Shown here: positions 1 to 64,000 of the stretch, in pieces
Layout: every line of letters begins with the position of its first letter
Position numbering within the stretch: the first letter of the stretch is position 1
Assembly: GCA_045632845.1 (NCBI GenBank)
Contig: JAZQXL010000020.1
Span: forward strand, 99,386 to 163,385
Direction of reading: 5' to 3'
Source: Alphaproteobacteria bacterium
GTDB lineage: Bacteria > Pseudomonadota > Alphaproteobacteria > CAAHEQ01 > UBA3637
Length of the DNA: 64,000 bases
Notes under the pieces: generated by a model
Told to the model about the DNA's origin: nothing
The model's input: only the letters and a program-made list of their open reading frames with translations
Database searches by the model: none
Made by a program: the position numbers and the translations under genes

Positions 1-267
1 AGCACATGTGCCACCATTTTTTTGAGCTTCAGCAACAACATGCAATGCTAAAGTTGTTTTACCAGAGCTTTCAGGTCCATACACTTCAATAATACGACCT
101 TTTGGCAACCCTCCAATACCAAGTGCTAAATCCAAACCTAATGAACCAGTTGAAATTGCAGGAATTTCAACTGCATTATCTTTTTGACCCAAACGCATAA
201 TTGAGCCCTTACCAAATGCACGTTCAATTTGACTAAGAGCGGCTTCTAATGCTTTATCTTTTTCCAT
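1..267 (-). CDS. recA: Recombinase RecA, N-terminal part (gene continues beyond window start)
   Basis: Reverse-strand translation from ATG at 267 gives [28 protein letters not shown]...[13 protein letters not shown] (RecA N-terminus with Walker A). No stop before position 1. Confidence 0.85.
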
Positions 268-412
268 AGCGGTTCTCCTTATGTTCTATTCTTGTTCTAA
301 TTCATTGTAACCAATTTAAAATAAAAAAACAATCTTTTTTATCATTCTTTTTATTTTTTTTATAACTTCCTCATAAATTTGAAAAATATTTACTATTTTA
401 TGTGTTTTTTTA

Positions 413-967
413 TTGATTTTTATTAAAAAAAAGAATAGATTTGCCAAATATTTTTTAAGGAATTTAGAAAAAATGCCTCTATTTGCTGAAACGATGATTG
501 CTTTTGATGTTCTGGTTGAAATAAATAAAAATCCAGAAAAATTCTCCTTTTCTTCTAGAAAGGGACGTCACAACTTATATGATTTAGCACTTACATTGTC
601 AGTTAAAAAAGTCAAAAGTCTCCGTGGAACATTTGATCAAGGGCGAATCCTTGGATTTTGCTTAGCGTCTGAATGGGATAAGAAAAACAAAGCTTTTGTA
701 TCCCAAGACAAAGACAAATCCATTCATGATTTATTATATTTAAATACTTTTGTATCAAAACAATCTCTTGCAAAAAGTCCAAACCTTAAAAAGCTTAAAA
801 ACATCGAATCTGCATTACTCAGCGGATTTAAACAAGGATATTTACTGGGCATATATTACACGAATCATAAAAAAAATGATTCAAAACCAAAAAAAATAAC
901 ACATCATCATACTCCTTTTCGTTATTTTAAGATTCCCGAACTTAAAAAACCTGCTTTTCAACGTTAA
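413..967 (+). CDS. Hypothetical protein (likely start at internal Met ~473, MPLFAETMIAF...)
   Basis: 184-aa ORF, Lys-rich, no recognisable motifs. Sits between recA and tRNA-Gly. Confidence 0.4.
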   Translation: MIFIKKKNRFAKYFLRNLEKMPLFAETMIAFDVLVEINKNPEKFSFSSRKGRHNLYDLALTLSVKKVKSLRGTFDQGRILGFCLASEWDKKNKAFVSQDKDKSIHDLLYLNTFVSKQSLAKSPNLKKLKNIESALLSGFKQGYLLGIYYTNHKKNDSKPKKITHHHTPFRYFKIPELKKPAFQR

Positions 968-1068
968 AAACACCAAAATTTTCAACAAATTATCATTTTT
1001 TTTGGTTTTTTATAAAAAAAAGGTTGCTTTTTGCAAAAAAATATGCGATAAATACATCTATCGCAAAT

Positions 1069-1143
1069 GCGGGCGTAGCTCAGGGGTAGAGCGCAACCTT
1101 GCCAAGGTTGATGTCGAGGGTTCGAATCCCTTCACCCGCTCCA
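1069..1143 (+). tRNA. tRNA-Gly (anticodon GCC)
   Basis: GCGGGCGTAGCTCAGGGGTAGAGCGCAACCTTGCCAAGGTTG...GGTTCGAATCCCTTCACCCGCTCCA. Cloverleaf elements present, anticodon loop CUUGCCAAG, encoded CCA. Confidence 0.9.
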
Positions 1144-1153
1144 ATAAAAAATC

Positions 1154-1178
1154 ACCGACCTAATGGTCGGTTTTTTTT
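1154..1178 (+). terminator. Rho-independent terminator after tRNA-Gly
   Basis: Hairpin accgacc-taatg-ggtcggt followed by T8. Confidence 0.6.
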
Positions 1179-1287
1179 ATGAGCGTGGCAAGAGGGTAAG
1201 AACCCGAGAAGAGGGTTTGTTCACAAAGTGGACGCCGAAATATTGAGGCGGTCCGAATAAAATGAGGACGAGGAATTTATTCCGAGC

Positions 1288-1339
1288 AATCCCTTCACCC
1301 GCTCCAATTTATAAACCGACCATCAGGTCGGTTTTTTTT
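1288..1339 (+). repeat. Direct repeat of tRNA-Gly 3' end (20 bp aatcccttcacccgctccaa) plus a second copy of the terminator hairpin
   Basis: 1288-1307 repeats 1124-1143 exactly. The hairpin accgacc-atca-ggtcggtTTTTTTT at 1315-1339 mirrors 1154-1178. Confidence 0.7.
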
Positions 1340-1740
1340 ATATCCACAGAAAGAAAAAATCAAAAGAATCTTAAAAGGAATTTATCCTAACGCCAAAAGA
1401 ATACAAACCCCTCGCCTTTTCATTCAAAATCATCTTTTTTACATAACTAAAATAACCCAGATACTTACATACCAAAAGACAGATTGAATTTTAGTCTTTA
1501 CATTTTTGATATTTAGATATAAAATTAAAGATGGACAAGGTGATGTCTTGTCTGAGGTGTGGAAACCTCTTTAACAGCGTCAGGGTGTAATGACGTAAAT
1601 TTTACACGCTTTCCAGTATGACTGGAAGGCGGTAAAATAAGTGTATATACACAAATATATCGCACTATTCTGTTAAGTAGTTTCCAACTTCCAGTCGCCT
1701 TCATCAGGCGATTTTATTCTATCTGAAAGGAAGGTATGAA

Positions 1741-2493
1741 ATGAAAAAGCTTTTATTATTGGGGACAATAACAGTCTGTTCATTCAGTGCATTCGCTCAA
1801 GAACCCTATTATTATCCGACACAAACACACCAACCAGTTTACATTTATCAACCAGTTGCTGTTCAACCAAATCAAATGTATTATGTGCAAGAACCAGTCA
1901 TTCCAACTGTCAAACACAAACGTATTCAATCAGATTTTTCCAAAAAGAATGATACAAAGGTTTATATCAGTGGAAAAATCAAACATGTCAGTATGGACGC
2001 TAATGTAAAAGATGATCCACTTCTAGATGTCAATAAAGACATTCTGGGTGGGGCAATAGCTTTAGGCGCATCAAACAAAACAGCTGTTGGAACATTTCGA
2101 ACAGAGATTGAATATAATAAAAATGCAACTGCTGAAAAAAGCTTTGATCTCTTAAATGAAAAAATAAAATTTGAAATTGAAACACAAGCTCTTATGCTCA
2201 ACACTTATTACAACTTTGAAACAAAAACAAAAATAAGCCCTTATATTGGTGCCGGTATTGGACTATCAAAAGTCAAAGCGACCCTAAAACTACCAGACTA
2301 TAACCTTTCAGACAGTATCAAAAAAACAAATTTTGCTTGGCAAGCAGGTCTTGGGATTTCTCTTAATCTAACCGACAATTTTGCCATTGATACAGGATAT
2401 CGTTATTTTGACTACGGGAACTTCAAAAAAGAGGGGGTGAAAATTGACACAACCGCTCATGAAATTTACACAGGTGCCCGCGTCTCGTTTTAA
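1741..2493 (+). CDS. Outer-membrane beta-barrel protein, Omp25/Omp31/Hbp (hemin-binding/OmpA-like porin) family
   Basis: Signal peptide MKKLLLLGTITVCSFSAFA. Alternating amphipathic beta strands. C-terminal ...YTGARVSF ends in the aromatic typical of OMPs. Size (~250 aa) and RYFDYG motif are typical of the Rhizobiales Omp25/Hbp family. Confidence 0.75.
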   Translation: MKKLLLLGTITVCSFSAFAQEPYYYPTQTHQPVYIYQPVAVQPNQMYYVQEPVIPTVKHKRIQSDFSKKNDTKVYISGKIKHVSMDANVKDDPLLDVNKDILGGAIALGASNKTAVGTFRTEIEYNKNATAEKSFDLLNEKIKFEIETQALMLNTYYNFETKTKISPYIGAGIGLSKVKATLKLPDYNLSDSIKKTNFAWQAGLGISLNLTDNFAIDTGYRYFDYGNFKKEGVKIDTTAHEIYTGARVSF

Positions 2494-2673
2494 AAAAGGG
2501 AGCCAGTGCTCCCTTTTATCATCTTTTCATATCCACAAGCTCACAAACTGTGTTTTTGAGCAATACACTTTTTTCACAAATCTAAAAACCATTTATCATT
2601 TTCTATTGAAAAAACACCCCCAAAAGATTATAATAACTCAAGGGTATATGATACATAACAAAAGGGGGGAAAG

Positions 2674-3735
2674 ATGACTGTTATAGAATTTAAAACTGAT
2701 CCAATTGCTAGTTTTTTTTCATTGTGGAGTTATGGGTTAACAGAACTCACAAACCCAACAACTGAGAGGAAAATAACTTTTTCTAAATTAATCAACTCAT
2801 ACCAAAGTCAATCCATTCCTAAACTACAAAAAACATTTCCCTCTTTTAAAGATAAATCAGACGAAGAAAAAAAAGACTATATAGAAAGTTTTAAACAAAT
2901 AACCCACAATGTTAACAACGCGTGTTACGATTCATCTGAAAAATTAATCAATGATATGGTGTCAATGTTTCACTTATCTGAAAGTGAAAAAGAAATTTTA
3001 ACAAACGCGTATTCATCATATCAAAAATTTTATGAACTTAATAAACCAAATATTATAAAAAGCAGATCCGCAATTACAAACACTTATAAAGAACAAGGTG
3101 TGTATGATTATTTAAAAAAAATGTATTCATTTTTTCAAATTAATGAATCGCAAAAAGCAAACGCCTACCTTCACCATTATCCCAACGTCTTAATGGATAC
3201 GGGAAAATATGAAGGAAACACCATCCATCAAAACATCTCACTCACAAAAAATGAAGATGAAAACAATTACTTAAAAAACAGCTGTATTCTAAACAGACGT
3301 ATGTTCACTCCTATTCACGAATTGGGGCATTTTTTATTTGAAAAATCAAATAGCGCACAAGATGTTTTAAAAAATAAAAATACCGCAGCACATCAAGTGT
3401 TTCAACAGTTAAAAAATTACTTTTCTTTGAAAAGTAATAAGCCAGAAACATATGCCTATGCATGTATCCATGAAGCATTTGCATCATCCTGCTCTTGTTT
3501 TTTTCAAGCACAAAAAAAACCAACATTTGATCCATTAAAAATGAAAAATCTAAACAGCAATTTTAAAGAAGCAGATGCATTAACCCGTATTTTTTACCCA
3601 ATCTATCAACAATTTTTAAAATCAAACAACACAATATCAGATGATTTTTTTAAACAGGTGCTAAACAACCCCGCTTTTCAACAAAATTTTAAACAGCCAC
3701 CAAAATTATCTGCAAAAAGTTCAGAACGTGATTAA
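2674..3735 (+). CDS. Hypothetical protein with HExxH zinc-metallopeptidase motif (HELGH)
   Basis: 353-aa ORF with RBS-like aaagggggga upstream. Motif IHELGHFLFE at ~aa 214. No signal peptide, no other recognisable domain. Confidence 0.6.
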   Translation: MTVIEFKTDPIASFFSLWSYGLTELTNPTTERKITFSKLINSYQSQSIPKLQKTFPSFKDKSDEEKKDYIESFKQITHNVNNACYDSSEKLINDMVSMFHLSESEKEILTNAYSSYQKFYELNKPNIIKSRSAITNTYKEQGVYDYLKKMYSFFQINESQKANAYLHHYPNVLMDTGKYEGNTIHQNISLTKNEDENNYLKNSCILNRRMFTPIHELGHFLFEKSNSAQDVLKNKNTAAHQVFQQLKNYFSLKSNKPETYAYACIHEAFASSCSCFFQAQKKPTFDPLKMKNLNSNFKEADALTRIFYPIYQQFLKSNNTISDDFFKQVLNNPAFQQNFKQPPKLSAKSSERD

Positions 3736-3763
3736 AAAAATAAAATCAATTTTAAAGTGATTT

Positions 3764-4420
3764 TTAAACCACTTTATTCTCTTGTTTTTCACAGGATAAT
3801 AAAACATTTTTTAATCCAACCAAAGAGGAAACAGCCATATCTGGTTTGACGGTTTCAAACTCAGGCGTGTTTGGGTCAGTCCACACCAAAATGCCTTTTC
3901 CATTTTGATAGTTATGACCCATAGAGATATCCGCTTTCCCATCCCCAATGGAATAAATTTCATCTGGAATATAGCCTTTGATTGCCGCGTCTGTAAATTC
4001 TTTAGATGGTTTATCATTTTCAAAATCTTCAGCACCAACAATTTTTTCAAAATATTGTGTCAAACCCAAAGTTTCAACTTCATTGCGCAAAATGGAACCC
4101 GCTTTGTTACTTGCCAAAATATTGATAAAACCATTATTTTTGGACCATTCAACAATTTCTTTTGCCCCTGCTTTCAATTTAATTTCAGAAGCGCTTTTTG
4201 CATAAGCATCCAAAAAGATTTTGCGAGCTTCAACAGCATTATCTGATCCAACCAAATGAACAATTAAATTGCGCCCACTTGTATTCATGGCAATTTTTGC
4301 TTCTGATTCCGTCCAAGGAGCTAAATTATAAGCCTCTCGCATCACATTTTGCGCTTTTAAAATTGCGCCAAATGTGTCAACCAATGTATTATCCCAGTCC
4401 CACAAAATAATCTTTGTCAT
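3764..4420 (-). CDS. HAD-superfamily hydrolase (phosphatase)
   Basis: N-terminal ILWDWDNTLVDT (DxDxT motif I). C-terminal IGDGKADI (motif IV-like). Confidence 0.75.
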   Translation of the reverse strand: MTKIILWDWDNTLVDTFGAILKAQNVMREAYNLAPWTESEAKIAMNTSGRNLIVHLVGSDNAVEARKIFLDAYAKSASEIKLKAGAKEIVEWSKNNGFINILASNKAGSILRNEVETLGLTQYFEKIVGAEDFENDKPSKEFTDAAIKGYIPDEIYSIGDGKADISMGHNYQNGKGILVWTDPNTPEFETVKPDMAVSSLVGLKNVLLSCEKQENKVV

Positions 4421-4460
4421 AAAAACTCCTTTTAAATTGAAACATCTTTTTATAGCACAA

Positions 4461-4486
4461 AAAAAAGCACTTTGAAAGTGCTTTTA
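4461..4486 (-). terminator. Rho-independent terminator downstream of rpsT
   Basis: Palindrome aaaagcactttgaaagtgctttt. Confidence 0.55.
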
Positions 4487-4512
4487 ATTCTGTGTGGCAA
4501 ACATGTAAAAAC

Positions 4513-4773
4513 TTACATACCTTTTACAGCTGCAGCTAAACGAGAAATTTTACGAGAAGCTGTTTTTTTATGAACTGTATTTCTAACACCAGCACGAGCC
4601 CAAGCTGATTCAGCTAATTTGAAAGCTGCTTGAGCAGCTTCTTTATCCCCAGCCAAGATAGCAGCACGAACTTTTTTTGTAGCTGTTCTAACTGAGTTTA
4701 AACGATCAGCATTAACTCTTTCTTTTTTAGTGTTACGTCTTACACGTGTTTTTGCCGATTTGATATTGGCCAT
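4513..4773 (-). CDS. rpsT: 30S ribosomal protein S20
   Basis: MANIKSAKTRVRRN...AAQAAFKLAESAWARAGV. Start taken at the second Met, matching the canonical S20 N-terminus. Confidence 0.9.
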   Translation of the reverse strand: MANIKSAKTRVRRNTKKERVNADRLNSVRTATKKVRAAILAGDKEAAQAAFKLAESAWARAGVRNTVHKKTASRKISRLAAAVKGM

Positions 4774-4883
4774 ATTTATATTCCTCAATTGAAAAATTTT
4801 AAAATTAGGGTTACTTTATACACCAAATAAAATGAAAAGTCAAGTCATTTTATCAACTTTTGCCTCAAAAATCCGTGAGTTAT

Positions 4884-5252
4884 CTATTGCCCGTTGGTCA
4901 AAAAAATATCAAAGCGAACTTTTGATGGTTTTTTATTCTTTAAAATAATAATATTAAGTGTATCTGATTGTCTTAAAAAAGAACCTTTTTCCACATTTTT
5001 CCACCCCATTTGTGGCAAAACAGATCCATAAAAAGCAATCACCTCATCCCCTGTTTTTGTTTTTGAAACACCTTCCAATGTCAAAACTTGACCTGTTGGT
5101 GTGTCAAAATCCATCTGATTAGATGGACTAATTTTTAATCCTTGCATTAAAGGAATATCACTTGTTTTCGTCAAAAAAGAATCTGCCGCATAACTTGTTG
5201 ATACACACAACAAACAAAAATACAAACAGAAAATCTTTTTAACAAACGACAT
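4884..5252 (-). CDS. Hypothetical secreted protein/lipoprotein
   Basis: Signal peptide MSFVKKIFCLYFCLLCVSTSYA. 122 aa, no known motifs. Immediately downstream of the Sel1 gene on the same strand. Confidence 0.5.
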   Translation of the reverse strand: MSFVKKIFCLYFCLLCVSTSYAADSFLTKTSDIPLMQGLKISPSNQMDFDTPTGQVLTLEGVSKTKTGDEVIAFYGSVLPQMGWKNVEKGSFLRQSDTLNIIILKNKKPSKVRFDIFLTNGQ

Positions 5253-5257
5253 AAAAA

Positions 5258-5974
5258 TTACATCCGATCTTTTTCAGAAAAATAAGATGAACCAGTTGGT
5301 TTTTTATATTTATAAGGTGACTTTGGTTCCTTTTTAGATTTATCTGTTAAAAACTCAGATTCTGGAACTTTGATTTCTGGTGCAACAAATTTAATACCTA
5401 ACATATCATCTATTTCTTTATTAATTTTTTCAAGTTCTGCTTTTTTATTATCCAATTCTTGAGTCAAAACCATTAAACTGTCTGTTTTTTTCTGTGTCAA
5501 AACAGGTAAAATTTCTTGAATAGATTTTGTTGCCATATCAATATCTGTTGTTGATAAAAGCTGTTCCAATGTCAAAGCCATTTGCTCTGCTTTTTTATGA
5601 CCGTGCAAGGCAGCCAAAAACGCCCATTTATATGAAGCCAAATCATTTTGAGGAAAAACAATTCCTTTATTATACATTTGTGCCAAACGATATTGAGCAT
5701 CAATATGACCTTGTAATGCCGCCGACAAGAAACAATAAGCAGCATTATTTTTTTCTTTTCCCTTTTCTAACAAAAAGGATTCACCATAGTCATACAATTC
5801 ATCTGGTGTTGGCAAGAAAACACCCCCTCGGGTTTCATCAAATTGACCATCACACTGCAAAGGAATATCTAACTGGCCATCATTGGCATCAAAAGACCAA
5901 AAAGCTGTTTGTGCTTTTAAATTCAAAGAAATTGATAAACAACATATCAAAAAAGTTAATTTTAAAAGTTTCAT
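5258..5974 (-). CDS. Sel1-repeat (TPR-like) secreted protein with C-terminal coiled coil
   Basis: Signal peptide MKLLKLTFLICCLSISLNLKA. Sel1-like repeats (AAYCFLSAALQGHIDAQYRLAQMYNKG..., SYKWAFLAALHGHKKAEQ). Charged coiled-coil tail. Confidence 0.65.
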   Translation of the reverse strand: MKLLKLTFLICCLSISLNLKAQTAFWSFDANDGQLDIPLQCDGQFDETRGGVFLPTPDELYDYGESFLLEKGKEKNNAAYCFLSAALQGHIDAQYRLAQMYNKGIVFPQNDLASYKWAFLAALHGHKKAEQMALTLEQLLSTTDIDMATKSIQEILPVLTQKKTDSLMVLTQELDNKKAELEKINKEIDDMLGIKFVAPEIKVPESEFLTDKSKKEPKSPYKYKKPTGSSYFSEKDRM

Positions 5975-6072
5975 TGAGCATCCTTTTTTTTAATCTCTAA
6001 GAAAAGGATAATTTTTTTTTCTGCATATAGCAAGCTAAAAATCATCTTTCAGCAAAAAAGTATCTGTTTTTC

Positions 6073-7953
6073 TTAAATTTTCCACCAAGTTAATACATTC
6101 GCACCCTTTAATGGAACTGTTGTTGGCATTCCTATTGTATTTTGAAACATATATCTATGAGCAGGTGTATACCAATGCGGAATAACAATATGTTCATTTA
6201 ACAATACACGATCAAGCGCATGCACAGCCGTTATCAATTCTTCTTTTGAAGAAGACTGAATAACCAATTCAACCAAAGCATCAATTACTGGATTTTTAAG
6301 ACCACTATAATTCATTGATCCTTGGCTGTCCGCAGCAGAAGATGTCCAAAAATATCTTTGCTCATTCCCTGGAGAAAGTGATTGTCCCCAAACACTGACA
6401 ATCATATCATATTCAAACGAATCAAGCCGATTTTTATATTGCAACAAATCAACTGTTCGAATATGCGCTTTGATACCAAGACGCATCAATTTTCCAACAA
6501 AAGGCAGCGTAATGCGCTCCCATGCCGCTGCTGATGCAGTATCAATCAAAATCTCAAATTCAAATTCTTCCCCTTCTTTTTCCAAAAAGCCTTTTTCATT
6601 CACATTCCACCCTGAGGCTTTTAATAAATCCATCGCTTTATACAACCGTTCACGCACATCTGCTGATTCTTGTTGATATAAAGGCTCAAAAACAGTTTCA
6701 TCTAATTGATTCTTAAAAGGCTCTAATAATTTCAATTCATTTTCATCAGGTAACGTAGGCGCTTTTAAATATGAATTATCAAAAAAGCTGGTTGTTCTTG
6801 AATATAATCCATGAAAAAGATTATAATTCATCCAGTCAAAATCAAATGCCAAAGAAAGTGCTTTTCGAACATTCTTATCTTGAAACAATGGTTTTCTTAA
6901 ATTAAACACATACCCTTGCATACCACTTGGTAAATGATATTCAAAACTTCTTAATTTTATACGTCCATTTAAAACGTTTTTTTCATGCTGAAAATTCGCC
7001 CATTTTTTGGCTTCATTTTCAAGACGAACATCAAACTCTCCTGCTTTAAAAGCTTCTAAAGCAACCGTTGTATCTCGATAATAATCAAAATGGAACTTAT
7101 CAAAATGATAAAAACCTTTATTCACATTTAAATTTTTTGCCCAATATTTTTCATTTTTTTGATACGTAATAGAACGCCCCGCTGTAAAACCACTAATAAC
7201 ATATGGACCACTTGAAACTGGAACTTCTAATGTTGTTTTATCAAAATCTTGTTTACTCCACCAAGCAGATGACAAAACAGGTAACTCACCCAAAATAAAA
7301 GGAAGCTCTCTATTTTCTACATTTTCATAAAAATAAAAAGCAATTGTTTGTTCATCTTTAACCTCAACTTTTTCAACATCTCGATAATAATAACGATATG
7401 TGGGAGCCCCTTTTTCTTTCAACGTTTCAAAAGAAAACAAAACATCATTTGCTGTGATTTTTGAACCATCATTAAATGTTGCATTGGGATTGATATGAAA
7501 AACAACACCTTTTTTGTTTGGTAAAATATAAATGCCATCAGCAATTAATCCATACAATGAAAAAGCCTCATCTGAACTTTGTTTCATCAATGTATCATGA
7601 GTCAAACCAATCCCTGCTGGTGAAACACCATTAATTGAAAAAGGATTAAAAGAATCAAAAGAACCAAAAGAAGCCTGTTTAAGGGTTCCGCCGTTTGGAG
7701 CAGAAATATTCACATAATCAAAAGACACAAATCCCTCTTTATACTTGGGTTCACCATACATTGAAACAGCAGATTTAAAATCATATTCTTTCCCTTGCAC
7801 CATAAAAGAGAAAAAAACAAAACTCAAAGCGACAAATATTTTAACTAAAGACAACAAGTAACAAATCCTTTTAATAAAGATAAACAATTGTTTCGTTTTT
7901 GTTAAAAACAGATAAAACACTAGACTTTTTAAAGTATAATCAGTATAATACAA
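6073..7953 (-). CDS. ABC transporter periplasmic substrate-binding protein, family 5 (oligopeptide/YejA-like). True start probably downstream of the annotated ATG.
   Basis: ~600-aa SBP_bac_5-like sequence (FDYVNISAPNGGTLK..., YQKNEKYWAK..., WTSSAAD...). Hydrophobic signal-like segment KIFVALSFVFFSF about 40 aa into the ORF, so the N-terminus is uncertain. Confidence 0.75.
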   Translation of the reverse strand: MYYTDYTLKSLVFYLFLTKTKQLFIFIKRICYLLSLVKIFVALSFVFFSFMVQGKEYDFKSAVSMYGEPKYKEGFVSFDYVNISAPNGGTLKQASFGSFDSFNPFSINGVSPAGIGLTHDTLMKQSSDEAFSLYGLIADGIYILPNKKGVVFHINPNATFNDGSKITANDVLFSFETLKEKGAPTYRYYYRDVEKVEVKDEQTIAFYFYENVENRELPFILGELPVLSSAWWSKQDFDKTTLEVPVSSGPYVISGFTAGRSITYQKNEKYWAKNLNVNKGFYHFDKFHFDYYRDTTVALEAFKAGEFDVRLENEAKKWANFQHEKNVLNGRIKLRSFEYHLPSGMQGYVFNLRKPLFQDKNVRKALSLAFDFDWMNYNLFHGLYSRTTSFFDNSYLKAPTLPDENELKLLEPFKNQLDETVFEPLYQQESADVRERLYKAMDLLKASGWNVNEKGFLEKEGEEFEFEILIDTASAAAWERITLPFVGKLMRLGIKAHIRTVDLLQYKNRLDSFEYDMIVSVWGQSLSPGNEQRYFWTSSAADSQGSMNYSGLKNPVIDALVELVIQSSSKEELITAVHALDRVLLNEHIVIPHWYTPAHRYMFQNTIGMPTTVPLKGANVLTWWKI

Positions 7954-7980
7954 AAAATCAAATTATTAAAGGATAAAAAA

Positions 7981-8934
7981 ATGCAATATTTAGATTTTGA
8001 ACAACAAATACTTGAAATCGACACACGGTTGGCCGATGTGAACGCTGATGTGACACGTTCCAAGGATGAAAAAAAGGAAGAAACAGCTCGCTTGAACAAA
8101 AAAAGAGAAAAAGCACTTGAATCCATTTATTCAAATCTCACACCTTGGCAAAAATCAGCGGTTGCTCGTCATGAAAACAGACCACATACATCTGACTATA
8201 TCAACAGCATTTTTCAAAATTTTTCAATCCTTTCAGGGGACAGATCTTTTGCAGATGATAAAGCCATTATCGGTGGTTTTGCTGATTTTGAAGGTCAAAC
8301 TGTTATGGTTATTGGTCACGAAAAAGGACATGACACAGAAAGCAGACTTGCTCATAACTTTGGCATGGCAAAACCTGAAGGTTACAGAAAAGCCATTCGT
8401 TTAATGAAGCTTGCAGAGCAATTTAACGTTCCCGTTATCACTTTAGTTGATACGGCTGGTGCTTTCCCAGGAATGGAAGGGGAAGAACGTGGACAAGGAC
8501 AAGCTATTGCTGCATCCACAGAAGCTTGTTTAGATTTAAAAGTACCATTGATTTGCTGTATCATCGGTGAAGGTGGATCTGGCGGTGCAATTGCACTTGC
8601 TTCTGGTAACAAAATTTTAATGTTAGAAAATTCCATTTATTCTGTTATTTCTCCAGAAGGCTGTGCCTCCATTTTGTGGAAAGATGCAAAAATGGCACCA
8701 AAAGCTGCTGAAATTTTAAATTTAACAGCTTCAGACTTACTCCGTTTGGGAATTATTGATGAAATTATTCCTGAACCTATTGGCGGTGCACATCGTTATC
8801 CAAATGAAGCAATGGGAGCATTAGCAAGTGCAATCAAAAAACATTTAGATACACTTAAACAAAACACACCAGATGAATTAAAAGCAATGCGTCATGACAA
8901 ATTCTATGCTATGACACGTCTGAGTGAAGAATAA
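7981..8934 (+). CDS. accA: Acetyl-CoA carboxylase carboxyltransferase subunit alpha
   Basis: MQYLDFEQQILEIDTRL..., FGMAKPEGYRKA, GEGGSGGA motifs characteristic of AccA. Confidence 0.9.
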   Translation: MQYLDFEQQILEIDTRLADVNADVTRSKDEKKEETARLNKKREKALESIYSNLTPWQKSAVARHENRPHTSDYINSIFQNFSILSGDRSFADDKAIIGGFADFEGQTVMVIGHEKGHDTESRLAHNFGMAKPEGYRKAIRLMKLAEQFNVPVITLVDTAGAFPGMEGEERGQGQAIAASTEACLDLKVPLICCIIGEGGSGGAIALASGNKILMLENSIYSVISPEGCASILWKDAKMAPKAAEILNLTASDLLRLGIIDEIIPEPIGGAHRYPNEAMGALASAIKKHLDTLKQNTPDELKAMRHDKFYAMTRLSEE

Positions 8935-8952
8935 TTTTGTTTTTTATAAACC

Positions 8953-8987
8953 AAAAGGGTTATCAAGAATGATAACCCCTTTTTTGT
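8953..8987 (+). terminator. Terminator after accA
   Basis: aaaagggttatcaagaatgataacccctttttt hairpin followed by T-run. Confidence 0.55.
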
Positions 8988-9000
8988 ATACTCTTAATAA

Positions 9001-9027
9001 AAAAGGTGGTAAACACCACCTTTTTTA
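9001..9027 (-). terminator. Terminator after pnp (bidirectional hairpin)
   Basis: aaaaggtggtaaacaccaccttttttag. Confidence 0.55.
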
Positions 9028-9040
9028 GCTTTAATATCTT

Positions 9041-11212
9041 TTATTCTGCTGATGTTTCTTCAGCTTCTTTATGATGTTTTTTCTTCATTGGTTTTTCTTC
9101 CAACTCAACAGGTTCGCCTGTTGTTTGGTCAACACGTTTCATTGAAAGTTTGATTTTGCCACGATTGTCAATACCCATACAGACAACCTTGACTTTATCC
9201 CCTTCTTTGAGAACATCTGTTACTTTTTCAACACGGTGAGGTGCAATTTCTGAAACATGAACAAGGCCATCTCTTGTTCCCATAAAGTTAACAAAAGCAC
9301 CAAAGTCCATTAACTTAACAACTGTACCATCATAAATTTGACCAACTTCAGGTTCTAATACAATACCTTTGATCCAATTTAACGCAGCTTCACCAGCACC
9401 ACCATCAACAGAAGCGATATGGATTAAACCATCATCATCAATGTCAATTTTAGCACCTGTTTTTTCAACAATTTCACGAATGACTTTACCGCCTGTTCCA
9501 ATAACATCACGGATTTTTTCTTTATCAATTTTGTAAGAAATAATACGTGGTGCATTTGGACTAAGTTCTGCACGAGGAGCAGCCAAAGATTCAGCCATTT
9601 TATTCAAAATAAAGATACGACCTTCATGAGCTTGTTCCAATGCAATTGCCATAATTTCTTTTGTAATAGAAGTAATCTTAATGTCCATTTGAAGTGCTGT
9701 AACACCATCTTTTGTACCAGCAACTTTAAAGTCCATATCTCCCAAGTGATCTTCATCACCCAAGATATCAGATAAAACAACAAAAGAATCTTTTTCTTTA
9801 ATCAAACCCATTGCAATACCTGCAACTGGTTTTTTCATTGGAACACCTGCATCCATCAATGCCAATGTTGAACCACAAACGGTTGCCATTGAAGAAGATC
9901 CATTTGATTCCATAATTTCAGATACAACACGGAGTGTGTATGGGAAATCTTCTTTTGATGGTAACATTGGGTGAATTGCGCGCCATGCAAGTTTACCATG
10001 TCCAATTTCTCTACGACCTGGAGAACCCATACGACCAACTTCACCAACTGAGTATGGTGGGAAGTTATAATGTAACATAAAGTGCTCTTTATATTCACCC
10101 TGCAAAGCGTCAATAATTTGTTCATCTTCGCCTGTGCCTAATGTAGCAGTTACAAGAGCTTGCGTTTCTCCACGTGTGAATAATGCAGAACCATGTGTTT
10201 TTGGTAAGACATTAACTTCTGTTTCAATAACACGGATTGTTTTTGTATCACGACCATCAATACGAAGACCTGTGGATAAAACCATATCGCGAACTGTTCT
10301 TGCTTCTAATTCATGGAAAACTTGATCACAAATTGCATCTTCAGCTTCACGATCAGCAAACAAAGCATGTGCTTTTTCTCTGATTGCAGAAACTTGATTT
10401 AATCTTTCAAGTTTATTATGAATGTGATATGCTTCTTTTAATTCATCACCAAGATTTTCTAAAATTTCAGCACGAACTGTTGCATATTCTGCAGGTTCTT
10501 CTTTAACATCCCATGGATCTTTTGCACATTCTTCAGCCAAAGAAATAATCATATCGATAACTGGTTTTAAGCTATCATGACCAAAAGCAACAGCACCAAG
10601 CATTGTTTCTTCAGAAAGTTCTTGAGCTTCTGATTCAACCATCAAAACACCTTCAGATGTACCAGCAACAACCAAGTCTAATTGACTGTTTTTAACCACA
10701 TCTAAATCTGGGTTTAAGATGTACTCACCATCGATATACCCAACACGAGCACCAGCAATTGGGCCTAAAAATGGAATGCCTGACAATGTCAATGCAGCAG
10801 AAGCACCAATCATTGCGATAATATCTGGTTGAGTTTTCAAATCATGACTTAACAATGTAACAGTAACTTGTGTATCATTGTTAAAACCTTTAACAAACAA
10901 TGGACGAATTGGTCTGTCAATTAAACGAGATGTCAAAATTTCTGCCTCTGATGGTTTTCCTTCACGTTTAAAGAACCCACCAGGAATACGCCCAGCAGCA
11001 TAACTTTTTTCAATATAATTAACTGTTAATGGAATAAAATCTTCAAATGTATCTGGTGCTTTTTTGCTTGCACAAACAGCAGCATGCACCATTGTGTCCC
11101 CATAGCGTACAATCACAGCACCATCAGCTTGGCGTGAGATTTTACCTGTTTCGATTGAAAGAGGTTTGCCTCCCCACATCATTTCTTTTTTAAATGTTTT
11201 AAAAATAGTCAT
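9041..11212 (-). CDS. pnp: Polyribonucleotide nucleotidyltransferase (PNPase)
   Basis: [33 protein letters not shown]... Two RNase PH domains plus KH and S1. Start set at the Met matching the PNPase N-terminus. Confidence 0.92.
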
Positions 11213-11306
11213 TTTCTTTTCCTTCATACATACAAACTAAGACTTAAAACCCATTTCTAAGTCTTGAAAGGGGAACATCCCTTGATGCTCCCCTTGAAAA
11301 TCGTGG

Positions 11307-11576
11307 TTATTTACGTAAACCTAAACGTTTGATGAGTTCGTTGTAACGGCCTTCATCATCTTTCTTCAAGTACTTGAGCAAACGACGACGATTTGAAACC
11401 ATTTTCAAAAGACCGCGTCTTGAGTGGTGGTCTTGAGCATTTGATTTCATATGTTCTGACAAATAGTTAATTTTTGCTGTCAAAACTGCAACTTGAACTT
11501 CTGGTGAACCTGTATCACCTTCTTTTGTTGCATAATCAACAATAATTTGCTTTTTCATTTCTTTTGAAAGCGACAT
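11307..11576 (-). CDS. rpsO: 30S ribosomal protein S15
   Basis: [44 protein letters not shown]...[11 protein letters not shown]. Confidence 0.92.
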
Positions 11577-11601
11577 CGTAATTTTCCTTTCTTAATTTAA
11601 A

Positions 11602-12516
11602 TTAAACTTCCTCTGGAAAGACACGAAATGGTTTTAACACGCCATTTTCATACCGAACCAAAGCAACGACTTGTTGATTTAAGTGAAGAGCGATAACTGT
11701 TTGGTTTTGAACTTTTTGACCAGTTAAAATACCTTTTGCACTTAGCGCTTTTCCTTGCCTCAACGCCTTTGCCCCTTCCCCATCTACAGCCAGCACCAAG
11801 ATGTCGTCCAGTGCGGTTAAAACAGGGATAATAGACAAATCTTCTGGATTATACTCCTTTTTTTCCAAATTTTCAAGTAAAATCGAATGGTTAAGCGAAA
11901 AAGGACCGCATTTTGTTCTTCTTAAAACGGTAATATATCCATAACAACCTAATTTTCGGCCCATATCGTGCCCCAAAGAACGAACATAAGTTCCTTTTCC
12001 ACACTGTACTTCAAACAAGGTTTTGCTTCCCTCGTGAGAAATAACTTTTAAATCTTTAATCATAACAGGACGTGGTTTTAATTCTACATCAACACCTTTT
12101 CTTGCAAGCTCATAAGCCCTCTTCCCATTTATTTTAATTGCAGAATACAAAGGTGGTGTTTGCAAAATTTCCCCCTTAAACAAAGGCAAAATAGATTCAA
12201 TTTCTTCCAAAGAAGGTTGCTTGTCACTTTCAAACAATACTTCACCTTCTAAGTCATCTGTTGATGTTTCTTTTCCCCAAGTAACTTCAAACTGATAAAT
12301 TTTATCCCCATCCATAACATAAGGGATTGTTTTTGTTGCTTGACCTAAAGCAATGGGCAAAACACCTGTTGCAAGCGGATCCAAAGTTCCTGCATGACCG
12401 ATTTTTGAGGGATGCAAATATCTTTTGAGCCGATTAACAACGGTTGTTGAGCCCATTTCATAAGCTTTATCAATTACAAGCCAACCATTAATTTGATTGA
12501 TAATTTTTGCCATCAA
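11602..12516 (-). CDS. truB: tRNA pseudouridine(55) synthase
   Basis: GWLVIDKAYEMGSTTVVNRLKR...GHAGTLDPLATGVLPIALGQATK (TruB catalytic Asp motif). Position in the nusA-infB operon. Confidence 0.9.
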   Translation of the reverse strand: MMAKIINQINGWLVIDKAYEMGSTTVVNRLKRYLHPSKIGHAGTLDPLATGVLPIALGQATKTIPYVMDGDKIYQFEVTWGKETSTDDLEGEVLFESDKQPSLEEIESILPLFKGEILQTPPLYSAIKINGKRAYELARKGVDVELKPRPVMIKDLKVISHEGSKTLFEVQCGKGTYVRSLGHDMGRKLGCYGYITVLRRTKCGPFSLNHSILLENLEKKEYNPEDLSIIPVLTALDDILVLAVDGEGAKALRQGKALSAKGILTGQKVQNQTVIALHLNQQVVALVRYENGVLKPFRVFPEEV

Positions 12517-12939
12517 TTACAATTCTTCTTCCTCAATTTCTTTTTCAACATCTGCACGAACTTGTGGAGAATTTAAAAGATCATTGATATATTTTGAAGC
12601 TGCAAATCTATTGTCTGATTTAAAAATAATATCAGGAACAATTCTTAAACGAACAGATTTACCAATTTTATAACGGAACACACCTTTATGACGATTCAAT
12701 AATGTAATTTGTTCATCCAAATTAACTGCATCACCAATCGTTTCAACAAAAGCTGTTGCATATGATAAATCAGGAGAAATTGTCACTTGTGTTACCATAA
12801 TAAATGATGGTTTCAATCCTTCAATGAAAACTTCATCTTGTGAAAGCATTTTAGCAAGAACATGTCTGATTTCTTCAGCAACACGTAATTGACGTTGTGA
12901 AGGCGCTTTTGATTTTCCTTTTTCAGTATTTTTCATCAC
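12517..12939 (-). CDS. rbfA: Ribosome-binding factor A
   Basis: QRQLRVAEEIRHVLAKML...VTQVTISPDLSYATAFV. Operon position after infB. Confidence 0.88.
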   Translation of the reverse strand: MMKNTEKGKSKAPSQRQLRVAEEIRHVLAKMLSQDEVFIEGLKPSFIMVTQVTISPDLSYATAFVETIGDAVNLDEQITLLNRHKGVFRYKIGKSVRLRIVPDIIFKSDNRFAASKYINDLLNSPQVRADVEKEIEEEEL

Positions 12940-12944
12940 ACCTC

Positions 12945-15368
12945 CTATACATCAAAATTCAACTTAACTGCGATTTCTTCCATTTCGAAACATTCGATAA
13001 CATCACCAACTTTTAAGTCATCATAATTTTCAAAACTCATACCGCATTCATAACTTTCACGAACTTCTTTAACATCATCTTTAAAGCGTTTTAATTGGCT
13101 AAGTGCCCCAGTATAGATAACAACAGAATCTCTCAATAAACGAACTTTTGCACCACGTTTGACAATACCTTCTTTAACCATACAACCAGCAATTTTACCA
13201 ACTTTTGAAATTGAAATAACTTGGCGAATTTCAGCATAACCCAAGATTTTTTCTTTCAATTCTGGTTCAAGCAAGCCTGCAACAGCTTGTTTCATATCAT
13301 CAGCAACATCGTAAACAATCGAGTAGTAACGAATATCTACACCATCACGTTTTGCCATTTCACGAGCTGTTGGATTTGCACGAACGTTAAAGCCAATGAT
13401 AATTGCTTTTGAAGCACGTGCCAATGTAACATCAGATTCGTTAATTGCACCTACAGCACTATGTAATACATGAACTTTAACTTCATTATTTGCAATACGA
13501 GAAAGAATACCATTCAATGCTTCAACAGAACCTTGTACGTCACCTTTAATTAAAACAGGCAATTCTTTGATTTCACCAGCTTTAATTTTTGCCAACAAGT
13601 GTTCAGCACTGCTCATTGTTTTAACTTGCAATTGTTCTCTTGCTTTTCTTTGACGATAAGCAGAAATTTCCCTTGCTCTTGCTTCTGTATCTACTTCAAT
13701 AAAATCATCCCCTGCTGATGGCGTTCCTTGCAACCCAATAACTTCAACAGGTTGTGAAGGATATGCTTTATCCACACGTTGACCTTTATCATTAAAGAGT
13801 GAGCGAACACGACCCCATTCTTGACCAGAAATAAAGATATCACCCACATTTAATGTACCTTTTTGGACCAAAACAGTTGCAACTGAACCACGACCTTTAT
13901 CCATACGTGCTTCAACAACAACACCTTCTGCCATCCGTTTTGAAGAAGCTTTTAAATCAAGAACTTCAGCTTGCAACAAAATTGTTTCAATAAGCTTATC
14001 TAAATTGATGCGTTTTTTCGCAGAAACTTCAACATCAAGAACGTCACCACCCATTGATTCAACAACAACATCATGTTGCAACAAGTCTGTACGAACTTTT
14101 TGTGGATTTGCCCCTGGAACATCAATTTTGTTAATTGCAACAACGATTGGAACACCAGCAGCTTTTGCGTGGTGAATAGCTTCAATTGTTTGAGGCATAA
14201 CACTGTCATTTGCAGCAACAACCAAAACAACAAGGTCTGTTACCTTTGCCCCACGAGCACGCATTGCTGTAAACGCTTCGTGCCCAGGTGTATCAATAAA
14301 TGTAACCTTTTGACCTTCTGACAAACTAACTTGATAAGCACCAATGTGCTGTGTAATACCACCAGATTCACCTTGAGCAACATTTGATGAACGCAAAGCA
14401 TCCAACAAAGATGTTTTACCATGGTCAACGTGACCCATAACAGTTACAACAGGTGAACGTGGCTCCAAATCTTCTGGTAAATCATCTTCTTTTTTCAAAA
14501 TATCTTCAACATCAGATTCAGCAACACGTTTGATTTTGTGACCCAATTCTTCAACCACCAACTCCGCAGTATCTGCATCAATTGTTTGTGTAATTGTAAC
14601 CATCATACCAAGCTTCATCAAAACCTTAACAACTGTTGCGCCTTTTTCACTCATACGGTTTGCCAACTCTTGAACTGTAATTGTTTCTGGCACAACAACT
14701 TCACGAATAACTTTTTCTTGAACCTTTGGTTCCATATGTTTTAAACGTTCTTTTTCACGAGAGCGTTTAATTGATGCCATAGAACGGCGTTGATGACGAA
14801 CACCATCTTCCATATCATCACCATCAGAATCACTCATACTCATATTTTTATAAGCATTCATATTCATTTTTGATGAACGTTTTTCTTCATGAAACCCACG
14901 TGTTCTACCGCGATCTTCTGATTCAGATTCTCTTTCTTTCTTACGAGAAAAATTAGAATTTTCAACAGGTTTTTTATCATGTTTTTTTTCTGTGCGAGCT
15001 TCAACAACTTCTACCGGAGCTTCTTCTTCAACAACAGACGCTTCAACCTCTTTTTCTTCAACTGTAACAGCAGCAGCGGCTAATTTTTCTTGTTCTTCTC
15101 TTTGTTTTTGTTCAGCTTCCACACGTGCTTTTTCTGCAGCACGTTGTTGAGCCTCTTGAATCAATTTTAATTTTTGAGAAGCCTCTGTTGAAAGGACGTT
15201 AGGTTGTTGTTCTGCCGTAATAACACGTTTTTTACGAACTTCAACTTGAACCATGTTGGATTTTCCTGCGCCTGTATTTTGGCGAACTTGCGTATTTAAA
15301 GAAAGTGTTTTCTTTTTCAATTCTAACGTCTTCCCTGTTAACGTAAGTTGTTTCTTTTCTTCTGTCAT
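12945..15368 (-). CDS. infB: Translation initiation factor IF-2
   Basis: GTPase G-domain [32 protein letters not shown]. Long charged N-terminal region. 807 aa. Confidence 0.95.
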
Positions 15369-15383
15369 AGTTTATCCTTTCCT

Positions 15384-15986
15384 TTAATAGCCTTGTAAAA
15401 GGTTTACTTTTTTAATCAGTTGGATTAAAACAGTTGCCATCTTTTCATCTGTTATAACCAAGTGAACTTGTTCATCTTGCCCTGTTACACTTCCCAATTC
15501 TTGTCTTGAAAAACAATTTAAAATAGGAAAAGTATCTGTTGAACGGTACAATTTATCATGTCCATTTTTTGCTGCATCTTGAGCCTCAAAAGCAATCAAG
15601 ACTTTTTGAGCTTCAATCGCTTTTTTAACCCCCTCAAACCCAAAAACCAAACACCCTGATTTTCGAGCAAATGAAATCAAATTAAGAGCTTTTGTTTTTA
15701 ATGAATTTATAACCATTTCTCTTAAATTTTCAGGAATTTTAACAGTCCCTTTTGCAGCTTTATAAAATATTTTTTTTTCAATAGCTGCATCCAACGAATC
15801 CTTTGTTGGATACAACCATATACCAGCACCTGGTAATTTTTCATTTACATCAAACACAACTTCCCGATCAGGAGAGATGACAAAACGAATCATCTCTTCC
15901 CGAGGAAAGAATTTTTTTGTAACAAAACAACTTTTCAAACCATTATCAGCTGCTCGTTTATGTTGATGTCTATTAATCTTATTCAA
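15384..15986 (-). CDS. YlxR (DUF448)-L7Ae-like RNA-binding protein of the nusA-infB operon
   Basis: CFVTKKFFPREEMIRFVISPD...LPGAGIWLYPTKD (YlxR motif) plus C-terminal L7Ae-like segment. Sits between nusA and infB, as is typical in alphaproteobacteria. Confidence 0.75.
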   Translation of the reverse strand: MNKINRHQHKRAADNGLKSCFVTKKFFPREEMIRFVISPDREVVFDVNEKLPGAGIWLYPTKDSLDAAIEKKIFYKAAKGTVKIPENLREMVINSLKTKALNLISFARKSGCLVFGFEGVKKAIEAQKVLIAFEAQDAAKNGHDKLYRSTDTFPILNCFSRQELGSVTGQDEQVHLVITDEKMATVLIQLIKKVNLLQGY

Positions 15987-17478
15987 ACCAGTGTTCCCGT
16001 GCTTTCATAATAAGTTTATTTGCTTGATCTTCATTCATTAAGCTTTTGCCAACAATTTCAATCAATTCATCAGTTGCTAAATCAGCAAAATCATCTAATG
16101 TTTTGATATCGTTTTCACCCAACTTAACAAGAATATCTAATGTCAAACCATCAAGAGATTTCAATGCATCTTCAAGATCGAGTTCTGCCAATTTCTTTTC
16201 CATTGTATCTTGTTTAAGGATTAAATATGCTTTTGCACGATTTTGCAATTCTTCAGCCAAAGCGTCATCAAACCCTTCAATACCCGCCAATTCATTCATT
16301 GAAATAAAGGCAATATCTTCAACTTTTGAGAAACCTTCTTGAATCAAAAGATGAGCCATCATATCATCAATATCCAAAGCCTGCATGAACAACTCAACAC
16401 GTTCTTTTGTTTCATTGATACGATGTTCTGATTCTTGAGCTTCATTCATCATATCAATATGCCAACCTGTTAATTGACTGATCAAACGGATATTTTGACC
16501 ACGACGGCCAATTGCTAATGAAAGTTGTTCTTCACTCAACACAACTTCGACATTCTTTGATTCTTCATCAATAACAATTTTCAAAACTTCACTTGGAGCC
16601 AATGCATTGATGATAAATGTTGCAGGATCTGATGACCAATGAACAACATCAATTTTTTCACCCTGTAATTCTTGAACAATTGCTTGAACGCGAACACCAC
16701 GCATACCAATACAAGCGCCACGAGCATCCAAAGTGTTATCTTTTGACCAAACAGCAATTTTTGCACGAGAACCAGGATCACGAGCAACTGATTTAACTTC
16801 AATTGTACCATCGTAAATTTCTGGAACTTCTGCTGCAAATAATTTTGCAAGGAATTGTGGATGTGAACGGCTCAAAAACACTTGAGGACCTTTAACTTCT
16901 GCACGAACATCTAAAACATAAGCGCGCAATCTATCACCTACACGATACGTTTCTCTTGGAATAAGTTCATCACGACGGAGTAATGCTTCAACATGGGCAA
17001 CTTCAACAACCAAGTTACCACCTTCAACACGTTTAACAATACCGCTAACAATTTCACCTTTACGGCTCTTCATTTCGTTGAATTGGCACATTCTTTCAGC
17101 TTCACGAACCTTTTGTGTAATAACTTGTTTTGCTGTTTGAGCTGCAATACGGCCAAAATCCATTGGTGGCAAGGGATCAACAATCACATCACCTAATTTC
17201 AATGTTTTATCTTTCTTTTGAGCATTAACCAAAGAAATTTGAGTAAATTCATCTTCAACAGTTTCAACAACAGTAACATATCTTGCCATTTGAATAGCGC
17301 CCGTTGTTGGATCAATTTTTGTGCGAATATCATATTCAGGACCATATTTAGAACGACCAGCTTTTGAAATACCTTGTTCCATAGCTTCTAAAACATCTTT
17401 TTTAGAAATATTTTTTTCACGAGCCAATAAATCAGCCATTTGAATAAGTTCTGGTCTTGGAAGAGTTGCAATTTGCAT
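15979..17478 (-). CDS. nusA: Transcription termination/antitermination factor NusA
   Basis: S1 and KH domains (GDRLRAYVLDV..., LAIGRRGQNIRL). Acidic C-terminal repeats. 499 aa. Confidence 0.93.
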   Translation of the reverse strand: MQIATLPRPELIQMADLLAREKNISKKDVLEAMEQGISKAGRSKYGPEYDIRTKIDPTTGAIQMARYVTVVETVEDEFTQISLVNAQKKDKTLKLGDVIVDPLPPMDFGRIAAQTAKQVITQKVREAERMCQFNEMKSRKGEIVSGIVKRVEGGNLVVEVAHVEALLRRDELIPRETYRVGDRLRAYVLDVRAEVKGPQVFLSRSHPQFLAKLFAAEVPEIYDGTIEVKSVARDPGSRAKIAVWSKDNTLDARGACIGMRGVRVQAIVQELQGEKIDVVHWSSDPATFIINALAPSEVLKIVIDEESKNVEVVLSEEQLSLAIGRRGQNIRLISQLTGWHIDMMNEAQESEHRINETKERVELFMQALDIDDMMAHLLIQEGFSKVEDIAFISMNELAGIEGFDDALAEELQNRAKAYLILKQDTMEKKLAELDLEDALKSLDGLTLDILVKLGENDIKTLDDFADLATDELIEIVGKSLMNEDQANKLIMKAREHWFE

Positions 17479-17496
17479 TTGTATACCTTTCTTTGA

Positions 17497-17985
17497 TTAT
17501 TTTTTTGGTTGTTTTTGCATAAACGTATCAGTTAACAGAAGTTTTGCTTTTGAAATTTCAGAAAAAGCAATTTGAAGCTCTTGATCTTCAAAAGCAAAAT
17601 GCACAGTATGTGTCACTTCATCATATTTTAAAATTTTGCCTTTAAAGCGTTTTCTACCATTAATATCGTGAAGTGTTTCAATTTTTGCATCAGATCCTGC
17701 AAAACGAGAATAATCAGCTTCACGAACCAAAGGCCTGTCAACACCTGGAGATGAAATCTCTAACATATATTTGTTGGGAAAAATATCTTCAACATCCAAC
17801 AGAGCTGAAGATGTACGACTAATTTTTTCACAATCAGCAAGAGTCATTGCAGCCCTATCCAAACGTTCAGCCATAATTTGAACAGTTTTAACGTCACCAC
17901 CTTGCAATGAGATTCTCACAATTTCATATCCCATATCCAACAAGGATGGGGACAACATTTCTGTTAATTGAGTTGATAGTTCCAT
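17497..17985 (-). CDS. rimP: Ribosome maturation factor RimP
   Basis: Immediately upstream of nusA. LLDMGYEIVRISLQGG...VTHTVHF. Typical size of 162 aa. Confidence 0.85.
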   Translation of the reverse strand: MELSTQLTEMLSPSLLDMGYEIVRISLQGGDVKTVQIMAERLDRAAMTLADCEKISRTSSALLDVEDIFPNKYMLEISSPGVDRPLVREADYSRFAGSDAKIETLHDINGRKRFKGKILKYDEVTHTVHFAFEDQELQIAFSEISKAKLLLTDTFMQKQPKK

Positions 17986-18180
17986 TGTTTTTCCTTTACT
18001 AAAAAAGGCGAGCTAACTAGCTCACCCTCATAAAATCATTGAGAATATAGGTACATTATACATATTTTTTACAAAAAAACAAGTGTTTTTACAAAAAAAA
18101 GATATCTTTTGGAAAAAAACTTGCAAAAACTCAAAAAAATTTGTTAACTATAAGAAAAATAGATTAAAAAAGGGGATACA

Positions 18181-19407
18181 ATGCTATTTTCAAAAAAAAC
18201 ACCTCAAACAGTTGAAGAAATAAAAACCGAAGAAGCAAGCGAACCTGCTTCAAATCCAATGCCTCAGGCACCAGCTTTTTCTGGACCTGCATCAATTCCT
18301 CAAGCACCTGTTCTTACCTTAAAAAAAGAGCAACTTATTGGAAATTCTAATACCTCTTCACCTAAAGAACCAGAAGATAATGTTCAAACAACCAATCCGT
18401 TTCCTCACGAAGAAACACAAGGGGATGGAACAAAAGTTTTTAAAGCACAATCCGTTCAAGATGTTAATTTTTCAGACATTTGGTTAACGCCAGAAAAAGT
18501 TTCATACATCCGTGATAAATCCACTAAATTTGCCTTAATTCCTTTTGAAACAGATGATATGGATGACTTTTTAAGAGCACTTGATCAAAACTTTCAAGGT
18601 GCCTCTAGTTATTCCATTAAATTCAAAGGAGAAGCTTATCGTGTAGAACGCGTTGTTACAACAACTGGGATTCAATATAACTGCCGAAAAATGCCATCAT
18701 CTACACCAAACATATATAATCTTGGATTACCCGAACCTGTTGTTAAATATATGACTTCCCTTGCAACCGAATCTGGGCTACTTCTTTTTGCGGGTCCAAC
18801 AGGTATGGGAAAAACAACATCTGCCTCAGCCTTGATACGCGAATTTTTAGAAACACATGGTGGATTCTTATACACCATTGAAGACCCACCTGAAATGCCT
18901 TTAGATGGCATTTATCATGCCAAAAATGGAGGCTTAGGATTATGTAAACAAAGTCCCGTTGAAAACGAAAGATGGGAAGATGGATTAAAATCCGCCTTAC
19001 GTTCTCGTCCAAGATACATCCTTGTTGGAGAAATCAGAACGCCTGAAGTTGCCTCTCAAGCATTACGCGCAGCAACATCTGGACACCTTGTTGTATCAAC
19101 CATTCATGCAAACAGCGTTGAAGATGCTTTAAACTCTTTGATCAAATATGCTGCTGGTGCAGGGTTAGATGAAAAACTTGTTTGCGACCTTTTGGCTCGT
19201 GGCATTTTGGGTGTTATTCACCAACAATTGGAAGGGACAACAACCTTGCGACCTGTTATTCATACCGCTTTTGCAAACCCAAACCCAATGGTAGCTTGCC
19301 AAATGCGTATGAGCATCCGCGAAGGAAAAATTGCTCTTGCTACATTTATGGAGGCACAAAACACCAGAATGTTCCAAGGCCGACCTTTATTTAGGGAAAT
19401 TAAATAA
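18181..19407 (+). CDS. PilT/VirB11/CpaF-superfamily secretion ATPase with divergent, Pro-rich N-terminal region
   Basis: Walker A LLFAGPTGMGKTTSAS. Asp box YTIEDPPEM. Walker B RYILVGEIRTPE. His box SGHLVVSTIHANSVEDAL (PilT-like). The first ~150 aa are low-complexity (PQAPAFSGPASIPQAP) and unlike the PilT N-domain. RBS aaaaaggggata upstream. Confidence 0.8.
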   Translation: MLFSKKTPQTVEEIKTEEASEPASNPMPQAPAFSGPASIPQAPVLTLKKEQLIGNSNTSSPKEPEDNVQTTNPFPHEETQGDGTKVFKAQSVQDVNFSDIWLTPEKVSYIRDKSTKFALIPFETDDMDDFLRALDQNFQGASSYSIKFKGEAYRVERVVTTTGIQYNCRKMPSSTPNIYNLGLPEPVVKYMTSLATESGLLLFAGPTGMGKTTSASALIREFLETHGGFLYTIEDPPEMPLDGIYHAKNGGLGLCKQSPVENERWEDGLKSALRSRPRYILVGEIRTPEVASQALRAATSGHLVVSTIHANSVEDALNSLIKYAAGAGLDEKLVCDLLARGILGVIHQQLEGTTTLRPVIHTAFANPNPMVACQMRMSIREGKIALATFMEAQNTRMFQGRPLFREIK

Positions 19408-19426
19408 TGTTTTCTCTCTCAAAACA

Positions 19427-19451
19427 AAAAGCCCCGCTCGGGGCTTTTTTT
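19427..19451 (+). terminator. Rho-independent terminator after the ATPase gene
   Basis: aaaagccccgctcggggcttttttttg. Confidence 0.6.
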
Positions 19452-19601
19452 TGTTACAAATAAAATAAAAGAGAGATTAAGATCTCTTTTGTTAATAAAT
19501 TTATTTCTATTTAAAATAAAAAAATCGAAGATTGTTTTTCCCACAGATAAATATCCTGTAACATATGTTTTTTTAACAACCAATCAAAAAGGAAACATAA
19601 A

Positions 19602-20222
19602 ATGATTTACGGATATATCAGAGTTTCAACTGACAAACAAACCACAGAAAACCAAAAATTTGAAATCGAGCAATTTTGTATTCAAAACAAGATTGTTATT
19701 GACAAATGGATAACCGAAACCATTAGCGCAACAAAAGAGTTAAATAAACGAAAACTTGGTACTCTTTTAAGACAAATTAAAAATGACGATATTGTTATTG
19801 CAACAGAATTATCCAGATTAGGTAGAAATCTGCTTCAAGTCATGAGTATTTTACACCACTGTATGAATGTTGGTTGCCAAATTTGGACTATTAAAGACCA
19901 CTATCGACTTGGGAAAACCATAGAATCAAAGGTATTAGCTTTTGCTTTTGGATTAGCCGCAGAAATTGAACGAGATCTTATTTCTCAACGAACTAGCGAA
20001 GCTCTAAAACGATTAAAAACCGAAGGAAAAACTTTGGGGCGTCCCAAAGGAAAAAAGAATCAAAAATGTAAATTGGAAAATAAAAAAAATCAAATTAAAA
20101 ACCTTTTGGAAAAGAAAGTTCCCAGAAACAAAATAGCAAAAACCATAAATGTTGATGTAAAAACATTAAATAAATTTATCGATGATTATAAAAAATATGT
20201 TGTTTTTTCCTTATTTTTATAA
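19602..20222 (+). CDS. Small serine recombinase (resolvase/invertase family)
   Basis: MIYGYIRVSTDKQTTENQ (catalytic Ser in the YxRVSTxxQ motif). LSRLGRN. C-terminal HTH KIAKTINVDVKTLNKFI. 206 aa. Confidence 0.85.
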   Translation: MIYGYIRVSTDKQTTENQKFEIEQFCIQNKIVIDKWITETISATKELNKRKLGTLLRQIKNDDIVIATELSRLGRNLLQVMSILHHCMNVGCQIWTIKDHYRLGKTIESKVLAFAFGLAAEIERDLISQRTSEALKRLKTEGKTLGRPKGKKNQKCKLENKKNQIKNLLEKKVPRNKIAKTINVDVKTLNKFIDDYKKYVVFSLFL

Positions 20223-20225
20223 CAA

Positions 20226-20258
20226 AAAAGCCCCTGACGAGCAGAGGCTTTTTCTTTA
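20226..20258. terminator. Bidirectional terminator between the recombinase gene and tuf
   Basis: aaaaaagcccctgacgagcagaggctttttcttt imperfect hairpin with T-run. Confidence 0.45.
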
Positions 20259-20272
20259 TTTTGCGGCTTTGA

Positions 20273-21463
20273 TTATTCAAAGATTTTTGCAACAACGCCG
20301 GCGCCAACTGTGTGACCACCTTCACGAATAGCAAAACGCAAACCTTCGTCCATAGCTACAGGAACGATCAATGAAACTGTTAATTTAACATTGTCGCCTG
20401 GCATAACCATTTCAACACCTTCAGGTAATTCGATTGTACCTGTAACGTCTGTTGTACGGAAGTAGAATTGTGGGCGATAGTTTGCGAAGAATGGTGTATG
20501 ACGACCACCTTCATCTTTGCTCAACACATAAACTTCTGATTCAAATTTTGTGTGTGGAGTAATTGTTCCTGGAGCAGCCAAAACTTGACCACGTTCAACT
20601 TCGTCACGTTTTGTACCACGGAGAAGAGCACCGATGTTATCACCAGCTTCACCTTGATCCAATAATTTACGGAACATTTCAACGCCTGTACATGTTGTTT
20701 TAGCTGTTGGACGGATACCAACGATTTCAACTTCTTCACCAACTTTTAATACACCGCGTTCTACACGACCTGTAACAACTGTACCACGGCCTGAAATTGA
20801 GAACACGTCTTCGATTGGCATCAAGAATGGTTTGTCTTTTGGACGTTCTGGTTGTGGAATGTATGAGTCAACTGCTTCCATCAATGACAAGATAGCATCA
20901 CGACCGATTGCTGGATCACCATCATCTAATGCAACTTTTGCAGAACCTTTGATAACTGGAATATCATCACCTGGGAATTGGTATGAAGATAACAATTCAC
21001 GGATTTCCATTTCAACTAATTCTAACAATTCAGCATCGTCAACCATGTCAACTTTGTTCATGAAAACAACGATTGCAGGAACGCCGACTTGGCGAGCGAG
21101 CAAGATGTGTTCACGAGTTTGTGGCATAGGACCATCAGCTGAAGAAACAACTAAGATAGCGCCGTCCATTTGAGCAGCACCAGTAATCATGTTTTTAACA
21201 TAGTCAGCGTGGCCAGGGCAGTCAACGTGTGCATAGTGGCGGTTTGCTGTTTCATATTCAACGTGTGATGTTGAAATGGTAATACCGCGTGCGCGTTCTT
21301 CTGGAGCTTTATCGATGTTTGCATAATCAACGAAAGCTGCGCCACCTTTTTCTGCCAATACTTTTGTAATAGCAGCTGTTAATGTTGTTTTACCGTGGTC
21401 AACGTGACCGATCGTACCGATATTGCAGTGCGGTTTTGATCTTTCAAATTTTTCTTTACTCAT
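20273..21463 (-). CDS. tuf: Elongation factor Tu
   Basis: [32 protein letters not shown]...[26 protein letters not shown]. 396 aa. Confidence 0.97.
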
Positions 21464-21525
21464 TATTATTTTCCTTAACTGATCAGTGTTAAAAAATTAA
21501 AATCCCACTATGGGATTTCGTTAAA

Positions 21526-21599
21526 TGGAGCGGGTGAAGGGAATCGAACCCTCGTAGTCAGCTTGGAAGGCTGGAGCTTTACCATTAAGCTACACCCGC
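21526..21599 (-). tRNA. tRNA-Gly (anticodon UCC)
   Basis: Reverse complement GCGGGTGTAGCTTAATGGTAAAGCTCCAGCCTTCCAAGCTGA...GGTTCGATTCCCTTCACCCGCTCCA. Confidence 0.85.
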
Positions 21600-21619
21600 A
21601 CATCAGTCGGGTTCGTCCT

Positions 21620-21705
21620 TGGTGGAAGGGGAAAGATTCGAACTTTCGTAGACATAAGTCGGCAGATTTACAGTCTGCTGCCATTAACCACTCGGCCACC
21701 CTTCC
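21620..21705 (-). tRNA. tRNA-Tyr (anticodon GUA)
   Basis: Reverse complement GGAAGGGTGGCCGAGTGGTTAATGGCAGCAGACTGTAAATCTGC...long variable arm...GTTCGAATCTTTCCCCTTCCACCA. Confidence 0.85.
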
Positions 21706-21842
21706 ATCTTTGGACGGACAACTTACACCAACCTCTGTGCAAGTAGGGTTATTATGCCTTTAAATTAAGCTCTTGTCAAGAACTTTTTTAAAAAAATAAT
21801 AACTCTTTCAATTTTATAGAAAAAACTTAATAAAATTTCACT

Positions 21843-23582
21843 TTATTTGAGCCGTTCTAACAATTCTTTTTCAAGCTCAGGCGTTAAATCGTACTTTAAT
21901 GCAAGGGCCTTTTCATATTGCGATTTAGATTCTCTTAAACGACCCAAAGCTTTATAAATATCGCCTAAATGCATATTCGCAACAGAGCTTGCTCCCATAC
22001 CATCAACCGCTTTTTCTGCAAAAAGGAGAGCATCATTATAACGTTCTTGCTTATAATAAGCAAATGCAAGCGAATCCATTATTTCTGGTGAATTTGGGGC
22101 TAACTCATTTGCTTTTTCTAAAAAGGCAACCGCTTCATTGATATGTAAATCTTTTTCAAGCCAAGCATAAGCCAAATAATTCAAAACAGAAGCATCATTT
22201 GGATCTAATCTCAAACATGACCTCATATTTTTTTCAAACAAATCAAATTTATCCTCTTCCAAATAACAGGCACCCGCATCAAAATAAACATCTTTAAAGT
22301 TACTTGCACCCATTTTTTCTAACAAAGAAATTGTTCGCTCATAAAAAGGAATCGCAGATTTACAATCCCCAATTTCTTTATATGAATTTGCAATAAGGGT
22401 TGATAAAACAAAATTGCTTTTATTCCGTGTTTCTAACTCATTAAAAATCACCAAAGCCTCTTTAATTTTCTTTTCTTTTAAATAAAGATTCCCTTTTTTA
22501 TAAAGAATAATATCTGACCTATTTGAAGTTTCCCATAATTCATCATAAATTTTATGTGCCGCATTAAAATGTCCTAAACGATCAAAACTTTCTGCCAACC
22601 AAATTTTTGCCAAATTATGATTATTATTTAAAAATAAAGATACATTCACAATAAAAGCTGCAACCTCATGTTGGTTAGAAGCATTAATTCCCCAAGAATA
22701 AAAGACCTCACTCATCCCCTCTTGTGGTGTTTTAATTGCTGGCATACCAACTTGCTCAATAATGTCTTTTAATAAAGGCGTTTCATTTAATATTTTTGTG
22801 TATTTTAACACATACCCGTTGCTAAAATTCCATCTTTTTCGTCTTTGAAAAAATTCTTTTCCAGAAACAAGCGCTGTCCATGAAGAAATATTGGGAATTG
22901 CTGCGATTTCATTATAATATTTTTCCGCAGCAGATTGATCACCAAAATAATCCATTATCAATGCAGAATGGTACAATCTTGTATGGTTTGAAAATTCATC
23001 TTTTTCCATTTTATTTAATGTTGCAAGAGCCTTTTCTTTATCTTTCAGACCAGCATAAACCCAAGCAAGCAAAGGATATTCATAAGATTTTTCCATCTTA
23101 TCTTTATTCAAAAGAAGAATGGCTTTTGCTTGTTGATAATTTTGATTTTTAATTGCGTGCGCAACCTTCACATAAGTAGCAAAAAAGAATTCATTATCCT
23201 TTTTTAAATCATCTGTAAAAAAAGAATTTAAGTCAGCAACATTGCCTGAAACACCCTCTAAAAAGTAAAGTTGTTTTGCAATAACATCATTTGTAGGATC
23301 AAGCTCATATGCTTTTCTCAAATAAAGAGCACTCTTATAAAAATCCCCTTCATTTTTAGCTGCAATTCCCGCCCAAAAAGCCCCCAAATTGATTGTTTCT
23401 GGAATTTCTCGTTCTGTCTTAAAAAACTCTTGAAACTTTTTTACTTCCTTATCTTTGGCTTGTTTTTGAGTAAAATACAAAACTTTTTCAAACCATTTAT
23501 CCATTGTTAAAGAAACTGGCTTATAAAAAAATGCACTCGATAAAATACCGCAAACAACCAAACTATAGAGAATCTTCTTCAT
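21843..23582 (-). CDS. Secreted tetratricopeptide-repeat (TPR) protein
   Basis: Signal peptide MKKILYSLVVCGILSSAFF. Multiple TPR-like repeats (ALYLRKAYELDPTN, AIPFYERTISLLE, AVAFLEKANELAPNSPE, KSQYEKALAL). 579 aa. Confidence 0.7.
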   Translation of the reverse strand: MKKILYSLVVCGILSSAFFYKPVSLTMDKWFEKVLYFTQKQAKDKEVKKFQEFFKTEREIPETINLGAFWAGIAAKNEGDFYKSALYLRKAYELDPTNDVIAKQLYFLEGVSGNVADLNSFFTDDLKKDNEFFFATYVKVAHAIKNQNYQQAKAILLLNKDKMEKSYEYPLLAWVYAGLKDKEKALATLNKMEKDEFSNHTRLYHSALIMDYFGDQSAAEKYYNEIAAIPNISSWTALVSGKEFFQRRKRWNFSNGYVLKYTKILNETPLLKDIIEQVGMPAIKTPQEGMSEVFYSWGINASNQHEVAAFIVNVSLFLNNNHNLAKIWLAESFDRLGHFNAAHKIYDELWETSNRSDIILYKKGNLYLKEKKIKEALVIFNELETRNKSNFVLSTLIANSYKEIGDCKSAIPFYERTISLLEKMGASNFKDVYFDAGACYLEEDKFDLFEKNMRSCLRLDPNDASVLNYLAYAWLEKDLHINEAVAFLEKANELAPNSPEIMDSLAFAYYKQERYNDALLFAEKAVDGMGASSVANMHLGDIYKALGRLRESKSQYEKALALKYDLTPELEKELLERLK

Positions 23583-23664
23583 ATTACACTTCCATTTTTA
23601 GAAAAAACTTTACATTTTATGTATTTTTATGCTATCATCATTTTACAAAAAAAAGAAGTAAAAA

Positions 23665-24453
23665 ATGAACACCTATGCAATTTTAAAATGGTATCAACTT
23701 TCAAATATCACAGAGGTTATTGGCGAACTTGCCATTGACCGTTTTGAGTTGTTCAAAAAAAACCAAGAACAAACCCGAACAAATCCTATTGTTTTCAACA
23801 CACAAACAGAAGAAAAAACAAATATTGTTGTTGATAAAAATCTTTCGTTTGTAACAAAGGCTGAAGAAATTGCACAATCAAGTAACTCATTAATCGAATT
23901 AAAGCAATCACTCGAATCTTTTGATTCTTGTTCATTAAAAAAAACAGCTCTCAACACTTTTATCGGTGTCGGCAAACAAGAAAATCCAACTGTTTTTTGT
24001 TTGTTTGATGCACCTAAAGCGCAAGCTGAAAAATCAGGTAATTTATTTGATGGTCCAAATGGCGTTTTGATGCAAAAAATGCTTTCAGCCATTCAACTAT
24101 CTCCCCAAAATTCATTTATTGCGCCCTTAATCCCTTGGAGATTACCCGGCGACAGAAAACCAACACAAACCGAAGAATGCATCTGTGCTCCATTTATAAA
24201 AAAACAAATTGAGCTGGTAAATCCAGATTTCATTCTTATTTTTGGAGCCATTCCAACACGTGTTTTAATGGGAATTGAAAGCATCTCCAAAGCAAGACAA
24301 CAAAACTTAACATATCAACTTAATGATAAAAACATCCCTGTTATTGCAACATTTGGGCCCGATTTGGTTTCCACTTCACAAACCTCTCGCAAAAATGCTT
24401 GGGATGATTTAAAAAAACTTAACCAATTAATACAAGAAAAAATATCAAACTAA
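23665..24453 (+). CDS. Uracil-DNA glycosylase family 4-like protein (phage-type DNA-polymerase-associated UDG superfamily) with N-terminal extension
   Basis: FIGVGKQENPTVFCLFDAPKAQAEKSGNLFDGPNGVLMQKMLSAIQL resembles the family-4 UDG GEAPG..E...G.PF.G..G..L motif. FILIFGAIPTRVLMG resembles the C-terminal motif. Extra ~90 aa at the N-terminus. Confidence 0.6.
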   Translation: MNTYAILKWYQLSNITEVIGELAIDRFELFKKNQEQTRTNPIVFNTQTEEKTNIVVDKNLSFVTKAEEIAQSSNSLIELKQSLESFDSCSLKKTALNTFIGVGKQENPTVFCLFDAPKAQAEKSGNLFDGPNGVLMQKMLSAIQLSPQNSFIAPLIPWRLPGDRKPTQTEECICAPFIKKQIELVNPDFILIFGAIPTRVLMGIESISKARQQNLTYQLNDKNIPVIATFGPDLVSTSQTSRKNAWDDLKKLNQLIQEKISN

Positions 24454-24469
24454 CAAAAGGAAATTAAAA

Positions 24470-25744
24470 ATGCTTGATATCAAATTTATTCGTGAAAACC
24501 CTGATATTGTCAAAAAAACTTTGGCTGAAAAATGCTTAACATTAGATATTGATGAACTTTTATCGATTGATAAAAAAATCATCCAAATCAAACAATTGAT
24601 GGAAGCTGAATTACAAAAAAGAAATGCTCTTAGCAAAGAAATGCCAAAAGCTTCACCTGAAAGAAAAGAAGAAATCAAAGAACTTTCTAAAAAATCAGGG
24701 CAACAAGCAGCCGCATATGCCGAAGAATTAAAACCTTTAGAAGAACAATTCAAATCAATGATGGGCATGACACCAACTATCCCTGCTCCAGATGTTCCAC
24801 GTGGAACAAGTGAAGAAGAAAACGTTGTCGTTCGCCAAGTTGGCGAAAAACCAACATTCGATTTTGAAATGAAAGACCATGTTGAGTTGATGGATTTGAA
24901 CAACTGGGGTGAATTCAAAAAAATCTCTCAAATTTGCGGCAGCCGCACTGTCGGGATTAAAGGTGAACTTCTTCAATTAGAAATGGCTTTATGGCAATTT
25001 ACTGTTAATAAATTGATGGAAAAAGGCTTTACCGTAATGAGCGTCCCTTCCCTCTCATTTGAAAACGCATTCTATCACACAGGCCACTTCCCATTTGATT
25101 ATGATTCTGTTTACTCTATGCCAAAAGACAACCTTTATTTAGCTGGAACAGCTGAAGTTATTTTAAACAGTATTCACGCAGGCGATATTCTTAAAGAAGC
25201 TGATTTGCCAATTATGTACGCAGGATTCTCTCCTTGTTTCAGACGTGAAGCAGGCGCTGCTGGTAAAGACACAAGAGGACTTATCCGTGTTCACCAATTC
25301 AGCAAAGTTGAACAATACATTATTTGTAAAGCTGAAGTTGCCGAATCAGATAAAATGCATCAATTTATTTTGCAAAATGCTGAGGAAGTTATGCAAGAAA
25401 TGGAAATTCCATATCAAATCATTGCGAACTGCACAGGCGATATGGGTGCGGGCAAATACCGTATGAACGACATTGAAGCTTGGTGTCCAGGTCAAAACCA
25501 ATACAGAGAAACGCACAGCTGTTCTTCTTTATTAGACTGGCAAGCACGTCGAACAAACATCCGCTATCGTGAAGATGAAACAGGCAAAGTTAAATATGCT
25601 TATACATTGAACAATACAGGCCTTGCAACACCACGTGTGTTGGTTGCCTTTATTGAAAATCACCAACAAGCTGATGGATCTGTTCGTATTCCAAAAGCTC
25701 TTCAACCTTATATGGGTGGAAAAACAAAAATCGGTGGAAAATAA
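24470..25744 (+). CDS. serS: Serine--tRNA ligase
   Basis: MLDIKFIRENPDIVKKTLAEK, N-terminal coiled coil, class II motifs (FRREAGAAGKDTRGLIRVHQFSKVE, GLATPRVLVAFIENHQ). Confidence 0.95.
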   Translation: MLDIKFIRENPDIVKKTLAEKCLTLDIDELLSIDKKIIQIKQLMEAELQKRNALSKEMPKASPERKEEIKELSKKSGQQAAAYAEELKPLEEQFKSMMGMTPTIPAPDVPRGTSEEENVVVRQVGEKPTFDFEMKDHVELMDLNNWGEFKKISQICGSRTVGIKGELLQLEMALWQFTVNKLMEKGFTVMSVPSLSFENAFYHTGHFPFDYDSVYSMPKDNLYLAGTAEVILNSIHAGDILKEADLPIMYAGFSPCFRREAGAAGKDTRGLIRVHQFSKVEQYIICKAEVAESDKMHQFILQNAEEVMQEMEIPYQIIANCTGDMGAGKYRMNDIEAWCPGQNQYRETHSCSSLLDWQARRTNIRYREDETGKVKYAYTLNNTGLATPRVLVAFIENHQQADGSVRIPKALQPYMGGKTKIGGK

Positions 25745-25769
25745 AAATGAACCACTCTAAAAAAAGAGG

Positions 25770-25798
25770 CTTTAACGCCTCTTTTTTTTATTTAAATT
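25770..25798 (+). terminator. Terminator after serS
   Basis: aaaaaagaggctttaacgcctctttttttt. Confidence 0.6.
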
Positions 25799-26033
25799 CA
25801 CCATCATTAAACAACTCATTTGATTTTTATTTTCAATAAGTTAATCAACTTAAGGGTATGGGAGAAAAAACGAACCTTATTTTTCCTATAGCACAAATCA
25901 AATATGTTTGCAAATAATTTCACAAGAAAACTCAATAAAATTATTGTGTTATTTTGTTTTTCAAAAAACATTAAAATCTCCTCAAAATATGGAAAAAAAA
26001 GGTTCGTTTTTTTTCACACAAAAGGAGATAATT

Positions 26034-26507
26034 ATGAAATATAAAAAAAATGAGTCAGGCAGATCAATGGTTGAAATGTTGGGCGTCTTGGCTATTATCG
26101 GTGTGCTTTCTGTCGGCGGTATTGCAGGATACAGTTTGTCAATGCGTCGTCACAGAGCCAATGGTGTGGTAGATTATATCTCAAAATTTGCTTTAACAGA
26201 ATATGCTAAATGTCAACAAGAAGTGCTAGAAACCGGTATTTCAACATGGTACTGCAGCAATAAGGGGACATCATATTCACCCAACAGCACCCAATTGCCC
26301 GATATTGGAACTTTTCCTTCAGGAATTACTCAAATTACAACAAACGACATTTATACCGCTAGTGATGATGGTGCTGATGATAAAGTTGATATTGATGTAA
26401 AATTTTACGATCAAAAACTCTGTCAAGCAGTTGCGAGCGTTTCAGGATACAGTTGTGGCACTCAGAACAATGAACATATTATTAATTTTGTATTTAAGAT
26501 GGAATAA
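26034..26507 (+). CDS. Type IV pilin-like protein (prepilin with class III signal peptide), orphan
   Basis: MKYKKNESG|RSMVEMLGVLAIIGVLSVGGIAGYSL: short basic leader ending in Gly, Glu at +5, ~20-residue hydrophobic helix (parallels GFTLIEMLIVLAII). Two C-terminal Cys pairs (C..C). RBS aaaggaga 6 bp upstream of the ATG. Confidence 0.7.
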   Translation: MKYKKNESGRSMVEMLGVLAIIGVLSVGGIAGYSLSMRRHRANGVVDYISKFALTEYAKCQQEVLETGISTWYCSNKGTSYSPNSTQLPDIGTFPSGITQITTNDIYTASDDGADDKVDIDVKFYDQKLCQAVASVSGYSCGTQNNEHIINFVFKME

Positions 26508-26526
26508 GTTCAATCAAAATGAATTT

Positions 26527-26565
26527 AAATCCCAAAAAGGAGTCTCAAAAAAAGAGACTCCTTTT
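26527..26565. terminator. Bidirectional terminator between the pilin-like gene and rpoH
   Basis: aaaaaggagtctcaaaaaaagagactcctttttt. Confidence 0.6.
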
Positions 26566-26582
26566 TTCTCAACAAAAAGAAT

Positions 26583-27482
26583 CTAAATTGTTAAAAGCGA
26601 AGCTTCAGCTTTTACATATTTTGAAATTTTTTCAAAAGCTTTATTTTCAATCTGACGAATCCGTTCACGGCTAATTTTAAACTGAACACCTAAATCTTCA
26701 AGTGTGACAGGATCATCTGTTAAAAATCGTTTTGAGATAATTGTTTTTTCACGATCTGAAAGCGTTTCAATTGCTTGTAAAAGGAGTCGTTTTTTAACAG
26801 CCATATCTTCTCTATTCCCCAAATCTTCTTCAATTGAAATAGCAGAATCAGCCAACATGTCTTGATGATTGGTTGCCGTGTCCGAAGACAATGTTGCATT
26901 CAAAGAAGAATCACCACTCAAACGTTGTTCCATTTCAATAACATCTTTTTTAGCAACCCCAAGCATTTTTGAAATTTGCTCAGCTGTTTCATCATTCAAA
27001 CTCGTTTCATCATACAAACCCAAACGAGATTTGATTTTATGAAGATTATAAAAAAGTCTTTTTTGTGTAGCCACAGTCCCAATCTTAACCAACGACCAAG
27101 ATTTTAAAATAAACTCTGAAATTGAAGCTTTTATCCACCAAATAGCATATGTTGCTAAACGGAATCCTTTATCAGGATCAAACCGTTTAATCGCTTGCAT
27201 TAAACCAATGTTAGCTTCAGAAATCAAATCAGCTAAAGACAAACCATAATGTCTAAATGACAATGCAACTTTAGCCGCCAATCTTAAATGTGATGTTGTT
27301 AATTGATGTGCTGCAGCAATATCATTGTCATCATGAAATCTTTTAGCCAACATATACTCTTGATCAGCGTCCAACATTGGAAACTTGTTCACTTCAGCTA
27401 AATAGAGAGACAGAGAATTTCTTGTATATAAAAGTGATAATACATTTGTATTTGACTGCGTCATTATCTTATATCCTTTCAA
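26583..27482 (-). CDS. rpoH: RNA polymerase sigma-32 factor (heat-shock sigma)
   Basis: Sigma-70 regions 2 and 4 (LADLISEANIGLMQAIKRFDPDKGFRLATYAIWWIKASI, RpoH box-like QRKLFFNL; TLEDLGVQFKISRERIRQIE). Confidence 0.88.
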   Translation of the reverse strand: MKGYKIMTQSNTNVLSLLYTRNSLSLYLAEVNKFPMLDADQEYMLAKRFHDDNDIAAAHQLTTSHLRLAAKVALSFRHYGLSLADLISEANIGLMQAIKRFDPDKGFRLATYAIWWIKASISEFILKSWSLVKIGTVATQKRLFYNLHKIKSRLGLYDETSLNDETAEQISKMLGVAKKDVIEMEQRLSGDSSLNATLSSDTATNHQDMLADSAISIEEDLGNREDMAVKKRLLLQAIETLSDREKTIISKRFLTDDPVTLEDLGVQFKISRERIRQIENKAFEKISKYVKAEASLLTI

Positions 27483-27847
27483 AAAGCAATATAACTTTGA
27501 GTCTCTCTACTAGAGACAAGACCCACCCCTTCTTAGGTAGATTGACTATAGCAAATAGCAAAAAGATTGTCAACCAAATATTTGTTTAAAATATAATGTT
27601 TTTAAAGCCATTAAGCATATAAAATGATGTATTAATTTGCTAATGGAGAATTTTTAAGCATATAATAAACGATAAAAAAAACTATAATCCCCGCCATTAA
27701 GCATTTTTGTAACGAAAACATTTTTTAACCTCTTTTTTTAATTTGATAACTAAGTATAACATTAAAAATTATTTCAACAATATTTTTCTTGATAAAAACA
27801 AAAAAAAACGCTACCTTATAAGATATAAAAACAAAAATGAGTTAATC

Positions 27848-28636
27848 ATGATAAAAAACGTTACAATTTATCCTCTTGAAGAGTTTGATGGCATGCGTAA
27901 AGCAGGTCGTCTTGCCGCTGAAACACTTGATTACATTACCCCATTTGTAAAACCAGGTGTTTCAACGGGTTACCTTGATGATTTATTGGAAGCATTTATG
28001 CGCCAAAATGGTGGTATCCCTGCTTGCATTGGGTACAATGGATACCCAAAAGCAAGTTGCATTTCTCCAAATCATGTTATTTGCCACGGGATTCCTTCTG
28101 AAAAGAAAATTTTGCAAGATGGAGACATTATCAACATCGACATTACTGTCATTCTTGATGGTTGGTATGGTGATACCTCTCGTATGTACTACGTTGGAAA
28201 ACCATCTTTAAAAGCGCGTCGTTTGGTGGAAACAACTTATGCTACAATGATGGCGGGAATCGAACAATGCCTACCTGGAAAAACAACTGGTGACATTGGA
28301 TATGCAATGCAAAAGCTTGCTGCAAGAGAAAATTATTCTGTTGTTCTTGATTTTTGTGGTCACGGTATTGGAAGAGTCTTTCATGGGCAACCCAACATTT
28401 TAAATTATGGCACACCAGGGGCTGGAACAAAGCTTGTTCCAGGTATGATATTTACCGTTGAACCAATGGTAAATATAGGAACGCATCAAGCCACCATCTT
28501 GCCAGATGGGTGGACTGCCATCACAAAAGACAGATCTTTATCTGCACAATTCGAACATTCTTTGGGAATCACTGAAAATGGATATGAAATTTTCACACTC
28601 TCCCCTAAAGGATACACCTTTCCGCCTTACAAATAA
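27848..28636 (+). CDS. map: Methionine aminopeptidase type I
   Basis: MIKNVTIYPLEEFDGMRKAGRLAAETLD...GHGIGRVFH...TVEPM (metal-binding residues). The annotated ORF starts earlier; internal ATG chosen. Confidence 0.9.
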   Translation: MIKNVTIYPLEEFDGMRKAGRLAAETLDYITPFVKPGVSTGYLDDLLEAFMRQNGGIPACIGYNGYPKASCISPNHVICHGIPSEKKILQDGDIINIDITVILDGWYGDTSRMYYVGKPSLKARRLVETTYATMMAGIEQCLPGKTTGDIGYAMQKLAARENYSVVLDFCGHGIGRVFHGQPNILNYGTPGAGTKLVPGMIFTVEPMVNIGTHQATILPDGWTAITKDRSLSAQFEHSLGITENGYEIFTLSPKGYTFPPYK

Positions 28637-28651
28637 AAAACGGGGTCCTAA

Positions 28652-29362
28652 TTGACAGAAGAAACAAACAATACACCAACTGTTCCAGATTACCTTGGTC
28701 ATCGATCAAGGATGAAAAACAAAGTTTTAGATAAAGGTGGAACGTCTTTAACAGAAATTGAACTGTTGGAAGTTTTATTGATGTATTCTATACCAAGAAA
28801 AGATGTCAAACCAATCGCAAAACAATTGCTTCGAAAATTTGTAACACTTAGAAATGTTTTAAATGCTGATCCAGGATTATTAACAGATGTAAAAGGGGTT
28901 AAAGAATCCACTATTTGCTTATTTAAAACTGTTGAGGCTGCCTGTTTGCAAATGGTCGCTCCAAAAGTTCAAAAAGAAACATATTTAGATGATTGGGATT
29001 CGATTTTAGACTTTATTCGTTTAAATTTATCACACAAAGATACTGAATGTTTAATGGTTATTTATTTAAATAGAAAAAAGAAAATTATTACAACCAGTAT
29101 GTCAAGTACAAGTGGCCGCTCAAATGTTCAAATTATTCCTTCTGAAATTGTGAATAAATGTGTTTCAGCAAAAGCAGCTGCTATTATTTTAATTCACAAT
29201 CATCCCTCTGGAAAACCAACACCATCCGATGCTGATGTCAAAAACACTCACATTTTAGCTGAACAATTATCAACTCTTGATATTGCGTTAGTGGATCATT
29301 TGATTGTTGGAAACAACACAGTTTATTCCATCAACAATCGTGGAATTATTAAATCACTTTAA
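28652..29362 (+). CDS. radC: RadC-family JAB/MPN domain protein
   Basis: HRSRMKNKVL...ELLEVLLMYSIPRKDVKPIAKQLL (HhH-like N-term) and JAMM motif HNHPSGKPTPSDADVKNT. Confidence 0.85.
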   Translation: MTEETNNTPTVPDYLGHRSRMKNKVLDKGGTSLTEIELLEVLLMYSIPRKDVKPIAKQLLRKFVTLRNVLNADPGLLTDVKGVKESTICLFKTVEAACLQMVAPKVQKETYLDDWDSILDFIRLNLSHKDTECLMVIYLNRKKKIITTSMSSTSGRSNVQIIPSEIVNKCVSAKAAAIILIHNHPSGKPTPSDADVKNTHILAEQLSTLDIALVDHLIVGNNTVYSINNRGIIKSL

Positions 29363-30391
29363 TTAAATTCTTTTTATTTTTTTAGGAATACCAGCAATTG
29401 ATGTAATAGCTCGTTCCAACATCAACTCTGCAGGAAGTTCAGTTGTTTTTGTTTGTTTTTCTGTTTCTAACAAAAGCTGTAATACTTTTAAAATAAACGT
29501 TTTTTTCCACAAATATATTTGGGACGCCATAATTTCTTTTTGTTTAAATTGGTTGGCTCTTAATATTTTTTTCAATATTTCATCCCTTGAAACACCGTTT
29601 TCAGACATATCCACAGCCAATAATAATTTGTTAAAATGAGCCATTAATATCCGAACAATTGAAACAGGCGTTTCCCCATTCACCAATAAATTACGACAAA
29701 TCTTGTCAGCTTGCTGCTGTTTTCCAAGTGCAACAGCATGGCAAAGCTCATCAAAAGAGGCTGTTTCTGTTTTAGGAATAACAGCTTGTACATCTGCCAC
29801 AGTGATTTGTTTTTTATCCCCCAAATAGGTCATTAATTTATCAAGTTCAGATTGCGTGATAATCCTGTTTTCAACCAAAGATTCTGAAAGCAAATTCATC
29901 GCATCAGCATCTGGCGTATATCCCTTATCACGCAAATATGATGAAATAAGCAACCTTGTATCTTTTTCGTCATCAGCATAGCATGCAATTTCCAATCCAT
30001 CTGCTGCATTTTCAACCAAATTTCTTAACGAAGATGTTTTTTGCAAAGCATCACTTGTTATTAACAAAAATGTATCAGTCTGTATAAAATTTAAATAACT
30101 TTCAACACACTCTAAAATAGTATTATCTGCCTCTTTAAGCCAAATCAATTTTCTTCCCCCTAAAAATGAAGGCATATTCCCTTCATCTAACAGGCGACTT
30201 GGCGTTTCTTTTAAGTGAGATTTTGTTAGTTTTACTAAAGAAAACTCATCCTTTTGAGGAATAACCATCTTAATAAGGCGTTGAGCACAATCTTCAACAA
30301 TACCAAAATCTGCACCATGAATAAGAGCAACCTTAAAAACGGCACAAATCTGTTTTTGTAAAGACTCAATTTGAGCTGGTTTCGCTTTCAC
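29363..30391 (-). CDS. holA: DNA polymerase III subunit delta (probable)
   Basis: 342 aa. Weak family similarity only; assignment is mainly from the conserved position immediately after lptE. Confidence 0.6.
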   Translation of the reverse strand: MKAKPAQIESLQKQICAVFKVALIHGADFGIVEDCAQRLIKMVIPQKDEFSLVKLTKSHLKETPSRLLDEGNMPSFLGGRKLIWLKEADNTILECVESYLNFIQTDTFLLITSDALQKTSSLRNLVENAADGLEIACYADDEKDTRLLISSYLRDKGYTPDADAMNLLSESLVENRIITQSELDKLMTYLGDKKQITVADVQAVIPKTETASFDELCHAVALGKQQQADKICRNLLVNGETPVSIVRILMAHFNKLLLAVDMSENGVSRDEILKKILRANQFKQKEIMASQIYLWKKTFILKVLQLLLETEKQTKTTELPAELMLERAITSIAGIPKKIKRI

Positions 30392-30887
30392 TTTCCACCT
30401 CTTTTTGCTTTAAGTACGCAGCAACACGCAATGAAATGTTATTTGCAACAATTTGAACTAAATCTTCTGTTTGTCTTTTTTCAGCTTGATATGTTGTATA
30501 CGGTTCATAAAAAACGTTAAACGCACCCAAAGCTGTCGTTGATGAAGACAAAACAGTTTCTTTTGTGTTTTTATCAATTAACTTATAATTAGCTGTTAAT
30601 GTAATCTTTTTTCTGCTTGCAAAATTATCCCCTTGAATACTTTGATCTGAAAGCAGTGGACTATCCAAGTAAACTTCTAAAATATACTTTTTAGGGCCAT
30701 TAATCCTTTTTGGATTTAATGCATTTTCAATACTTTGTTTAAGCACATATCCGTTGTAATCAGCAATAGGCGCAACCAAAACTTGCTCTGTTTGGGAAAC
30801 TTCACCCTCATTTGAATAATACAATGGTGTAAATCCACAACCAGAAAGGACAAAAAAAGTACCTAAAATTATTTTTTTAAACAACAT
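30366..30887 (-). CDS. lptE: LPS-assembly lipoprotein LptE-like
   Basis: Lipobox ILGTFFVLSGC. ~170 aa. Conserved lptE-holA arrangement. Start set at MLFKKIIL. Confidence 0.65.
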   Translation of the reverse strand: MLFKKIILGTFFVLSGCGFTPLYYSNEGEVSQTEQVLVAPIADYNGYVLKQSIENALNPKRINGPKKYILEVYLDSPLLSDQSIQGDNFASRKKITLTANYKLIDKNTKETVLSSSTTALGAFNVFYEPYTTYQAEKRQTEDLVQIVANNISLRVAAYLKQKEVESESETSSN

Positions 30888-30998
30888 ATTGCCTCGTCTA
30901 AAAGAAGTAAAAACCTTTTTCAATTGATTTTTTTTAAAAAACATTGTATGCTTAGTTTAACGATTTTTAGAACAAAAAACAAGGAAAATCATAAGTTT

Positions 30999-31853
30999 TA
31001 CATGCAAAAAACAATTCCCATTATTGTCGGTCCCACAGCAAGTGGAAAATCAGCATTTTCTTTAAAATTAGCTCAACAAATAAATGGCGAAATTATCAAC
31101 GCCGATTCTTTGCAAGTTTATAAAGATATTTTGATTCTCTCTGCAAGACCAAGTGTGCAAGAGCAAAGAGGTATTCCACACCATTTGTATGGGTATTTAG
31201 ATGCTTATACAACACCATCGGTTGCTTCTTGGTTAGAAGATGTTAAATCAACACTTCAAACAATTAAAACACCTTTATTTGTGGGTGGGACTGGCATGTA
31301 CATCAAAGCATTAACAGAGGGGATATCCCCTATTCCTGAGGTTGATGAAAACATCAGAGAACTTGTTCGACAAATGCCACTTGAAGAGGTAAAATCTAAA
31401 GTTATTAATTGCAAAGCAATTGACCCTCAACGTTTGAGACGAGCACTTGAAGTTCAACTCACCACAGGAAAACCACTTCAATATTTTCAAGAACTTCCTA
31501 AAACAAAAATAATTGATAAAGATTTTGAAATTTATTTTTTAAACCCAGATCGTGCTTGGTTATATGAGAGATGCGATCAACGTTTTATTCAAATGCTGCA
31601 ACAAGGCGCTATTGAGGAAGTTAAACATTTAAAAAAAATCAACGCAACAGGTGGTATCACAAAAGCAATTGGAATCAAACAAATATCTCAATGGCTCGAT
31701 GGTGAAATTTCAAATGAAGAAATGATTTTAAAAGCAACACAAGCAACAAGACATTACGCAAAACGCCAAGTTACTTGGTTTAAAAATCAATTTCCCAAGG
31801 CTATTTCTTTTAAACCAAATGAAATTGATGAGGTTTTAAAAACAATTTTTTAA
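30999..31853 (+). CDS. miaA: tRNA dimethylallyltransferase
   Basis: MQKTIPIIVGPTASGKSAFSLKLAQQINGEIINADSLQVYKDI (P-loop plus MiaA signature). Start at internal Met. Confidence 0.9.
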   Translation, partial: YMQKTIPIIVGPTASGKSAFSLKLAQQINGEIINADSLQVYKDILILSARPSVQEQRGIPHHLYGYLDAYTTPSVASWLEDVKSTLQTIKTPLFVGGTGMYIKALTEGISPIPEVDENIRELVRQMPLEEVKSKVINCKAIDPQRLRRALEVQLTTGKPLQYFQELPKTKIIDKDFEIYFLNPDRAWLYERCDQRFIQMLQQGAIEEVKHLKKINATGGITKAIGIKQISQWLDGEISNEEMILKATQATRHYAKRQVTWFKNQFPKAISFKPNEIDEVLKTIF

Positions 31854-32021
31854 GCATACACAATATCCTCGGTCTATTTTTTCTTTTAAAACTATTGAAT
31901 CACTTTTAACATTGGAAAAACAACTAAGTACAAACATTTAATCCCACTTATTTTTTCTTGATTTTGACTTAAAAGCATATTATACTTTTTTTAAATTGGC
32001 TGTTTGTTTAAAGGAGAAAAC

Positions 32022-33635
32022 ATGTTTATATCTCAAAATAATTTATCCACACAAGACGATCTTATTTTAAACATTGATAAGCCAGTTAAACAGCCTTGGT
32101 GGGATAAAAAGGGATTTATTGCCGCAGCTATTTTCAGCGCTGTATGGCTTGCATTTATTTGGGATTATTTATTTTCTTCTGGTTGGTGGAGCACAAGACA
32201 TGAACTCTCCCCAGCTGAATTTATTGGCGGATTATGCGGATTATTTATCCCTATAGTCATTGCCGTTTTAATCAGCTCTTATTTTGATAGAGCCAATCAA
32301 TTAAACTACGAGGCTCAAACTTTACGTTCGTATTTAGGAGAACTTGTCTATCCAACAAATAGCGGTGCAACCTATACAAAATCAATAACAAATGCGTTAA
32401 GAGAGCAAGTTCAAGAATTCAAAAAAGTTTATACCAACACAGCAAGGCAAACGCAAGAATTGGGAGCACAACTCCACCAGTGGTCTGACGAGGTTGCTCA
32501 ACAGATTCATCAATTAAACATCAACACATCAAACAGTATTCGAGAACTTTCTAGCAGTATTGAAAGGTTGAATGCGCATACTGTTAAAGCAGGAAAACAA
32601 GTTTCTCAAAGTGCAACTTCTTTTAATGAAAAACTTGTGTTATTGCAAAGAATTACAAATGAATCAAGTGCATCTTTTAATCCAATTATATCAGAACTTC
32701 AAACTGTTGCGAATGAATTAAAAAAGATTGAATCATCACTCAAAGAATCTGATTTGGCCGCTAAAAATATTTTAGAAGGCACACAAAATTCAACTGAAAA
32801 GATTGAAACAAATCTCAACAATATCAAAGAAATTATTTCTGCTTATGAACAAACTTCAAATAAAAAAGAGGAACTGTTAGAAAGCAGATTAAAACAAGCA
32901 AAAGCTGTTTTAAACATTCAAAATGAAGCTATCGAAAAATCTGACAAGTTCTTAAAAGAGCATGAAGATATTATCTTAAAAGCACAAACATCTATCCGCA
33001 GCCACAACACAGCCCTTATGCAGGCAGAAACACATGTTAAAAACCACCAAGAAACATTGGATAAAACCCTAACCTCTTCCCTTCAAAAAATAAAAGAAAT
33101 CGATTCTTCTTTAATTGAAAACTGTGATAAAACAACAAAAGCAATCAATGAAGCTATTGAAAAATTAAAAACAGCTCACAACGACTTAAAAGAAAGTGCA
33201 GATTCGGCTCCATTATTTAAAAATTTAGAAACAAATGCAGTAGATACACCAACTAAAAAACCTGTTGATTTCTTGCAAAATGCTTCAGCTATTTTGGATA
33301 AACTTCAAATGTTTTCTATCGATATGGCTCATATATTCACACCAAAATCAGAATCAACATTGTGGAAAAAATACTATGATGGGGATAAAACTGTATTTAT
33401 GCGCCACATTACACGTATGATTTCAGAAACACAGCACAAACAAATCAAAGAATTATACAAAGAAAATGCTGAGTTTAATCAAGCCATCAACAGATATATG
33501 ACTGAATTTGAAGATATGACTCAAGCTGTTCAAAAAGAAGACGAAAATAAACTTTTGATGAGCATTTTGATTGGCTCTGATATTGGACGCTTATATATGG
33601 TTCTTGCTGACGTGTTAAAAAGACAAGATTCTTAA
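32022..33635 (+). CDS. Hypothetical membrane-anchored coiled-coil protein
   Basis: Two N-terminal TM segments (FIAAAIFSAVWLAFIW, FIGGLCGLFIPIVIAVLI). ~400 aa of predicted coiled coil. RBS aaaggagaaaac before the ATG at 32022. Confidence 0.6.
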   Translation: MFISQNNLSTQDDLILNIDKPVKQPWWDKKGFIAAAIFSAVWLAFIWDYLFSSGWWSTRHELSPAEFIGGLCGLFIPIVIAVLISSYFDRANQLNYEAQTLRSYLGELVYPTNSGATYTKSITNALREQVQEFKKVYTNTARQTQELGAQLHQWSDEVAQQIHQLNINTSNSIRELSSSIERLNAHTVKAGKQVSQSATSFNEKLVLLQRITNESSASFNPIISELQTVANELKKIESSLKESDLAAKNILEGTQNSTEKIETNLNNIKEIISAYEQTSNKKEELLESRLKQAKAVLNIQNEAIEKSDKFLKEHEDIILKAQTSIRSHNTALMQAETHVKNHQETLDKTLTSSLQKIKEIDSSLIENCDKTTKAINEAIEKLKTAHNDLKESADSAPLFKNLETNAVDTPTKKPVDFLQNASAILDKLQMFSIDMAHIFTPKSESTLWKKYYDGDKTVFMRHITRMISETQHKQIKELYKENAEFNQAINRYMTEFEDMTQAVQKEDENKLLMSILIGSDIGRLYMVLADVLKRQDS

Positions 33636-35032
33636 AAATCTATTGGCAAATACACACTAAAGGTTGTACCTTTTTTAACAGAACTTTGTACTTCAATCAC
33701 ACCTTCATGATCATTCACAATTTGTTGTGCAATACCAAGTCCCAAACCCGTTCCTTCTACCGCCCTGCTTTTTAAATTATCTACACGATAAAAACGTTCA
33801 AATAAACGAGAAATATTTTGTGGCGCAATAGGTGTCCCTGTATTATGAATACTGACCATAACAACCTGTCTGATATCACTAAAATATTTGTCCGATTTTT
33901 TAGGAAACCCAGAGCATAATTGAGCTTTAACCGTGATTACAGAATCATCTGCACCATATTTGATAGCATTATCAATTAAATTTTGAAAAACATGCACCAA
34001 ATCATTTTTATTACCTATCAATCTAGGGATATCATGCAACAACTTTAATTCGATTTTTTTATGAGAATTCAAAGCCTTGTTCTCAAGAGAATTAATCACA
34101 CTTTGCAACAAATCAACAATCAAAATAACATCAGTACGCTTTTCTTTTTGTGTCACTTGAACTTTAGAAAGAAGCAACAAATCCTGAACCAAATTTGTCA
34201 TTCTTGATGTTTGCTCGGCCATTAAATTCAAAAACTTTTCACGAGCAACTTCATCATCTTTTGCAGCTCCTTGCAATGTTTCAATAAAACCTGAAAGAAC
34301 TGATAAAGGTGTTTTTAATTCATGACTTGCATTGGCAAAAAAATCAGACTGCTGCTGTTTAAACAACTTTAACTGTGTAACATCATGCATAGCCATAACC
34401 ATAACACCACCATTTTTTGAAACAGCGGGCAACCGTTCTAACCGAACTTGAAATGAATAAAAACTTTCATCTTCAAAATCCCACTCAAACCATTCTTGAC
34501 GGCTTTTTTTATTAGATAATTGATCGAAAGCATTTTGAAAATCTTGAGCATTAAAGACATCAAACATAGAGAGATGCAAAATATCTTCACCAAAAAAATT
34601 TCGCCCCATTTTATTTACAAAAACAAGAAAACCATCCTCATTTATCAAAAACAAAGGATCTGGTAAATTTTCCAAAATCCGATCGGCAGAAATAGTTTGA
34701 TTAGACCACCTATGTTTCACAGACAAAAATGCATCTGCCAACCGAAAAGATCCAAAAATACCTTTATGCACATGAGGCAAATCAACATCACGTCCTTGAG
34801 ACAAATCTTTCAAATATGAAATAAATTGTTCTTGCTCATGAAACACATAAATCGTCCAAAACACTGTTAACACAAAAAAAACAAACAAAAAGCAAAGAGC
34901 TGTTAAAAAATTAACTTTTCCCAAAAACAATAGACAAATCAAAGCAATAACAATAGGTATATTTAAAACAAATATCCGTGCTAGGAAACGAAACAAATAA
35001 AACGGTGTTTTTTTAACTTTTCTTTTTATCAT
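33632..35032 (-). CDS. Sensor histidine kinase (TM + PAS + HisKA + HATPase), PhoR-like
   Basis: H-box [20 protein letters not shown]1 and G2 boxes (LIDNAIKYG..., [10 protein letters not shown]). PAS-like region. Two N-terminal TM helices. Start at MIKRKVKK. Confidence 0.8.
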
Positions 35033-35074
35033 ACATCCATTATAATAGATTACCAAAGAAAAGGAAAGAATAAA

Positions 35075-37696
35075 ATGAAACAACATAAACAAACGCCGAT
35101 GATGGCGCAATATACAGAAATTAAAAACCAATATCCTGATTGCTTATTATTTTATCGTCTTGGCGATTTTTATGAATTGTTTTATGAGGATGCAAAAATA
35201 GCATCACGCGTTCTTGGTCTTGTTTTAACCTCACGCGGCAAATCCGAAGGAACACAAAATGTTCCAATGTGCGGTATTCCTTTTCACGCCTATCAAAACT
35301 ATCTCACAAGACTTGTTAAAGATGGTTTTAAAGTTGCTATATGCGAACAAGTTGAAGACCCTGCTGAAGCAAAAAAACGTGGTTCTACCGCTATTGTAAA
35401 AAGAGATGTTGTTCGCATTGTTACCGCAGGTACCTTAGTCGAAGATGAACTTTTAGAAGCTAAAAAGAATAATTTTTTGCTCACTGTTGTCCCTGGGTTT
35501 AATGATTTTGCAATTGCATGGGCCGATGTTTCAACTGGTGTATTTTTCACTCAAACATGTTCCGAAGAAGATATTTTTTCTGTCATTATGAGACTTGCCC
35601 CTGCTGAAATTTTATTGCCCGAAAACTTCATTGAGCTTCATCCAACCGCTATTAAGGAAAAAGATGAGCGCTACACATTTTGGAAAACAGAAAATTTTTC
35701 ATACTTAAAGGGTAAAGATGAATTAGACGCCTTTTTTAACAAACAAAACACTGATGGATTTGAGCGTCATGAAATAACAGCATGTGGGGCTTTATTAGCC
35801 TATATCTTACACACTCAAAAAGAAACAAAACCAGCCTTAAGATTCCCTATCAAAACACACTCGCACAAGTTTATGGAAATTGATGCCTCAACAAGATCTA
35901 GTCTTGAATTAACGACATCTTTAGGCAACAACAAAAATGAAACAAGTGTATTAAAAACCATTGATGAAACAAAAACAGCAATGGGGGCTAGGTTATTAAA
36001 TACACAGTTATCCACACCACTTTTAGATATAACTGAAATCAACAACCGTTTAGATAAAATTGATTTTTTCAGCCAAAATCCATTGATAAGGGATAAAGTT
36101 AGAGATGTTTTAAAAACAATACCAGATATTGAACGCGCTTTATCACGTATTTTAATTGGAAATAGCAACCCAAAAGAAATTTTATCCACAGCTCTTGGAC
36201 TTGAAAAACTACCTCTTCTTCGTGAAATTATCTCAAACAATCTTGTTCCTCCATCACTTCAAAAAGATCTTCAAATTATGGGAGAATATTCTGGGCTTGT
36301 AAAAGAAATTACAAGAGCAATTAATCCTGAAGCAAAAAATCAATTAGCTAGAAGCGGTGGTTTCATCCGTATGGGATATTCCGCTCAACTAGATGAGTTA
36401 GTTTTGTTGAAAGAAAATATCAAATATACCTTGCTTGAACTGCAAAAAAAATATTCTGAACAAACAGGTATTTCAAATATCAAAATCGCATTTAACAACT
36501 TGGTTGGATACTACATTGAAGTACCATCAAAATCAGCAGACCCCCTTTTAACAGATAAATCACAAGGATTTATCCACAAGCAAACAATGCTTAATGTGGT
36601 ACGTTTTACAACTGAAGAATTAATTGCACTTGAACATAAGATTATGAATGCAAATGAATTAGCAATTGAAATGGAAGTTGCTATATTCAATCAGTTTGTT
36701 GAACAAATAAGAAGCCTTAATGATTCCATCGTTATGACTTGTATTGCTCTTAGCAATATTGACGTTGCCACAGCCCTTTCCTATTATGCAGAAATCAATC
36801 ATTGGACTCGTCCAATTTTAACAGATGATAACTCTTTTGAAATCAAAGCTGGAAGACATCCTGTTGTTGAAAAATCACTTGCAAAAAACAGTGTTTCTTT
36901 TATTCCCAACAACTGTTCAATGTCTATCGATGCAAGCTTACTTTGGATTATAACAGGTCCCAATATGGCTGGTAAAAGTACCTTTTTACGACAAAATGCC
37001 GTTATTGCAATTTTGGCACAAATGGGATCTTTTGTTCCTGCTGAATATGCAAAAATCGGCATTATTGACAAACTTTATTCTCGTGTTGGGGCAAGTGATG
37101 ATTTAGCTAGAGGTAGATCAACATTTATGGTTGAAATGGTTGAAGTTGCAGCCATTTTGAACAATGCAACAGAAAAATCTCTTGTTATTTTAGATGAAGT
37201 TGGTCGTGGAACCGCAACCTATGATGGCCTTTCTATTGCTTGGTCAGTGATTGAATATTTGCATGACGTGAATAGATGTAGAGCTCTTTTTGCCACACAT
37301 TACCACGAATTAACAGCCCTTGCTAATCGGATGGATAAAATTGATCTTTACACAATGCGTATTAAAGAATGGAAGGGCGACATTGTCTTTTTGCATGAAA
37401 TATGCCAAGGGGCCACAGATAGATCCTATGGTATTCATGTTGGAAAATTAGCTGGATTACCTTCAAGTGTCTTAACAAGAGCTGAAGAAATACTTGAGCA
37501 ATTGGAAGAAAAAAAACAAGATCAAAAACCATTATTTGACGATTTGCCCTTGTTTTCACAATGTTTAAAAACAATATCAAAAGAAAAAGAATCTCCTGCC
37601 CTTGAAGCTTTAAAAAAGCTAGATGTTGATTCTTTATCACCACGTGATGCTTTGGATTATATGTATAAATTAAAAAGTATGTTGGAGGAAAAATGA
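35075..37696 (+). CDS. mutS: DNA mismatch repair protein MutS
   Basis: [30 protein letters not shown] (mismatch-binding domain) and Walker [14 protein letters not shown]. 873 aa. Confidence 0.95.
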
Positions 37697-37968
37697 TACC
37701 TTTTTATCAAATTATGGCCACACTCTTATTTTCAGGCATAAACTTTCTTATTTTTCTGCTTTTCATAGGGTTTGTAATCTTTTTTATTTATATTGCAGCA
37801 TATATTGCATTACCTATTCTTTTAATTTTGTTCATCTTGTATTTGTTTGGCCAAATTACACGTATTGCGAACATTAAAATTACACCTAAAATTTTCACAA
37901 AACAAAGAGAAACAAAAAGAAAAAATGATGACAATATCATTGATGTTGATTACACAGAAATAAAATAA
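37693..37968 (+). CDS. Small two-TM membrane protein, translationally coupled to mutS
   Basis: ATG overlaps the mutS stop (ATGA). Two hydrophobic helices, basic/acidic C-tail. 91 aa. Confidence 0.45.
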
Positions 37969-37972
37969 AAAA

Positions 37973-38344
37973 TTATTTTTTAACTATGCCAATAGGCATT
38001 AAGTCAAAAAACTCTAAAGCATCTTTAAATTGGTTTTTTAAAATCAATCCATAAAGATGCTTAAATACTAAATAAACTTCTTCAAAAGAGGCGTTTTTAT
38101 CCTCTTTATTAAAAGTAAAATTAGGTGTTTCATAAATACTATCAAAAAAGACTTCTTGTATAGCAACCTCATATGATTCTGTGATTATATCTCGATAAAT
38201 GTTACTTTCAGCATTAAATATATTACGGTTTTTATACAATAAAACAAAATCTTCTAAAAACTCTTGAAACTCATCTTTTGAAAGAAATTGTTTGAAAAAA
38301 TACATATTTTGAATTGCATATTCAATTTTATTTATATTATTCAT
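37973..38344 (-). CDS. Hypothetical acidic cytoplasmic protein
   Basis: 123-aa ORF, no motifs. Same strand as virB3/virB4. Confidence 0.45.
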   Translation of the reverse strand: MNNINKIEYAIQNMYFFKQFLSKDEFQEFLEDFVLLYKNRNIFNAESNIYRDIITESYEVAIQEVFFDSIYETPNFTFNKEDKNASFEEVYLVFKHLYGLILKNQFKDALEFFDLMPIGIVKK

Positions 38345-38505
38345 ACACCCTCTCTTTTTTATCTGTTATTACGAAATAAAGAACTCATCTTATAGTTCAA
38401 ATATTTTATATTTTTTCAATAATTCTTTCGTTTATATCAAAAAAGCTATATTGAAAAAAACATTTAAAACATTATTTAAATACTGCTAAAAAAAAGGAGA
38501 AACCC

Positions 38506-38715
38506 ATGCAAATACTTATTAAAATTTTAGCAATTGTATGTTTGATAGGAGCTCTCAATTGGGGATTGGTTGGATTTTTTGGATTTGATTTAATTGCCGC
38601 TCTTTTTGGACCAATGACTCTTATTTCAAGACTTATCTATTCTCTTGTTGGAATCAGTGCAGTCTTGCTTGTTGTTCTCTCTATCAAGCAATATAAACAG
38701 CTTAGCATTGATTAA
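38506..38715 (+). CDS. DUF378-like small membrane protein
   Basis: LIGALNWGLVGFFGFDLIAALFG (conserved NWGL motif of DUF378). RBS aaaaggagaaac upstream. 69 aa. Confidence 0.6.
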   Translation: MQILIKILAIVCLIGALNWGLVGFFGFDLIAALFGPMTLISRLIYSLVGISAVLLVVLSIKQYKQLSID

Positions 38716-38770
38716 AACAAATAAAGCCTGATTAGTATCCCCATCTACAAAGATACCTCTCAGGCTTTAT

Positions 38771-41215
38771 TTATGCTTGTTCTAGATATGCTTGAACCAA
38801 TGCATCTGTATCTTGAACCTGTTTAGCCAATCTTTCAGCCAAAATAACACTTTTGTTACCAGAAGAGTAAATTTTTAACAAAGGCCCTAAACCACTTAAA
38901 TCAACATCTAAAATAACAGATTCGTGAATTGCAGGACGAGAAACCAAAATAGCATACTTTCTATCTGCAAACTCTTTTCCCAAAATAAAGTTCATTTCTC
39001 TTGGCGTTAAATTCCATGTTGCATAGTCTGATGGATTTGCTTGAGGGTTTCTAAAGAAAATAACTGTTTGACATTGACCACGAATAACATCACCCAAACC
39101 ATTATCATCCAAAAACCTTGGTTGTTGGAAAGCACACAAATAAGCTTGTCGTTTTTTACGACCTTCACGAAGACCAACAATAAAACTATCTTTAAACATT
39201 GGATGCTCTAACATTGGAGCAGTTTCGTCAATCATAATCAAACTTGGTGTACCCATAACAGTAGATAACGTTTGAATACGATACATTACATAACTAATAA
39301 CAGCAGGCGCTAAAACACTATCTTGGAAAATAGTTGTAAAGTCAAAAGCCATATATCTGCTAGACAAATCCAAATTATCCGTTAACGAGTTGAAAACACG
39401 ACCATATTGATCATCATTAACCCATCTAAACAATTCTCTTCTCATATAACCATTTGGTGCAAAACAACTTTTATATAAGTTTTTCAACAACCGTTCATCT
39501 GGTCTTAAATATTCAAATGCTGTTGTTACTGCACGCGCAATTTCTTGTTCTGAAATAGCATCTGTACCCCCTGTAATATCACGCATCCATGTTCTTAAAA
39601 AGGCACGTGTATCAGAGGAATCAGGAACAGCAAAAGGATTTAAAGATACAGATTCTTCCCCCCCATCAAATCGAACGTATGGAGCACCTTGCATTAATGC
39701 AAAAACCTTAGCACCATTATTTCTATCAAAGAAATAAGTTCTCAAATCTGGAATACGCATAGATTGCCCTGCAAGGAAGGAGAAAAGCGTTGTTTTACCT
39801 TGTCCAGTTGGACCAATTAATGCGGTATGAGCTACAGCATATTGTTCTTCAGATACGTGAAATTGGAAAGCATATGCCGTTCCTGTAATCGTTCTAAAAT
39901 AAGATAAAGGCATTGGACCCCAATCTGATTTTCTTCGACCTTCAGCTGTTTTATCAATACATACAGCACAAGCAACAACACGTGACAAATATAAGAATGT
40001 TCTTGGATAAATTTCATATGTTGGGAATTGTGCAAAAAATGTTGCTTGAGCAGACCACCCTTCACGAACAGGTGTCACATTGTGCAAACGACAGATTTTT
40101 TCAATCTCTTCTTGCCCGAATTTCAACTCTTCTTTGCTTTCGCCAAAAATAAAGACAGACATTGCATATTCATTTAATGTTTGACCATCAGCATCTGATT
40201 GATCCATCCATTCTAAAGCGGTATTATACTGGGCTTGAACGTTTGTTGAAAACGTTGTTAACCAAGCCATTCTTCGTTGTTGCATCAAGAGCATATTTGC
40301 TTTAATCATAGGGATAGCTTTGATATTGTGAACCAAGGTAACTTCACAATCAATACTGATAATATCAGCAATCATTTGTTCATCCATAAAATCCCCTGGT
40401 TTGCGAATACCAATGCATATACCATATTTAATAATATCGCCTGAAAAGAATTTAATAATCCCTTCATCTTTTGTAAAATGGATATAATCTGCTGTTAATA
40501 AAGCATTTAAAGTATCTCCTTCCTCACCACCAATTCTTGGTTGAGGAACAGATAATGGACTTGCTAATTGTGAAAAAAGCCAAAAAGGACTTTTATCATT
40601 ATGCTTATGAGGTGTTTTTTCTGAAATCAAAACAGGCTCATACACATCCAAAATAGAGGTTAAAGCCAATGTTGCTTGTTGCAAATCATCTAGAGCATTT
40701 TTTCGATCATTAATAGAAATAACAATATAATGTTTATTTCTAAAAACACGTTGCATATTCTCCATCCATTTTGTTGATACTTTTTTGAGAAGCTTGCTAT
40801 CCCTGTGTTCCCCCATATCGTTTAAAGAAATACGCTCACGGATTGTAATTACTCTTGAAACAACCTCTAAAGAAGCCATAGAGTCAATCCATTGTTTTCT
40901 TGCTTGAGCCAAAGCCAACCTTTCTGGCCCTGTTAAAAGAGTTGTATCTGCTCCACGTACCTCAAAAACACGTGCAAGAGAACCATTTTTTAAATGGATC
41001 GTTGCACCATCTGCATCCAACCTACTAAAAGGCAAGAAATCAGAAACCCTTGTTTCTCTAGGTTTTGGTAAAATAATGTCCCCTAATTTTGTCACAAAAA
41101 CAGACATAATAAACATTGCTGCACAAACACCAATTAGTGCAACCAATGTTGAAAAAGAGGATGCCCCCTGTGCTAACAGGTCAAAAATATTCATGTCAAA
41201 ATGGATATCATTCAT
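38771..41215 (-). CDS. virB4: Type IV secretion system ATPase VirB4/TrbE/CagE family (orphan)
   Basis: 814 aa. N-terminal TM helix. Walker A TALIGPTGQGKTTLFSF. Walker B-like SLIMIDETAPML. C-terminal motifs GLREGRKKRQAYLCAFQQP (VirB4 RK/Q motifs). Confidence 0.85.
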   Translation of the reverse strand: MNDIHFDMNIFDLLAQGASSFSTLVALIGVCAAMFIMSVFVTKLGDIILPKPRETRVSDFLPFSRLDADGATIHLKNGSLARVFEVRGADTTLLTGPERLALAQARKQWIDSMASLEVVSRVITIRERISLNDMGEHRDSKLLKKVSTKWMENMQRVFRNKHYIVISINDRKNALDDLQQATLALTSILDVYEPVLISEKTPHKHNDKSPFWLFSQLASPLSVPQPRIGGEEGDTLNALLTADYIHFTKDEGIIKFFSGDIIKYGICIGIRKPGDFMDEQMIADIISIDCEVTLVHNIKAIPMIKANMLLMQQRRMAWLTTFSTNVQAQYNTALEWMDQSDADGQTLNEYAMSVFIFGESKEELKFGQEEIEKICRLHNVTPVREGWSAQATFFAQFPTYEIYPRTFLYLSRVVACAVCIDKTAEGRRKSDWGPMPLSYFRTITGTAYAFQFHVSEEQYAVAHTALIGPTGQGKTTLFSFLAGQSMRIPDLRTYFFDRNNGAKVFALMQGAPYVRFDGGEESVSLNPFAVPDSSDTRAFLRTWMRDITGGTDAISEQEIARAVTTAFEYLRPDERLLKNLYKSCFAPNGYMRRELFRWVNDDQYGRVFNSLTDNLDLSSRYMAFDFTTIFQDSVLAPAVISYVMYRIQTLSTVMGTPSLIMIDETAPMLEHPMFKDSFIVGLREGRKKRQAYLCAFQQPRFLDDNGLGDVIRGQCQTVIFFRNPQANPSDYATWNLTPREMNFILGKEFADRKYAILVSRPAIHESVILDVDLSGLGPLLKIYSSGNKSVILAERLAKQVQDTDALVQAYLEQA

Positions 41216-41227
41216 TTTTGATTTTCC

Positions 41228-41518
41228 TTATGGAGCAAGTTTGTTTCCTTTATCTTTATATACATTTTTTGATGGTGTTGCCATTGGACCAAATGTCAAC
41301 ATCATTTTTGATAAATGAGGTTCGCGAACAGAGTAAGCCGCAATCAATCCATGGGATACAGCAATAGTTCCAATAAAATAAATTGGATTAAGATTAAATG
41401 TTGCTGTACACACACACATAATCCCCATCTGGATTGAAAAATTAACCACAGCAGGATACATTGGCGCCCAAAAGACGCGTGGCGGCATTGCAACAGCTTT
41501 TAAAATCGGCTCTCTCAT
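41228..41518 (-). CDS. virB3: VirB3/TrbD-like small inner-membrane T4SS protein
   Basis: 96 aa, directly upstream of virB4 with a 12-bp gap. AMPPRVFWAPMYPAVVNF motif resembles the VirB3 TRP...G.P...N signature. Two predicted TM helices. Confidence 0.7.
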   Translation of the reverse strand: MREPILKAVAMPPRVFWAPMYPAVVNFSIQMGIMCVCTATFNLNPIYFIGTIAVSHGLIAAYSVREPHLSKMMLTFGPMATPSKNVYKDKGNKLAP

Positions 41519-41735
41519 ATCAACCCCCTATACAACATATACTTCATTTTATTATATTATACAATAAATTAAAAAACTATTAACAAAAAAAATTTCATAA
41601 AAAAAATCGTATCTTTTTTAAAATATGGATTATGAAGCTAAATTTGATATTTTTCTTGACTTTTTAGCAAAAAAAGTGCATTTTAACCGCTGAAAAACCA
41701 TACAAAAAGGTAAACAACAACAAAGAGAGTTAAAA

Positions 41736-42023
41736 ATGAGTTTTAACGAAACAACAATCAAAAATATTGCAAAATTGGCTCGGTTACATTTTCCTGCTGA
41801 GCAAGAAGAAAAATTCACAAAAGATATTAACAGCATTCTAAACTGGGTTGAAGAATTAAAAGAAGTAAACGTTGAAAATGTTGAACCTTTGGTCAGTGTT
41901 TCAATGCAAGAACCTGGATTTAGAAAAGATGAAGTTACAACAGGCGAATTACAAAATGAGCTTATGGCAAACGCTCCAGAATCAGCTCACGGTTTTTATG
42001 TTGTACCAAAAATGGTGGAGTAA
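41736..42023 (+). CDS. gatC: Glutamyl-tRNA(Gln) amidotransferase subunit C
   Basis: [41 protein letters not shown]. Confidence 0.9.
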
Positions 42024-42028
42024 TTTTT

Positions 42029-43513
42029 ATGACAACAAATTTAGTAGACTTACATATCAGTGAAGCATTAAAGCTTCTTGATAAAAAAGAGATTTCTTCT
42101 GTTGAATTAACAAAAGCTCATTTAGAAGAAATGGAAAAAGCTCGTTTTTTAAATGCATATATCACAGAAACACCAGAAATTGCTTTAGAACAAGCTGCAT
42201 TGAGTGATAAAAAAAGAGCTTCTGGCGAAAAAATTGGCAGATTAGAAGGTATTCCAATTGCAAATAAAGATTTGTATTGCACAAAAGGAATTAAAACAAC
42301 TGCTGCTTCAAAAATTCTTTCAAATTTTGTACCCCCTTATGAATCAACTGTTACCCAAAATTTAAAAGATGCAGGTACTGTTATGCTTGGTAAAGTAAAT
42401 ACAGACCAATTTGCAATGGGTGGTTCAACAATGACCAGTTATTTTGGTGTAACCAAAAACCCTTGGGCAGATGAAAATGGTGAATACAATTTAGTCCCAG
42501 GTGGCTCATCTGGTGGTTCTGCATCCGCTGTTAGCGCTGGTCTTTGTATGGGTGCAACAGGTTCTGATACTGGTGGATCCATTCGTCAACCAGCCTCTTT
42601 TTGCGGTATTACAGGGATTAAACCAACATATGGTCGTTGCTCACGTTATGGTATTGTTGCGTTCTCATCTTCATTAGATCAAGCAGGTCCAATGGCTCGT
42701 TCTGTTGAAGATTGCGCCCTCCTCCTTCGTGAAATGGCTGGATACGATCCAAAAGATTCAACTGTTGTTAACACAATGGTTCCAGATTATACAGCCGCTC
42801 TTACTGGTGACATCAAAGGTAAACGAATTGGTATTCCAAAAGAATATCGATCAAAAGATTTGAACCCAGAAATTGCAACAGCATGGGATAAAGGTATTGA
42901 ACTTCTTAAAAATGCAGGGGCTGAAATTGTTGAAATTTCATTACCACATACAAAATATGCATTGCCAGTCTATTACATTATCGCATGTGCTGAAGCATCA
43001 TCTAATCTTGCAAGGTATGATGGCGTTCGCTATACAACAAGAGTCGATGGTTCCTCTTTAGATCAAATGTATGAGAATACAAGAACTGACGGATTTGGCC
43101 CTGAGGTCGTCCGCAGAATACTCTTGGGCACCTTTGTGCTATCAGCTGGCTTCTACGACGCCTATTATACACGTGCACAACGTGTTAGACGCTTGATTTA
43201 TAACGATTTTATCACTGCTTTTGAAAATGTTGATGCAATCCTTGCACCAGCAGCTCCTTCAACAGCTCTTTCTTATGAAGCAATGCAAAACATGAGTCCG
43301 GTTGACACATATCTTGGTGACGTGTTTACAACACCTGCTTCATTAGCTGGCGTTCCATCTTTGGCATTACCTATCACTGTTGCACAAAACGGATTACCAA
43401 TCGGTTTACAAGTAATTGGAAAACATTTTGATGAAAACACAGTTTTCCAAGTTTCAGGTGTCTTAGAATCATTAGCTGGCTTTGACAAAAAACCACACCA
43501 TGTGAAAGGATAA
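42029..43513 (+). CDS. gatA: Glutamyl-tRNA(Gln) amidotransferase subunit A
   Basis: Amidase signature [37 protein letters not shown]. Confidence 0.95.
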
Positions 43514-43517
43514 AATT

Positions 43518-44972
43518 ATGACCTATATTATCAAAGGAAATACAACTGACTGGGAATTGGTGATTGGTTTGGAAGTTCACTGCCAAATTATTTCAAACTC
43601 AAAAGTATTCTCAGGTGCTTCTGCAACTTTTGGCGCAGAACAAAACACTCATGTATCATTCATTGACGCAGCATTCCCTGGGATGTTACCTGTTGTGAAT
43701 GAAAAATGTATTGAGCAATGTGTCAAAACAGGGTTAGGATTAAATGCGGTTATCAACAAATATTCTAGATTTGACCGTAAAAACTATTTTTATGCCGATT
43801 TGCCACAAGGATACCAAATTAGCCAATTATACCACCCAATTGTTGGAGAAGGATATATTGAAGTTACAACAACAGAAGGCACAAGAAAAATTGGTGTAGA
43901 AAGACTTCATCTTGAACAAGATGCAGGTAAATCCATCCATGATATGCACCCTTCTAAGTCCTTTATTGACTTAAACCGTGCAGGTGTCGGTTTGATGGAA
44001 ATTGTTTCAAAACCTGATATGCATTCTCCTGAAGAAGCTGGCGAATATTTGCGACAACTCAGAGCAATCGTTAGAGCTTTGGGCACATGTGACGGCAATA
44101 TGGATGAAGGATCTATGCGTTGCGACGTTAATATTTCTGTTCGCCCTGTCGGTTCAAGTGAATTAAGACAACGTGTTGAAGTTAAAAATGTTAACTCAGT
44201 CCGATTTGTTATGCAAGCTATTGAAATTGAAGCAAACAGACAAATTGAATTATACGAAGCAGGTCAAACATTTACACAAGAAACACGTCTTTTTGACTCT
44301 GTAAATATGGAAACAAGGCCTATGCGTTCCAAAGAAAACGCTAATGATTACAGATACTTCCCAGATCCTGACTTACTTCCTGTTATCTTAACAGATGAAT
44401 ATATCGAAAACATTAAAAACAACTTACCAGAGTTGCCTGCAGCTAAGAAAAAACGATATATTGAAGAATTGGGATTAACACCTTATGATGCTGGTGTTTT
44501 AATTGCAGATAAAGAAACCGCTCTTTATTTTGAAACGGCAAGCCAAAATCAAGATCCTAAAAAAGTTGCAAACTGGATTATGGGTGATTTGTTTGGGTAT
44601 TTAAATAAATCAAACAAAAACATCACAGAAAGCCCTGTTTCTGCTCAAAACTTAGGTGCTTTGGTCGGACTTATCAATGATGGAACAATTTCAGGCAAAA
44701 TTGCAAAAGAAGTTTTTGAAATTATGGTTGAAACAGGAAAAGAACCTGCTGTCATCGTTGAAGAAAAAGGTTTAAAACAAGTTTCTGACACTGGAGCTAT
44801 TGAAGCGATGATTTCAGAAATTTTAGCAGCAAATCAAGATAAGGTAGCTGAAATCAAAGCAGGTAAAGATAAATTAAAAGGTTGGTTTGTTGGGCAAATA
44901 ATGAAAGCCTCACAAGGTAAAGTTAACCCTGCCCTTGCTAACCAGCTTTTAGATAAGAAACTCGCTGAATAA
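43518..44972 (+). CDS. gatB: Aspartyl/glutamyl-tRNA amidotransferase subunit B
   Basis: [13 protein letters not shown]...[20 protein letters not shown] and C-terminal GatB/YqeY domain. Confidence 0.95.
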
Positions 44973-45059
44973 GCTTTAAAACGCTTTTTAAGCTAAAAAA
45001 ACCATCAGACAGACTCTACTGGTGGTTTTTTTATATCTAAAATAAAAAATATTCATCAA

Positions 45060-45075
45060 TGTTTCACGTGAAACA
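45060..45075. promoter_or_regulatory. parS site (TGTTTCACGTGAAACA)
   Basis: Perfect 16-bp ParB-binding palindrome. Confidence 0.85.
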
Positions 45076-45090
45076 TTATACATAAAAAAG

Positions 45091-45099
45091 TTATCCACA
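45091..45099. promoter_or_regulatory. DnaA box TTATCCACA
   Basis: Perfect consensus 9-mer within the parS cluster downstream of parB. Confidence 0.5.
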
Positions 45100-45144
45100 G
45101 GCCCTGATGGTAATTAAATTTTTGTTTAACAAATAAAAAAAGAA

Positions 45145-45160
45145 TGTTTCACGTGAAACA
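45145..45160. promoter_or_regulatory. parS site inside a 30-bp extended palindrome (aagaatGTTTCACGTGAAACattctt)
   Basis: Perfect parS. The extended arms are identical to the copy at 47720. Confidence 0.85.
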
Positions 45161-45186
45161 TTCTTTTTTTTGTAATCGATTCTAAT

Positions 45187-45202
45187 TGTTTCACGTGGAA
45201 CA
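45187..45202. promoter_or_regulatory. parS-like site (TGTTTCACGTGGAACA, 1 mismatch)
   Basis: Sequence match. Confidence 0.7.
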
Positions 45203-45221
45203 TTTTTAATTTAGATTGAGT

Positions 45222-45237
45222 TGTTTCACGTGAAACA
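45222..45237. promoter_or_regulatory. parS site
   Basis: Perfect TGTTTCACGTGAAACA. Confidence 0.85.
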
Positions 45238-45240
45238 AAA

Positions 45241-45266
45241 AAAGAGCGATTTCTCGCTCTTTTTTA
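45241..45266 (-). terminator. Terminator after parB
   Basis: aaagagcgatttctcgctctttttt. Confidence 0.55.
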
Positions 45267-46154
45267 TTCAATAGGACCGCCTAAACTTAAGCGCTGAAGA
45301 ATTAAATCTAACTTATCCAAATCTAATCCAGAAATAACAACGGACCCTGTTAAACCATTCCATTTAATAGAAACAGATGTATTTAAAACACTGCTCAATT
45401 CTTCTTCTAATGTCAAAATATCACCATCTTTTTCTGGTTTTGGCTTAGCTTTTGATATTGTCTTTTTGGAGGCTAATTTTTCAGTTTGACGAACGCTATA
45501 GCCTTTTTTCAAAACTTCAGTGGCTAATTCAACAGGATTTTTTGCCGTTAAAAGAGCACGTGCATGGCCAACAGTTAATTCTTTTTTCTCAACCATCCCT
45601 TTGATTTCATCTGGCAAATCAATCAAACGCATCATATTTGCCAAATGACTACGGCTTTTACCAATCACTTTTGAAAGCTCTTCCTGAGTGTATTTAAACT
45701 CTTCTAAGAGGCGTTTATAAGCTTCAGCCTCTTCTAATGGGTTTAAATCTTCACGTTGAAGGTTTTCAATTAAAGCAACTTCTAAAGCATCTTTATCTGA
45801 AAAATCTTTAATAATTGCTGGAATTTCCTTAAGACCGGCCATTTTTGATGCTCTAAAGCGACGTTCTCCAGCAATCAATTCATATCCACCTTCTTTTTTA
45901 GGATCATTTCGAACCAAAAGAGGTTGTAAAACGCCTTTTTCTTTAATTGATAATACCAAATCAGCCAAAGCTTCTGTTGAAAAAACACGACGTGGTTGAT
46001 ATGGACTTGGAACAATATTGTCGATATTAATTAATGTTACACCATCTGAAGAAGCTTTTTCAGCACCTTTTTTTTCAGATACCTCAACGATATCGTCATC
46101 ATCTTCCCCCATCAAAGCACTTAAACCGCGCCCTAAACGCACATTTTTATCCAT
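45264..46154 (-). CDS. parB: Chromosome partitioning protein ParB
   Basis: ParB box GERRFRAS. HTH region. 296 aa. Follows parA with a 8-bp overlap. Confidence 0.92.
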   Translation of the reverse strand: MDKNVRLGRGLSALMGEDDDDIVEVSEKKGAEKASSDGVTLINIDNIVPSPYQPRRVFSTEALADLVLSIKEKGVLQPLLVRNDPKKEGGYELIAGERRFRASKMAGLKEIPAIIKDFSDKDALEVALIENLQREDLNPLEEAEAYKRLLEEFKYTQEELSKVIGKSRSHLANMMRLIDLPDEIKGMVEKKELTVGHARALLTAKNPVELATEVLKKGYSVRQTEKLASKKTISKAKPKPEKDGDILTLEEELSSVLNTSVSIKWNGLTGSVVISGLDLDKLDLILQRLSLGGPIE

Positions 46155-46932
46155 GGATTAAAAACTCCCTTTCTCTTTTTAAAACTTCTGCAGCTAATTT
46201 AATATAGCTTTGGGCCCCTGCACTCTTATAATCATACAACATAACAGGTATGCCATGTGATGGAGCCTCAGGAATCCGCACATTGCGTGGAATAAGTGTA
46301 TCATAAACTTGATCACCAAAAAACTCTTTAACATCACTTACAATAGACTTAGAAAGATTTGATCTTCCATCAAACATAGTCAAAACAATACCATGAACCT
46401 TCAATGATGGATTAAAATTCTTTTTAATTTTATTAATTGTTTTCATCAAATCTGCAACACCTTCAAGTGCTAAATACTCACATTGAACAGGAATAATCAC
46501 ACAATCAGAGGCTGCCAAAGCATTCATTGTTAACAAACCAACTGCAGGTGGACAATCAATAAAAATATAATCAAAATCATCAGCTTGTTCTAATGCTTTT
46601 TTTAAGTAAAATTGAGGTTTATCAGAACCAGCCAATTCAATATCGACGCCAAGCAATTCCTTACTTGCTGGCAATACATACAAATAAGGGATATCCGTTG
46701 CACAGATACAATCTTTTAAATTTTCACCGCCTACAAATACAGTATATGAATTCTTACTTCCCAAGCGTCTTTTGGCCCCAACACTAACTGTTGCGTTACC
46801 TTGTGGATCTAAATCAACAACCAAAACTTTCTTTTCTACAGCAGCCAAAGCTGTTGCTAAATTAATTGTTGTTGTTGTTTTACCGACACCACCTTTTTGA
46901 TTAGAAACAGAAAAAATTCGAGCTTTTTTCAT
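46147..46932 (-). CDS. parA: Chromosome partitioning ATPase ParA (Soj)
   Basis: Deviant Walker A NQKGGVGKTTTTINLA. 261 aa. Confidence 0.93.
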   Translation of the reverse strand: MKKARIFSVSNQKGGVGKTTTTINLATALAAVEKKVLVVDLDPQGNATVSVGAKRRLGSKNSYTVFVGGENLKDCICATDIPYLYVLPASKELLGVDIELAGSDKPQFYLKKALEQADDFDYIFIDCPPAVGLLTMNALAASDCVIIPVQCEYLALEGVADLMKTINKIKKNFNPSLKVHGIVLTMFDGRSNLSKSIVSDVKEFFGDQVYDTLIPRNVRIPEAPSHGIPVMLYDYKSAGAQSYIKLAAEVLKREREFLIHG

Positions 46933-47540
46933 AAATACTCAACCTCCGTTATTTTTAAAATACAACCATTTTTGTTTGTTTTACTTGTTATTTTTTCTTT
47001 TTTAAACCGAAAAGAAACTTCCTTTAACTCTGAATCAACAGACTCCCCTTTTAAAAGAAGGTATATTGTATCAGATTTATAAAAAGAAGCACCAAAATTC
47101 AGCAAAAGAGCTACAGAACCCAATGCGCGTGATGAAATAATATCAGCTTTAATATCTTTAATTTCTTCAATGCGCGCATTCAAAACTTCTAAATTTAAGC
47201 CTAAAACTCTGGAAACCTCTTTTAAAAAGACTGTTTTTTTATTATCACTTTCAATTAAAATTATTCTTTGTAATCCACCACTTAGCACTTTGTTTAAAAT
47301 AGCAACCACAACAGCAGGAAAACCACCACCAGAGCCCAAATCAACCAATGTTTTAGCATTTTTATTAATTTCAAAATAAAGTTGTGCAGAATCCAAAATA
47401 TGGCGCTCCCACAAAGAGTTCAACTCTTTGTTTGATACCAAATTCACAGCTTTTTGCCACTTTTTAACAAGCGCGACATATTGATTTAATAAATCCTGAG
47501 CTGGAAAAATTTGTTGTTCTAATTGTTTCACGTGAAACAT
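46929..47540 (-). CDS. rsmG: 16S rRNA (guanine527-N7)-methyltransferase RsmG (GidB)
   Basis: SAM motif LVDLGSGGGFPAVVVAI. Position upstream of parAB. Confidence 0.88.
   Translation of the reverse strand: MFHVKQLEQQIFPAQDLLNQYVALVKKWQKAVNLVSNKELNSLWERHILDSAQLYFEINKNAKTLVDLGSGGGFPAVVVAILNKVLSGGLQRIILIESDNKKTVFLKEVSRVLGLNLEVLNARIEEIKDIKADIISSRALGSVALLLNFGASFYKSDTIYLLLKGESVDSELKEVSFRFKKEKITSKTNKNGCILKITEVEYL
47524..47539. promoter_or_regulatory. parS site overlapping the rsmG start codon
   Basis: Perfect TGTTTCACGTGAAACA. The ATG of rsmG (CAT on +) lies inside/adjacent to it. Confidence 0.8.
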
Positions 47541-47627
47541 CCCCTTATTATTATCTTAACTAAACATTAACTTTTTTAAAAAAGGAATGCAAGTATTTTT
47601 TATAAAAAAAGAAAAAATACCACCTAA

Positions 47628-47643
47628 TGTTTCACGTGAAACA
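47628..47643. promoter_or_regulatory. parS site
   Basis: Perfect match. Confidence 0.85.
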
Positions 47644-47719
47644 CTGAAAATTAATAAAAAAGAATAAAATATTCTTATTTTTTTCTGATTACTTAGTGTT
47701 TCACATAATAAAAAAAGAA

Positions 47720-47735
47720 TGTTTCACGTGAAACA
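47720..47735. promoter_or_regulatory. parS site in extended palindrome (preceded by half-site TGTTTCAC at 47698)
   Basis: Perfect match. Flanks identical to 45139-45166. Confidence 0.85.
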
Positions 47736-47787
47736 TTCTTTTTTTAACGACAATTTTAATGACACATTTTAAAGATCATTTTTTTTA

Positions 47788-47803
47788 TGTTCCACGTGAA
47801 ACA
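47788..47803. promoter_or_regulatory. parS-like site (TGTTCCACGTGAAACA, 1 mismatch)
   Basis: Sequence match. Confidence 0.7.
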
Positions 47804-47841
47804 TAAAAAAAACACCCATTAAAGGGTGTTTTTTAACATTT

Positions 47842-48285
47842 TTAATTAAATATAAACTGAATACTGTTTAAATCATCGCAATCTTTTTTAACAAAACTAT
47901 TAATCTTAACTGTAACAGCTTCGGGTATAGCATTAACCAACATATCGCAGCGATCTTTATCAACATTTTTTAATTCAATAAAAAATTGATCATTATTAAT
48001 TCCGCCAATATTCCAGTCAAAAATTCCAAAATCATACTTGAAATCTTCTTTTTTCAAATTCATATAGTTACCCATAGATAACATACGAATGTCATGAACC
48101 AACAATTGAAGTTGTGCAATCAAAGAAACATCACTTACAACAGTTTTTTTAGCAAATTTAACCGTTTGTGAAACATTTTGAGTTTGTTGTGCAGCTTCTT
48201 TAACCGAGCCCATCGAACTCATTAATAGAAAAAAAAGCCCAACTCCCCCTAATAAGAAAACCAACAGTTTCATTCTATCCCCCAA
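47842..48285 (-). CDS. Hypothetical secreted protein
   Basis: Signal-peptide-like N-terminus LLVFLLGGVGLFFLLMSSMGS. 147 aa. Two Cys. Overlaps the dnaQ stop. Confidence 0.5.
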   Translation of the reverse strand: MGDRMKLLVFLLGGVGLFFLLMSSMGSVKEAAQQTQNVSQTVKFAKKTVVSDVSLIAQLQLLVHDIRMLSMGNYMNLKKEDFKYDFGIFDWNIGGINNDQFFIELKNVDKDRCDMLVNAIPEAVTVKINSFVKKDCDDLNSIQFIFN

Positions 48286-48965
48286 ATATTGTTTTTTATT
48301 TTTTTAACAAAATCAGCATGTTGCTCAATATCTTCACTCGATGCAGAAAAAGAACGAGGCTCCCTATATTCTTTTGCAAGTGTTTTAACATCCCTCAACA
48401 CTTGTTGCACCTGCTTACTCTCACTCTTTTTTTCTAAAACCAACCCAGGTTGACGTCCACCAATTAACTCTAAATAAACTTCAGCGAGCAATTCACTATC
48501 AAGCAAAGCTCCGTGAAACGTACGTGCAGAATTATCAATGTGAAATTTCTTACAAAGCTCGTTTAAATTAACTCGTGAACCAGGAAACCGTTTTTTCGCC
48601 AAAACAACAGTATCAATCACCCTATCAAAGGATAAAGGCTCCTTTCCAACCCATGAAAGTTCCGCATTCAAAAATTTCATATCAAAGGGAGCATTATGGG
48701 CAATTAACGTTGAATCTGAGCCAATAAATGTCAAAAAATCATCCGCAATTTCTCGAAATGTAGGCTTGTCAGACAAAAATTCTTCTGTCAAACCGTGTAC
48801 AGCGACGACTTCCTCGCTCATAGAGCGCTCAGGATTGATATATTGATGATAGACATTTCCTGTTGGAACGTGATTAACTAATTCAACACACCCAATTTCA
48901 ACAATACGATCACCTTGAAAAGGATCTAAACCAGTTGTTTCAGTATCAAAAACTATTTCTCTCAT
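48270..48965 (-). CDS. dnaQ: DNA polymerase III epsilon subunit (3'-5' exonuclease)
   Basis: Exo I MREIVFDTETTGLDP. Exo II and Exo III (HGALLDSELLAEVY). Confidence 0.9.
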   Translation of the reverse strand: MREIVFDTETTGLDPFQGDRIVEIGCVELVNHVPTGNVYHQYINPERSMSEEVVAVHGLTEEFLSDKPTFREIADDFLTFIGSDSTLIAHNAPFDMKFLNAELSWVGKEPLSFDRVIDTVVLAKKRFPGSRVNLNELCKKFHIDNSARTFHGALLDSELLAEVYLELIGGRQPGLVLEKKSESKQVQQVLRDVKTLAKEYREPRSFSASSEDIEQHADFVKKIKNNIWGIE

Positions 48966-49733
48966 TTACAAAACTCTAAAAGTTATAAACATATGCTATT
49001 ATAATTGAAAAGAATTTAGATATCAAGTAGAAAAAACAGACTCGGGATAAAATGAAAAAAACATAGATATTCAATAGGTTAAGACTGTTTCTAAAAAGCA
49101 CATTTTTAATAAAAGTAATCAAAAACATCCAAAACGACGTAGTATAGAGAAATCAAGGCTTTCCTGTGGATAAAAAAAATTCCTGTGGATAAGTGAGGAT
49201 TCAAAAAATAATTTTAATTTTATACCGAAACACACTTATTTTATTCACACCCCAAAACTACAAATAAGTTAAAATAAAAAGAATCGGAAAAGTAAGATTC
49301 GAACTTGAAAATATCCGAGTCGGGACTATATCAAAAAACAGTCAATAAAAATAAAAAAAAGTTATGCACAATATCCACAATATATACTAATAAAAAATTA
49401 TTTATTTTAAATAAGATTAGAATGGTTTTATGTGAATTCTTTCACACATCTGTTTTGAAAAAAATGCTTGCGATTTAAAAAAAAGATTGTTACGTTAAAA
49501 TTATCGAAGATGAAAAAACAATCTTCCTCTCTTCACTCCTTGTTTTTTCAAAATCGTTTTTCTGGATAACAAAAAATCTTAACTTTGTGATTATTTTTAC
49601 ACCAAAAGAGATACCTCTTTATTTTTATGTTTTGCAAAAAGAAGAGGTTAAAAAATTAAATTTATAAGAACAGAGTGAATGTTAAAAAATGTTTGAAAGA
49701 ATATAATTTAGTGTTTGAATGATATATTAAAAT
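48966..49733. promoter_or_regulatory. Candidate chromosomal replication origin (oriC): AT-rich intergenic region with clustered DnaA boxes
   Basis: Two perfect TGTGGATAA boxes (49166-49174, 49184-49192), each inside a 13-bp direct repeat ttcctgtggataa. Near-consensus boxes TTATGCACA/ATATCCACA (49362-49379) and TCTGGATAA (49561-49569). Long A/T runs. No ORF of 60 aa or more. ~1.2 kb from the parS cluster. Confidence 0.5.
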
Positions 49734-50657
49734 TTAGCCTTCTTTATTTAATAAATATTTTTCAACACTAAGAGCTGCTATTGCACCACTACCTGCTGAT
49801 ATAATAGCTTGCTTGTATTTTTCTTCTTGCACATCTCCGCAGGCAAAAACACCTTCTATAGATGTTTCCATTGTTCGTTTGCTTGTTTTTATATATCCAT
49901 GAGCTGTTGTCTGTAGTTGATTGTTTAAAAAGGCGGTATTCGGAGCTGTTCCAATAGCTTCAAACACACCATTTATAGACAATTGAAAAATCTCATTGCT
50001 TTTTAAGTTCCTCAGTTTTATTGATGAAAGTTTATTTTCTCCAATAAATTCAATAACTTCAGTATTGTATAAAATTTCAATTTTGGGGTTGTGGATAACT
50101 TTTTCTTGTATTTTTGTTTCCCCTTTAAAGGATTTGTTTTTGTTAATTAAAAAAACTTTTTCAGCCACATTTGCTAAAAATTGGGCTTCATAAAGAGCGC
50201 TATTTCCACCCCCAATAACAGCGACAATTTTATTTTTATAAAAAAATCCATCACAGGTTGCGCAGATAGAAATACCCTTCCCTTTAAATTTATCTTCTCC
50301 AAGCGATTTTAACCACTTTGGAGAGGCCCCAGTAGCAATAATAATTGTATCCGCAGTTCCTTTCAAAGCTCCTCTAGATTCGAATTTAAATGGCTTTTTT
50401 GATAAATCTAAAGTAACAATCTCATCTTGGATAACATTTACACCTACTTTTGTTGCCTGTGAGTGCATTTTTTCCATCAATTCAACACCTGTTATGAGTT
50501 CAAAACCAGGGAAGTTTTCAACCTCGTTTGTTCTTGTTAGTTGTCCACCAATGGTGCTTCCTGTTATAAGGGTTGTCTGTATCCCAGCTCTTGTTGTGTA
50601 TATTCCAGCTGTATAACCAGCAGGGCCTGATCCAATAATTAAAACAGATGTATGCAT
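49734..50657 (-). CDS. trxB: Thioredoxin-disulfide reductase
   Basis: FAD site VLIIGSGPAGYTAG. Redox-active CATCDG. NADPH site GGGNSA. Start at the MHTS Met. Confidence 0.9.
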   Translation of the reverse strand: MHTSVLIIGSGPAGYTAGIYTTRAGIQTTLITGSTIGGQLTRTNEVENFPGFELITGVELMEKMHSQATKVGVNVIQDEIVTLDLSKKPFKFESRGALKGTADTIIIATGASPKWLKSLGEDKFKGKGISICATCDGFFYKNKIVAVIGGGNSALYEAQFLANVAEKVFLINKNKSFKGETKIQEKVIHNPKIEILYNTEVIEFIGENKLSSIKLRNLKSNEIFQLSINGVFEAIGTAPNTAFLNNQLQTTAHGYIKTSKRTMETSIEGVFACGDVQEEKYKQAIISAGSGAIAALSVEKYLLNKEG

Positions 50658-50740
50658 TGTATCCCTCATAAAAAAAACTCCCTCTACAAATAATATCAAA
50701 AAAGATACCATTTCAAGAGGGGGTTTTTAATCAATAAATA

Positions 50741-51217
50741 TTAAATAAATTGAACGTTTAAAATTTCGTAAGATTTTTCACCTTTTGGTGTGACAACATC
50801 AACGAAATCCCCTTTATTTTTTCCAATTAATGCTCTTGCGATTGGAGATAATAAAGAAATGTGGCCTTTTTCAAGATTTGCTTCATATTGGCCAACAATT
50901 TGATATGAATGTTGAGAGCCTGTTTCTGAATCTTCCAACGTGACTGTGGCCCCAAAAAGAACTTTATCCCCTGAAAGAGATTTAATGTCAATAACTTGTG
51001 CTCTTGCAAGTGCACTTTCTAATTCCATAATACGGCCTTCATTAAAACTTTGTTGTTCACGAGCTGAATGGTATTCTGCATTTTCTGATAAATCGCCATG
51101 ACCACGAGCCTCTTCAATAGCTGCAACAATACGAGGACGTTCTTCAAATTTTAAACGTTTTAACTCTGTGGATAAATTTTCATAACCATTTGATGTCATT
51201 GGTATTTTTTCTTCCAT
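50741..51217 (-). CDS. greA: Transcription elongation factor GreA
   Basis: [23 protein letters not shown]...[16 protein letters not shown]. Confidence 0.92.
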
Positions 51218-51348
51218 AATACACCCTTTCTTTAATTTTTTTATTAAAAAATAAAACTACGGTTGTTCAGCCGTAGCTTCTTAAACTCCTATCTGATAAT
51301 TGAATTATATGTTTTTTTTATTTAAAAAGCAAGTGTTTAAATAATTTT

Positions 51349-52161
51349 TTATTTTGAACAATTAAAATCCTCGATTTGTTGTTCTGGATCAAGTCGTGTT
51401 CCATACCATGTTATAGTGTAATGAAGGTGTGGTCCAGTTGATCTTCCTGTGTTTCCAATTTCTGCAATTATGTCTCCTTTTTTTACAACAGCTCCTTCTT
51501 TTACTGAAATTTTATTTAAATGTGAATAACTTGAGAATAAGCCATATCCATGATTAATTAAGAGTGTTTTTCCAGACAAAAACATGTCGTTATGAGCAAG
51601 TGCAACAACACCATCTGCTGGTGCATATAAAGGTGTTCCAATAGGTGCTGCATAATCTACACCGCTGTGACCTGCTTTTTTAATATTATTTAAAATTCTT
51701 CTTGCACCAAAAGGGCTTGAAATACGTTTAAATTTTTTAACAGGTCTTTCAAAACATGTTGGGAAAAAAGATGTATTCATTCTACCTCTTGCTTCTCTAA
51801 GGAGTTGATTTTCTTGTTGAATTCGTTTTGTGTTTTTGTTTGAAGGGGTTACTTTTTCTGGTTGAAGACCTGTAACAATCTCTTCTTTCCACTTTCTTTT
51901 TTCGACAGAAAACTTTTTAATTTCTTTTTCCCCGTTTGAATGAATAAGTGTGAGATTTAATATTGTTGAATCTTGTGGAAGACCAAAGAAAAATTTCCCC
52001 TTTTTTGTTGGTATAATTTCAGTTGAGCCAATCAAAAGTTTTTCATCTTTGTTCAGTTGACCATAAATAAGAGCACCTTCCTGAATTTTTGATGTTATTT
52101 CAAAAGAAAAAACTGAAAAACTATAAAAACATCCAATTAAAAGAGGTAGGTATTTTTTCAT
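51349..52161 (-). CDS. M23-family (LytM-type) peptidase, secreted
   Basis: Signal peptide. HSGVDYAAPIGTPLYAPADG and GNTGRSTGPHLHY (HxxxD and HxH motifs). Confidence 0.8.
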   Translation of the reverse strand: MKKYLPLLIGCFYSFSVFSFEITSKIQEGALIYGQLNKDEKLLIGSTEIIPTKKGKFFFGLPQDSTILNLTLIHSNGEKEIKKFSVEKRKWKEEIVTGLQPEKVTPSNKNTKRIQQENQLLREARGRMNTSFFPTCFERPVKKFKRISSPFGARRILNNIKKAGHSGVDYAAPIGTPLYAPADGVVALAHNDMFLSGKTLLINHGYGLFSSYSHLNKISVKEGAVVKKGDIIAEIGNTGRSTGPHLHYTITWYGTRLDPEQQIEDFNCSK

Positions 52162-53463
52162 CTATATATCCTTAAACAAATTGATTTGATGTGATTCTGG
52201 GGTAATTTTTTTCTTTTTCACGGATGTTGATGTTATTGATTTATTTGTTGGTGAAACAAGAACATTTTTATCTGAAAATTTGATAAAGAAATTTTCTTTT
52301 GTTTCAGCTATTGTCCCTGAAGTGATAACTTTTCCATCTGTATCTGTTACTAAAGAGAAGCCTCTTTTTAAAATTTCATTATATGAATAAGAAGATAGTA
52401 ATTTTGATACAAAAAATAATTTATTTTCAGTTGTTGTGAAGAATGTTTTTAATGCATTTTTGAACCGTTCGGTCTTGTCATCCAATTTTTCAAAAAACAA
52501 ATTGATTAATTCATTTAATTTTGGCATAGACCTTGATAATGATTCTAATTTTAATTTACTTTCATTCAAAAAACGGTATAACGCATCTATATTTCTGGAA
52601 GAAAGCTGTGTTAATGTAGAAATCAACTCACTTCGAACAGGTACGGCTTTTTCAGCAGCACCTGTTGGTGTTGGAGCTCTTAAATCTGATGCAAAATCAA
52701 TTAAAGTTGTATCTGTTTCATGTCCAACAGCGGAGATGATTGGAATTTTTGAAGCAGCCGTTGCTCTTACGACAATTTCTTCATTAAAACACCATAAATC
52801 TTCAAAACTACCGCCCCCTCTTGCAACAATGAGAACATCAGGTTTTTTAATATGTTTATTTTTAAGTGTAAGACCTTCTTTTGGAATATTATTAAAACCA
52901 TTAATAGCGGCCGCTATTTGTTCTGCAGCGCCCTCGCCCTGCACAAGAACCGGCCATAAATAAACTTCTCTTGGAAAGCGTTCATTTAACCTGTGCATAA
53001 TATCTCTTATTACAGCGCCACTTGGGCTTGTAACAACACCAATAGTTTCTGGAAGATAAGGTATTTTTTTCTTTTTAGAAGCATCAAAAAGACCTTCTTT
53101 TTCGAGTTTTTCTTTTCGTTCTGCCAGCAATTTTAACAAAGCGCCAATACCTGCAGGCTCAGCTTTATCAACAATCATTTGATAATTTGATCGACCCGGG
53201 TATGTGGATAACTTTCCTGTACAGACAATTTCTAAACCATTTTCAAGTGATGCTAATGTTGTTTTATCTCGTCCACGCCAACAAACAGCTGATAAAACAG
53301 AATCGTTGTCTTTTAGTGAAAAATAAATATGTCCAGAGGGAGCTTTTTTAACACCTACAACCTCACCTTTAACCCGAATATCGCTAAAAACTTGTTCAAC
53401 ACAGCTTTTAAGTGAAAGAGATATTTCTGTAACTGATAAAATTGGTTTGTTTTCTATTTCCAT
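52162..53463 (-). CDS. xseA: Exodeoxyribonuclease VII large subunit
   Basis: OB-fold N-terminus LSVTEISLSLKSCVEQVFSDIRVKGEV. ARGGGSFEDLWCFNEE motif. Confidence 0.88.
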   Translation of the reverse strand: MEIENKPILSVTEISLSLKSCVEQVFSDIRVKGEVVGVKKAPSGHIYFSLKDNDSVLSAVCWRGRDKTTLASLENGLEIVCTGKLSTYPGRSNYQMIVDKAEPAGIGALLKLLAERKEKLEKEGLFDASKKKKIPYLPETIGVVTSPSGAVIRDIMHRLNERFPREVYLWPVLVQGEGAAEQIAAAINGFNNIPKEGLTLKNKHIKKPDVLIVARGGGSFEDLWCFNEEIVVRATAASKIPIISAVGHETDTTLIDFASDLRAPTPTGAAEKAVPVRSELISTLTQLSSRNIDALYRFLNESKLKLESLSRSMPKLNELINLFFEKLDDKTERFKNALKTFFTTTENKLFFVSKLLSSYSYNEILKRGFSLVTDTDGKVITSGTIAETKENFFIKFSDKNVLVSPTNKSITSTSVKKKKITPESHQINLFKDI

Positions 53464-53924
53464 TATTGTTTCCGTTTTGCTTTAAAAAAATCAGTTAAAA
53501 GTTTTCCATTTTCATCAGCATTTATACCGCCTTGAATAACTGGTTTGTGATGTGTTTGTTTGTGTTTAAAAACCTCTGCTCCTTGTAAAATAGCCCCTGT
53601 TTTTGGATCAAATGCACCAAAATAAATAGCATCTAATCGTGCTAATGACAAAGCCCCGGCGCACATAACGCAAGGTTCTAATGTTACAAAAAGAGAATAT
53701 CCCGTCAGTCTTTTGGTTTTTAATTTTTCACAAGCACGTTGAATAGCTAAAATTTCAGCATGCGCTAAAGGGTTTTTTGTTTGTTCAGTTTCGTTATAAG
53801 CTGTGGATATAATTTCGTATGTTTTAGAGTGATACACAACTGCTCCTACAGGAACTTCATCTTCTTTGAAAGCTTTTTGCGCTTGCTCATAAGCTGTTTG
53901 TAAAATCGTTTCGTTTGGTTTCAT
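53463..53924 (-). CDS. tadA: tRNA-specific adenosine deaminase
   Basis: CMP/dCMP deaminase zinc motifs HAEILAI...PCVMCAGAL. Confidence 0.88.
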   Translation of the reverse strand: MKPNETILQTAYEQAQKAFKEDEVPVGAVVYHSKTYEIISTAYNETEQTKNPLAHAEILAIQRACEKLKTKRLTGYSLFVTLEPCVMCAGALSLARLDAIYFGAFDPKTGAILQGAEVFKHKQTHHKPVIQGGINADENGKLLTDFFKAKRKQ

Positions 53925-53967
53925 TTTTTACTTTCATCTTTTTGTTTTTTAATATAATATACTAATT

Positions 53968-54681
53968 ATGACAGAAAAGAAAGAGAGAATTGCAAAAATA
54001 ATGGCTTCTGCGGGATTATGTTCACGTAGAACTGCCGAACAATGGATTTTAGATGGACGTGTTAAGGTAAATGGAGTTGTTCTTGAAACACCAGCATTTA
54101 CCGTTTCATCAACAGATGTCGTTCTGGTTGATGATAAACCTATTGCTCAAAAGCAAGAAACAAGGTTGTGGTGTTATCACAAACCTACTGGGTTGGTTAC
54201 AACACATAAAGATCCACAAGGAAGACCAACAGTTTTTGATTCGTTGCCTAAATATTTACCACGTGTTATTTCGGTTGGTCGTTTAGACTTAAATTCTGAA
54301 GGATTGTTATTATTAACAACTGATGGTGGTTTGGCGCGTGAATTAGAGCACCCATCAAAAGGATGGAAACGTAGATATCGTGTTCGTATTCATGGTGTTT
54401 TAACGCCAGAAATGCAAAAACGCCTTTCCAAAGGGATTACTATTGATGGAATTAGATATGCTCCTTGTGAAACTGTTGTTGAGCAAGTTAAAGGAACAAA
54501 TAGTTGGGTTTCAATTACTCTAACAGAGGGAAAAAACAGAGAAATTCGAAAATTAATGGCTTTCTTTGGATTAGAAGTAACAAGATTGATTCGTGTTTCC
54601 TATGGACCTTTTCAATTAGGTAATTTGGAAAAAGGTGAAGTTCGAGAAGTTTCTAAAAAAATGATGAAAGAATTGTTATGA
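53968..54681 (+). CDS. RsuA-family pseudouridine synthase with S4 domain (RluB-like)
   Basis: S4 RIAKIMASAGLCSRRTAEQWILDGRVKVNG. Catalytic VGRLDLNSEGLLLLT. Confidence 0.82.
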   Translation: MTEKKERIAKIMASAGLCSRRTAEQWILDGRVKVNGVVLETPAFTVSSTDVVLVDDKPIAQKQETRLWCYHKPTGLVTTHKDPQGRPTVFDSLPKYLPRVISVGRLDLNSEGLLLLTTDGGLARELEHPSKGWKRRYRVRIHGVLTPEMQKRLSKGITIDGIRYAPCETVVEQVKGTNSWVSITLTEGKNREIRKLMAFFGLEVTRLIRVSYGPFQLGNLEKGEVREVSKKMMKELL

Positions 54682-55226
54682 GGGTTATTTCTGGGCAATA
54701 TCGTGGCAAAAAATTGTTAGCTGCTGATGAAGAAATCACAAGACCAACCTCTGATCGAGCAAAAGAAGGTCTTTTTAATATTTTAAACAATTATCTTTTG
54801 AAAAATTCAAAATCCTGGCAAGAAATTTTCTTTTGTGATGTTTTTGCTGGTTCTGGTGCGATTGGAATTGAGGCTGTTTCACGTGGAACAAAAAATGTTT
54901 TTCTTTTTGAAAACAATAAGTTAGCATTGAAAATGATCCGTGAAAATTCAAAAGGAATGCCTGTTCAAATCATTGAAACAGATGCTTGTTTTCCTCCAAC
55001 TGCAAAAAACAAAATGGATATTATATTTTTTGATGCCCCTTATGGAAAGGGTTTGTGGCAAAAATCATTGGAGGCTTTTTATAAACAAGGGTGGATAGAT
55101 TCTAACACATTGGTTATTGTTGAAATTGATAAAAAGATAAAAGAAGAAATCCCCTCCTCTTTTATTTGTACAAGGGAGCAAGAATATGGACGTAATTTAT
55201 TTTTGTTCTTACAATTGGGGGATTGA
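54678..55226 (+). CDS. rsmD: 16S rRNA (guanine966-N2)-methyltransferase RsmD
   Basis: MRVISGQYRGKKL...DVFAGSGAIGIEAVSRG...FFDAPY. Confidence 0.85.
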   Translation: MRVISGQYRGKKLLAADEEITRPTSDRAKEGLFNILNNYLLKNSKSWQEIFFCDVFAGSGAIGIEAVSRGTKNVFLFENNKLALKMIRENSKGMPVQIIETDACFPPTAKNKMDIIFFDAPYGKGLWQKSLEAFYKQGWIDSNTLVIVEIDKKIKEEIPSSFICTREQEYGRNLFLFLQLGD

Positions 55227-56713
55227 TGAAAAATGATGCTTTAGAAGATTTTAAAAATATTCTTCAATCAAAATGGGTTATTGCCTTTTTTTTAATGATA
55301 ACATCTTTCTTGTATGATGTTGTTTTATTTTCAAAAAATGGAATGTCATTTTCTTCAACTGTTTATTCAGTTATTCTTGTTGGTTATTATGTTTTTTGGC
55401 TTTTATCGTTGTTTTTAGGAAGAACAGTTACAGTTTTTTTTCTGATAATTAATTTTTTGATGTTTTGTGTTTTAAAAGAATATTATAAATTTCACACACT
55501 TCCATTAAAATTAGATATCATTTTAAGCTTGTATAAAGATGGATTGATCGCGGGGCTAAAAAATACAACATCTCTTTTTGATAGTGTATTTTTCTGCTTT
55601 TTTGTCTGGTTACTTATTCAAATTAAAGTTATATGTAAAAAATCCTTTTATAATATTAAAAAAGCAGGTTTTATTTTAAGTTCATTTCTGATTGTTGGTT
55701 TTTTGTATTGTCGATTTATCATCTGGGGAACAGAAGCTGCTATTCAACTCATCCATCCCAAATTGTTTTTATCTTATCAACAAGGGATGTTATATAAGAT
55801 AAAGTGGCCGATGGAGTTGTTTTTGCCAAAAGACACATATATCAGTCAATTGATATATAATGGGAATGAAGAGTTAAGGTCAAAAATGGCTTTAGATGAT
55901 ATATCTCTTTCCTTTTTACCAAAACATATTTATTTGATTCAAGTTGAAAGTTTAACAACCATTGCTCTTAAAAATATGCCATTTTTCAAACAAATGATAG
56001 AGATTAATTCATCAAAATATTTTGAGGATAAAAACCATGAGCATTGTATTGGGAGTGGAAATACAGATTTTATGATGATGAGTGGTTTTTCATTTGATTG
56101 TGAAAAGGCGCATACTTTGGTTTATTATGCATATCCAACTGAAATCTATCAAAAAGTTAAGCCATTGTCTGCTGTTTTGAAAGATAAAGGATATCAAACT
56201 ATTTTTGTTCATGGATATAAAGGTGATTTTTTTAATAGAAATAAACATTATCCAAAAATGATGTTTGATAAAATTTATTTTCAAGAGAATTTCTCAAAAC
56301 ATATTCCCAAAGGGGAATGGGGTATTGGTGATTATTCTTTGTTAAAAATCATTTCTTCATTAAAAGAAATAGAAAAAACATTTTATTTTATTATTACATC
56401 GGGGATGCATCCTCCCTACGAAATTCCTGAAGAAAAAAACACACAACAATCATTGTTAAGAGATGATGTAAATGCATATTTAAAAGCTGTTTCATTCTTA
56501 GATAACGGCTTAAATGAGTTGTACATTTCGGCTCCAGAAGATAGTTTGTTTATCATATATGGGGATCATAATGTGCCAGATATAAAAGCTTTTGACACAC
56601 CTGTTTTATTGTTTTATAAAGGTAATCAGAATTTAATAATTAAAGGGGATAAAAAAGAAGGGTTCGATGGGACACTTTATTATATCAACTCCCTTTTTGA
56701 TGAAAGGAATTAA
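55223..56713 (+). CDS. Sulfatase/alkaline-phosphatase-superfamily integral membrane protein (phosphoethanolamine/phosphoglycerol transferase- or LtaS-like)
   Basis: Five N-terminal TM helices. Catalytic-domain motifs IQVESLT, GSGNTDFMMMSGF (Thr nucleophile context), HPPYEIPEE, YGDHNVPD. Overlaps rsmD and abuts tkt, indicating an operon. Confidence 0.65.
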   Translation: MMKNDALEDFKNILQSKWVIAFFLMITSFLYDVVLFSKNGMSFSSTVYSVILVGYYVFWLLSLFLGRTVTVFFLIINFLMFCVLKEYYKFHTLPLKLDIILSLYKDGLIAGLKNTTSLFDSVFFCFFVWLLIQIKVICKKSFYNIKKAGFILSSFLIVGFLYCRFIIWGTEAAIQLIHPKLFLSYQQGMLYKIKWPMELFLPKDTYISQLIYNGNEELRSKMALDDISLSFLPKHIYLIQVESLTTIALKNMPFFKQMIEINSSKYFEDKNHEHCIGSGNTDFMMMSGFSFDCEKAHTLVYYAYPTEIYQKVKPLSAVLKDKGYQTIFVHGYKGDFFNRNKHYPKMMFDKIYFQENFSKHIPKGEWGIGDYSLLKIISSLKEIEKTFYFIITSGMHPPYEIPEEKNTQQSLLRDDVNAYLKAVSFLDNGLNELYISAPEDSLFIIYGDHNVPDIKAFDTPVLLFYKGNQNLIIKGDKKEGFDGTLYYINSLFDERN

Positions 56714-56714
56714 A

Positions 56715-58694
56715 ATGAAAGAACATTTATCAAAAATGGCCAATGCGGTTCGTTTTTTATCTGTGGATATGATTGAAAAAGCAAAATCAGGGCATCCAGG
56801 TATGCCTCTTGGAATGGCTGATATTGCAACAGTCTTATGGACAAAGTTTTTAAACATTGATCCATTAAACCCAAATTGGATGAATAGAGATAGATTTATT
56901 CTTTCAAATGGGCATGGATCAGCTCTTTTGTATAGTTTACTCTATTTATCAGGATTTAAAGATGCCTCTTTGGATGAATTAAAACAATTTAGACAACTTG
57001 GCAGTAAAACAGCGGGGCATCCAGAAAAAGGTGTTATGGGTGGTGTTGATTTTTCAACAGGACCGTTGGGGCAAGGTATTGCTGGTGCTGTTGGTATGGC
57101 TTTGGCTGAAAGAATTTTGAATGCAAAATATGGCGATGATTTAATTAATCATAAAACATATGTTTTTGCAGGTGATGGCTGTTTGATGGAAGGGATTTCT
57201 GAAGAGGCAATCGCTTTAGCTGGGCATTTAAATTTGAAAAATCTGATTGTTCTTTGGGATAATAATAAAATCACAATTGATGGATCAACAGATATTACTT
57301 CATCTACCAATATGAAAATGAGATTTGAAGCTAATAATTGGACTGTATTGGCTTGTGATGGTCATAATTTTGAAGAAATTGAAATAGCTTTAAATCAAGC
57401 ACAAAAAGCAGATAAACCAGTCCTTATTGATTGCAAAACAGTCATCGGATATGGTGCTCCAACAAAAGCTGGTAAATCTGCTTCTCACGGTTCCCCTCTT
57501 GGTGTTGAAGAAACTGAAGGTTTAAGAAAAGCATTGGGTTGGGATGAACCTGCTTTTGTCGTTCCTGAAGAAATTTTAAATTTATGGCGTGCATCATTTG
57601 CAAAAGGGGAAGAAAAAAGAATTTTATGGGAAGAAAAATATCAAAATCATCCCTTAAAAGAACAGTTTGATGCACAGCTAGGTTGCAGTGTTACACAAGA
57701 AATAAAAGACTTGTTAATGAATTATAAAAAAGAGCAAGTTGAAAATAAAAAAGCAATGGCAACACGCAAATCTTCTCAACAAGTATTAGATGTATTGATT
57801 CAAAATTGTTCATCTTTAATAAGTGGATCTGCAGATTTGGCGGGGGCTTGTTATACAAAAACATCTACAGCTATACCTGTTTCTGCTCAAAACTACAATG
57901 GAAATTATATCAATTATGGTATTAGAGAACATGTAATGGCTGCTATTATGAATGGTTTGACTGCTCATGGAGGTTTTATTCCTTTGGGTAGTACATTCCT
58001 TTCTTTTGTGGATTATATGAAGCCGGCAATTCGGTTAGCTTGTTTGATGGAAGAAAGAGCAATCTATGTTTTAACACATGATTCTTTAGGTGTGGGTGAA
58101 GATGGACCAACTCATCAACCAATTGAACAATTAGCGTCTTTAAGAGCAACACCAAATTTGAATGTTTTTAGACCTGCTGATAGTGTTGAAATGGCTGAAT
58201 GTTATGAGTTGGCGTTGGAAAATAAATCAACCCCTTCAGTGATTGTTTGTTCAAGACAAGATCTGCCTGTTCTTCGAAAAGATGTTAAAATGAATATGTC
58301 TGCACGAGGAGCTTATGTAATCAGTGATACTGTTGGGGAAAGAGATGTTACTTTAATTGCAACAGGTTCTGAAGTTGCATTGGCTGTTGAAGCTCAACAA
58401 GAGTTGTTGAAAAAAGATATCCACGCAGCTGTTGTTTCAATGCCTTGTCGAGAATTGTTTGAACAACAATCAATTGAATATCAAATGTTTATCATGGGAA
58501 ATGCACCTCATTTGATTATTGAAGCTGCTTCATCTTTTGGTTGGGATAGATTTATTGGAGAAACAGGTGCAATTTTATCAGTTGATGCTTTTGGATGTTC
58601 TGGCCCTGGAAAAGCTGTTTTAGAAAAGTACGGTTTTACAGTATCAAATATTGAAAATATTGTCGAAGAACTTATCTCTTTAAAAGAAGAATAA
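56715..58694 (+). CDS. tkt: Transketolase
   Basis: MANAVRFLSVDMIEKAKSGHPGMPLGMADIATVLW...GDGCLMEGISEEA. 660 aa. Confidence 0.95.
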   Translation: MKEHLSKMANAVRFLSVDMIEKAKSGHPGMPLGMADIATVLWTKFLNIDPLNPNWMNRDRFILSNGHGSALLYSLLYLSGFKDASLDELKQFRQLGSKTAGHPEKGVMGGVDFSTGPLGQGIAGAVGMALAERILNAKYGDDLINHKTYVFAGDGCLMEGISEEAIALAGHLNLKNLIVLWDNNKITIDGSTDITSSTNMKMRFEANNWTVLACDGHNFEEIEIALNQAQKADKPVLIDCKTVIGYGAPTKAGKSASHGSPLGVEETEGLRKALGWDEPAFVVPEEILNLWRASFAKGEEKRILWEEKYQNHPLKEQFDAQLGCSVTQEIKDLLMNYKKEQVENKKAMATRKSSQQVLDVLIQNCSSLISGSADLAGACYTKTSTAIPVSAQNYNGNYINYGIREHVMAAIMNGLTAHGGFIPLGSTFLSFVDYMKPAIRLACLMEERAIYVLTHDSLGVGEDGPTHQPIEQLASLRATPNLNVFRPADSVEMAECYELALENKSTPSVIVCSRQDLPVLRKDVKMNMSARGAYVISDTVGERDVTLIATGSEVALAVEAQQELLKKDIHAAVVSMPCRELFEQQSIEYQMFIMGNAPHLIIEAASSFGWDRFIGETGAILSVDAFGCSGPGKAVLEKYGFTVSNIENIVEELISLKEE

Positions 58695-58719
58695 ATTTCT
58701 TACTTTTAAAGAGGAAAAA

Positions 58720-59649
58720 ATGAATTTAAAACACAAAACAAATATTTGGGTTGAAAATAAATTAATTTCAAAAGAGCAACAAAAAGAAATATTAAAACAA
58801 GAGGATAGGCGGTTTTTGCCGTTTGTCCTCTTAAGTTTTTTGTGGAGTGGAATTTTCTGTTTTTTACTTGGACTGGTTTCTTTCTTAAGAGCGCATTGGT
58901 TTGATATTTCACTTTTAATAAAAACAGGGGTATTTTTAAGCGTTGCAACTATGATTGGAGTGATTCTTTTTTATGCTGTTAAAAATCATAAAAAAACTTT
59001 ATTAGAATTGGCACTTTTTGTTGCTTTTTTGATGATAGGTGGTGGCATTGGATTGTGTGCACAGTTGTTTAATTTGCCGTTAGAAAGTCATCATGGTTTA
59101 TTATTGTGGGCTTTTTTATCATTATTTCTTGCCTATTTAAGCAAAAAAGAGTTTTTGTTTTTGTTATGGATACCTCTTTTTTTAGGGGGATTGTTAGGCT
59201 TTTTAAAATTAGAGCTTTTGCTTCTTTTTTTTGAACAGTCTCCGCTTTTTTCAACAAGTTTATTAGCTGGTATTTTGTTAATTGTTATTTATATGTGTAA
59301 AAACTTTCAAAACAAATACATTTCTGCTTGTTATAAGTGGGCTGTTGCACTTTATATTTGTGTTCTTTTTTTAGGAGATAATGCAATGAAAAGCGCTGTA
59401 GAAGGTTTTGTTTTATTTTTGTTTTTTATGCTGCTTCTTTTATCATTAGCTATTAAAGAAAGACGTGTGTATTTATTTAACACTGTAAGTTTATTTATTA
59501 TTTTTCGACTTGTTTTTTTATATATTGAGTTGTCACATAATCAGCATATTACAGGTGTAAGTTTTTTAAGTTTAGGGGCTGTAATTTTAGGATTAAGTGG
59601 TGTATGGTATTTGTTGGAAAACAAATTAAAACAACTCAAAAAAAGATGA
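58720..59649 (+). CDS. Hypothetical polytopic membrane protein
   Basis: 309 aa, ~8 hydrophobic segments, no motifs. RBS agaggaaaaaa upstream. Confidence 0.55.
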   Translation: MNLKHKTNIWVENKLISKEQQKEILKQEDRRFLPFVLLSFLWSGIFCFLLGLVSFLRAHWFDISLLIKTGVFLSVATMIGVILFYAVKNHKKTLLELALFVAFLMIGGGIGLCAQLFNLPLESHHGLLLWAFLSLFLAYLSKKEFLFLLWIPLFLGGLLGFLKLELLLLFFEQSPLFSTSLLAGILLIVIYMCKNFQNKYISACYKWAVALYICVLFLGDNAMKSAVEGFVLFLFFMLLLLSLAIKERRVYLFNTVSLFIIFRLVFLYIELSHNQHITGVSFLSLGAVILGLSGVWYLLENKLKQLKKR

Positions 59650-59771
59650 ATTTGCTTGATTTGAATTTTGGGTGAATTTGTCAAAAAAATATTGATTTTT
59701 ACCTTGTTTTTTTGTATAAAAACTCTTAAAGAACGTGGAAGTTTTAATTTTTATAAATGAAAGGAAAAAAA

Positions 59772-60836
59772 ATGGCTTTAGTTTCTTTAAGACAATTATT
59801 AGATCACGCTGCAGAATATGGATATGGTATTCCTGCTTTTAACGTGAATAATATGGAACAAGTTTTGGCAATTTTAGCAGCAGCACAAAAAACAGATTCA
59901 CCTGTTATTATTCAAGCAAGTAAAGGTGCAAGAGCTTATGCTAATGATGCTGTTTTAAAACACTTAATGATGGCTGGTGTTGAAATGTACCCAGATTTGC
60001 CAATCTGTGTTCACCAAGACCATGGTTCAAGTCCTGAAGTTTGCTATTCAGCAATGATGAATGGTTTTACATCTGTTATGATGGATGGTTCTTTAACAAC
60101 AGATGGTCAACCAGCTTCACATGAATACAACGCTCAAGTTACAGCTCAAGTTACATCAGTAGCTCACCCTGTTGGTGTTTCTGTTGAAGGTGAATTGGGT
60201 TGCATTGGCTCATTAGAAACAGGTAAAGGTGAAAAAGAAGATGGACATGGTTTTGATGGTGAAATTGATAAATCAAAATTGTTAACAGACCCAGATGATG
60301 CTGTTCGTTTTGTTGAAGAAACACAAGTTGATGCATTGGCTGTTGCTATTGGTACATCTCATGGTGCATATAAATTCACACGTAAACCAGATGGTGCAAT
60401 TTTATCAATTGATACAATCAAAAAAATTCATGAAAAATTGCCTTATACGCATTTGGTTATGCATGGGTCTTCTTCGGTTCCACAAGATTTACAAGATATC
60501 ATTAATGCTTACGGTGGACAAATGCCTCAAACATACGGTGTTCCTGTTGAAGAAATTCAAGAAGCTATCAAACATGGTGTCAGAAAAGTTAATGTTGACA
60601 CAGATTTAAGAATGGCTATGACAGGTGCAATTCGTAAATTGTACACAGAAAAACCAGCAGAATTCGATCCTCGTAAATACTTAAAACCAGCATTAGATGC
60701 AATGCAAAAAGTTTGCGAAGAAAGATACATGCAATTTGGTGCAGCAGGTCATGCTTCAAAAATCAAACCAATTTCATTAGCTGATATGGCAAAACGCTAT
60801 AAATCTGGTGAGTTGGCACCAAAGATTATTAAATAA
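59772..60836 (+). CDS. fba: Fructose-bisphosphate aldolase class II
   Basis: [30 protein letters not shown]... Metal-binding His residues ([15 protein letters not shown]). Confidence 0.92.
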
Positions 60837-60894
60837 TAAAAAAATGCAAAAGGAAAGGTTTTAAAGCCTTTCCTTTTCTTATTTTGAGGGAAAA

Positions 60895-61542
60895 ATGGTT
60901 TTAATTGCACCAAGTATATTATCTGCTGATTTTGCGTGTTTAGGAAAAGAAGTAAAAGAGATTACTTCTGCAGGCGCTGATTGGGTTCATGTTGATGTTA
61001 TGGATGGCCATTTTGTGCCAAATTTAACATTTGGGGCACCAATTTTAAAAGCGATACGTCCTTATACCTCAATTCCATTTGATGTACATTTAATGATGGA
61101 ATATCCATCAAAATTTATTGCTGATTTTTCAAAAGCAGGTGCTGATTATATAACTGTTCATTTAGAATGTAAGGAAGATATTTCTTATCTTATTTCTTTG
61201 ATTAAAAAAGAGGGTAAAAAAGTAGGTTTATCAATCAAACTCAACACAAAAACTGCAGATTTATTACCATATATTCCAGATATAGATTTGGTTTTAATTA
61301 TGTCTGTTGAGCCAGGATTTGGTGGTCAATCATTTCAAAAAGAGGCGATTAAAAAAATTGCAGATATAAAAGAGTTGATTGGAAAGAAAGATGTATTGGT
61401 TTCCGTTGATGGCGGAATTAATGATTGTACAGCTCCTGCTTGTGTTTGTGCTGGAGTTGATGTGTTGGTTGCGGGAAGTTTTATCTTTAAGAAAAAACCT
61501 TATCGTTTGGCCATACAAAAATTGAAAGGTAGCATAAAATGA
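60895..61542 (+). CDS. rpe: Ribulose-phosphate 3-epimerase
   Basis: IAPSILSADFACLGKEVKEI...HVDVMDGHFVPNLTFG...MSVEPGFGGQSF. Confidence 0.93.
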   Translation: MVLIAPSILSADFACLGKEVKEITSAGADWVHVDVMDGHFVPNLTFGAPILKAIRPYTSIPFDVHLMMEYPSKFIADFSKAGADYITVHLECKEDISYLISLIKKEGKKVGLSIKLNTKTADLLPYIPDIDLVLIMSVEPGFGGQSFQKEAIKKIADIKELIGKKDVLVSVDGGINDCTAPACVCAGVDVLVAGSFIFKKKPYRLAIQKLKGSIK

Positions 61543-62240
61543 CAAAAATAATGATTGTAGAAGATGAGGCTGCATTAACAACCCTTTTGAAATATAATTT
61601 AGAAAAACAAGGGTATGAAACAATCATTGTAATGGATGGCAAAGATGTTATGGCAACAGCTATGCAAGAAAAGCCAGATCTTATTTTATTAGATTGGATG
61701 CTTCCAAATGTTCAAGGAATTGATTTGTGTCGCGAAATTAGACGAACGTATGAATTAAGAAGTACGCCTATTATTATGTTAACAGCGAGGAGTGAAGAAG
61801 CTGATAAAGTAAGAGGGCTTTCATTTGGGGCTGATGATTATATGACAAAGCCCTACTCTATCCCTGAATTGATGGCAAGAATTATGGCCCTTTTAAGACG
61901 TGTTCAAATTGAGGTGCCTCAAGATAATTTATCATATGAAGATTTGACAATGGATTTTGCCAAAAGAAGGGTTATGCGTGGCGATCGACCAGTTCATTTG
62001 GGGCCAACGGAGTTTAGATTACTTCAATATTTGATGGAAAAACCAGGTGTTGTTTTATCTCGTGAAGCATTGTTGAAACTTGTTTGGGGTGGTTCTATTC
62101 ATGTTGAATTAAGAACTGTTGATGTTCACATTAGACGTTTACGCAGAGCTTTAAATGAAGGAGGCGAACCCGATATTGTTCGCACAGTTCGTTCTGCTGG
62201 ATATGCTCTTGATAGTACTGCGAGTGAGGAAGAAGAATAA
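61539..62240 (+). CDS. phoB: Phosphate regulon response regulator PhoB (OmpR family)
   Basis: IMIVEDEAALTTLLKYNLE...LILLDWMLP...IIMLTAR...VRGLSFGADDYMTKPYSIPEL. Winged-helix C-terminus. Confidence 0.8.
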   Translation: MTKIMIVEDEAALTTLLKYNLEKQGYETIIVMDGKDVMATAMQEKPDLILLDWMLPNVQGIDLCREIRRTYELRSTPIIMLTARSEEADKVRGLSFGADDYMTKPYSIPELMARIMALLRRVQIEVPQDNLSYEDLTMDFAKRRVMRGDRPVHLGPTEFRLLQYLMEKPGVVLSREALLKLVWGGSIHVELRTVDVHIRRLRRALNEGGEPDIVRTVRSAGYALDSTASEEEE

Positions 62241-62250
62241 TTATATTGTA

Positions 62251-63537
62251 TTATTTTACATCCACAGCAATCCAATCAGGCAGTTGAATTCTGGTTGGAT
62301 TTTTTTCATTGTAAAAACCTGTAGAAGGAACAATTGTTACCCCTGTTCGATCTTTTTTTAAAAAAGCACCCCACCAAGAAAATGAAGAATTGGCAATAAT
62401 ATGATGTTTTGCAAAAGTCATTAATTGTAAGTCTTCATAATCTTTTTTGTTCCAATCGACGAATGTATGTGGTTGCTCAATTTTCAAATTGTCTCTTGCC
62501 CATAAAATATCATCCGAAAAAATATAAAAATAAGGATTTTTGATATTTTTTATTATATAATTAATTGCATTTTTATAGTATGAAAGTGGGAGAAAAGGAA
62601 TTTTTTCAGCTGTGAAATCCCCTCTTCTAATATGGATAGCAACAGATTCTTCTGTTTGCATTTTTTCAGAAATAAATTTACTTTTGTCAACAAGCGGTGT
62701 TTTAAAATGAGAGTGTTCTCTTATATAATCTTCAAAACCTTCTAAATTTTTTCGATTGATTGGATTTTGAGAAATGATTAATTGCCCTTTCTCTTCGCTC
62801 ACATTTCTGTTTGAAACACAAAAACGAAAAACTGGTTTCATACTTAAAAATGGTTCACGAGAAGAAATAAGATTATCAAAAATTTGATGGATAGGTTGAT
62901 TTTGTAACAGGATGAGTTTTTTATTGTTTTTTTGAGCATAAACAACTGCACTCCAATATTGGAAAAGTTGGTTCCCAGTTCCCGCATCATTAAAGGCTAA
63001 AAACACAACATCATTTGGTTTTTCGATAAGTAAGGTTTTGTTGAAAAAATCGTTATAATCAAGGTGTGTTAATTTGTTGTTTTTTATCTTAACAACTTTT
63101 TTAGATTCAAGAATTGAATAATCGTCTAAACTTAAAAGGATGAGCGAACACTCGTTTTTATTAGAACATAAATGCCATAAATTTCTATAATAAGTTATAT
63201 TATTTTTGTCTGTAATTTTTTGTTTTTCACACGCTGTATTGAATTTTTGTTTGAGTTTTTTTTGATTAAAAATGTTTAAAAAAAGGTTGTTTTTTAAAAT
63301 TTCATCTTGATAAAAACAGATGTTGTTTTTTGCAATTTGAGGGGGTGTAGCATCCAAATAAAGCTTCTCAAAAAATTCAAAAGCATAATCGAGATGGGTG
63401 TTCGAAAATAAATCAAATTTTTTACTTTCAAAGAAATGGTTCCAATTTTTTGTTTGATAATCTTGAAGTTTAAAATATCCAAAGATCAAAATTTCACTCA
63501 AGATGAATAACACGCAAAAAATACTTAATTTTTTCAT
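62251..63537 (-). CDS. Glycosyltransferase family 11 (alpha-1,2-fucosyltransferase-like) with ~180-aa N-terminal extension
   Basis: GT11 motif VAIHIRRGDF. C-terminal FSDD...HHIIANSSFSWWGAFL motifs. N-terminal signal/TM MKKLSIFCVLFILSEILIFGYF. Confidence 0.7.
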   Translation of the reverse strand: MKKLSIFCVLFILSEILIFGYFKLQDYQTKNWNHFFESKKFDLFSNTHLDYAFEFFEKLYLDATPPQIAKNNICFYQDEILKNNLFLNIFNQKKLKQKFNTACEKQKITDKNNITYYRNLWHLCSNKNECSLILLSLDDYSILESKKVVKIKNNKLTHLDYNDFFNKTLLIEKPNDVVFLAFNDAGTGNQLFQYWSAVVYAQKNNKKLILLQNQPIHQIFDNLISSREPFLSMKPVFRFCVSNRNVSEEKGQLIISQNPINRKNLEGFEDYIREHSHFKTPLVDKSKFISEKMQTEESVAIHIRRGDFTAEKIPFLPLSYYKNAINYIIKNIKNPYFYIFSDDILWARDNLKIEQPHTFVDWNKKDYEDLQLMTFAKHHIIANSSFSWWGAFLKKDRTGVTIVPSTGFYNEKNPTRIQLPDWIAVDVK

Positions 63538-63575
63538 TGATTTTATCCCCTTATTTTTTTATCTATAGAGTATAT

Positions 63576-63600
63576 AGATAAATAAAACTCTTAAATAAGA
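63576..63600 (-). terminator. Terminator after tRNA-Ser
   Basis: aaactcttaaataagagttct hairpin. Confidence 0.5.
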
Positions 63601-63604
63601 GTTC

Positions 63605-63696
63605 TGGCGGAGAGGAAGGGATTCGAACCCCCGATACTGTAAACCAGTATACATGATTTCGAGTCACGCGCATTCAACCAGCTCTGCCACCTCTCC
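63605..63696 (-). tRNA. tRNA-Ser (anticodon CGA)
   Basis: Reverse complement GGAGAGGTGGCAGAGCTGGTTGAATGCGCGTGACTCGAAATCATG...long variable arm...GGTTCGAATCCCTTCCTCTCCGCCA. Confidence 0.85.
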
Positions 63697-63854
63697 ACGT
63701 AACCAGACAAAAAGGAATGTCCTGTTGTCATTTATGGTTTTTATAATCAATTTTAGTTTTTAAATCAAGAAAAAACAATCAAACAGTTTAAAAGATGATG
63801 AAAAAGTCTTTTATATTTAAATGTGTATCCTATCTTTTTAAGGGGGTATTTACA

Positions 63855-64000
63855 TGAAAAAAAATATAATAAAAAAAGATGATATTATAAAAAATTTATC
63901 GCACCAAATAGGTGTTTTACAAGAGGATAAAAATATCCTTGCGAAACAAGTTGTTGAAATTAACAAAGTGGTTGCAAATTTGTTTATCTCACAAAACCAT
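63855..64000 (+). CDS. Hypothetical protein, N-terminal fragment (runs off window end)
   Basis: ATG with upstream ttaagggggtatttac RBS-like sequence. MKKNIIKKDDIIKNLSHQIG... No stop within the window. Confidence 0.3.

Follow-up and report, generated by a model that had tools for sequence, protein, structure and literature searches.

What explains a gene for a PilT-like secretion ATPase lying next to a serine recombinase gene, between the nusA operon and tuf, in a gut alphaproteobacterium? The earlier note on this DNA read the two genes as an accessory module wedged into the 64-kb stretch under analysis (hereafter the window), and suggested that it could be the motor of a dispersed pilus or type IV secretion system (T4SS), or part of a mobile or phase-variable cassette. 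We therefore followed each gene separately through its sequence, fold, neighbourhood and relatives. The features discussed are collected in Table 1; loci fetched from other assemblies carry handles beginning with L.

Table 1 Positions of the features in the window, with the basis of each assignment
Feature	Position	Strand	Basis
PilT-like secretion-superfamily ATPase, 408 aa	18181..19407	+	Pfam, NCBIfam, alignment, fold, rimP synteny
Lineage-specific insertion with recombinase gene	~19424..20179	+	Alignment to empty-site relatives
Intrinsic terminator-like hairpin 3′ of ATPase gene	19426..19449	+	Hairpin prediction
Small serine recombinase, Mpi "master DNA invertase" family, 206 aa	19602..20222	+	Pfam, NF009949, dN/dS
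tuf terminator hairpin and T-run	20226..20258	-	-18.2 kcal/mol, z -4.3
Left inverted-repeat arm TGGGAGAAAAAACGAACCTTATTTTTCC	25859..25886	.	Shuffle test
Invertible segment, 104 bp	25887..25990	.	Opposite orientation in L100
Right inverted-repeat arm GGAAAAAAAAGGTTCGTTTTTTTTCACA	25991..26018	.	Shuffle test
Type IV pilin-like protein, 157 aa	26034..26507	+	N-terminal motif, architecture

The ATPase carries a PilT-type core behind a disordered tail

Both open reading frames described in the earlier note are present, as are all the motifs it quoted for the ATPase: Walker A GPTGMGKTT (residues 205–213), the Asp box IEDPPE (residues 233–238), Walker B ILVGEIR (residues 280–286) and the His box GHLVVSTIHANS (residues 301–312). 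A Pfam search assigned T2SSE to the protein (111.6 bits). In the profile searches the top NCBIfam model was pilT_fam (TIGR01420), at 119.9 bits far below its cut-off of 319.1; the DotB model (TIGR02524, 75.2 bits vs 463.3) and the VirB11 model (TIGR02788, 53.6 bits vs 250) scored lower, and neither reached its cut-off. PilT ranked first in a PDB sequence search, with DotB and PilU close behind. Foldseek aligned the structural model with full-length PilT and PilU (2ewv, 6ojy, 5fl3, 3jvv and 9n32) at E values of ~1e-21, over ~321–333 columns and with target-normalised TM scores of 0.64–0.72. The model shows the two domains of the PilT fold, and all four motifs (Walker A, Asp box, Walker B, His box) are in place.

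The N-terminus had been described as ~150 residues of Pro-rich low-complexity sequence unrelated to the PilT N-domain. The Pro-rich part stood for residues 1–70/85 and not for the remainder: residues 1–70 are disordered in the model (pLDDT below 50), and by alignment the low-complexity stretch reaches residue ~85, with 12 Pro among those 85 residues. The supposed lack of relation to PilT was contradicted, as pilT_fam model positions 11–271 align to ATPase residues 94–354 and the Foldseek alignments run over ~326–332 columns. Structure prediction gave the disorder at 1–70 and a PilT/PilU fold from ~75, and a complete PilT-type N-domain plus ATPase domain occupies residues from ~75/86 to 408. 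A conserved peptide resembling M-[FL]-F-x-x-K-P-P-K forms the extreme N-terminus and tips the variable Pro-rich extension, whose length among relatives ranges from 0 to ~300 residues (here 70–85).

The PilT/PilU retraction ATPases of type IVa pili gave the best matches in both sequence and structure searches. The window protein resembles them in its two-domain fold over ~330 residues, in having no extra N1 domain and in its cysteines (Cys168, Cys255, Cys335 and Cys373), which form no paired CxxC motifs; such pairs are a trait of extension ATPases. It differs in scoring 120 bits against the family cut-off of 319, in its disordered Pro-rich tail of 70–85 residues and in adjoining no pilus genes in any locus examined. 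Retraction ATPases have a C-terminal motif of the AIRNLIRE type. QMRMSIREGKI at 374–384 resembles it by eye, and R376, I379 and R380 within it are invariant in the family; the HMMER alignments to PilT end before that point, and the C-terminal 70 residues gave no HMMER match to PilT. The protein is a PilT/PilU-like ATPase of the hexameric type, with a Pro-rich disordered tail gained in part of the clade.

The ATPase gene is resident between rimP and tuf

The divergent upstream neighbour of the ATPase gene is rimP (rimP–nusA–infB) in 37 related loci fetched. The order rimP–ATPase–tuf without a recombinase occurs in L001, L002, L008, L010, L011, L014 and L015, from relatives at 72–84% identity. 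The earlier note gave the tRNA-Tyr/tRNA-Gly/tuf order correctly. Its proposals that the ATPase gene is accessory and inserted at the tuf 3′ end, or that this end was rearranged, did not survive: tuf followed by the ATPase gene is the normal state in related genomes. Conserved synteny had been named in advance as the outcome that would overturn the accessory reading, and it was found, because the rimP/tuf position is kept in relatives.

More than 1,500 homologues were retrieved, many at 57–84% identity. At 50% identity the family proper falls into only ~10 clusters, every one of them from gut Alphaproteobacteria MAGs. All ATPase loci taken from genomes (80/80) came from MAGs of gut or rumen origin that were assigned to Alphaproteobacteria, Rhodospirillales or Pseudomonadota. 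The gene evolves at a dN/dS of ~0.05. Annotation pipelines call the protein "TadA", and it falls below every curated cut-off; an exact-sequence look-up of the window ATPase returned no record. We conclude that a clade of uncultured, low-GC gut Alphaproteobacteria carries this gene as a strongly conserved resident; that it is both resident in the clade and PilT-like is almost certain.

The recombinase gene was inserted alone

The serine recombinase motif YIRVSTDKQ begins at residue 5 of the second protein. Pfam Resolvase matched at 111.4 bits and HTH_7 at 18 bits, under its cut-off, and NF009949 was passed with 301 bits against a cut-off of 272 (residues 1–196 on model positions 1–196 of 203). 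The architecture is a catalytic domain followed by a C-terminal HTH. The best matches among solved structures were the DNA invertase chains 4m6f and 3uj3 (E 3e-12). The canonical family length is 198 aa, and the final ~14 codons here run into pre-existing tuf-flank sequence. A dN/dS of 0.02–0.07 indicates strong purifying selection.

Alignment placed the borders of the insertion. Empty-site relatives align to the window up to 19423 and again from 20168, and an unlinked recombinase copy in L089, which belongs to the same genome as L018, aligns over 19552–20179. The left junction thus falls between 19423 and 19552 and the right one between 20168 and 20179, giving an insertion of ~0.65–0.75 kb with a single gene. 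Consistently, the ATPase–tuf spacer measures 866 bp in the window vs 209 bp in L001/L002. The recombinase had been weighed as a possible universally conserved neighbour of the ATPase. It occupies this site in one species-level lineage only (the window, L100, L006 and L090); elsewhere in the clade it lies at unrelated sites with different neighbours, in L089 for instance a defence-like island. The histories of the recombinase and ATPase genes are separate, because synonymous divergence from L006/L090 is far higher in the recombinase (dS 0.82–0.91) than in the adjacent ATPase gene (0.16–0.36). The recombinase gene is very probably a lineage-specific insertion.

These data bear directly on the "two-gene module" of the earlier note. 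The two genes are indeed adjacent, on the same strand and flanked by terminator-like hairpins: one was found at 19426–19449, where a terminator had been claimed at 19427–19451, and the strong hairpin claimed at 20226–20258 was confirmed. The latter is tuf's own terminator, because it is kept in relatives that have no recombinase. An imperfect inverted repeat also flanks the recombinase gene. A search for inverted repeats around 18000–20270 gave 19440–19470/20204–20234 as the best pair near the genes (31 nt, 77%). We rejected it as an invertase target: most of it is made up of the GC stems and A/T runs that belong to the two terminators, and L006 does not conserve it. No change in the orientation of the ATPase and recombinase genes occurred among five assemblies, and the inverted repeats beside the unlinked recombinase copy in L089 were AT-rich noise only. 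That ATPase and recombinase genes form one mobile or phase-variable cassette inserted at the tuf 3′ end is thus a reading to which we give almost no credence, and synteny refutes it: relatives without the recombinase keep the ATPase gene in the same place, the recombinase is found elsewhere without the ATPase, the mapped borders enclose the recombinase gene alone, and the two genes differ widely in synonymous divergence. The recombinase gene was recently inserted as a lone DNA invertase, and its adjacency to the ATPase gene is accidental.

A pilin-like gene lies behind an invertible segment

The earlier note had also pointed to a pilin-like gene at 26034, and this gene is real. Its ribosome-binding site, AAGGAG, is located 8 nt upstream. 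The protein begins with a leader, MKYKKNESG, followed by RSMVEMLGVLAIIGVLS, which places Gly at -1, Arg at +1 and Glu at +5. A long N-terminal helix is packed on a beta-sheet head, and the C-terminal domain is variable with four conserved Cys. PF07963 (N_methyl, 16.2 bits vs 21.2) and TIGR02532 (11.3 bits vs 16.3), the models for the prepilin-type N-terminal cleavage/methylation motif, both scored below threshold; the match is correctly positioned in three divergent members. A longer reading frame, 25908–26507, was considered as an outer-membrane protein and rejected, the real gene starting at 26034 and being pilin-like. Foldseek with the pilin-like protein returned no significant match, and exact-sequence look-ups of the window pilin and of two NCBI-only homologues returned no record.

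The N-terminus SGRSMVEMLGVLAIIGVLSVGGIAGY is invariant and was found again across clade loci. Searches retrieved 7,888 homologues, and paralogue arrays of 6–7 members occur in the sister strain's samples. Over dozens of paralogues the first 47 residues are invariant and the remainder is hypervariable. Compared with type IV pilins and pseudopilins (the type IVb pilins CofA/CFA-III and TcpA; GspG-type proteins), the window protein shares a short leader ending in Gly, Glu at +5 and a hydrophobic N-terminal helix of ~60 residues followed by a beta-sheet head with conserved Cys pairs. It differs from them in its Arg at +1 and its sub-threshold N_methyl and TIGR02532 scores, and its family differs in the 47 invariant N-terminal residues with a hypervariable rest. 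The related locus L008 has a 199-aa outer-membrane protein gene at a similar place.

An inverted repeat of 23–28 nt encloses a 104-bp segment that immediately precedes the pilin-like gene and lies 5.6 kb away from the recombinase gene. The 23-nt core of the repeat is significant, with 2 matches found where 100 shuffles predict 0. Up to 25890, L100 and the window are collinear at 96% identity; the last 55 nt of L100 (16263–16317) match window positions 26014–25961 on the minus strand at 96.4%, and the contig ends with an exact 30-nt match to the reverse complement of 25961–25990. The segment, bracketed by inverted repeats, is invertible (an inverton), because public assemblies of one species contain it both ways round; the strains concerned, one per orientation, are ~4% different in DNA.

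The opposite orientation in L100 might instead be an assembly artefact at the inverted repeat, or an old fixed inversion that involves no switch. The flipped state is seen in one contig only, which stops 30 nt inside the segment, and the ~4% difference between the strains would suit a fixed change. However, L090 also stops at the same junction, so that contigs from two samples break at the same spot; identity between the arms runs for only 14 bases in a row, a length we infer to be too short for mis-joining at usual assembly k-mer sizes; and the L100 junction (..TTTTTCCTATATTTTGAGG..) is new sequence and no mosaic of window k-mers. Moreover, the layout is the one typical of invertons: a short stretch, bracketed exactly by statistically significant inverted repeats, sits just ahead of a gene for a surface filament. 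We consider an artefact or a fixed inversion improbable and the inverton most likely real.

The L100 junction retains the left arm's own variants, and the exchange point therefore cannot be placed. A hix-like 12-2-12 crossover centre (CG-AA-CC) was tried and does not fit these variants unless the arms of L100 differ. Promoter-like sites lie on both strands of the segment and are weak (9/12) in either orientation. Toward the pilin gene they read TTCACA-17-TATTGT in the window orientation and TTGCAA-17-TGnTATAGG in the flipped one; either orientation could be the ON state. The segment resembles a switch that would turn a pilus subunit on or off. Of the earlier note's "phase-variable cassette", the invertible segment is what stood, and it lies upstream of the pilin gene, not around the ATPase–recombinase pair.

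The inserted invertase is a candidate for flipping the segment

In this species alone, ~0.7 kb of DNA with the invertase as its single gene has entered the space that separates the ATPase gene from the tuf terminator. The enzyme may act in trans on the 104-bp segment, turning the pilin gene on or off. Supporting this possibility, this species has both the recombinase and the pilin–inverton cassette, and L001/L002 have neither at the corresponding sites. There is a precedent in Mpi, the multiple promoter invertase of Bacteroides fragilis, a serine recombinase that inverts many distant promoters (PMC4747536). The window recombinase resembles Mpi in its small size, its serine recombinase class and its C-terminal HTH (301 bits vs the NF009949 cut-off of 272), and its gene is likewise remote from the candidate target, a short promoter segment flanked by inverted repeats before a surface-structure gene. 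The differences are that the host here is an alphaproteobacterium; that the target of Mpi is a polysaccharide locus, whereas here it is a pilin-like gene; that Mpi has several targets with one inverted-repeat consensus, whereas here one candidate target is known, within the 64 kb, and no shared consensus was found; and that the C-terminal residues of the window recombinase are flank-encoded, its activity being predicted from sequence.

The Bacteroides Mpi inverted-repeat consensus is, we assume, ARACGTWCGT, and matches to it in the window formed no inverted pairs. No further copy of the pilin inverted repeat was found in the window or in ~100 loci. Scanning JGI metagenome contigs gave five single unpaired matches, one of them on a 70% GC contig, which are probably due to chance. 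There is no sign of an Mpi-like site regulon, because the repeat has no further paired copies.

Two other switches offer partial parallels. The fimS element of E. coli type 1 fimbriae is likewise a short invertible promoter segment just upstream of the gene for the major filament subunit, whose expression it sets to ON or OFF; it is flipped by the adjacently encoded tyrosine recombinases FimB and FimE, and type 1 fimbriae are chaperone-usher fimbriae, unlike type IV filaments. The Hin/Gin/Cin/Pin invertases match the window recombinase in enzyme class and size. They flip ~1–4 kb next to or containing the invertase gene and need an enhancer and Fis; the candidate segment here differs in being 104 bp long and 5.6 kb away.

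The recombinase might also have nothing to do with the pilin inverton, as a stray mobile-element gene or an enzyme with other targets, and a recombinase encoded outside the window would then flip 25887–25990. The replacement of its native 3′ end by flank sequence, the single copy of the pilin repeat in the window and ~100 loci, and the absence of that repeat beside other recombinase copies (such as the one in L089) all fit such a reading, and our view of the genome spans 64 kb. Against it, the reading frame stays intact across the HTH region and is under strong purifying selection (dN/dS 0.02–0.07), no other site-specific recombinase was detected in the 64-kb window, recombinase and inverton–pilin co-occur here and are both missing from the nearest other species, and the NF009949 family is defined by trans-acting promoter inversion (PMC4747536). 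We regard an unrelated recombinase as rather unlikely. For the direct link between invertase and inverton, a partnership we infer, the chances appear about equal either way.

The ATPase may drive filaments of the pilin family

We propose that the ATPase is the cytoplasmic motor, for retraction or as the sole motor, of filaments built from the clade's type IV pilin-like proteins, and that the pilin of the window would be one filament subunit of the system. In the earlier note the ATPase could be the motor of a dispersed pilus, with the gene at 26034 as a candidate; the type IV pilin architecture of that candidate held, and its tie to the motor stays at the level of a proposal. In ~14 of the ~80 ATPase-bearing loci fetched from other species, a pilin-like gene is present no more than 10 kb from the ATPase gene. 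Given the many pilin paralogues per genome, we judge this roughly the level expected by chance. PilB, PilC, PilD and secretin were found neither in the 64-kb window nor beside the ATPase gene in the loci examined. We hold the ATPase–pilin partnership to be a balanced possibility.

A T4SS is the other machine that such an ATPase could serve, acting in the manner of DotB or VirB11 together with the virB3/virB4-like gene at 38771–41215. DotB is the fourth-best PDB sequence match (4e-21), the Foldseek matches include DotB structures, a VirB4-like gene is present in the window, and in L004 a VirB11-like T2SSE protein is encoded next to TrbI within 10 kb. However, PilT/PilU ranked above DotB in every search, with the DotB model at 75 bits vs 463; the clade has a separate VirB11-like ATPase adjoining TrbI; and no T4SS gene adjoins the ATPase gene in any of the loci examined. 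We therefore consider a role in a T4SS, rather than a pilus, to be improbable.

Discussion

The adjacency that raised the question is a recent accident and marks no module. Conservation, synteny and fold identify the ATPase as a long-standing PilT-like component of its clade, alignment identifies the recombinase as an insertion, and the segment before the pilin gene was observed in both orientations. A composite in which a resident ATPase motor and an inserted invertase meet at an invertase-flipped pilin promoter is, in our estimate, as apt to be wrong as right. More speculatively, and probably wrongly in at least some part, the clade could possess an undescribed type IV filament system. Its sole or main motor would be a divergent PilT-like ATPase with a disordered docking tail, encoded beside rimP–nusA–infB; its subunits would come from a hypervariable pilin multigene family with the invariant 47-residue N-terminus; and horizontally exchanged Mpi-type invertases, acting in trans on private invertons, would phase-vary single pilin genes. 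Published work on the pili of gut Alphaproteobacteria (RF32, Rs-D84) contained no description of this ATPase or pilin family.

The uncultured gut Alphaproteobacteria of this clade may be reduced-genome bacteria; some MAG lineages of comparable kind, which may fall in a different order from the window, have been proposed to be partner-dependent (PMC12306168). Two families are poorly annotated in them, the PilT-like ATPase with its "TadA" label and a pilin family of thousands of members, mostly unnamed. If the proposed links are true, an alphaproteobacterium would be using a Bacteroides Mpi-type serine invertase, active in trans, to control one of its type IV pilin-like genes, and the locus would provide a compact case of surface-filament phase variation in gut bacteria known from metagenomes only. 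Attachment to host or partner cells could plausibly depend on both the ATPase and the pilin family.

Gene order around the ATPase and its family

The ATPase and recombinase genes both fall between rimP and tuf, in a window of ~34% GC (see table), and the sequence motifs that the earlier note quoted for the two products were all found, at the kind of positions described. That note's central proposal, however, was a two-gene module inserted at the tuf 3' end, and this is refuted by the order in related genomes.

Coordinates of the main features of the window
Feature	Position	Strand	Remarks
rimP	17497-17985	-	
ATPase ORF, 408 aa	18181-19407	+	Pfam T2SSE
Terminator-like hairpin after ATPase gene	19426-19449		
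Recombinase ORF, 206 aa	19602-20222	+	Pfam Resolvase
Strong hairpin	~20226-20258		also kept in recombinase-free relatives
tuf	20273-21463	-	tRNA-Gly and tRNA-Tyr upstream of tuf
Inverted-repeat pair	25859-25886 / 25991-26018		28 nt, 89% complementary; among the window's longest inverted repeats
Invertible segment, 104 bp	25887-25990		
Pilin-like gene, 157 aa	26034-26507	+	
Palindrome TGTTTCACGTGAAACA copies	45059-47836; also 54875-54906 and 24798-24813		

A search over 5.8 billion proteins recovered more than 1,500 homologues of the ATPase, many of them 57-84% identical across residues ~86-408, with N-termini of unequal length. Scanning one genome per species yielded 80 loci, in all of which ORFs were called and clustered; all 80 belong to MAGs of uncultured bacteria from gut, rumen or faeces, labelled almost always just "Alphaproteobacteria bacterium". 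The divergent upstream neighbour of the ATPase gene was rimP in 37 of these loci, followed by nusA, ylxR and infB, while in more distant species the gene adjoined other housekeeping genes, including znuACB, mfd, trkA, recA and htpG. ORF clustering across the fetched loci revealed no recurrent pilus or secretion gene beside it. In seven loci of the nearest other species (L001, L002, L008, L010, L011, L014 and L015; ATPase 72-84% identical), the order is rimP-ATPase-tuf with a spacer of 167-290 bp and without the recombinase; tuf followed by the ATPase gene is therefore the normal state here. The strong hairpin beside tuf is assigned to that gene because it is conserved in relatives without the recombinase. 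Judged by this conserved synteny, the ATPase is a resident gene, not the accessory one that had been proposed. The ATPase family proper makes up only about ten clusters in a 50%-identity representative library, beyond which extends a continuum of PilT-like proteins (310-350 aa, 33-45% identity).

The top NCBIfam model for the ATPase is pilT_fam, with residues 94-354 on model positions 11-271 and a score of 119.9 bits, below the curated cut-off of 319. The ComGA, GspE, PilB, DotB, TraJ and VirB11 models score under pilT_fam, and all fall far short of their cut-offs. By sequence, the best matches among solved structures are PilT, DotB and PilU. An AlphaFold model built from 21 family members (pLDDT 79) showed residues 1-70 disordered and the protein well folded from ~75. 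Foldseek aligned this model with full-length PilT and PilU over 321-333 columns (E ~1e-21, target-normalised TM 0.64-0.72), and DotB and PilB/PilF ranked below them. The predicted disorder, together with the full-length alignment, argues that the reported "novel N-terminus" is a 70-85-residue disordered Pro/Glu/Ser/Thr-rich tail set before a PilT-type protein that is complete in all other respects. Family members of ~321 aa have no such tail, and in others it extends to ~300 residues; its extreme tip is conserved (M-[FL]-F-x-x-K-P-P-K). The ATPase is PilT/PilU-like, yet scores under the curated threshold of that family, and its disordered tail is specific to its lineage.

Insertion of the recombinase gene

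The recombinase passes the NCBI curated cut-off for Mpi master DNA invertases (NF009949; 301 vs 272 bits), and among solved structures it is closest to DNA invertases and gamma-delta resolvase. Its presence between the ATPase gene and tuf is confined to the window and three assemblies from this or a sister lineage: L100 (whose ATPase is 97.5% identical to that of the window), L006 and L090 (both ~95%). In genome JAZUBA01, the ATPase gene adjoins rimP as usual (locus L018) and an 87%-identical recombinase lies on a separate contig (L089); a 63%-identical copy is found ~10 kb away from the ATPase gene in L017, L020 and L032. The L089 copy sits beside genes for an SNF2-type helicase, DUF4391, SLFN/AlbA_2, an N6/N4 methylase, GIY-YIG and a restriction endonuclease (1-7713), a block that looks like a defence island.

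Relatives with an empty site align to the window up to 19423 and resume at 20168, and alignment of the unlinked copy in L089 covers 19552-20179. The insert thus measures ~0.65-0.75 kb, essentially the recombinase gene and its upstream region. Pre-existing flanking sequence supplies the final ~14 recombinase codons; 198 aa is the canonical length in the family. These alignments show the recombinase gene to have been inserted recently and on its own; by the NCBI criterion its product is an intact Mpi-family enzyme. Purifying selection is strong on the ATPase and recombinase genes alike (dN/dS 0.02-0.07). Synonymous divergence from L006 and L090 is far higher in the recombinase gene (window 19602-20180; dS 0.82-0.91) than in the adjacent ATPase gene (0.16-0.36), so the two genes have separate histories, and this divergence suggests that the recombinase allele was swapped by recombination after insertion. 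The non-conserved inverted repeat flanking the recombinase gene consists mostly of sequence from the two terminators, and no inversion of the gene's orientation was seen among the compared assemblies. A multi-site regulon, as an Mpi-family trait, was not found for this recombinase in the window or in about 100 loci.

An invertible segment upstream of the pilin-like gene

The secondary ideas of the earlier note, a dispersed pilus and phase variation, were partly borne out, but elsewhere than at the ATPase-recombinase pair. The 23-nt core of an inverted repeat is matched twice in the window and never in shuffles; this repeat encloses 104 bp directly upstream of ATG 26034, the start of the pilin-like gene, which has a good ribosome-binding site. 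L100 (ENA ERZ28633774) is collinear with window 9599-25890 at 96% identity, up to the left arm's inner edge. Its last 55 nt correspond, at 96.4% identity, to the opposite strand of window 26014-25961, the final 30 nt being the exact reverse complement of window 25961-25990; relative to the window, L100 therefore carries the repeat-bounded segment in inverted orientation. The junction in L100 retains the left arm's own sequence variants. By assembly comparison, the segment thus exists in both orientations. The L100 contig stops 30 nt into the flipped segment, and L090 stops at the same junction, with unrelated sequence. Such breaks would be expected if a population held both orientations, among other possible causes. 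In the window orientation a predicted weak promoter, TTCACA-17-TATTGT, faces the pilin-like gene; in the flipped orientation this would be a predicted TTGCAA-17-TGnTATAGG, which is nearer to the TTGAC-17-TATACT promoters upstream of relatives' pilin genes.

The pilin-like product begins MKYKKNESG-RSMVEMLGVLAIIGVLSVGGIAGY, a short leader with a final Gly, Glu at +5 and a hydrophobic helix, and many of the clade's loci encode this N-terminus too. N_methyl and TIGR02532 are its top profile matches, at the right position with scores under threshold, and its model (pLDDT 81) combines an N-terminal helix of 60 residues with a sheet of four strands. The family comprises 7,888 detected members, many sharing contigs. 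Two loci from sister-strain samples (L097 5063-12242 and L098 3077-9774) contain arrays in which 6-7 paralogues lie in both orientations, with identical first 47 residues, variable C-terminal domains (heads) and four conserved Cys. The final array gene is unlike between the two samples (164 vs 152 aa); a Fic-domain gene and several proteins that Pfam does not match are found in these loci as well.

L001 and L002 lack the pilin-plus-repeat cassette, and only 61 bp separate their serS and sigma-factor genes. This junction downstream of serS varies among close relatives: the window's species carries the pilin cassette and inverton (window 25745-26582), L001 the 61-bp spacer (16912-16972; also L002), L008 an HpaII-type restriction-modification pair (16957-18911), and L090 unrelated sequence (14152-14309) with a 30-bp palindrome, GTGTAAAATAAACGTTCGATTAATTTACAC, immediately ahead of the contig end.

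Other features of the window

Palindrome TGTTTCACGTGAAACA, which we take to match the classical parS centromere sequence, occurs with one-base variants in at least eight copies around parB, parA and gidB (45264-47540). The window probably covers the replication origin region, as the minimum of cumulative GC skew lies near 53-54 kb. A solitary 814-aa VirB4/TrbE-like ATPase is encoded at 38771-41215 (-; Pfam CagE_TrbE_VirB, 44 bits), and no further T4SS genes were recognised in the 64 kb. Right after tRNA-Gly(GCC) (1069-1143) come two near-identical terminator-like hairpins (ACCGACC...GGTCGGT; 1147-1173 and 1313-1339), 139 nt apart. A 543-aa protein (32004-33635, +) has hydrophobic N-terminal segments, a long region that is coiled-coil-like by eye and no Pfam match.

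Discussion

The ATPase may power filaments built of the pilin-like proteins, a partnership to which we give an even chance because both families typify the same clade and because of the well-established role of PilT-type ATPases; we know of no other such role for them. No pilus assembly genes were seen in the window or beside the ATPase in the examined loci, and the proximity of the ATPase and pilin-like genes is about at chance level. Similarly balanced is the proposal that the recombinase would flip the segment ahead of the pilin-like gene, which draws on its being the sole recombinase detected in the 64-kb window, on the trans-acting promoter inversion that defines the Mpi family (PMC4747536), and on the co-occurrence of recombinase and pilin-inverton cassette in the window's species. 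The proposed switch, an invertible segment ahead of a pilin-like gene, follows the same logic as fimS and Mpi, and nothing about the ATPase, the recombinase or the switch is categorically new. The value lies in an inverton revealed through assembly comparison and in two poorly annotated families of uncultured gut Alphaproteobacteria.

Follow-up and report, generated by a model that had tools for sequence, protein, structure and literature searches.

Site-specific inversion decides which pilus protein is produced, or if one is produced at all, in several systems, namely tfpQ/tfpI of Moraxella with the recombinase Piv, the R64 shufflon with Rci and PilV, and fimS of E. coli with FimB/FimE. In Neisseria pilE/pilS, hypervariable head cassettes are joined to a constant N-terminal coding part, and mosaic alleles are found between strains. 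Phase variation by invertons of the Mpi type is regarded as a hallmark of the surface biology of gut Bacteroidales. The Mpi recombinase of B. fragilis inverts 13 distant regions, seven of which are capsule promoters (PMC4747536), and the consensus of its inverted repeats is ARACGTTCGTN (PMC8375218).

The locus described here belongs to an alphaproteobacterium, and the whole stretch of DNA that was analysed (64 kb, G+C 33.8%) is called the window below. We consider it probable that the gene at 26034-26507 codes for a type IVb-like prepilin, that it is phase-varied by Mpi-family inversion, and that it constitutes one cassette of a variable pilus repertoire. The features which bear on this are, by position:

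18181-19407, + strand: PilT-like secretion ATPase of the T2SSE superfamily, 408 aa (PF00437, 111.6 bits)
19602-20222, + strand: Mpi-family master DNA invertase, a small serine recombinase of 206 aa (NF009949)
25759-25788, + strand: intrinsic terminator of serS, a 12-pair stem followed by a T run (terminator scan)
25859-25886, no strand: left inverted repeat (IRL), Mpi-type site of 28 nt, central AA at 25873-25874
25887-25990, no strand: invertible spacer of 104 nt, reverse-complemented in the contigs L081, L087 and L089
25991-26018, no strand: right inverted repeat (IRR), Mpi-type site with the core AAAGGTTCGTT, central TT at 26003-26004
26034-26507, + strand: prepilin-like gene, 157 aa, with leader M1-G9, predicted cleavage at G9|R10, alpha1 helix and a variable head with two Cys pairs
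26534-26566, no strand: bidirectional terminator hairpin, common to the pilin gene and the convergent rpoH

The pilin-like protein and its family

The gene lies between serS (24470-25744) and the convergent rpoH (26583-27482), where the first-pass annotation had placed it, and the RBS which that annotation had ascribed to it is present as AAGGAGA at 26022-28, 5 nt before the ATG. The bidirectional terminators that it had also described are found on the downstream side, where the hairpin at 26534-26566 is shared with rpoH (-22.4 kcal/mol by RNA folding, with z -6.5 for the + and z -3.2 for the - strand, and with A and T runs on its flanks); the upstream one at 25759-25788 is serS's own and, as predicted from its stem and T run, shields the pilin gene from upstream read-through. 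Rfam gave no match close to the gathering score in 25500-26800, and exact-protein look-ups returned no record for the pilin-like protein of the window, its homologue P0014, RpoH, Map or the invertase. A start-codon misannotation was noticed as well, in that the NCBI protein starts where the invertible spacer meets the right repeat.

The protein begins with MKYKKNESG|RSMVEMLGVLAIIGVLSV, and this N-terminus, also written MKYKKNESG|RSMVEMLGVLAIIGVLSVGGIAGY, consists of a short basic leader with Gly at -1 and a subsequent hydrophobic segment of about 20 residues. Gly at -1, Arg at +1 and Glu at +5 are all in place and the pattern is conserved in homologues, which bears out the class III-type N-terminus that had been proposed for the gene. 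Dedicated HMMs for such N-termini, suggested earlier as a check, did not recognise it, the scores of PF07963 (16.2 bits, cutoff 21.2) and TIGR02532 (11.3 bits, cutoff 16.3) both being sub-threshold, and a Pfam scan of the product gave no match to the globular domains PF08805 or PF05307. The two Cys pairs pointed out before are real: C60, C74, C130 and C141 are present and invariant or nearly so in an alignment of 30 sequences.

The AlphaFold2 model, made with an alignment as input, is of modest confidence (pLDDT 81.7, pTM 0.70) and contains a helix at residues 10-67, four strands and one short helix. The long alpha1 helix and the four-stranded sheet that would be expected of a pilin are thus modelled, but Foldseek of the model against the PDB gave no significant match. 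The best structural matches are CofA, TcpA and PilS. When the head domain was compared by hhalign with operon pilins of the PilS/bundlin type the probability was 12%, i.e. there is no profile homology, and a head homologous to PilS or bundlin, which was also considered, is unsupported at that value. The pilin-like assignment of the first-pass annotation has in its favour the N-terminal pattern, the helix and sheet of the model and the presence of the same N-terminus on an operon pilin (see below), and against it the dedicated HMMs; we regard it as supported as far as architecture and family context go. Judged from the model, the protein is pilin-like in architecture and its head is a new variation.

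A homologue search against 5.8 billion proteins gave at least 7,900 homologues at E<=0.01, which rules out a chance ORF; the best are 48-62% identical, nearly all have a length near 150 aa, and Pfam domains are absent from all of them. One homologue carries the JGI name 'pseudopilin PulG'. An exhaustive search of 50%-identity representatives gave 4,746 clusters at E<=1e-3, a number that falls to 511 at the stricter E<=1e-10. The genome scan found at least 583 loci, nearly all in MAGs of uncultured Alphaproteobacteria, and the host MAGs of the loci listed come from human, ruminant and other animal guts, e.g. CAG:495, UBA3650, RGIG and SIG. No relatives of the family were found among the viral contigs of IMG/VR, and a phage origin of the gene, which had been contemplated, is therefore rejected. 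In the literature on RF32 and on alphaproteobacterial pilins or invertons we found no account of this system.

What varies in the family is the head. Residues 8-43 (SGRSMVEMLGVLAIIGVLSVGGIAGYSLSMRRHRAN) are almost invariant in the 30-sequence alignment and the region between the conserved Cys (60, 74, 130, 141) is hypervariable, and the mean pairwise identity within the family drops from 92% in residues 1-47 to 38% in the rest of the protein. The N-terminal motif, with the signature GRSMVEMLGVLAIIG, is kept in 261/268 homologues, in which the length of the leader ranges from 5 to 59 residues and Glu is found at +5 without exception (261/261). Arg at +1 had been remarked upon as a deviation of this gene that might make processing or methylation atypical; it is indeed at +1, but it is not peculiar to the gene, since 259/261 of the motif-bearing members share it, and it is therefore a hallmark of the family. 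The Phe/Met or other hydrophobic +1 residue, which is N-methylated in type IV pilins, is correspondingly absent, and Arg is not known in this position from characterised pilins.

In 80 loci that were fetched there are 122 ORFs with the family N-terminus, several per locus and of 72 to 994 aa, and the long members consist of a pilin-like domain followed by Cys-rich repeats. The MAG RGIG4773 has at least 14 family copies on four contigs, plus one PilB/PilC pair, which makes one machine and many dispersed pilin-like genes in a single MAG. In the window the family N-terminus occurs only once and there are no assembly genes near it, and to that extent the earlier description of the gene as an orphan is correct, but the gene is one member of a large dispersed pilin-like family and is an orphan only locally.

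The invertible segment and the Mpi-family invertase

The first-pass annotation had mentioned neither the repeat pair with its spacer nor the invertase gene. The arms of IRL and IRR, 28 nt each, are 89% complementary, and the 20-mer core of the repeat has two occurrences in the window, which are IRL and IRR themselves, against 0.11 expected. Each arm has an internal dyad symmetry about its central AA or TT (half-site match 10/12 in IRR and 9/12 in IRL), and this would be the usual layout of a crossover site for serine invertases. The core of IRR agrees with the B. fragilis Mpi consensus ARACGTTCGTN at 10/11 positions, and the repeat core at another family locus, L001 (AAACGTTCGTT), at 11/11.

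IRR ends 15 nt ahead of the ATG, and as serS is terminated upstream, the promoter of the gene must lie in or upstream of the spacer. Probably it is carried by the spacer, where the promoter-like sequence TTCACA-17-TATTGT (25919-25947, + strand) faces the gene, with a match of 9/12 to the consensus that is no better than chance. A second promoter-like candidate points the opposite way, and sites that face the gene are present in spacers at other loci too.

The orientation of the segment can be compared with that of a syntenic locus. ENA contigs L081-L083 have a homologue, P0027, beside the same rpoH, map, radC and holA, and the proteins flanking it are 94-99% identical to those of the window, while the pilin-like P0027 is only 52% identical. 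The 5'UTR and the first 47 codons are collinear between this locus and the window (93% DNA identity), but the spacer aligns only as its reverse complement, with both flanks keeping their orientation. On the serS side, contigs from the same samples (L087, L089 and L090) contain the left flank of the window and IRL, and in L087 and L089 IRL is followed by the spacer in the orientation opposite to that of the window. There are thus inverted-spacer contigs that span a junction on the serS side (L087, L089) as well as on the gene side (L081). Contig L081 opens on a perfect palindrome, 142 nt long, of the contig's own right junction, while both L082 and L083 start exactly at IRR, which fits mixed orientations within the samples; such loci break short-read assemblies. 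An exact 30-mer from the spacer had 0 matches in JGI metagenomes. The comparison of the window with three independent assemblies (L081, L087 and L089) shows that the 104-bp segment exists in both orientations across natural populations, and the gene is probably phase-variable via this upstream inversion.

A candidate enzyme for the switch, by family membership and by the similarity of the sites, is the protein encoded at 19602-20222, 6 kb upstream of the switch and between the PilT-like ATPase and tuf. It scores 301 bits (cutoff 272) on the NCBIfam equivalog NF009949, 'master DNA invertase Mpi family serine-type recombinase', and has a Pfam Resolvase domain; its best relative in the PDB is Gin invertase (4m6f, E 2.9e-12), and homologues 65-67% identical to it in Alphaproteobacteria MAGs are named Mpi family by NCBI. 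The gene order rimP, ATPase, invertase, tuf, serS is kept in L091, where the invertase is 90% identical. Mpi-family homologues also adjoin family genes in L025 (293.5 bits) and L080 (257.9 bits), with no clear inverted repeat between the invertase gene and the neighbouring family gene in either locus. A possible third site of the Mpi type, located at 19518-19541 before the invertase gene of the window, was discarded, since 4 of its 24 positions mismatch and it does not reach significance.

Switch elements are not confined to this gene. Long inverted repeats, with arms of 18 nt or more, no more than 2 mismatches and a spacer of 40-350 nt, were found upstream of 18/112 family genes against 4/500 control genes, and repeat pairs of the Mpi type, defined by the core AACGWWCS...SGWWCGTT and an arm complementarity of at least 12/16, upstream of 14/113 family genes against 0/579 controls. 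The 1.2 Mb of loci contain 15 such Mpi-type pairs, all but one of them (14/15) just upstream of a family gene, and a recognisable inverton is present on only about 12% of the family genes. A homologous spacer of 138 nt is forward in L002, L005, L009, L015 (1235) and L016 and reversed in L012, L015 (7405) and L002 (57), and in L001 a single element is situated between two divergent family genes. The exact repeat sequence of the window is absent upstream of family genes in other species, and it is the shared core alone that is conserved.

The gene itself varies between strains. The product and its syntenic allele P0027 are 100% identical in residues 1-47 and 29% identical in the rest. In L088 (SerS identical) rpoH comes directly after serS, with about 100 nt between them and both switch and gene absent, and in L091 a different Mpi-type site follows serS. 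Since P0027 is a mosaic, L088 is empty and L091 differs, we see the gap between serS and rpoH as a hot spot that holds varying inverton-pilin cassettes, or none. Between strains, the variable two-thirds of the protein is swapped, and the cassette may be lacking altogether.

Assembly machinery and rival explanations

Pfam scans of 49 more ORFs in the window, all with 100 aa or more, revealed housekeeping genes only and no Peptidase_A24, T2SSF or Secretin domain, in agreement with the earlier statement that no prepilin peptidase, PilB/PilC or secretin is encoded in the 64 kb. The sole T2SSE ATPase in the window is the one at 18181-19407, whose best NCBIfam match, pilT_fam, is far below the cutoff (119.9 bits against 319). 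Its placement between rimP and the invertase gene is kept in L091, and by BLASTP it is 51% identical to the ATPases that come right after the operon pilin in L067 and L079 (342 and 335 bits). The first-pass annotation had named it as the only potential partner of the gene, and this is made plausible by the position of these orthologues immediately after the operon pilin and, in L067, as the last gene of the operon. It probably serves a type IVb pilus system, for retraction or in an accessory role.

When the ORFs of the fetched loci were searched by phmmer with E. coli Hof and Gsp seeds, PilB-like and PilC-like genes turned up at most 4 kb away from a family member in L043, L063, L067, L079 and L058. 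The operon in L067 (CAG:495) starts with TcpQ-like, Secretin, PAP_PilO, PilP-like, T2SSE ATPase and T2SSF platform genes, as identified by Pfam and NCBIfam, and ends with an unknown ORF of 229 aa, a pilin of 223 aa and the PilT-like ATPase, which is the gene order of type IVb systems of the R64 thin-pilus class. Its pilin (9974-10645) has PilS (PF08805) and Bundlin (PF05307) domains, with 59.9 and 50.9 bits, and bears the family N-terminus (NEQSGRSMVEMLGVLAIIGVLS). The type IVb operon is thus present in related MAGs and absent from the window. No prepilin peptidase was found by phmmer seeded with the E. coli sequences GspO, HofB, HofC and Gsp in all ORFs of the fetched loci, by a regex of the GGGD[VK] type in about 1.2 Mb of the loci examined, by a transmembrane-count screen with Pfam in the same loci, or by Pfam on the flanks of the type IVb operons. 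Cleavage of the leader by an A24-family peptidase is accordingly a prediction only, with no A24 gene in the window or in the 1.2 Mb.

In the explanation that we prefer, a prepilin peptidase would cut off the 9-residue leader after Gly9, and the hydrophobic alpha1 together with Glu at +5 would let a type IVb machine extract the protein from the inner membrane, to be built into the pilus fibre or displayed on it. The machine would be similar to that of the R64 thin pilus, with a secretin, a TcpQ-like protein, PilO- and PilP-like proteins, a PilB-like ATPase and a PilC-like platform, and its genes would lie in another part of the genome; the ATPase at 18181-19407, which is PilT-like, would belong to the same system. 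The invertase at 19602-20222 would flip the spacer, with crossover at the central AA/TT of the 28-nt repeats, and expression would become phase-variable. The gene would be a single cassette from a large and variable set of genes for pilus subunits or adhesins, and such a set would help the cell to vary its surface in the face of host immunity, phages or changing substrates. The cleavage of the leader, the incorporation into a fibre, the flipping enzyme, the orientation that is ON and the biological benefit are the steps that we infer.

One could take this further and assume that a single master invertase of the Mpi type flips many invertons, each before a different member of a repertoire of dozens of pilin and pilin-adhesin genes, that all the products have the one invariant Arg(+1) class III N-terminus and feed a single type IVb machine, that the pili become combinatorial, and that strains reshuffle the repertoire through replacement of cassettes behind the constant N-terminal coding region. 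We offer this as a tentative extension, which is well conceivable although we would not go so far as to call it probable. If it were true, many invertons would be flipped independently and a clonal population would therefore display combinatorially different pili, and uncultured gut Alphaproteobacteria would run a pilus counterpart of the capsule switching in Bacteroides.

Three other explanations have to be weighed against the phase-varied pilin. The N-terminus could be a class III-type tag for export or anchoring of unrelated passengers, which would then be pseudopilin-like, tip-located or tethered adhesins and not fibre subunits, comparable to archaeal bindosome proteins or to the PVC expansions of prepilin-tagged proteins. 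That the same N-terminal module is found on proteins of 72-994 aa with unrelated C-termini, long Cys-rich repeats among them, speaks for such a tag, and so does a 150-aa class whose head is not homologous to the PilS/bundlin head of the operon pilin, as does the operon's having a pilin of its own already; the JGI label 'pseudopilin PulG' on one homologue can be counted on the same side. However, the 150-aa class is compact, and with its modelled alpha1 and sheet and its two disulfide-type Cys pairs it has the size and shape of a polymerising subunit, and the thousands of variants with hypervariable heads suit an exposed fibre surface. We find an export tag unlikely on balance.

Dispersed minor-pilin genes are common in bacteria, and the gene could simply be an ordinary, constitutive minor pilin outside the operon, with the repeat and its inversion as a neutral polymorphism or an artefact of assembly. 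The contigs that show the orientation are indeed short-read metagenome assemblies which break off at the repeat or close to it, and the promoter match is at chance level, but the inverted spacer is found in contigs that span a junction (L087/L089 on the serS side, L081 on the gene side), the repeat has the Mpi core with an Mpi-family invertase 6 kb away, the element is enriched before family genes (14/113 against 0/579) and is seen there in both orientations, and the gap between IRR and the ATG is too small for a fixed promoter. We therefore hold a constitutive minor pilin to be very improbable. It is hardly credible, finally, that the protein is no pilin at all, but is inserted by Sec and N-anchored as a periplasmic or outer-surface protein with a convergent resemblance to class III; the sub-threshold HMMs, the atypical Arg at +1, the empty peptidase search of the window and the examined loci and the lack of a significant Foldseek match would agree with it.

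If the gene is a phase-varied prepilin, Mpi-type switching in gut alphaproteobacteria would mean that it has spread across phyla in the gut, or that it arose there more than once. A family without a Pfam domain, which comprises thousands of metagenome proteins and forms at least 4,700 clusters when grouped at 50% identity, would gain a function that can be tested, and the invariant Arg at +1 would make these proteins unusual substrates of prepilin peptidase that could help to define the tolerance of the peptidase and of the assembly.

Comparison with known pilus and inversion systems

With the type IVb pilins (R64 thin pilus, BFP, TCP and CFA-III) the protein has in common Gly at -1, Glu at +5, a hydrophobic alpha1 and a residue other than Phe at +1, and the order secretin, PilO, PilP, ATPase, platform and pilin of R64 pilN-O-P-Q-R-S is also that of related genomes. 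It differs from typical type IVb pilins in that the leader is only 9 residues long, the mature protein of about 148 aa is smaller and the +1 residue is Arg, and from PilS and bundlin in that the head is without recognisable homology. The family, moreover, has dozens of dispersed copies per genome where type IVb systems have one or two, and there is no peptidase gene in or near the operons of the related genomes.

The likeness to Mpi of B. fragilis lies in the same NCBIfam equivalog, a core like ARACGTTCGTN and short invertible segments directly before genes for surface structures, and also in that there are many distant loci per genome and a recombinase gene that is not adjacent to its sites. 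Unlike in Bacteroides, the host is an alphaproteobacterium and the targets are pilin-like genes instead of polysaccharide operons, and the activity and target range of the enzyme are putative here. The spacers, of 104-146 nt, are shorter than the 183-186 bp reported for B. intestinalis.

Compared with the other pilus switches, it is a non-coding spacer that inverts here, whereas Moraxella and the R64 shufflon invert coding segments and in this way swap C-termini, and the recombinase is an Mpi-type serine recombinase, whereas Moraxella, R64 and fimS use Piv (of the DEDD type) or tyrosine recombinases. The pattern of variation is most like that of Neisseria pilE/pilS, with residues 1-47 identical between strains and the remainder 29% identical, but in contrast to the promoterless silent cassettes of Neisseria the copies here are complete genes with their own start codon and RBS, and some of them have a switch of their own.

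Start of the pilin gene and a small ORF from the invertible spacer

The NCBI protein P0001 for the pilin gene is 172 aa long, and its start ATG is placed at the junction of the invertible spacer and its right repeat, IRR (window 25989-26033). The homologues of the gene all begin at MK(F/Y)KK, which corresponds to window position 26034. The N-terminal extension annotated in P0001 is probably wrong, and it would be altered by inversion of the spacer. Inside the spacer there is also a strong RBS with an ATG (GAGGAGATTTTAATG), and a small ORF starts from it in either orientation, the opposite one being found at the related locus L081, where the spacer is reversed:

Window 25816-25971, minus strand: ORF of 51 aa in the window orientation, directed at serS
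L081 159-284, plus strand: ORF of 41 codons in the opposite orientation

The ORF in L081 crosses IRR and has its TAA stop 2 nt 5' of the pilin ATG. This ORF could be a leader for translational coupling, or a remnant of the start of a second pilin gene.

A possible insertion of the invertase gene, and cassette turnover in the serS-rpoH gap

The invertase gene is enclosed by an imperfect 31-nt inverted repeat (window 19440-19470 and 20204-20234, 77% complementary), which coincides partly with two terminator hairpins, and the gene may be an inserted module. A weak Mpi-like site, the third in the window (AAAAAAATCGAAGATTGTTTTTCC, 19518-19541), sits 60 nt 5' of the gene; with 4 mismatches in 24 it is by itself without significance. 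The window also holds a lone VirB4/TrbE-like ATPase (38771-41215, minus strand; TIGR00929, 343 bits, under the cutoff of 643), and no further type IV secretion genes were detected in the window by Pfam.

The gap between serS and rpoH differs between strains. It is empty in L088 (4071-4170, about 100 nt) and carries a different Mpi-type site (GTGTGTAAAATAAACGTTCGATTAATTTACACA) in L091 (14147-14309). The gap is a hot spot, in which cassettes are gained, lost or replaced.

Family genes at other loci and beside a pilus operon

At locus L001 (5983-6405), one Mpi-type inverton, with arms at 6124-6265 and a spacer of 118 nt, is common to two divergent family genes, and a single invertible promoter could here lead to the expression of either one gene or the other. 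At L084 (10001-11643), from a metagenome in which the window's species also occurs, three family genes (149, 155 and 152 aa) stand in tandem, flanked by infC and rplS, and no window-type repeat was found there at up to 4 mismatches. Four other loci hold long members:

L040 12835: 994 aa
L053 3061: 893 aa
L025 2312: 613 aa, inverton upstream
L002 878: 520 aa, inverton upstream

All four have a pilin-like N-domain followed by Cys-rich repeats over hundreds of residues, and are candidate tip adhesins.

In the type IVb pilus operons of L079 and L067, an ORF separates the platform gene from the gene of the operon pilin:

L079 9277-9873
L067 9162-9851

Its product is no peptidase. It has neither a class III motif nor a Pfam match. 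It does have one N-terminal TM helix and a sequence that resembles a pilin head, and is perhaps a pilin-like protein with an accessory or minor role.

What the first reader, a model, noticed from the sequence alone, without database searches (positions are those of the whole stretch)
38771..41518. Orphan virB3-virB4 pair (T4SS inner-membrane ATPase) adjacent to gatCAB, with no other virB genes nearby
The 814-aa protein carries VirB4/TrbE signatures (Walker A LIGPTGQGKTT, DE Walker B, C-terminal RK...Q motifs). It is preceded on the same strand by a 96-aa two-TM VirB3-like protein. No virB2, B6, B8-B11 or D4 occurs within 20 kb on either side. This matches the dispersed (rvh-like) T4SS organisation of some reduced alphaproteobacteria, or a relic of a degraded conjugative element. 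Together with the PilT/VirB11-like ATPase at 18181 and the pilin-like gene at 26034, the window encodes three scattered parts of a type IV filament/secretion apparatus.
Basis: partly seen in the sequence, partly recalled or inferred. Interest (0 to 1): 0.7.

Follow-up and report, generated by a model that had tools for sequence, protein, structure and literature searches.

The report
Detached VirB3–VirB4 secretion-ATPase operon
This is an intact, very strongly conserved two-gene operon for the inner-membrane ATPase module (VirB3 and VirB4) of a type IV secretion system in an uncultured gut alphaproteobacterium; the system's genes became scattered around the chromosome during evolution, much as in Rickettsia, so the pair is not a decaying leftover of a plasmid.

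Summary
An 814-aa VirB4-family ATPase (38771-41215, minus strand) is preceded by a 96-aa ORF (41228-41518). No other T4SS gene was found anywhere in the 64-kb window.

The small ORF matches no Pfam model directly. It is nevertheless a divergent VirB3: profile-profile probability is 97% against a Pfam-validated VirB3, and 45 of 71 distant relatives hit Pfam VirB3.

The pair is a self-contained operon and is under very strong purifying selection. VirB4 dN/dS is 0.016-0.07, as tight as the neighbouring gatA and gatB. This rules out a degraded relic.

At least 568 species-level genomes of gut and rumen Alphaproteobacteria carry this VirB4 family, always with VirB3 upstream in the 90 loci analysed. 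In the clade on the far side of the deepest split the pair lies inside a contiguous cluster: virB2 copies, B3, B4, four large ORFs, B8, B7-like, B8, B9. Intermediate lineages keep virB2-B3-B4. The window's clade keeps only B3-B4.

In pair-only relatives a conserved VirD4 islet lies 6-40 kb away among housekeeping genes. The dispersed, rvh-like reading is therefore supported by inference. The other parts could not be looked for in this genome.

The "pilin" and "PilT" genes belong to type IV pilus machinery, not to the T4SS.

The parts
38771..41215 (-). virB4: 814-aa VirB4/TrbE/CagE-family ATPase with an N-terminal hydrophobic segment (residues ~17-50), Walker A at 468-475 and Walker B at 659-664
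41228..41518 (-). virB3: 96-aa divergent VirB3 with two moderately hydrophobic segments and conserved motifs MREPILKAVAMPPR..WAP and REPHLS
41216..41227 (-). 12-nt junction (TAA-GGAAAATCAAAA-ATG) carrying the virB4 ribosome-binding site; indicates co-transcription and coupled translation
   Evidence: sequence read directly
41556..41583 (-). promoter-like site TTAATA-16-TATAAT in the gatC/virB3 divergent intergenic region, about 38 nt upstream of the virB3 ATG (weak evidence: promoter-like sites are not enriched over shuffles)
38717..38774 (-). strong hairpin overlapping the virB4 stop codon, followed by a U-run; likely a bidirectional intrinsic terminator between the convergent virB4 and DUF378 genes
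   Evidence: -29.8 kcal/mol, z = -7.4, 0 of 200 shuffles as stable

Best explanation
The two genes form a self-contained bicistronic operon. It encodes the inner-membrane energising module of a chromosomal, vertically inherited, VirB-type (MPF-T-like) type IV secretion system. VirB3 is a small membrane protein that, in solved T4SS structures, wraps the N-terminal part of VirB4. VirB4 is the hexameric ATPase that docks under the inner-membrane complex and powers assembly and substrate or pilin handling. In the ancestor of this gut alphaproteobacterial lineage the system was one contiguous cluster. During diversification the cluster broke into islets embedded among housekeeping genes, and in the window's clade the B3-B4 pair became an islet of its own. 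The remaining components (at least the coupling protein VirD4, and probably VirB2, B6-like, B7-B11) are expected elsewhere on the chromosome. Shown: gene identity, intactness, operon structure, strong purifying selection, the series of arrangements mapped on the VirB4 tree, and separate VirD4 islets in relatives. Inferred: that the source genome itself still has the other parts and that they assemble into one working machine. What it secretes is unknown.
For: Identity of the two proteins: for VirB4. For VirB3, hhalign gives 97.3% probability (E 2e-11) against the Microvirga VirB3, which itself passes Pfam PF05101. In addition, 45 of 71 distant hits from an exhaustive profile search match PF05101. 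Nearest plasmid VirB4s (31-37% identity) sit in complete virB2-B3-B4...B8-B9-B10-B11-D4 operons. Selection: VirB4 dN/dS is 0.016-0.067, with 98% protein identity at dS of about 0.8. VirB3 dN/dS is 0.03-0.14. The same genome pairs give gatA 0.03-0.06, gatB 0.02-0.07 and mutS 0.07-0.16. Distribution: at least 568 species genomes carry the family. VirB3 and VirB4 are adjacent in all 90 related loci analysed, and they occur in different housekeeping contexts. Arrangement series: 14 loci have virB2 copies, B3, B4, four large ORFs, B8, B7-like, B8, B9. About 20 have virB2-B3-B4. About 50, including the window, have only B3-B4. A rooted NJ tree puts the contiguous clusters in the clade on the far side of the deepest split and the window deep in the pair-only clade. 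VirD4 is conserved in the lineage (over 120 clusters at 61-99% identity). It forms its own islet 6.3 kb from B3-B4, or about 40 kb away on the same 77.5-kb scaffold in a relative whose VirB4 is 79% identical to the window's. Operon boundaries. GC content of the pair equals its surroundings.
Against: No other T4SS component could be looked for in the source genome, because only 64 kb is available. VirB8-B11 and VirB2 were not demonstrated in any pair-only genome; the one metagenome scan failed with a tool error. VirD4 co-occurrence was shown for relatives at 71-79% VirB4 identity, not for the window's own subclade (85% or more). VirB4 scores below NCBIfam's curated cutoff (343 against 643 bits), and VirB3 fails Pfam directly. 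Both are divergent, which leaves room for altered function.
Confidence: 0.72

Rival explanations
1. The pair-only clade has lost the periplasmic and outer-membrane core (VirB7-B10) and the pilin. VirB3-VirB4, perhaps with VirD4 and its conserved islet partners, survives as a reduced inner-membrane machine with a different or narrower job, for example DNA or protein export across the inner membrane only, or a role in another envelope process.
For: No B2, B6-like, B8 or B9 homolog lies within about 10 kb of the pair in any of about 50 pair-only loci or in the 64-kb window. The only other T4SS gene seen in pair-only genomes is VirD4. Some pair-only genomes have evolved a VirB3::VirB4-N-domain fusion paralog, which suggests remodelling of this module.
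Against: Absence within 10 kb says nothing about the rest of a genome probably more than 1 Mb long. In Rickettsiales the same kind of scattering accompanies a complete system (PMC2653234). The extreme conservation of VirB4 is what one expects of a subunit with many interaction partners.
Confidence: 0.15
2. The pair is a surviving fragment of a decayed conjugative plasmid or ICE that inserted next to gatCAB.
For: The closest plasmid relatives of VirB4 belong to conjugative-type operons with a MobA/MobL relaxase. A serine recombinase gene lies in the window at 19602-20222, but 18.5 kb away.
Against: Both genes are intact, with dN/dS as low as essential neighbours. The family is present in at least 568 species, always as B3-B4. 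GC content is the same as the flanks. No relaxase, integrase or other transfer gene lies nearby. The pair keeps a conserved position about 8 kb from a GspE/PilB-like ATPase gene in both deep clades, which indicates long-term chromosomal residence.
Confidence: 0.03
3. The pair is a spare paralog (like rvhB4b in Rickettsia) of a complete virB operon located elsewhere in the same genome.
For: Duplication of T4SS parts does occur in this lineage: two virB8 genes, two to four virB2 genes, and VirB3::VirB4-N fusions.
Against: Among the best 80 species genomes, each contributes one full-length VirB4 of this family. The window's VirB4 is the orthologue of the VirB4 found inside the contiguous clusters (tree). 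It has fully conserved catalytic motifs, unlike degenerate paralogs.
Confidence: 0.07

Closest known systems
Rickettsiales vir homolog (rvh) T4SS archipelago (Gillespie et al. 2009, PMC2653234)
   Same: It is a chromosomal, vertically inherited VirB-type T4SS whose genes are split into islets among housekeeping genes. virB3-virB4 head one islet. The lineage's contiguous clusters show a duplicated virB8 flanking a small virB7-like lipoprotein gene, multiple virB2 copies, and several very large ORFs after virB4 where the rvh virB6 paralogs sit. Conservation is high.
   Different: In rvh, islet A keeps virB6a-e next to virB3-virB4a, and virD4 stays with virB8-B11. Here B3-B4 stand alone, and VirD4 has its own islet with an RHH protein and three conserved unknowns. 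No specific sequence kinship to rvh was shown: the best PDB matches of the VirB8 copies are generic VirB8 entries, and no Rickettsia entry appeared. The host organisms are gut and rumen Alphaproteobacteria, not Rickettsiales.
Conjugative VirB/Trw-type (MPF-T) T4SS, e.g. R388 TrwK/TrwM and the Microvirga pMVF16-3 and Erythrobacter aureus plasmid operons
   Same: VirB4 aligns with TrwK across the N-terminal and ATPase domains. The closest annotated homologs (35-37% identity) and their VirB3 partners come from these operons.
   Different: Those systems are contiguous operons on plasmids, with a relaxase. This pair is chromosomal and detached, has no transfer genes nearby, and is conserved like a core gene.
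VirB3-VirB4 fusion proteins (known in several T4SSs, e.g. Campylobacter and Actinobacillus; stated from general knowledge and mentioned in PMC2653234)
   Same: They reflect the tight functional coupling of VirB3 and VirB4, which explains why these two stay together when everything else disperses. Some relatives carry a VirB3::VirB4-N-domain fusion.
   Different: In the window the two are separate genes 12 nt apart.

Membership tests
VirB4/TrbE/CagE ATPase family | Significant match to family profiles over both domains | tested here: met
   Pfam PF03135 scores 44.1 bits, above the cutoff of 21. TIGR00929 gives E 2.6e-102 covering residues 235-804. TrwK gives E 1e-31. Precomputed PF27097 VirB4_TrbE_N (marked weak) hits the close homologs.
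VirB4/TrbE/CagE ATPase family | Reaches NCBIfam curated cutoff for VirB4_CagE (TIGR00929) | tested here: not met
   343.5 bits against a cutoff of 643.1: a divergent subfamily.
VirB4/TrbE/CagE ATPase family | Intact Walker A and Walker B nucleotide-binding motifs | tested here: met
   GPTGQGKT at 468-475 and LIMIDE at 659-664, invariant across the family alignment.
VirB3 family (Pfam PF05101) | Direct match to the Pfam VirB3 model | tested here: not met
   No hit at E <= 0.1.
VirB3 family (Pfam PF05101) | Homology to bona fide VirB3 by profile methods | tested here: met
   hhalign gives 97.3% probability (E 2e-11) against the Microvirga VirB3, which passes PF05101. 45 of 71 distant profile hits match PF05101, best E 1.2e-10.
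VirB3 family (Pfam PF05101) | About 95-aa protein with two hydrophobic segments, encoded immediately upstream of virB4 | tested here: met
   96 aa with hydrophobic peaks at about residues 22-38 and 45-62. It lies 12 nt upstream of virB4, and this adjacency holds in all 90 related loci analysed.
VirB3 family (Pfam PF05101) | Canonical N-terminal motif (GAT)L(ST)RP ... GV (as given in PMC2653234) | tested here: not met
   Replaced by AVAMPPR...WAP, which is conserved within the subfamily. The Microvirga VirB3 has the similar VSMPQR...GAP.
rvh-type dispersed T4SS | T4SS genes in separate islets among housekeeping genes | tested here: met
   The window's pair is isolated. In relatives VirD4 lies 6.3 kb and about 40 kb away on the same contig.
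rvh-type dispersed T4SS | virB6 paralogs adjacent to virB3-virB4 (islet A) | tested here: not met
   The genes downstream of virB4 in the window are DUF378, a 123-aa ORF, a 91-aa ORF and mutS. Large ORFs follow virB4 only in the contiguous-cluster clade.
rvh-type dispersed T4SS | Duplicated virB4, virB8 and virB9 | tested here: inconclusive
   virB8 is duplicated in contiguous clusters, and both copies pass Pfam VirB8. A partial virB4 paralog exists in some genomes. A second virB9 was not seen within the flanks. Nothing could be tested for the window's genome.
rvh-type dispersed T4SS | Phylogenetic affiliation with Rickettsiales Rvh proteins | not testable with these tools
   No Rvh sequences were available. 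The PDB search with VirB8 copies returned generic VirB8 entries only.
Conjugative element / ICE | Relaxase, integrase, coupling protein or other transfer genes nearby; compositional difference from flanks | tested here: not met
   None in the window. GC is 0.32-0.34, like the flanks.

The most novel reading that the evidence does not exclude
In the large pair-only clade of these gut Alphaproteobacteria the outer parts of the T4SS have been lost. A minimal VirB3-VirB4 (plus VirD4-islet) inner-membrane machine has been kept under housekeeping-level constraint for a function not yet described for T4SS ATPases.
Probability: 0.12. Interest if true: 0.75.

Novelty: new member of a known kind. Interest (0 to 1): 0.42.

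Why it matters
A widespread, uncultured alphaproteobacterial lineage of mammalian guts and rumens keeps a type IV secretion ATPase as tightly conserved as its essential translation genes. That suggests the T4SS is central to its lifestyle, through interaction with the host, protists or other bacteria; an ankyrin-repeat protein inside one VirD4 islet is a hint in that direction.

The lineage also preserves, in living genomes, the stages by which one T4SS operon broke up into islets: a contiguous cluster, then B2-B3-B4, then B3-B4. This is a useful parallel to the Rickettsiales rvh archipelago, and it shows which subunits resist separation (VirB3 with VirB4). For genome annotation it is a caution: an "orphan" VirB4 is not necessarily a remnant, and this VirB3 subfamily is missed by Pfam.

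Tried and rejected
- **Exact-sequence look-up of the window's VirB4:** not on record.
- **PDB search with the VirB3 profile:** only a chance hit, so TrwM/VirB3 could not be reached by sequence.
- **Literature:** searches for RF32 or gut Alphaproteobacteria together with T4SS found nothing relevant.
- **Linking VirD4 to MAGs in my VirB4 list through NCBI records:** two look-ups landed in other assemblies (CBDQYX01, CBDNTH01).
- **Pfam on the large ORFs between virB4 and virB8 and on the VirD4-islet unknowns:** no informative hits, so calling them VirB6-like rests on position and size only.
- **The simple terminator scan missed the real hairpin** because of its long loop.
- **Rejected, the 18181 ATPase as this system's VirB11:** its best family is PilT.
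- **Rejected, the 26034 gene as a VirB2 pilin:** it is a type IV prepilin.
Full report
**1. What is in the sequence**

On the minus strand there is an 814-aa ORF (38771-41215). Twelve nucleotides upstream of it lies a 96-aa ORF (41228-41518).

The large protein matches the VirB4/CagE/TrbE family:
- Pfam PF03135 scores 44.1 bits, above its cutoff of 21.
- TIGR00929 gives E 2.6e-102 over residues 235-804, although 343 bits is below the curated 643-bit cutoff.
- Scores fall in the order VirB4, then TrbE, then F-type TraC.
- The only solved relative is R388 TrwK/VirB4 (E 1e-31, residues 252-756).

This places it with VirB-type (MPF-T-like) systems as a divergent subfamily. Walker A (GPTGQGKT, 468-475) and Walker B (LIMIDE, 659-664) are intact and invariant in the family alignment. 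The length equals that of all homologs (810-815 aa), so there is no sign of decay. A strongly hydrophobic segment lies at residues ~17-50.

**2. The small ORF is VirB3**

It hits no Pfam or NCBIfam model. It is a real gene, conserved at 43-98% identity and 95-100 aa in the lineage. Three lines of evidence make it VirB3:
- The family profile aligns with the Microvirga plasmid VirB3, which itself passes Pfam PF05101 (24.4 against 23.9 bits), at hhalign probability 97.3%, E 2e-11. It aligns with the positional VirB3 of an Erythrobacter plasmid at 96.8%.
- An exhaustive profile search of 1.84 billion representatives found only 140 relatives. Of 71 distant ones, 45 match Pfam VirB3, best E 1.2e-10.
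- It lies immediately upstream of virB4 in every one of the 90 related loci analysed.

The canonical (GAT)L(ST)RP...GV motif quoted for VirB3 (PMC2653234) is replaced by AVAMPPR...WAP. The two hydrophobic segments are only moderate.

**3. A self-contained operon in a housekeeping neighbourhood**

The junction reads TAA-GGAAAATCAAAA-ATG, and a GGGGG ribosome-binding site precedes virB3. A TTAATA-16-TATAAT site lies in the divergent gatC/virB3 spacer, though such sites are not enriched over shuffles. A strong hairpin followed by a U-run overlaps the virB4 stop codon (-29.8 kcal/mol, z = -7.4).

The rest of the window is chromosomal core: pnp, truB, rbfA, infB, nusA, rimP, tuf, serS, a sigma factor, map, radC, holA, miaA, a PhoR-like kinase, mutS, gatCAB, parAB, rsmG, trxB, greA, xseA and tadA. 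GC content of the pair equals its flanks.

No other T4SS gene was found among ORFs of at least 40 aa in the window. I searched with the proteins of two complete plasmid virB operons and with the lineage's own T4SS proteins.

**4. Not a relic**

Between the window and five relatives, VirB4 has dN/dS of 0.016-0.067. Protein identity is 98% at dS of about 0.8. VirB3 has dN/dS of 0.03-0.14. In the same genome pairs gatA gives 0.03-0.06, gatB 0.02-0.07, mutS 0.07-0.16, parB 0.05-0.18 and miaA 0.09-0.20. VirB4 is therefore as constrained as the essential amidotransferase next to it.

**5. Comparative genomics explains the orphan state**

A scan of species-representative genomes found relatives in at least 568 genomes. 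The best 80 (57-98% identity) are all gut or rumen Alphaproteobacteria MAGs, including 'Acetobacter sp. CAG:977' and 'Azospirillum sp. UMGS63'. From memory only, I believe these belong to the GTDB RF32-like orders; I could not verify this.

The pair recurs in different housekeeping contexts: gatCAB/mutS as in the window, PEBP/ppa and dxs.

Mapping T4SS homologs on the loci gives three arrangements:
- **Contiguous cluster, 14 loci:** two or three virB2 paralogs, virB3, virB4, four large ORFs (691, 287, 407 and 1276 aa in L084, with no Pfam hit), virB8, a VirB7-like lipoprotein gene, a second virB8 and virB9, after which the flank ends.
- **Partial, about 20 loci:** virB2-virB3-virB4.
- **Pair only, about 50 loci plus the window:** virB3-virB4.

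A neighbour-joining VirB4 tree rooted on the plasmid sequences puts the contiguous clusters in the clade on the far side of the deepest split, the virB2-bearing loci at the base of the other clade, and the window deep inside the pair-only clade. The outgroups are contiguous operons, so dispersal is the derived state.

A GspE/PilB-like ATPase gene about 8 kb upstream is shared by loci on both sides of the deepest split. This argues for a stable chromosomal location and against a mobile element.

**6. Other parts exist as separate islets in pair-only genomes**

One pair-only locus (L033) carries VirD4 10 kb away. VirD4 is conserved in the lineage, with over 120 clusters at 61-99% identity.

Its islet has a fixed composition, always among housekeeping genes:
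- a divergent DnaJ-domain gene
- an RHH_4 protein
- a 346-434-aa protein
- VirD4
- a 200-223-aa protein
- a 147-159-aa protein

The islet lies 6.3 kb from virB3-virB4, with dxs, rsmD, a pseudouridine synthase gene and tadA between them. In a relative whose VirB4 is 79% identical to the window's, it lies about 40 kb away on the same 77.5-kb scaffold. This is the archipelago pattern described for Rickettsiales rvh (five islets; PMC2653234).

The resemblance extends to the virB8-virB7-virB8 order and to large ORFs after virB4. I found no specific sequence kinship, however: the VirB8 copies hit generic VirB8 structures, and no Rickettsia entry appeared. In rvh the virB6 genes stay with virB3-virB4 and virD4 stays with virB8-B11, unlike here.

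**7. What remains untested**

I could not search the source genome beyond the window. The claim that the window's organism has a complete, working T4SS is therefore an inference. It rests on the extreme conservation of VirB4, on retained VirD4 islets in relatives, and on the Rickettsiales precedent. A reduced VirB3-VirB4(-VirD4) machine without the outer core cannot be excluded.

**8.

The gene at 26034 encodes a type IV prepilin (MKYKKNESG|RSMVEMLGVLAIIGVLS, Glu at +5). It belongs to a large paralog family (127-975 aa) in these genomes. The ATPase at 18181-19407 scores best as PilT family (1.4e-34) and only 1.7e-14 against VirB11. Both belong to type IV pilus or T2SS-class machinery, which is evolutionarily separate from the VirB T4SS apart from the shared secretion-ATPase superfamily. 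They should not be counted as parts of the same apparatus.

**9. Verdict**

The VirB3/VirB4 assignment and the dispersed-T4SS reading are supported. The relic reading and the three-part grouping are not.

The feature is a new member of a known kind: a VirB-type T4SS energising module in an rvh-like dispersed layout, in a lineage where my literature searches found no description of it. Interest is moderate. It comes from the housekeeping-level conservation, the preserved stages of operon break-up, and a VirB3 subfamily that standard models miss.

Noticed in passing
window 26034-26507 (+); listed ORF starts at 25908: Type IV prepilin with class III signal (G|RSMVEMLGVLAIIGVLS, Glu+5). It belongs to a large paralog family (127-975 aa, variable C-terminal domains) found on both strands around virB4 loci in many relatives, sometimes directly adjacent to the pair (L045, L052, L027).
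   Followed up: partly
window 18181-19407 (+) and 19602-20222 (+): PilT-family-like secretion ATPase with a ~90-aa low-complexity N-terminal extension, immediately followed by a serine recombinase/resolvase gene and then tuf on the opposite strand. This is an odd place for a resolvase in an otherwise core region.
   Followed up: partly
L029:9398-10513, also L022, L031, L032 (just upstream of virB3): A 371-aa paralog that fuses a VirB3-like N-terminus to the N-terminal domain of VirB4, with no ATPase domain. It is 86% identical between two genomes, and 11 representative clusters (362-442 aa) exist. Absent from the window.
   Followed up: partly
L088:7830-13365, L092:7807-13343, L095:5641-13304, L094:78-4458: Conserved VirD4 islet: a DnaJ-domain gene, an RHH_4 protein, a 346-434-aa membrane protein, VirD4, and two conserved unknowns (~200-223 aa and ~150 aa). 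In L095 a 605-aa ankyrin-repeat protein is inserted between the RHH gene and the 434-aa gene, which makes it a possible effector.
   Followed up: partly
L066-L087 (e.g. L084:5862-9583, 12417-22225): Contiguous clusters have 2-4 tandem virB2 paralogs, some embedded in 640-950-aa proteins. Four large ORFs with no Pfam hit follow virB4 (up to 1276 aa). There are two virB8 genes, one much more divergent, flanking a VirB7-like lipoprotein gene.
   Followed up: partly
window ~52000-54000: The cumulative GC-skew minimum coincides with a switch from minus-strand genes (45.2-53.9 kb) to plus-strand genes (53.97-62.2 kb). parAB-rsmG lie at 45-47.5 kb. This is probably the replication origin region.
   Followed up: no
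window 38506-38715 (+): A DUF378 small membrane protein gene is the convergent neighbour of virB4 throughout the window's subclade and shares the terminator hairpin. Paralogs occur elsewhere near virB4 in other clades. This is probably coincidental synteny.
   Followed up: partly
L039, L053, L070 (record titles): Contigs carrying this alphaproteobacterial VirB4 are deposited under Holdemanella biformis, Lactobacillales and Limosilactobacillus gorillae bins. These are likely binning contamination in the public MAGs.
   Followed up: no
window 32004-33635 (+): A 543-aa protein with coiled-coil-type weak hits (a MamY_C weak hit in the orthologue) evolves much faster than its neighbours: 52-86% identity where VirB4 is 90-98%.
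   Followed up: no

Follow-up and report, generated by a model that had tools for sequence, protein, structure and literature searches.

A dense array of parS sites brackets the rsmG-parA-parB operon of an uncultured low-GC alphaproteobacterium

The rsmG-parA-parB operon and its parS sites

The 64-kb stretch of DNA analyzed here (hereafter, the window) carries on its complementary strand an operon whose first gene is rsmG (gidB; 46929–47540; a TIGR00138 equivalog), followed by parA (46147–46932) and parB (45264–46154). The deduced ParA (261 aa) is of the Soj type and matches the ParA family, with the deviant Walker A motif KGGVGKTT (SNQKGGVGKTTTT at residues 10–22) and without an N-terminal DNA-binding extension. 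ParB is a canonical CTPase-type protein containing the motifs LGRGLSAL, GERRFRA and ENLQRED, an HTH and a C-terminal domain; it scores 214 bits against TIGR00180 (cut-off 58), and domains PF02195, PF17762 and PF23552 are recorded for a 100% identical protein (P0001). Its best match of known structure is ParB from Caulobacter in complex with parS (6T1F; E = 6e-62, aligned over residues 6–239). The stretches GERRFRA and IENLQREDLN are invariant in 17 relatives, and the N-terminus, MDKNVRLGRGLSALMG, includes the ParA-stimulating peptide LG(R/K)GL, with invariant L7, G8, G10 and L11.

Comparison with the parS consensus tGTTNCACGTGAAACa revealed eight sites within 2.7 kb, six of them perfect and two with one mismatch, as well as two outliers, giving 10 matches in 64 kb, all in the vicinity of the par locus or of the origin; only 0.04 matches per window are expected by chance and none of 100 shuffles reached 10. 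The perfect sequence TGTTTCACGTGAAACA starts at positions 45060, 45145, 45222, 47524, 47628 and 47720, and the one-mismatch variants at 45187 (TGTTTCACGTGGAACA) and 47788 (TGTTCCACGTGAAACA), which confirms the complete set listed in a first-pass annotation of this DNA. The array consists of four sites on each side of the operon, spaced 35–104 bp within the clusters, with a gap of 2.3 kb between clusters and at 1.2–3.9 kb from the likely oriC; all are non-coding except for parS-5, which overlaps the start of rsmG.

In the downstream cluster, parS-1 (45060–45075) is a perfect 16-bp palindrome adjoining the gatB terminator, with orthologs in relatives L093, L081, L083, L084/85 and L086, and the core of parS-2 (45145–45160) lies within a perfect 36-nt palindrome (45135–45170) with the order A-run, parS, T-run. 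Counted from the parB start, the one-mismatch site parS-3 (45187–45202; TGTTCCACGTGAAACA in the parB-sense orientation) is at about +952, and parS-4 (45222–45237), a perfect site at +917, immediately follows the parB terminator; all relatives with 79% ParB identity or more keep parS-4 at its position, and relatives in this range also keep the position and the variant of parS-3. These four sites are enclosed by the intrinsic terminator hairpins of gatB (44994–45033, forward strand; −16.3 kcal/mol, z −5.1) and parB (45238–45265, complementary strand; GAGCGA...TCGCTC and a T-run; −16.8 kcal/mol, z −4.9; conserved in the alignment of relatives), which would keep transcription out of this pocket of about 200 bp.

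In the upstream cluster, parS-5 (47524–47539) and parS-6 (47628–47643) are both perfect; relative to the predicted transcription start, parS-5 covers about +19 to +34 and parS-6 about −71 to −86. The core of parS-7 (47720–47735) is embedded in a perfect 38-nt palindrome (47709–47746) with the order A-run, parS, T-run, while that of parS-8 (47788–47803, one mismatch) is in a 34-nt palindrome (47779–47812) with the order T-run, parS, A-run and abuts the intrinsic terminator hairpin (47807–47834, complementary strand) at the end of the dnaQ-orf147 transcription unit.

The two outlying sites are a one-mismatch copy inside rsmD (54875–54890), conserved in L093, L081/82 and L086, and a symmetric two-mismatch variant, TGTTCCACGTGGAACA, inside serS (24793–24808); both fall outside the range covered by the first-pass annotation. 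That annotation had also recorded an extra half-site, the isolated GTTTCAC at 47698–47704 (forward strand), which is indeed present; nevertheless, isolated half-sites are no more frequent in the window than expected (8 versus about 10) and this one lacks conservation among the relatives compared, so it is probably a chance occurrence or a remnant.

Candidate replication origin

The densest stretch of DnaA boxes in the window is an AT-rich (24% GC) intergenic region at 48966–49733, 1.2 kb from the parS array, which contains six boxes, two of them perfect and 19 bp apart, in a layout conserved in all seven relatives examined. The strand-corrected GC skew has its breakpoint at 49–52.5 kb and the perfect DnaA boxes switch strand between 45.1 and 49.2 kb; this region is thus the likely oriC. 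A further perfect box previously pointed out among the downstream parS sites, TTATCCACA (45091–45099, forward strand), does exist, but it is shared only by relatives with 94–99% ParB identity (L093 and L083), those with 93% or less (L081, L084/85 and L086) having lost it, and comparison of these sequences suggests that it is probably incidental.

The ParB domains, the type of ParA, the parS consensus and the location close to the presumed origin all fit, and the locus is very probably a chromosomal ParABS system.

Conservation and density of the parS array

The same 4 + 4 layout, with the same offsets, occurs in independent assemblies with 99% and 93% ParB identity. The first-pass annotation had proposed a comparison of parS numbers with relatives, and this showed that the array is conserved, with 6–15 sites in relatives down to 71% ParB identity. 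Among relatives with 64–72% ParB identity, only the pair flanking the predicted rsmG promoter is retained, and in all relatives parS-5 keeps the same offset of −1385 to the parB start. From these alignments, parS-5 and parS-6 are the ancestral pair; the remaining six represent a fast-evolving expansion specific to the lineage and located between transcription terminators, with many of them in long hairpin-forming palindromes.

Repeats of this kind could also originate from an assembly artefact or from a mobile palindromic element, similar to REP or MITE sequences and without relation to ParB. Indeed, contigs of L083, L084, L085, L094 and L095 end within the upstream array, indicating that the repeats disturb assembly. 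However, the same sites and offsets appear in independent ENA, NCBI and Logan assemblies, tandem-repeat units are absent, the core is the universal parS consensus beside a canonical parB, and the scarce copies in the window are confined to the surroundings of the par locus or the origin, all of which makes this origin of the repeats highly improbable.

Across 80 diverse parB loci, the densest 3-kb span contained at most three parS, as compared to eight in the locus under study. The earlier description of the array as unusually dense is therefore justified with respect to all of these loci, although the array is not unprecedented because Myxococcus has about 23 sites in 3 kb. M. xanthus has 24 parS, most of them within about 3 kb and about 30 kb from oriC (bioRxiv 10.1101/2021.05.05.442810). 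Both are very dense chromosomal arrays near parAB that nucleate, or in the locus described here would nucleate, a single partition complex, but the one from Myxococcus is denser, larger, from another phylum and farther from oriC, and the available text of the preprint reports neither an arrangement around a promoter or start codon nor extended palindromes (bioRxiv 10.1101/2021.05.05.442810). A closer counterpart is the locus of Caulobacter crescentus, also an alphaproteobacterium and the source of the closest ParB relative of solved structure (PDB 6T1F/7BM8), which contains five strong parS within 5 kb, located beside parAB at about 8 kb from ori (PMC5815017). Each Caulobacter site supports ParB spreading over only about 2 kb, and grouping of the sites was proposed to compensate for this and to raise the local concentration of ParB (PMC5815017). 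In contrast to Caulobacter, where the sites are within genes, the array described here has eight near-perfect sites in 2.7 kb, distributed symmetrically around the operon, and two of them bracket its predicted promoter.

Taken together, the locus is very probably the chromosomal centromere, close to the origin, of this uncultured low-GC alphaproteobacterium, with eight parS around rsmG-parA-parB; the binding and spreading of ParB, the promoter and the origin are the predicted components of this assignment. By analogy with the CTP-dependent ParB family, ParB would load as a clamp on each parS and slide outward, and, with 35–104 bp between the sites of a cluster and 2.3 kb between the clusters, the clamps would merge into one high-occupancy partition complex over the operon, which ParA would then segregate. 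This agrees with the first-pass proposal of a nucleation and spreading zone covering its own operon, in that there are genuine parS beside a canonical parAB forming a dense zone for the predicted loading. A centromere zone that covers the par operon is normal, and the array represents an expanded form of a well-known chromosome-segregation locus.

The rsmG start codon and the predicted promoter

Two codons are candidates for the start of rsmG, ATG at 47540–47538 and GTG at 47531–47529, and parS-5 overlaps both, in agreement with the overlap noticed previously. Sequence comparisons suggest that the start is probably the GTG, at the center of parS-5: a Shine-Dalgarno sequence AAGGGG (47541–47546, complementary strand; conserved as GGGG/GAGG in the alignment) is 9 nt upstream of it, while it abuts the ATG without a spacer; L089 lacks an ATG at that position, L091 has CACATG at the parS center, and in L088–L091 the gene callers chose the codon at the center of the site.

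The predicted promoter of rsmG-parAB (47556–47592, complementary strand) comprises a −35 TTGCAT (47592–47587), a 17-nt spacer and a −10 TAATGT (47569–47564), in a block whose alignment columns are invariant across seven lineages. It was predicted solely from conservation and the consensus, and a generic promoter scan of the region returned no more matches than in shuffled sequences. A TTAA-N7-TTAA box of the CtrA type (47556–47570) overlaps the predicted −10; there are two such boxes in 64 kb, versus 9.35 expected, and its TTAA half-sites are kept in all relatives, with a different N7 spacer in L094. This box is a predicted site that fits the pattern of a CtrA-regulated promoter. The promoter would be bracketed by parS-5 and parS-6, centered at about +26 and −79, respectively, and 104 bp apart center to center.

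Possible feedback of ParB on its own operon

The first-pass annotation had deduced autoregulation by ParB from the fact that parS-5 overlaps the rsmG initiation codon. Occupancy of parS-5 and parS-6 by ParB could exert negative feedback on the transcription of rsmG-parA-parB, a possibility to which we assign somewhat less than an even chance. The suggestion of autoregulation is plausible, and both the conserved pair of sites and the probable start codon at the parS center add weight to it, but conservation of the promoter-flanking pair is equally explained if it is the ancestral centromere, locked by its overlap with the start codon. In the alternative explanation, the eight sites would serve for segregation, possibly with SMC loading, and the overlap with the start codon and the sandwiched promoter would be of no regulatory consequence, persisting because a site that overlaps a start codon cannot move. 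We consider this a serious contender as well, although not one that we would favor outright.

Several comparisons speak against a role limited to the centromere. Both flanking sites of L090 bear the same A7>C variant, which is also present in the upstream site of L091 and is consistent with feedback. Additionally, parS sites that coincide with the start codon of a par operon's first gene recur in at least three phyla (4 of 107 sites from the 80 loci, versus about 0.1 expected from position alone); in other phyla, the site encodes the initial MFHVK of RsmG (L001) or of ParA (L018 and L031). Conversely, parS in or beside rsmG and parA, in any reading frame, are common in diverse bacteria, the distance between the two flanking sites varies among relatives (92–116 bp) without strict helical phasing, and the RNA hairpin of parS-5 is weak (−4.7 kcal/mol, not significant). 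CTP-bound ParB also departs quickly from parS, which counts against feedback.

Precedents from other bacteria likewise point in both directions. In P. aeruginosa, ParB represses promoters adjacent to the intergenic sites parS3 and parS4 (PMC7022226), lowering transcription in a manner that may serve as a model for the feedback (PMC7022226; PMC5521831), although the targets there are neighboring genes and not the par operon. The mycobacterial gidB-parA-parB locus has the same gene order and a perfect parS that overlaps promoter signals of its first gene (the −10 of one gidB promoter), and its authors proposed regulation by ParB (PMC2346475); however, it contains only two parS and belongs to an unrelated phylum, and the overlap is at the −10 instead of at the 5′ UTR and start codon as in the locus described here. 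On the other hand, parAB1 from V. cholerae is not autorepressed (PMC4010829), and Spo0J from B. subtilis does not alter the expression of parS-adjacent genes. KorB and plasmid ParB systems work with other operators and other partner proteins.

Extended palindromes around the parS sites

The first-pass annotation described identical 30-bp extended palindromes, with shared arms, for the copies at 45145 and 47720. The shared arms are real but longer, with 39 identical nt (45132–45170 and 47707–47745) and palindromes of 36 and 38 nt. The corresponding RNA hairpins are stable, with −16.8/−16.9 kcal/mol (z about −5.2) for parS-2 and −17.9 kcal/mol (z −6.1) for parS-7, and their arms show compensatory changes in L083 and L085 (parS-2) and in L093 (parS-7; A>C with T>G, at 99% ParB identity).

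Extension of parS into longer perfect palindromes occurs in about 40% of the sites from the clade, with arms that vary by site and, usually, the terminator-like order A-run, parS, T-run; this clade-wide pattern was missing from the first-pass annotation. At least three extra complementary flank pairs were found in 26 of 60 clade sites, versus 3.1% in the null (p = 1.7e-23), and the within-site complementarity at flank positions 1–8 was above all 2000 permutations. Arm sequences were distinct in 27 cases among 30 extended sites. At orthologous sites, seven pairs had changed on both sides, versus 3.3 ± 1.3 in shuffles, and the covariation score of the arms was 0.196 versus 0.110 ± 0.020, a value reached by none of 500 shuffles and with far lower scores for slid controls. 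The orientation with A at the left and T at the right predominates over the reverse (24 vs. 4; p = 1.8e-4).

These palindromes could double as bidirectional intrinsic terminators or insulators, shielding the ParB loading pockets from transcription; equivalently, parS could arise preferentially inside existing terminator hairpins. The excess of flank complementarity, the covariation of the arms and their orientation bias favor this idea, which is possible although we are inclined to doubt it. Like intrinsic bidirectional terminators, the sequences at 45135–45170 and 47709–47746 contain on both strands an A-tract, a hairpin of −17 to −18 kcal/mol (z −5 to −6) and a U-tract, with runs of 7–8 A and 7–8 U. 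Unlike them, they do not have a GC-rich stem, with only 3 G-C pairs of 16–17 and a stem base composed entirely of A-U pairs; each one is also preceded by a stronger, GC-richer canonical terminator, and many arms in L088 do not have a clean T-run; the termination activity of these palindromes is putative.

Quasi-palindromes can be corrected by template switching, an established mechanism of mutation. The extended arms might then be a neutral by-product, in which single-stranded DNA folds back at replication and template switching copies one arm onto the other; this would lengthen the palindromes and generate apparently compensatory changes in one step without selection. Double compensatory changes even between strains with 99% ParB identity, and the idiosyncratic sequences of the arms, are in line with this process. 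Additionally, the two flanking copies within a genome tend to match, as with the 39 nt above and with the G variant present in both copies of L081, which suggests copying or conversion. We nonetheless regard a neutral origin as rather unlikely, because an orientation-neutral mutational process does not predict the observed order of A- and T-runs or the occurrence in other phyla of forms with a GC stem and a T-run. Extension was also recorded for 12 of 97 parS from diverse bacteria, versus 1.6% in the null (p = 7e-8), which favors the terminator idea, and several of them have the textbook structure of a terminator. GC-rich terminator hairpins with parS at their top, located at the 3′ ends of genes, occur in Burkholderiaceae and other bacteria; the Paraburkholderia site from L052, for example, is 32 bp after a stop codon and folds into a hairpin of −29.7 kcal/mol followed by six U.

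parS sites of the rsmG-parA-parB locus

A search of the window with the motif TGTTTCACGTGAAACA retrieved six perfect parS copies, starting at 45060, 45145, 45222, 47524, 47628 and 47720, and two copies with one mismatch, at 45187 and 47788, against a chance level of 0.04 matches per window as estimated from dinucleotide-preserving shuffles. All the parS coordinates of the first-pass annotation were thus reproduced; we number the sites parS-1 to parS-8 by coordinate. The four downstream of parB are packed into a pocket of around 200 bp with convergent intrinsic terminators on both sides (gatB, 44994-45033; parB, 45238-45265), and the upstream four occupy the interval from the dnaQ-orf147 terminator (47807-47834) to the start of rsmG. 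No known RNA family overlaps the arrays, the window containing only four tRNAs. An additional half-site at 47698 is indeed present, but it is not kept in relatives and isolated half-sites are not enriched, so it was dropped as an array element. Two outlying sites were also found: one with a single mismatch inside an rsmD-type methyltransferase gene (54875-54890), 7 kb from the array and retained by relatives with as little as 79% ParB identity, and the symmetric variant TGTTCCACGTGGAACA inside serS (24793-24808), 21 kb from the array.

The three genes between the clusters are on the minus strand. The product of parB (45264-46154) matches TIGR00180 and the Pfam families ParB_N, HTH_ParB and ParB_C, with the motifs LGRGLSAL, GERRFRA and ENLQRED, and among solved structures the Caulobacter ParB-parS complex 6T1F is the nearest to it (E = 6e-62); parA (46147-46932) encodes the deviant Walker A motif KGGVGKTT, and rsmG (46929-47540) is a TIGR00138 equivalog. 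The operon is preceded by a 147-aa ORF and dnaQ, and followed by the convergent gatCAB genes. The 147-aa ORF (47842-48285), which matches no family, overlaps dnaQ at the end of that gene and specifies an apparently hydrophobic N-terminus; its position is kept in all relatives (143-159 aa). Since the sequence shows every testable hallmark of a chromosomal ParABS system, we read the locus as an expanded, origin-proximal centromere array and, in other respects, as an ordinary ParABS centromere.

Proximity to a probable replication origin

Within the window, DnaA boxes are most densely packed in the 768-bp intergenic region between dnaQ and trxB (48966-49733, 24% G+C). Six boxes occur there, of which two are perfect copies of CCTGTGGATAA separated by 19 bp, and all seven relatives examined share this layout. 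Perfect boxes (TTATCCACA) are enriched about 15-fold in the window (12 in 64 kb, 0.8 expected), at 10271, 13768, 32043, 36008, 36182, 36570, 45091, 49165, 49184, 50090, 51167 and 53203; at coordinates below 45.1 kb nearly all are on the plus strand, and from 49.2 kb onwards every one is on the minus strand. Three of them occur within 560 bp inside mutS (36008-36578). When the GC skew of each gene was regressed on its strand and its side of the chromosome, a skew switch was placed at 49-52.5 kb. The box cluster, the skew switch and the strand flip of the boxes at 45.1-49.2 kb indicate that 48966-49733 is probably oriC, which would put the parS array 1.2-3.9 kb from the origin; no dnaA gene lies next to this region. 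The DnaA box at 45091-45099, among the downstream parS sites, is present as first annotated, but beyond the two closest relatives it is not conserved; a functional link between this box and the array was accordingly given less weight, and the box is probably incidental.

Variation of the array among relatives and other bacteria

An exact look-up of the ParB of the window and of the 100%-identical protein P0001 gave no entry. Close relatives were found through exact-protein look-ups and their parS sites counted per locus, the comparison that the first-pass annotation had proposed, which gave from 2 to 15 sites per locus. The relatives with 99% (L093) and 93% ParB identity (L081 and L082) share the 4+4 layout of the window at equal positions relative to the start of parB (about -1640, -1580, -1489 and -1385; +917, +952, +994 and +1080). 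Other loci contain 5+2 (L094, 80% identity), 3+3 (L086, 79%) or 3+12 sites (L088, 71%), the twelve of L088 being downstream of parB, 100-180 bp apart, in a gene-free stretch of 1.45 kb (10920-12371). Loci L089 to L091 (64-72% identity) and the metagenome contig L092 contain only the two sites that correspond to parS-5 (47524-47539) and parS-6 (47628-47643), sometimes degenerate. As this pair is kept in all relatives and the other sites are variable, we infer that the pair is ancestral and that the rest are a fast-evolving expansion within one sub-clade. The assemblies L084 and L085 encode identical ParB proteins with different downstream arrays, of three (2477-2603) and six sites (2472-2881), a copy-number polymorphism of the array; a 100-aa gene called within the L085 insertion is probably spurious. 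The par operon of L090 (65% ParB identity) has uninterrupted runs of small ORFs on its two sides (1-4398 and 11263-15967), 9 in one run and 10 in the other, with products of 79-194 aa and none with a Pfam match, which resemble tandem paralogous families.

Rapid growth and shrinkage of these arrays bears on how bacterial centromeres grow, and the question of how parS clusters grow has been raised explicitly (PMC5815017). An origin by tandem duplication was discarded, as TRF identified no repeat unit in the window or in the twelve-site array of L088, and the sites of the arrays have in common only the core, with idiosyncratic arms.

The first-pass annotation had considered the array unusually dense. 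This stands in comparison with typical genomes: a ParB-alignment scan with very general motifs supplied a background set of 80 diverse parB loci (parB ± 10 kb) among the matches listed, in which the best identity was 57%, with no close relatives among the matches listed, and all 80 loci among those matches showed at most three parS per 3-kb span. Most bacteria contain fewer than five parS sites (PMC8743542) and Caulobacter has five strong ones within 5 kb (PMC5815017), but M. xanthus has 24, most of them within 3 kb (bioRxiv 10.1101/2021.05.05.442810). The parS density of the window is therefore high, yet with precedent.

A promoter-like block between the ancestral sites and the probable rsmG start

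An alignment of upstream regions from seven lineages (ParB identity 64-100%) revealed that a block situated between parS-6 and parS-5, CTTGCA-N15-AGTTAATGTTTNNTTAA, is invariant; it reads as a sigma-70-type promoter, with a putative -35 element TTGCAT (47592-47587), a 17-nt spacer and a putative -10 element TAATGT (47569-47564). If transcription starts around 47557, as predicted, parS-5 would cover about +19 to +34 of the transcript and parS-6 would lie upstream, at about -71 to -86. Examined for helical phasing, the two sites are mostly 9.8-10.1 turns apart, with values of 8.76, 9.14, 9.62 and 11.05 also found. A metagenome scan with the lineage-specific promoter pattern returned a single 1-kb contig.

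The motif TTAA-N7-TTAA is the CtrA-box consensus of Alphaproteobacteria. One copy is inside the invariant block (47556-47570) and the other of the only two in the 64 kb, where 9.35 are expected, is in the divergent promoter region of gatC and orf96-virB4 (41569-41583). Both copies are kept in relatives, and L094 retains both TTAA half-sites with a wholly different spacer.

The candidate ATG start of rsmG follows the Shine-Dalgarno sequence AAGGGG (47546-47541) with no spacer, and 9 nt separate that sequence from a GTG at the centre of parS-5. Because of this spacing, the lack of the ATG in L089, the presence of CACATG at the parS centre in L091 and the choice of the central codon by gene callers in L088 to L091, the central GTG is the probable start codon of rsmG. 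There is no further canonical in-frame start downstream before the conserved RsmG core, so that rsmG would in any case start inside parS-5. Translational control by an mRNA hairpin at this start was rejected, since the fold of the region (-4.7 kcal/mol) is too weak to reach significance.

Predicted ParB loading and possible feedback on the operon

ParB dimers bind parS, close as CTP-dependent clamps and slide off, after which the site can be reloaded. With eight loaders in 2.7 kb, the two clusters would be expected to fuse into one continuous high-occupancy complex, covering rsmG-parA-parB beside oriC, on which ParA would then work; sites added between terminators would stay outside transcribed DNA. 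In the closest characterised homologue, that of Caulobacter, ParB spreads about 2 kb per site (PMC5815017). The initial description of the region as a ParB nucleation and spreading zone is supported as far as a centromere and a ParB loading zone are concerned.

The control of chromosomal ParA and ParB levels is still called unresolved (PMC4010829; 2026 preprint PMC13371061), and a predicted promoter conserved between two parS sites, with the probable start codon at the centre of one, offers a concrete and readily testable feedback model. ParB autoregulation had been deduced from the overlap of parS-5 with the rsmG start; we regard it as plausible only, and ParB feedback on rsmG-parA-parB as slightly less probable than its absence. 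In its favour, the predicted promoter is conserved between the two sites, the same A7>C variant is found at both flanking positions in L090 and at the upstream one in L091, and the coincidence of a parS with the initiation codon of the operon's first gene recurs independently: such a parS encodes the N-terminus MFHVK of ParA from a Planctomycetia locus (L018, ~9047) and from Pseudodesulfovibrio (L031, ~8570) and of RsmG in L001 (~8619), indicating that the first gene of the operon begins within parS in unrelated phyla. The first two provide comparable start-codon sites in culturable bacteria. Additionally, ParB from P. aeruginosa represses at the intergenic parS3/4 (PMC7022226), and a mycobacterial parS overlaps the -10 element of a gidB promoter (PMC2346475), a partial precedent for the promoter sandwich of the window. 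Conversely, V. cholerae parAB1 lacks autorepression (PMC4010829), Spo0J has little local influence on expression, the spacing of the pair varies, and an ancestral centromere site on a start codon is expected to be conserved regardless. At the promoter-flanking positions, the more distant relatives L090 (8503 and 8619) and L091 (8518) share the asymmetric variant TGTTTCCCGTGAAACA, perhaps because the sites have co-evolved with the specificity of ParB. In L031, a second parS is found 35 bp upstream of that on the start codon.

Extended palindromes at parS

Identical extended arms at two sites of the window, first annotated as 30 bp, are real but longer: the stretches 45132-45170 and 47707-47745 are identical over 39 nt (100%) and hold perfect palindromes of 36 and 38 nt, respectively. 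In the clade, 26 of 60 parS have at least three perfect complementary pairs beyond the 16-mer (3.1% in nulls taken from neighbouring DNA; p = 1.7e-23) and 18 of 60 at least five (0.46%). When right flanks were permuted among 71 distinct sites, the excess complementarity was located at flank positions 1-8 and overall complementarity was 0.453, compared to 0.345 ± 0.018 in the permutations (maximum of 2000, 0.415). Most of the twelve downstream sites of L088 carry individual extended arms.

Arm sequences are diverse, with 27 distinct among 30 extended sites, and orthologous sites show compensatory double changes even at 99% ParB identity (AAAAAAAGAA/TTCTTTTTTT to AAACAAAGAA/TTCTTTGTTT). Pairs changed on both sides numbered 7 (3.3 ± 1.3 in shuffles), and the covariation score, 0.196, was reached by none of 500 shuffles (0.110 ± 0.020), with far lower values in slid controls. 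Two explanations can be considered: either selection maintains a hairpin, which in the simplest case would serve as a terminator or insulator, or the palindromes have lengthened neutrally by template switching. The arms are oriented as A-run, parS and T-run in 24 cases and in reverse in 4 (p = 1.8e-4), a bias that favours hairpin selection over neutral lengthening, and the extended elements fold as RNA at -17 to -18 kcal/mol; in the window, however, the stem bases are AT-rich and the extended elements sit behind stronger terminators, which weakens the case for such selection there.

Palindromes are also extended in 12 of 97 parS from diverse bacteria (1.6% in the null; p = 7e-8), several of which are textbook terminators. 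In Paraburkholderia (L052), a parS hairpin (6281-6314) of -29.7 kcal/mol is located 32 bp past a stop codon and followed by six U; the GC-rich hairpin, the T-run and this position place parS inside a textbook intrinsic terminator. A parS atop a GC-rich hairpin with a T-run is also present in L017, L023, L039 and L077 (~6270-6480) and in L016 (3478), from Burkholderiaceae and others; these terminator-type sites are about 3.7 kb upstream of parB, at around -30 kcal/mol. Neither the cross-phylum MFHVK arrangement nor extended, covarying palindromes (looked for as parS with cruciform, terminator or hairpin) were found in the open-access literature searched; such palindromes would add a layer of RNA or DNA structure to a textbook site.

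The palindrome extension, its covariation and orientation bias, and the recurrence in Planctomycetota, Desulfobacterota and Burkholderiaceae could be brought together in a broader, rather unlikely reading. Here, chromosomal parS would be more than a 16-bp site for protein binding and would recurrently lie within longer hairpin-forming palindromes; these would function as RNA or single strands, terminating transcription intrinsically or insulating the zones where ParB loads, a principle scaled up to arrays in this clade. Independently of this, a parS that coincides with the initiation codon of the operon's first gene (MFHVK) would constitute a convergent cross-phylum module for ParB feedback on ParA and ParB levels.

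Finally, the contigs of L083, L084, L085, L094 and L095 stop within the parS cluster upstream of the operon. Metagenome assemblies are apparently interrupted at the par locus by the repeated palindromes, and extended parS palindromes are a practical source of assembly breaks in metagenome bins.
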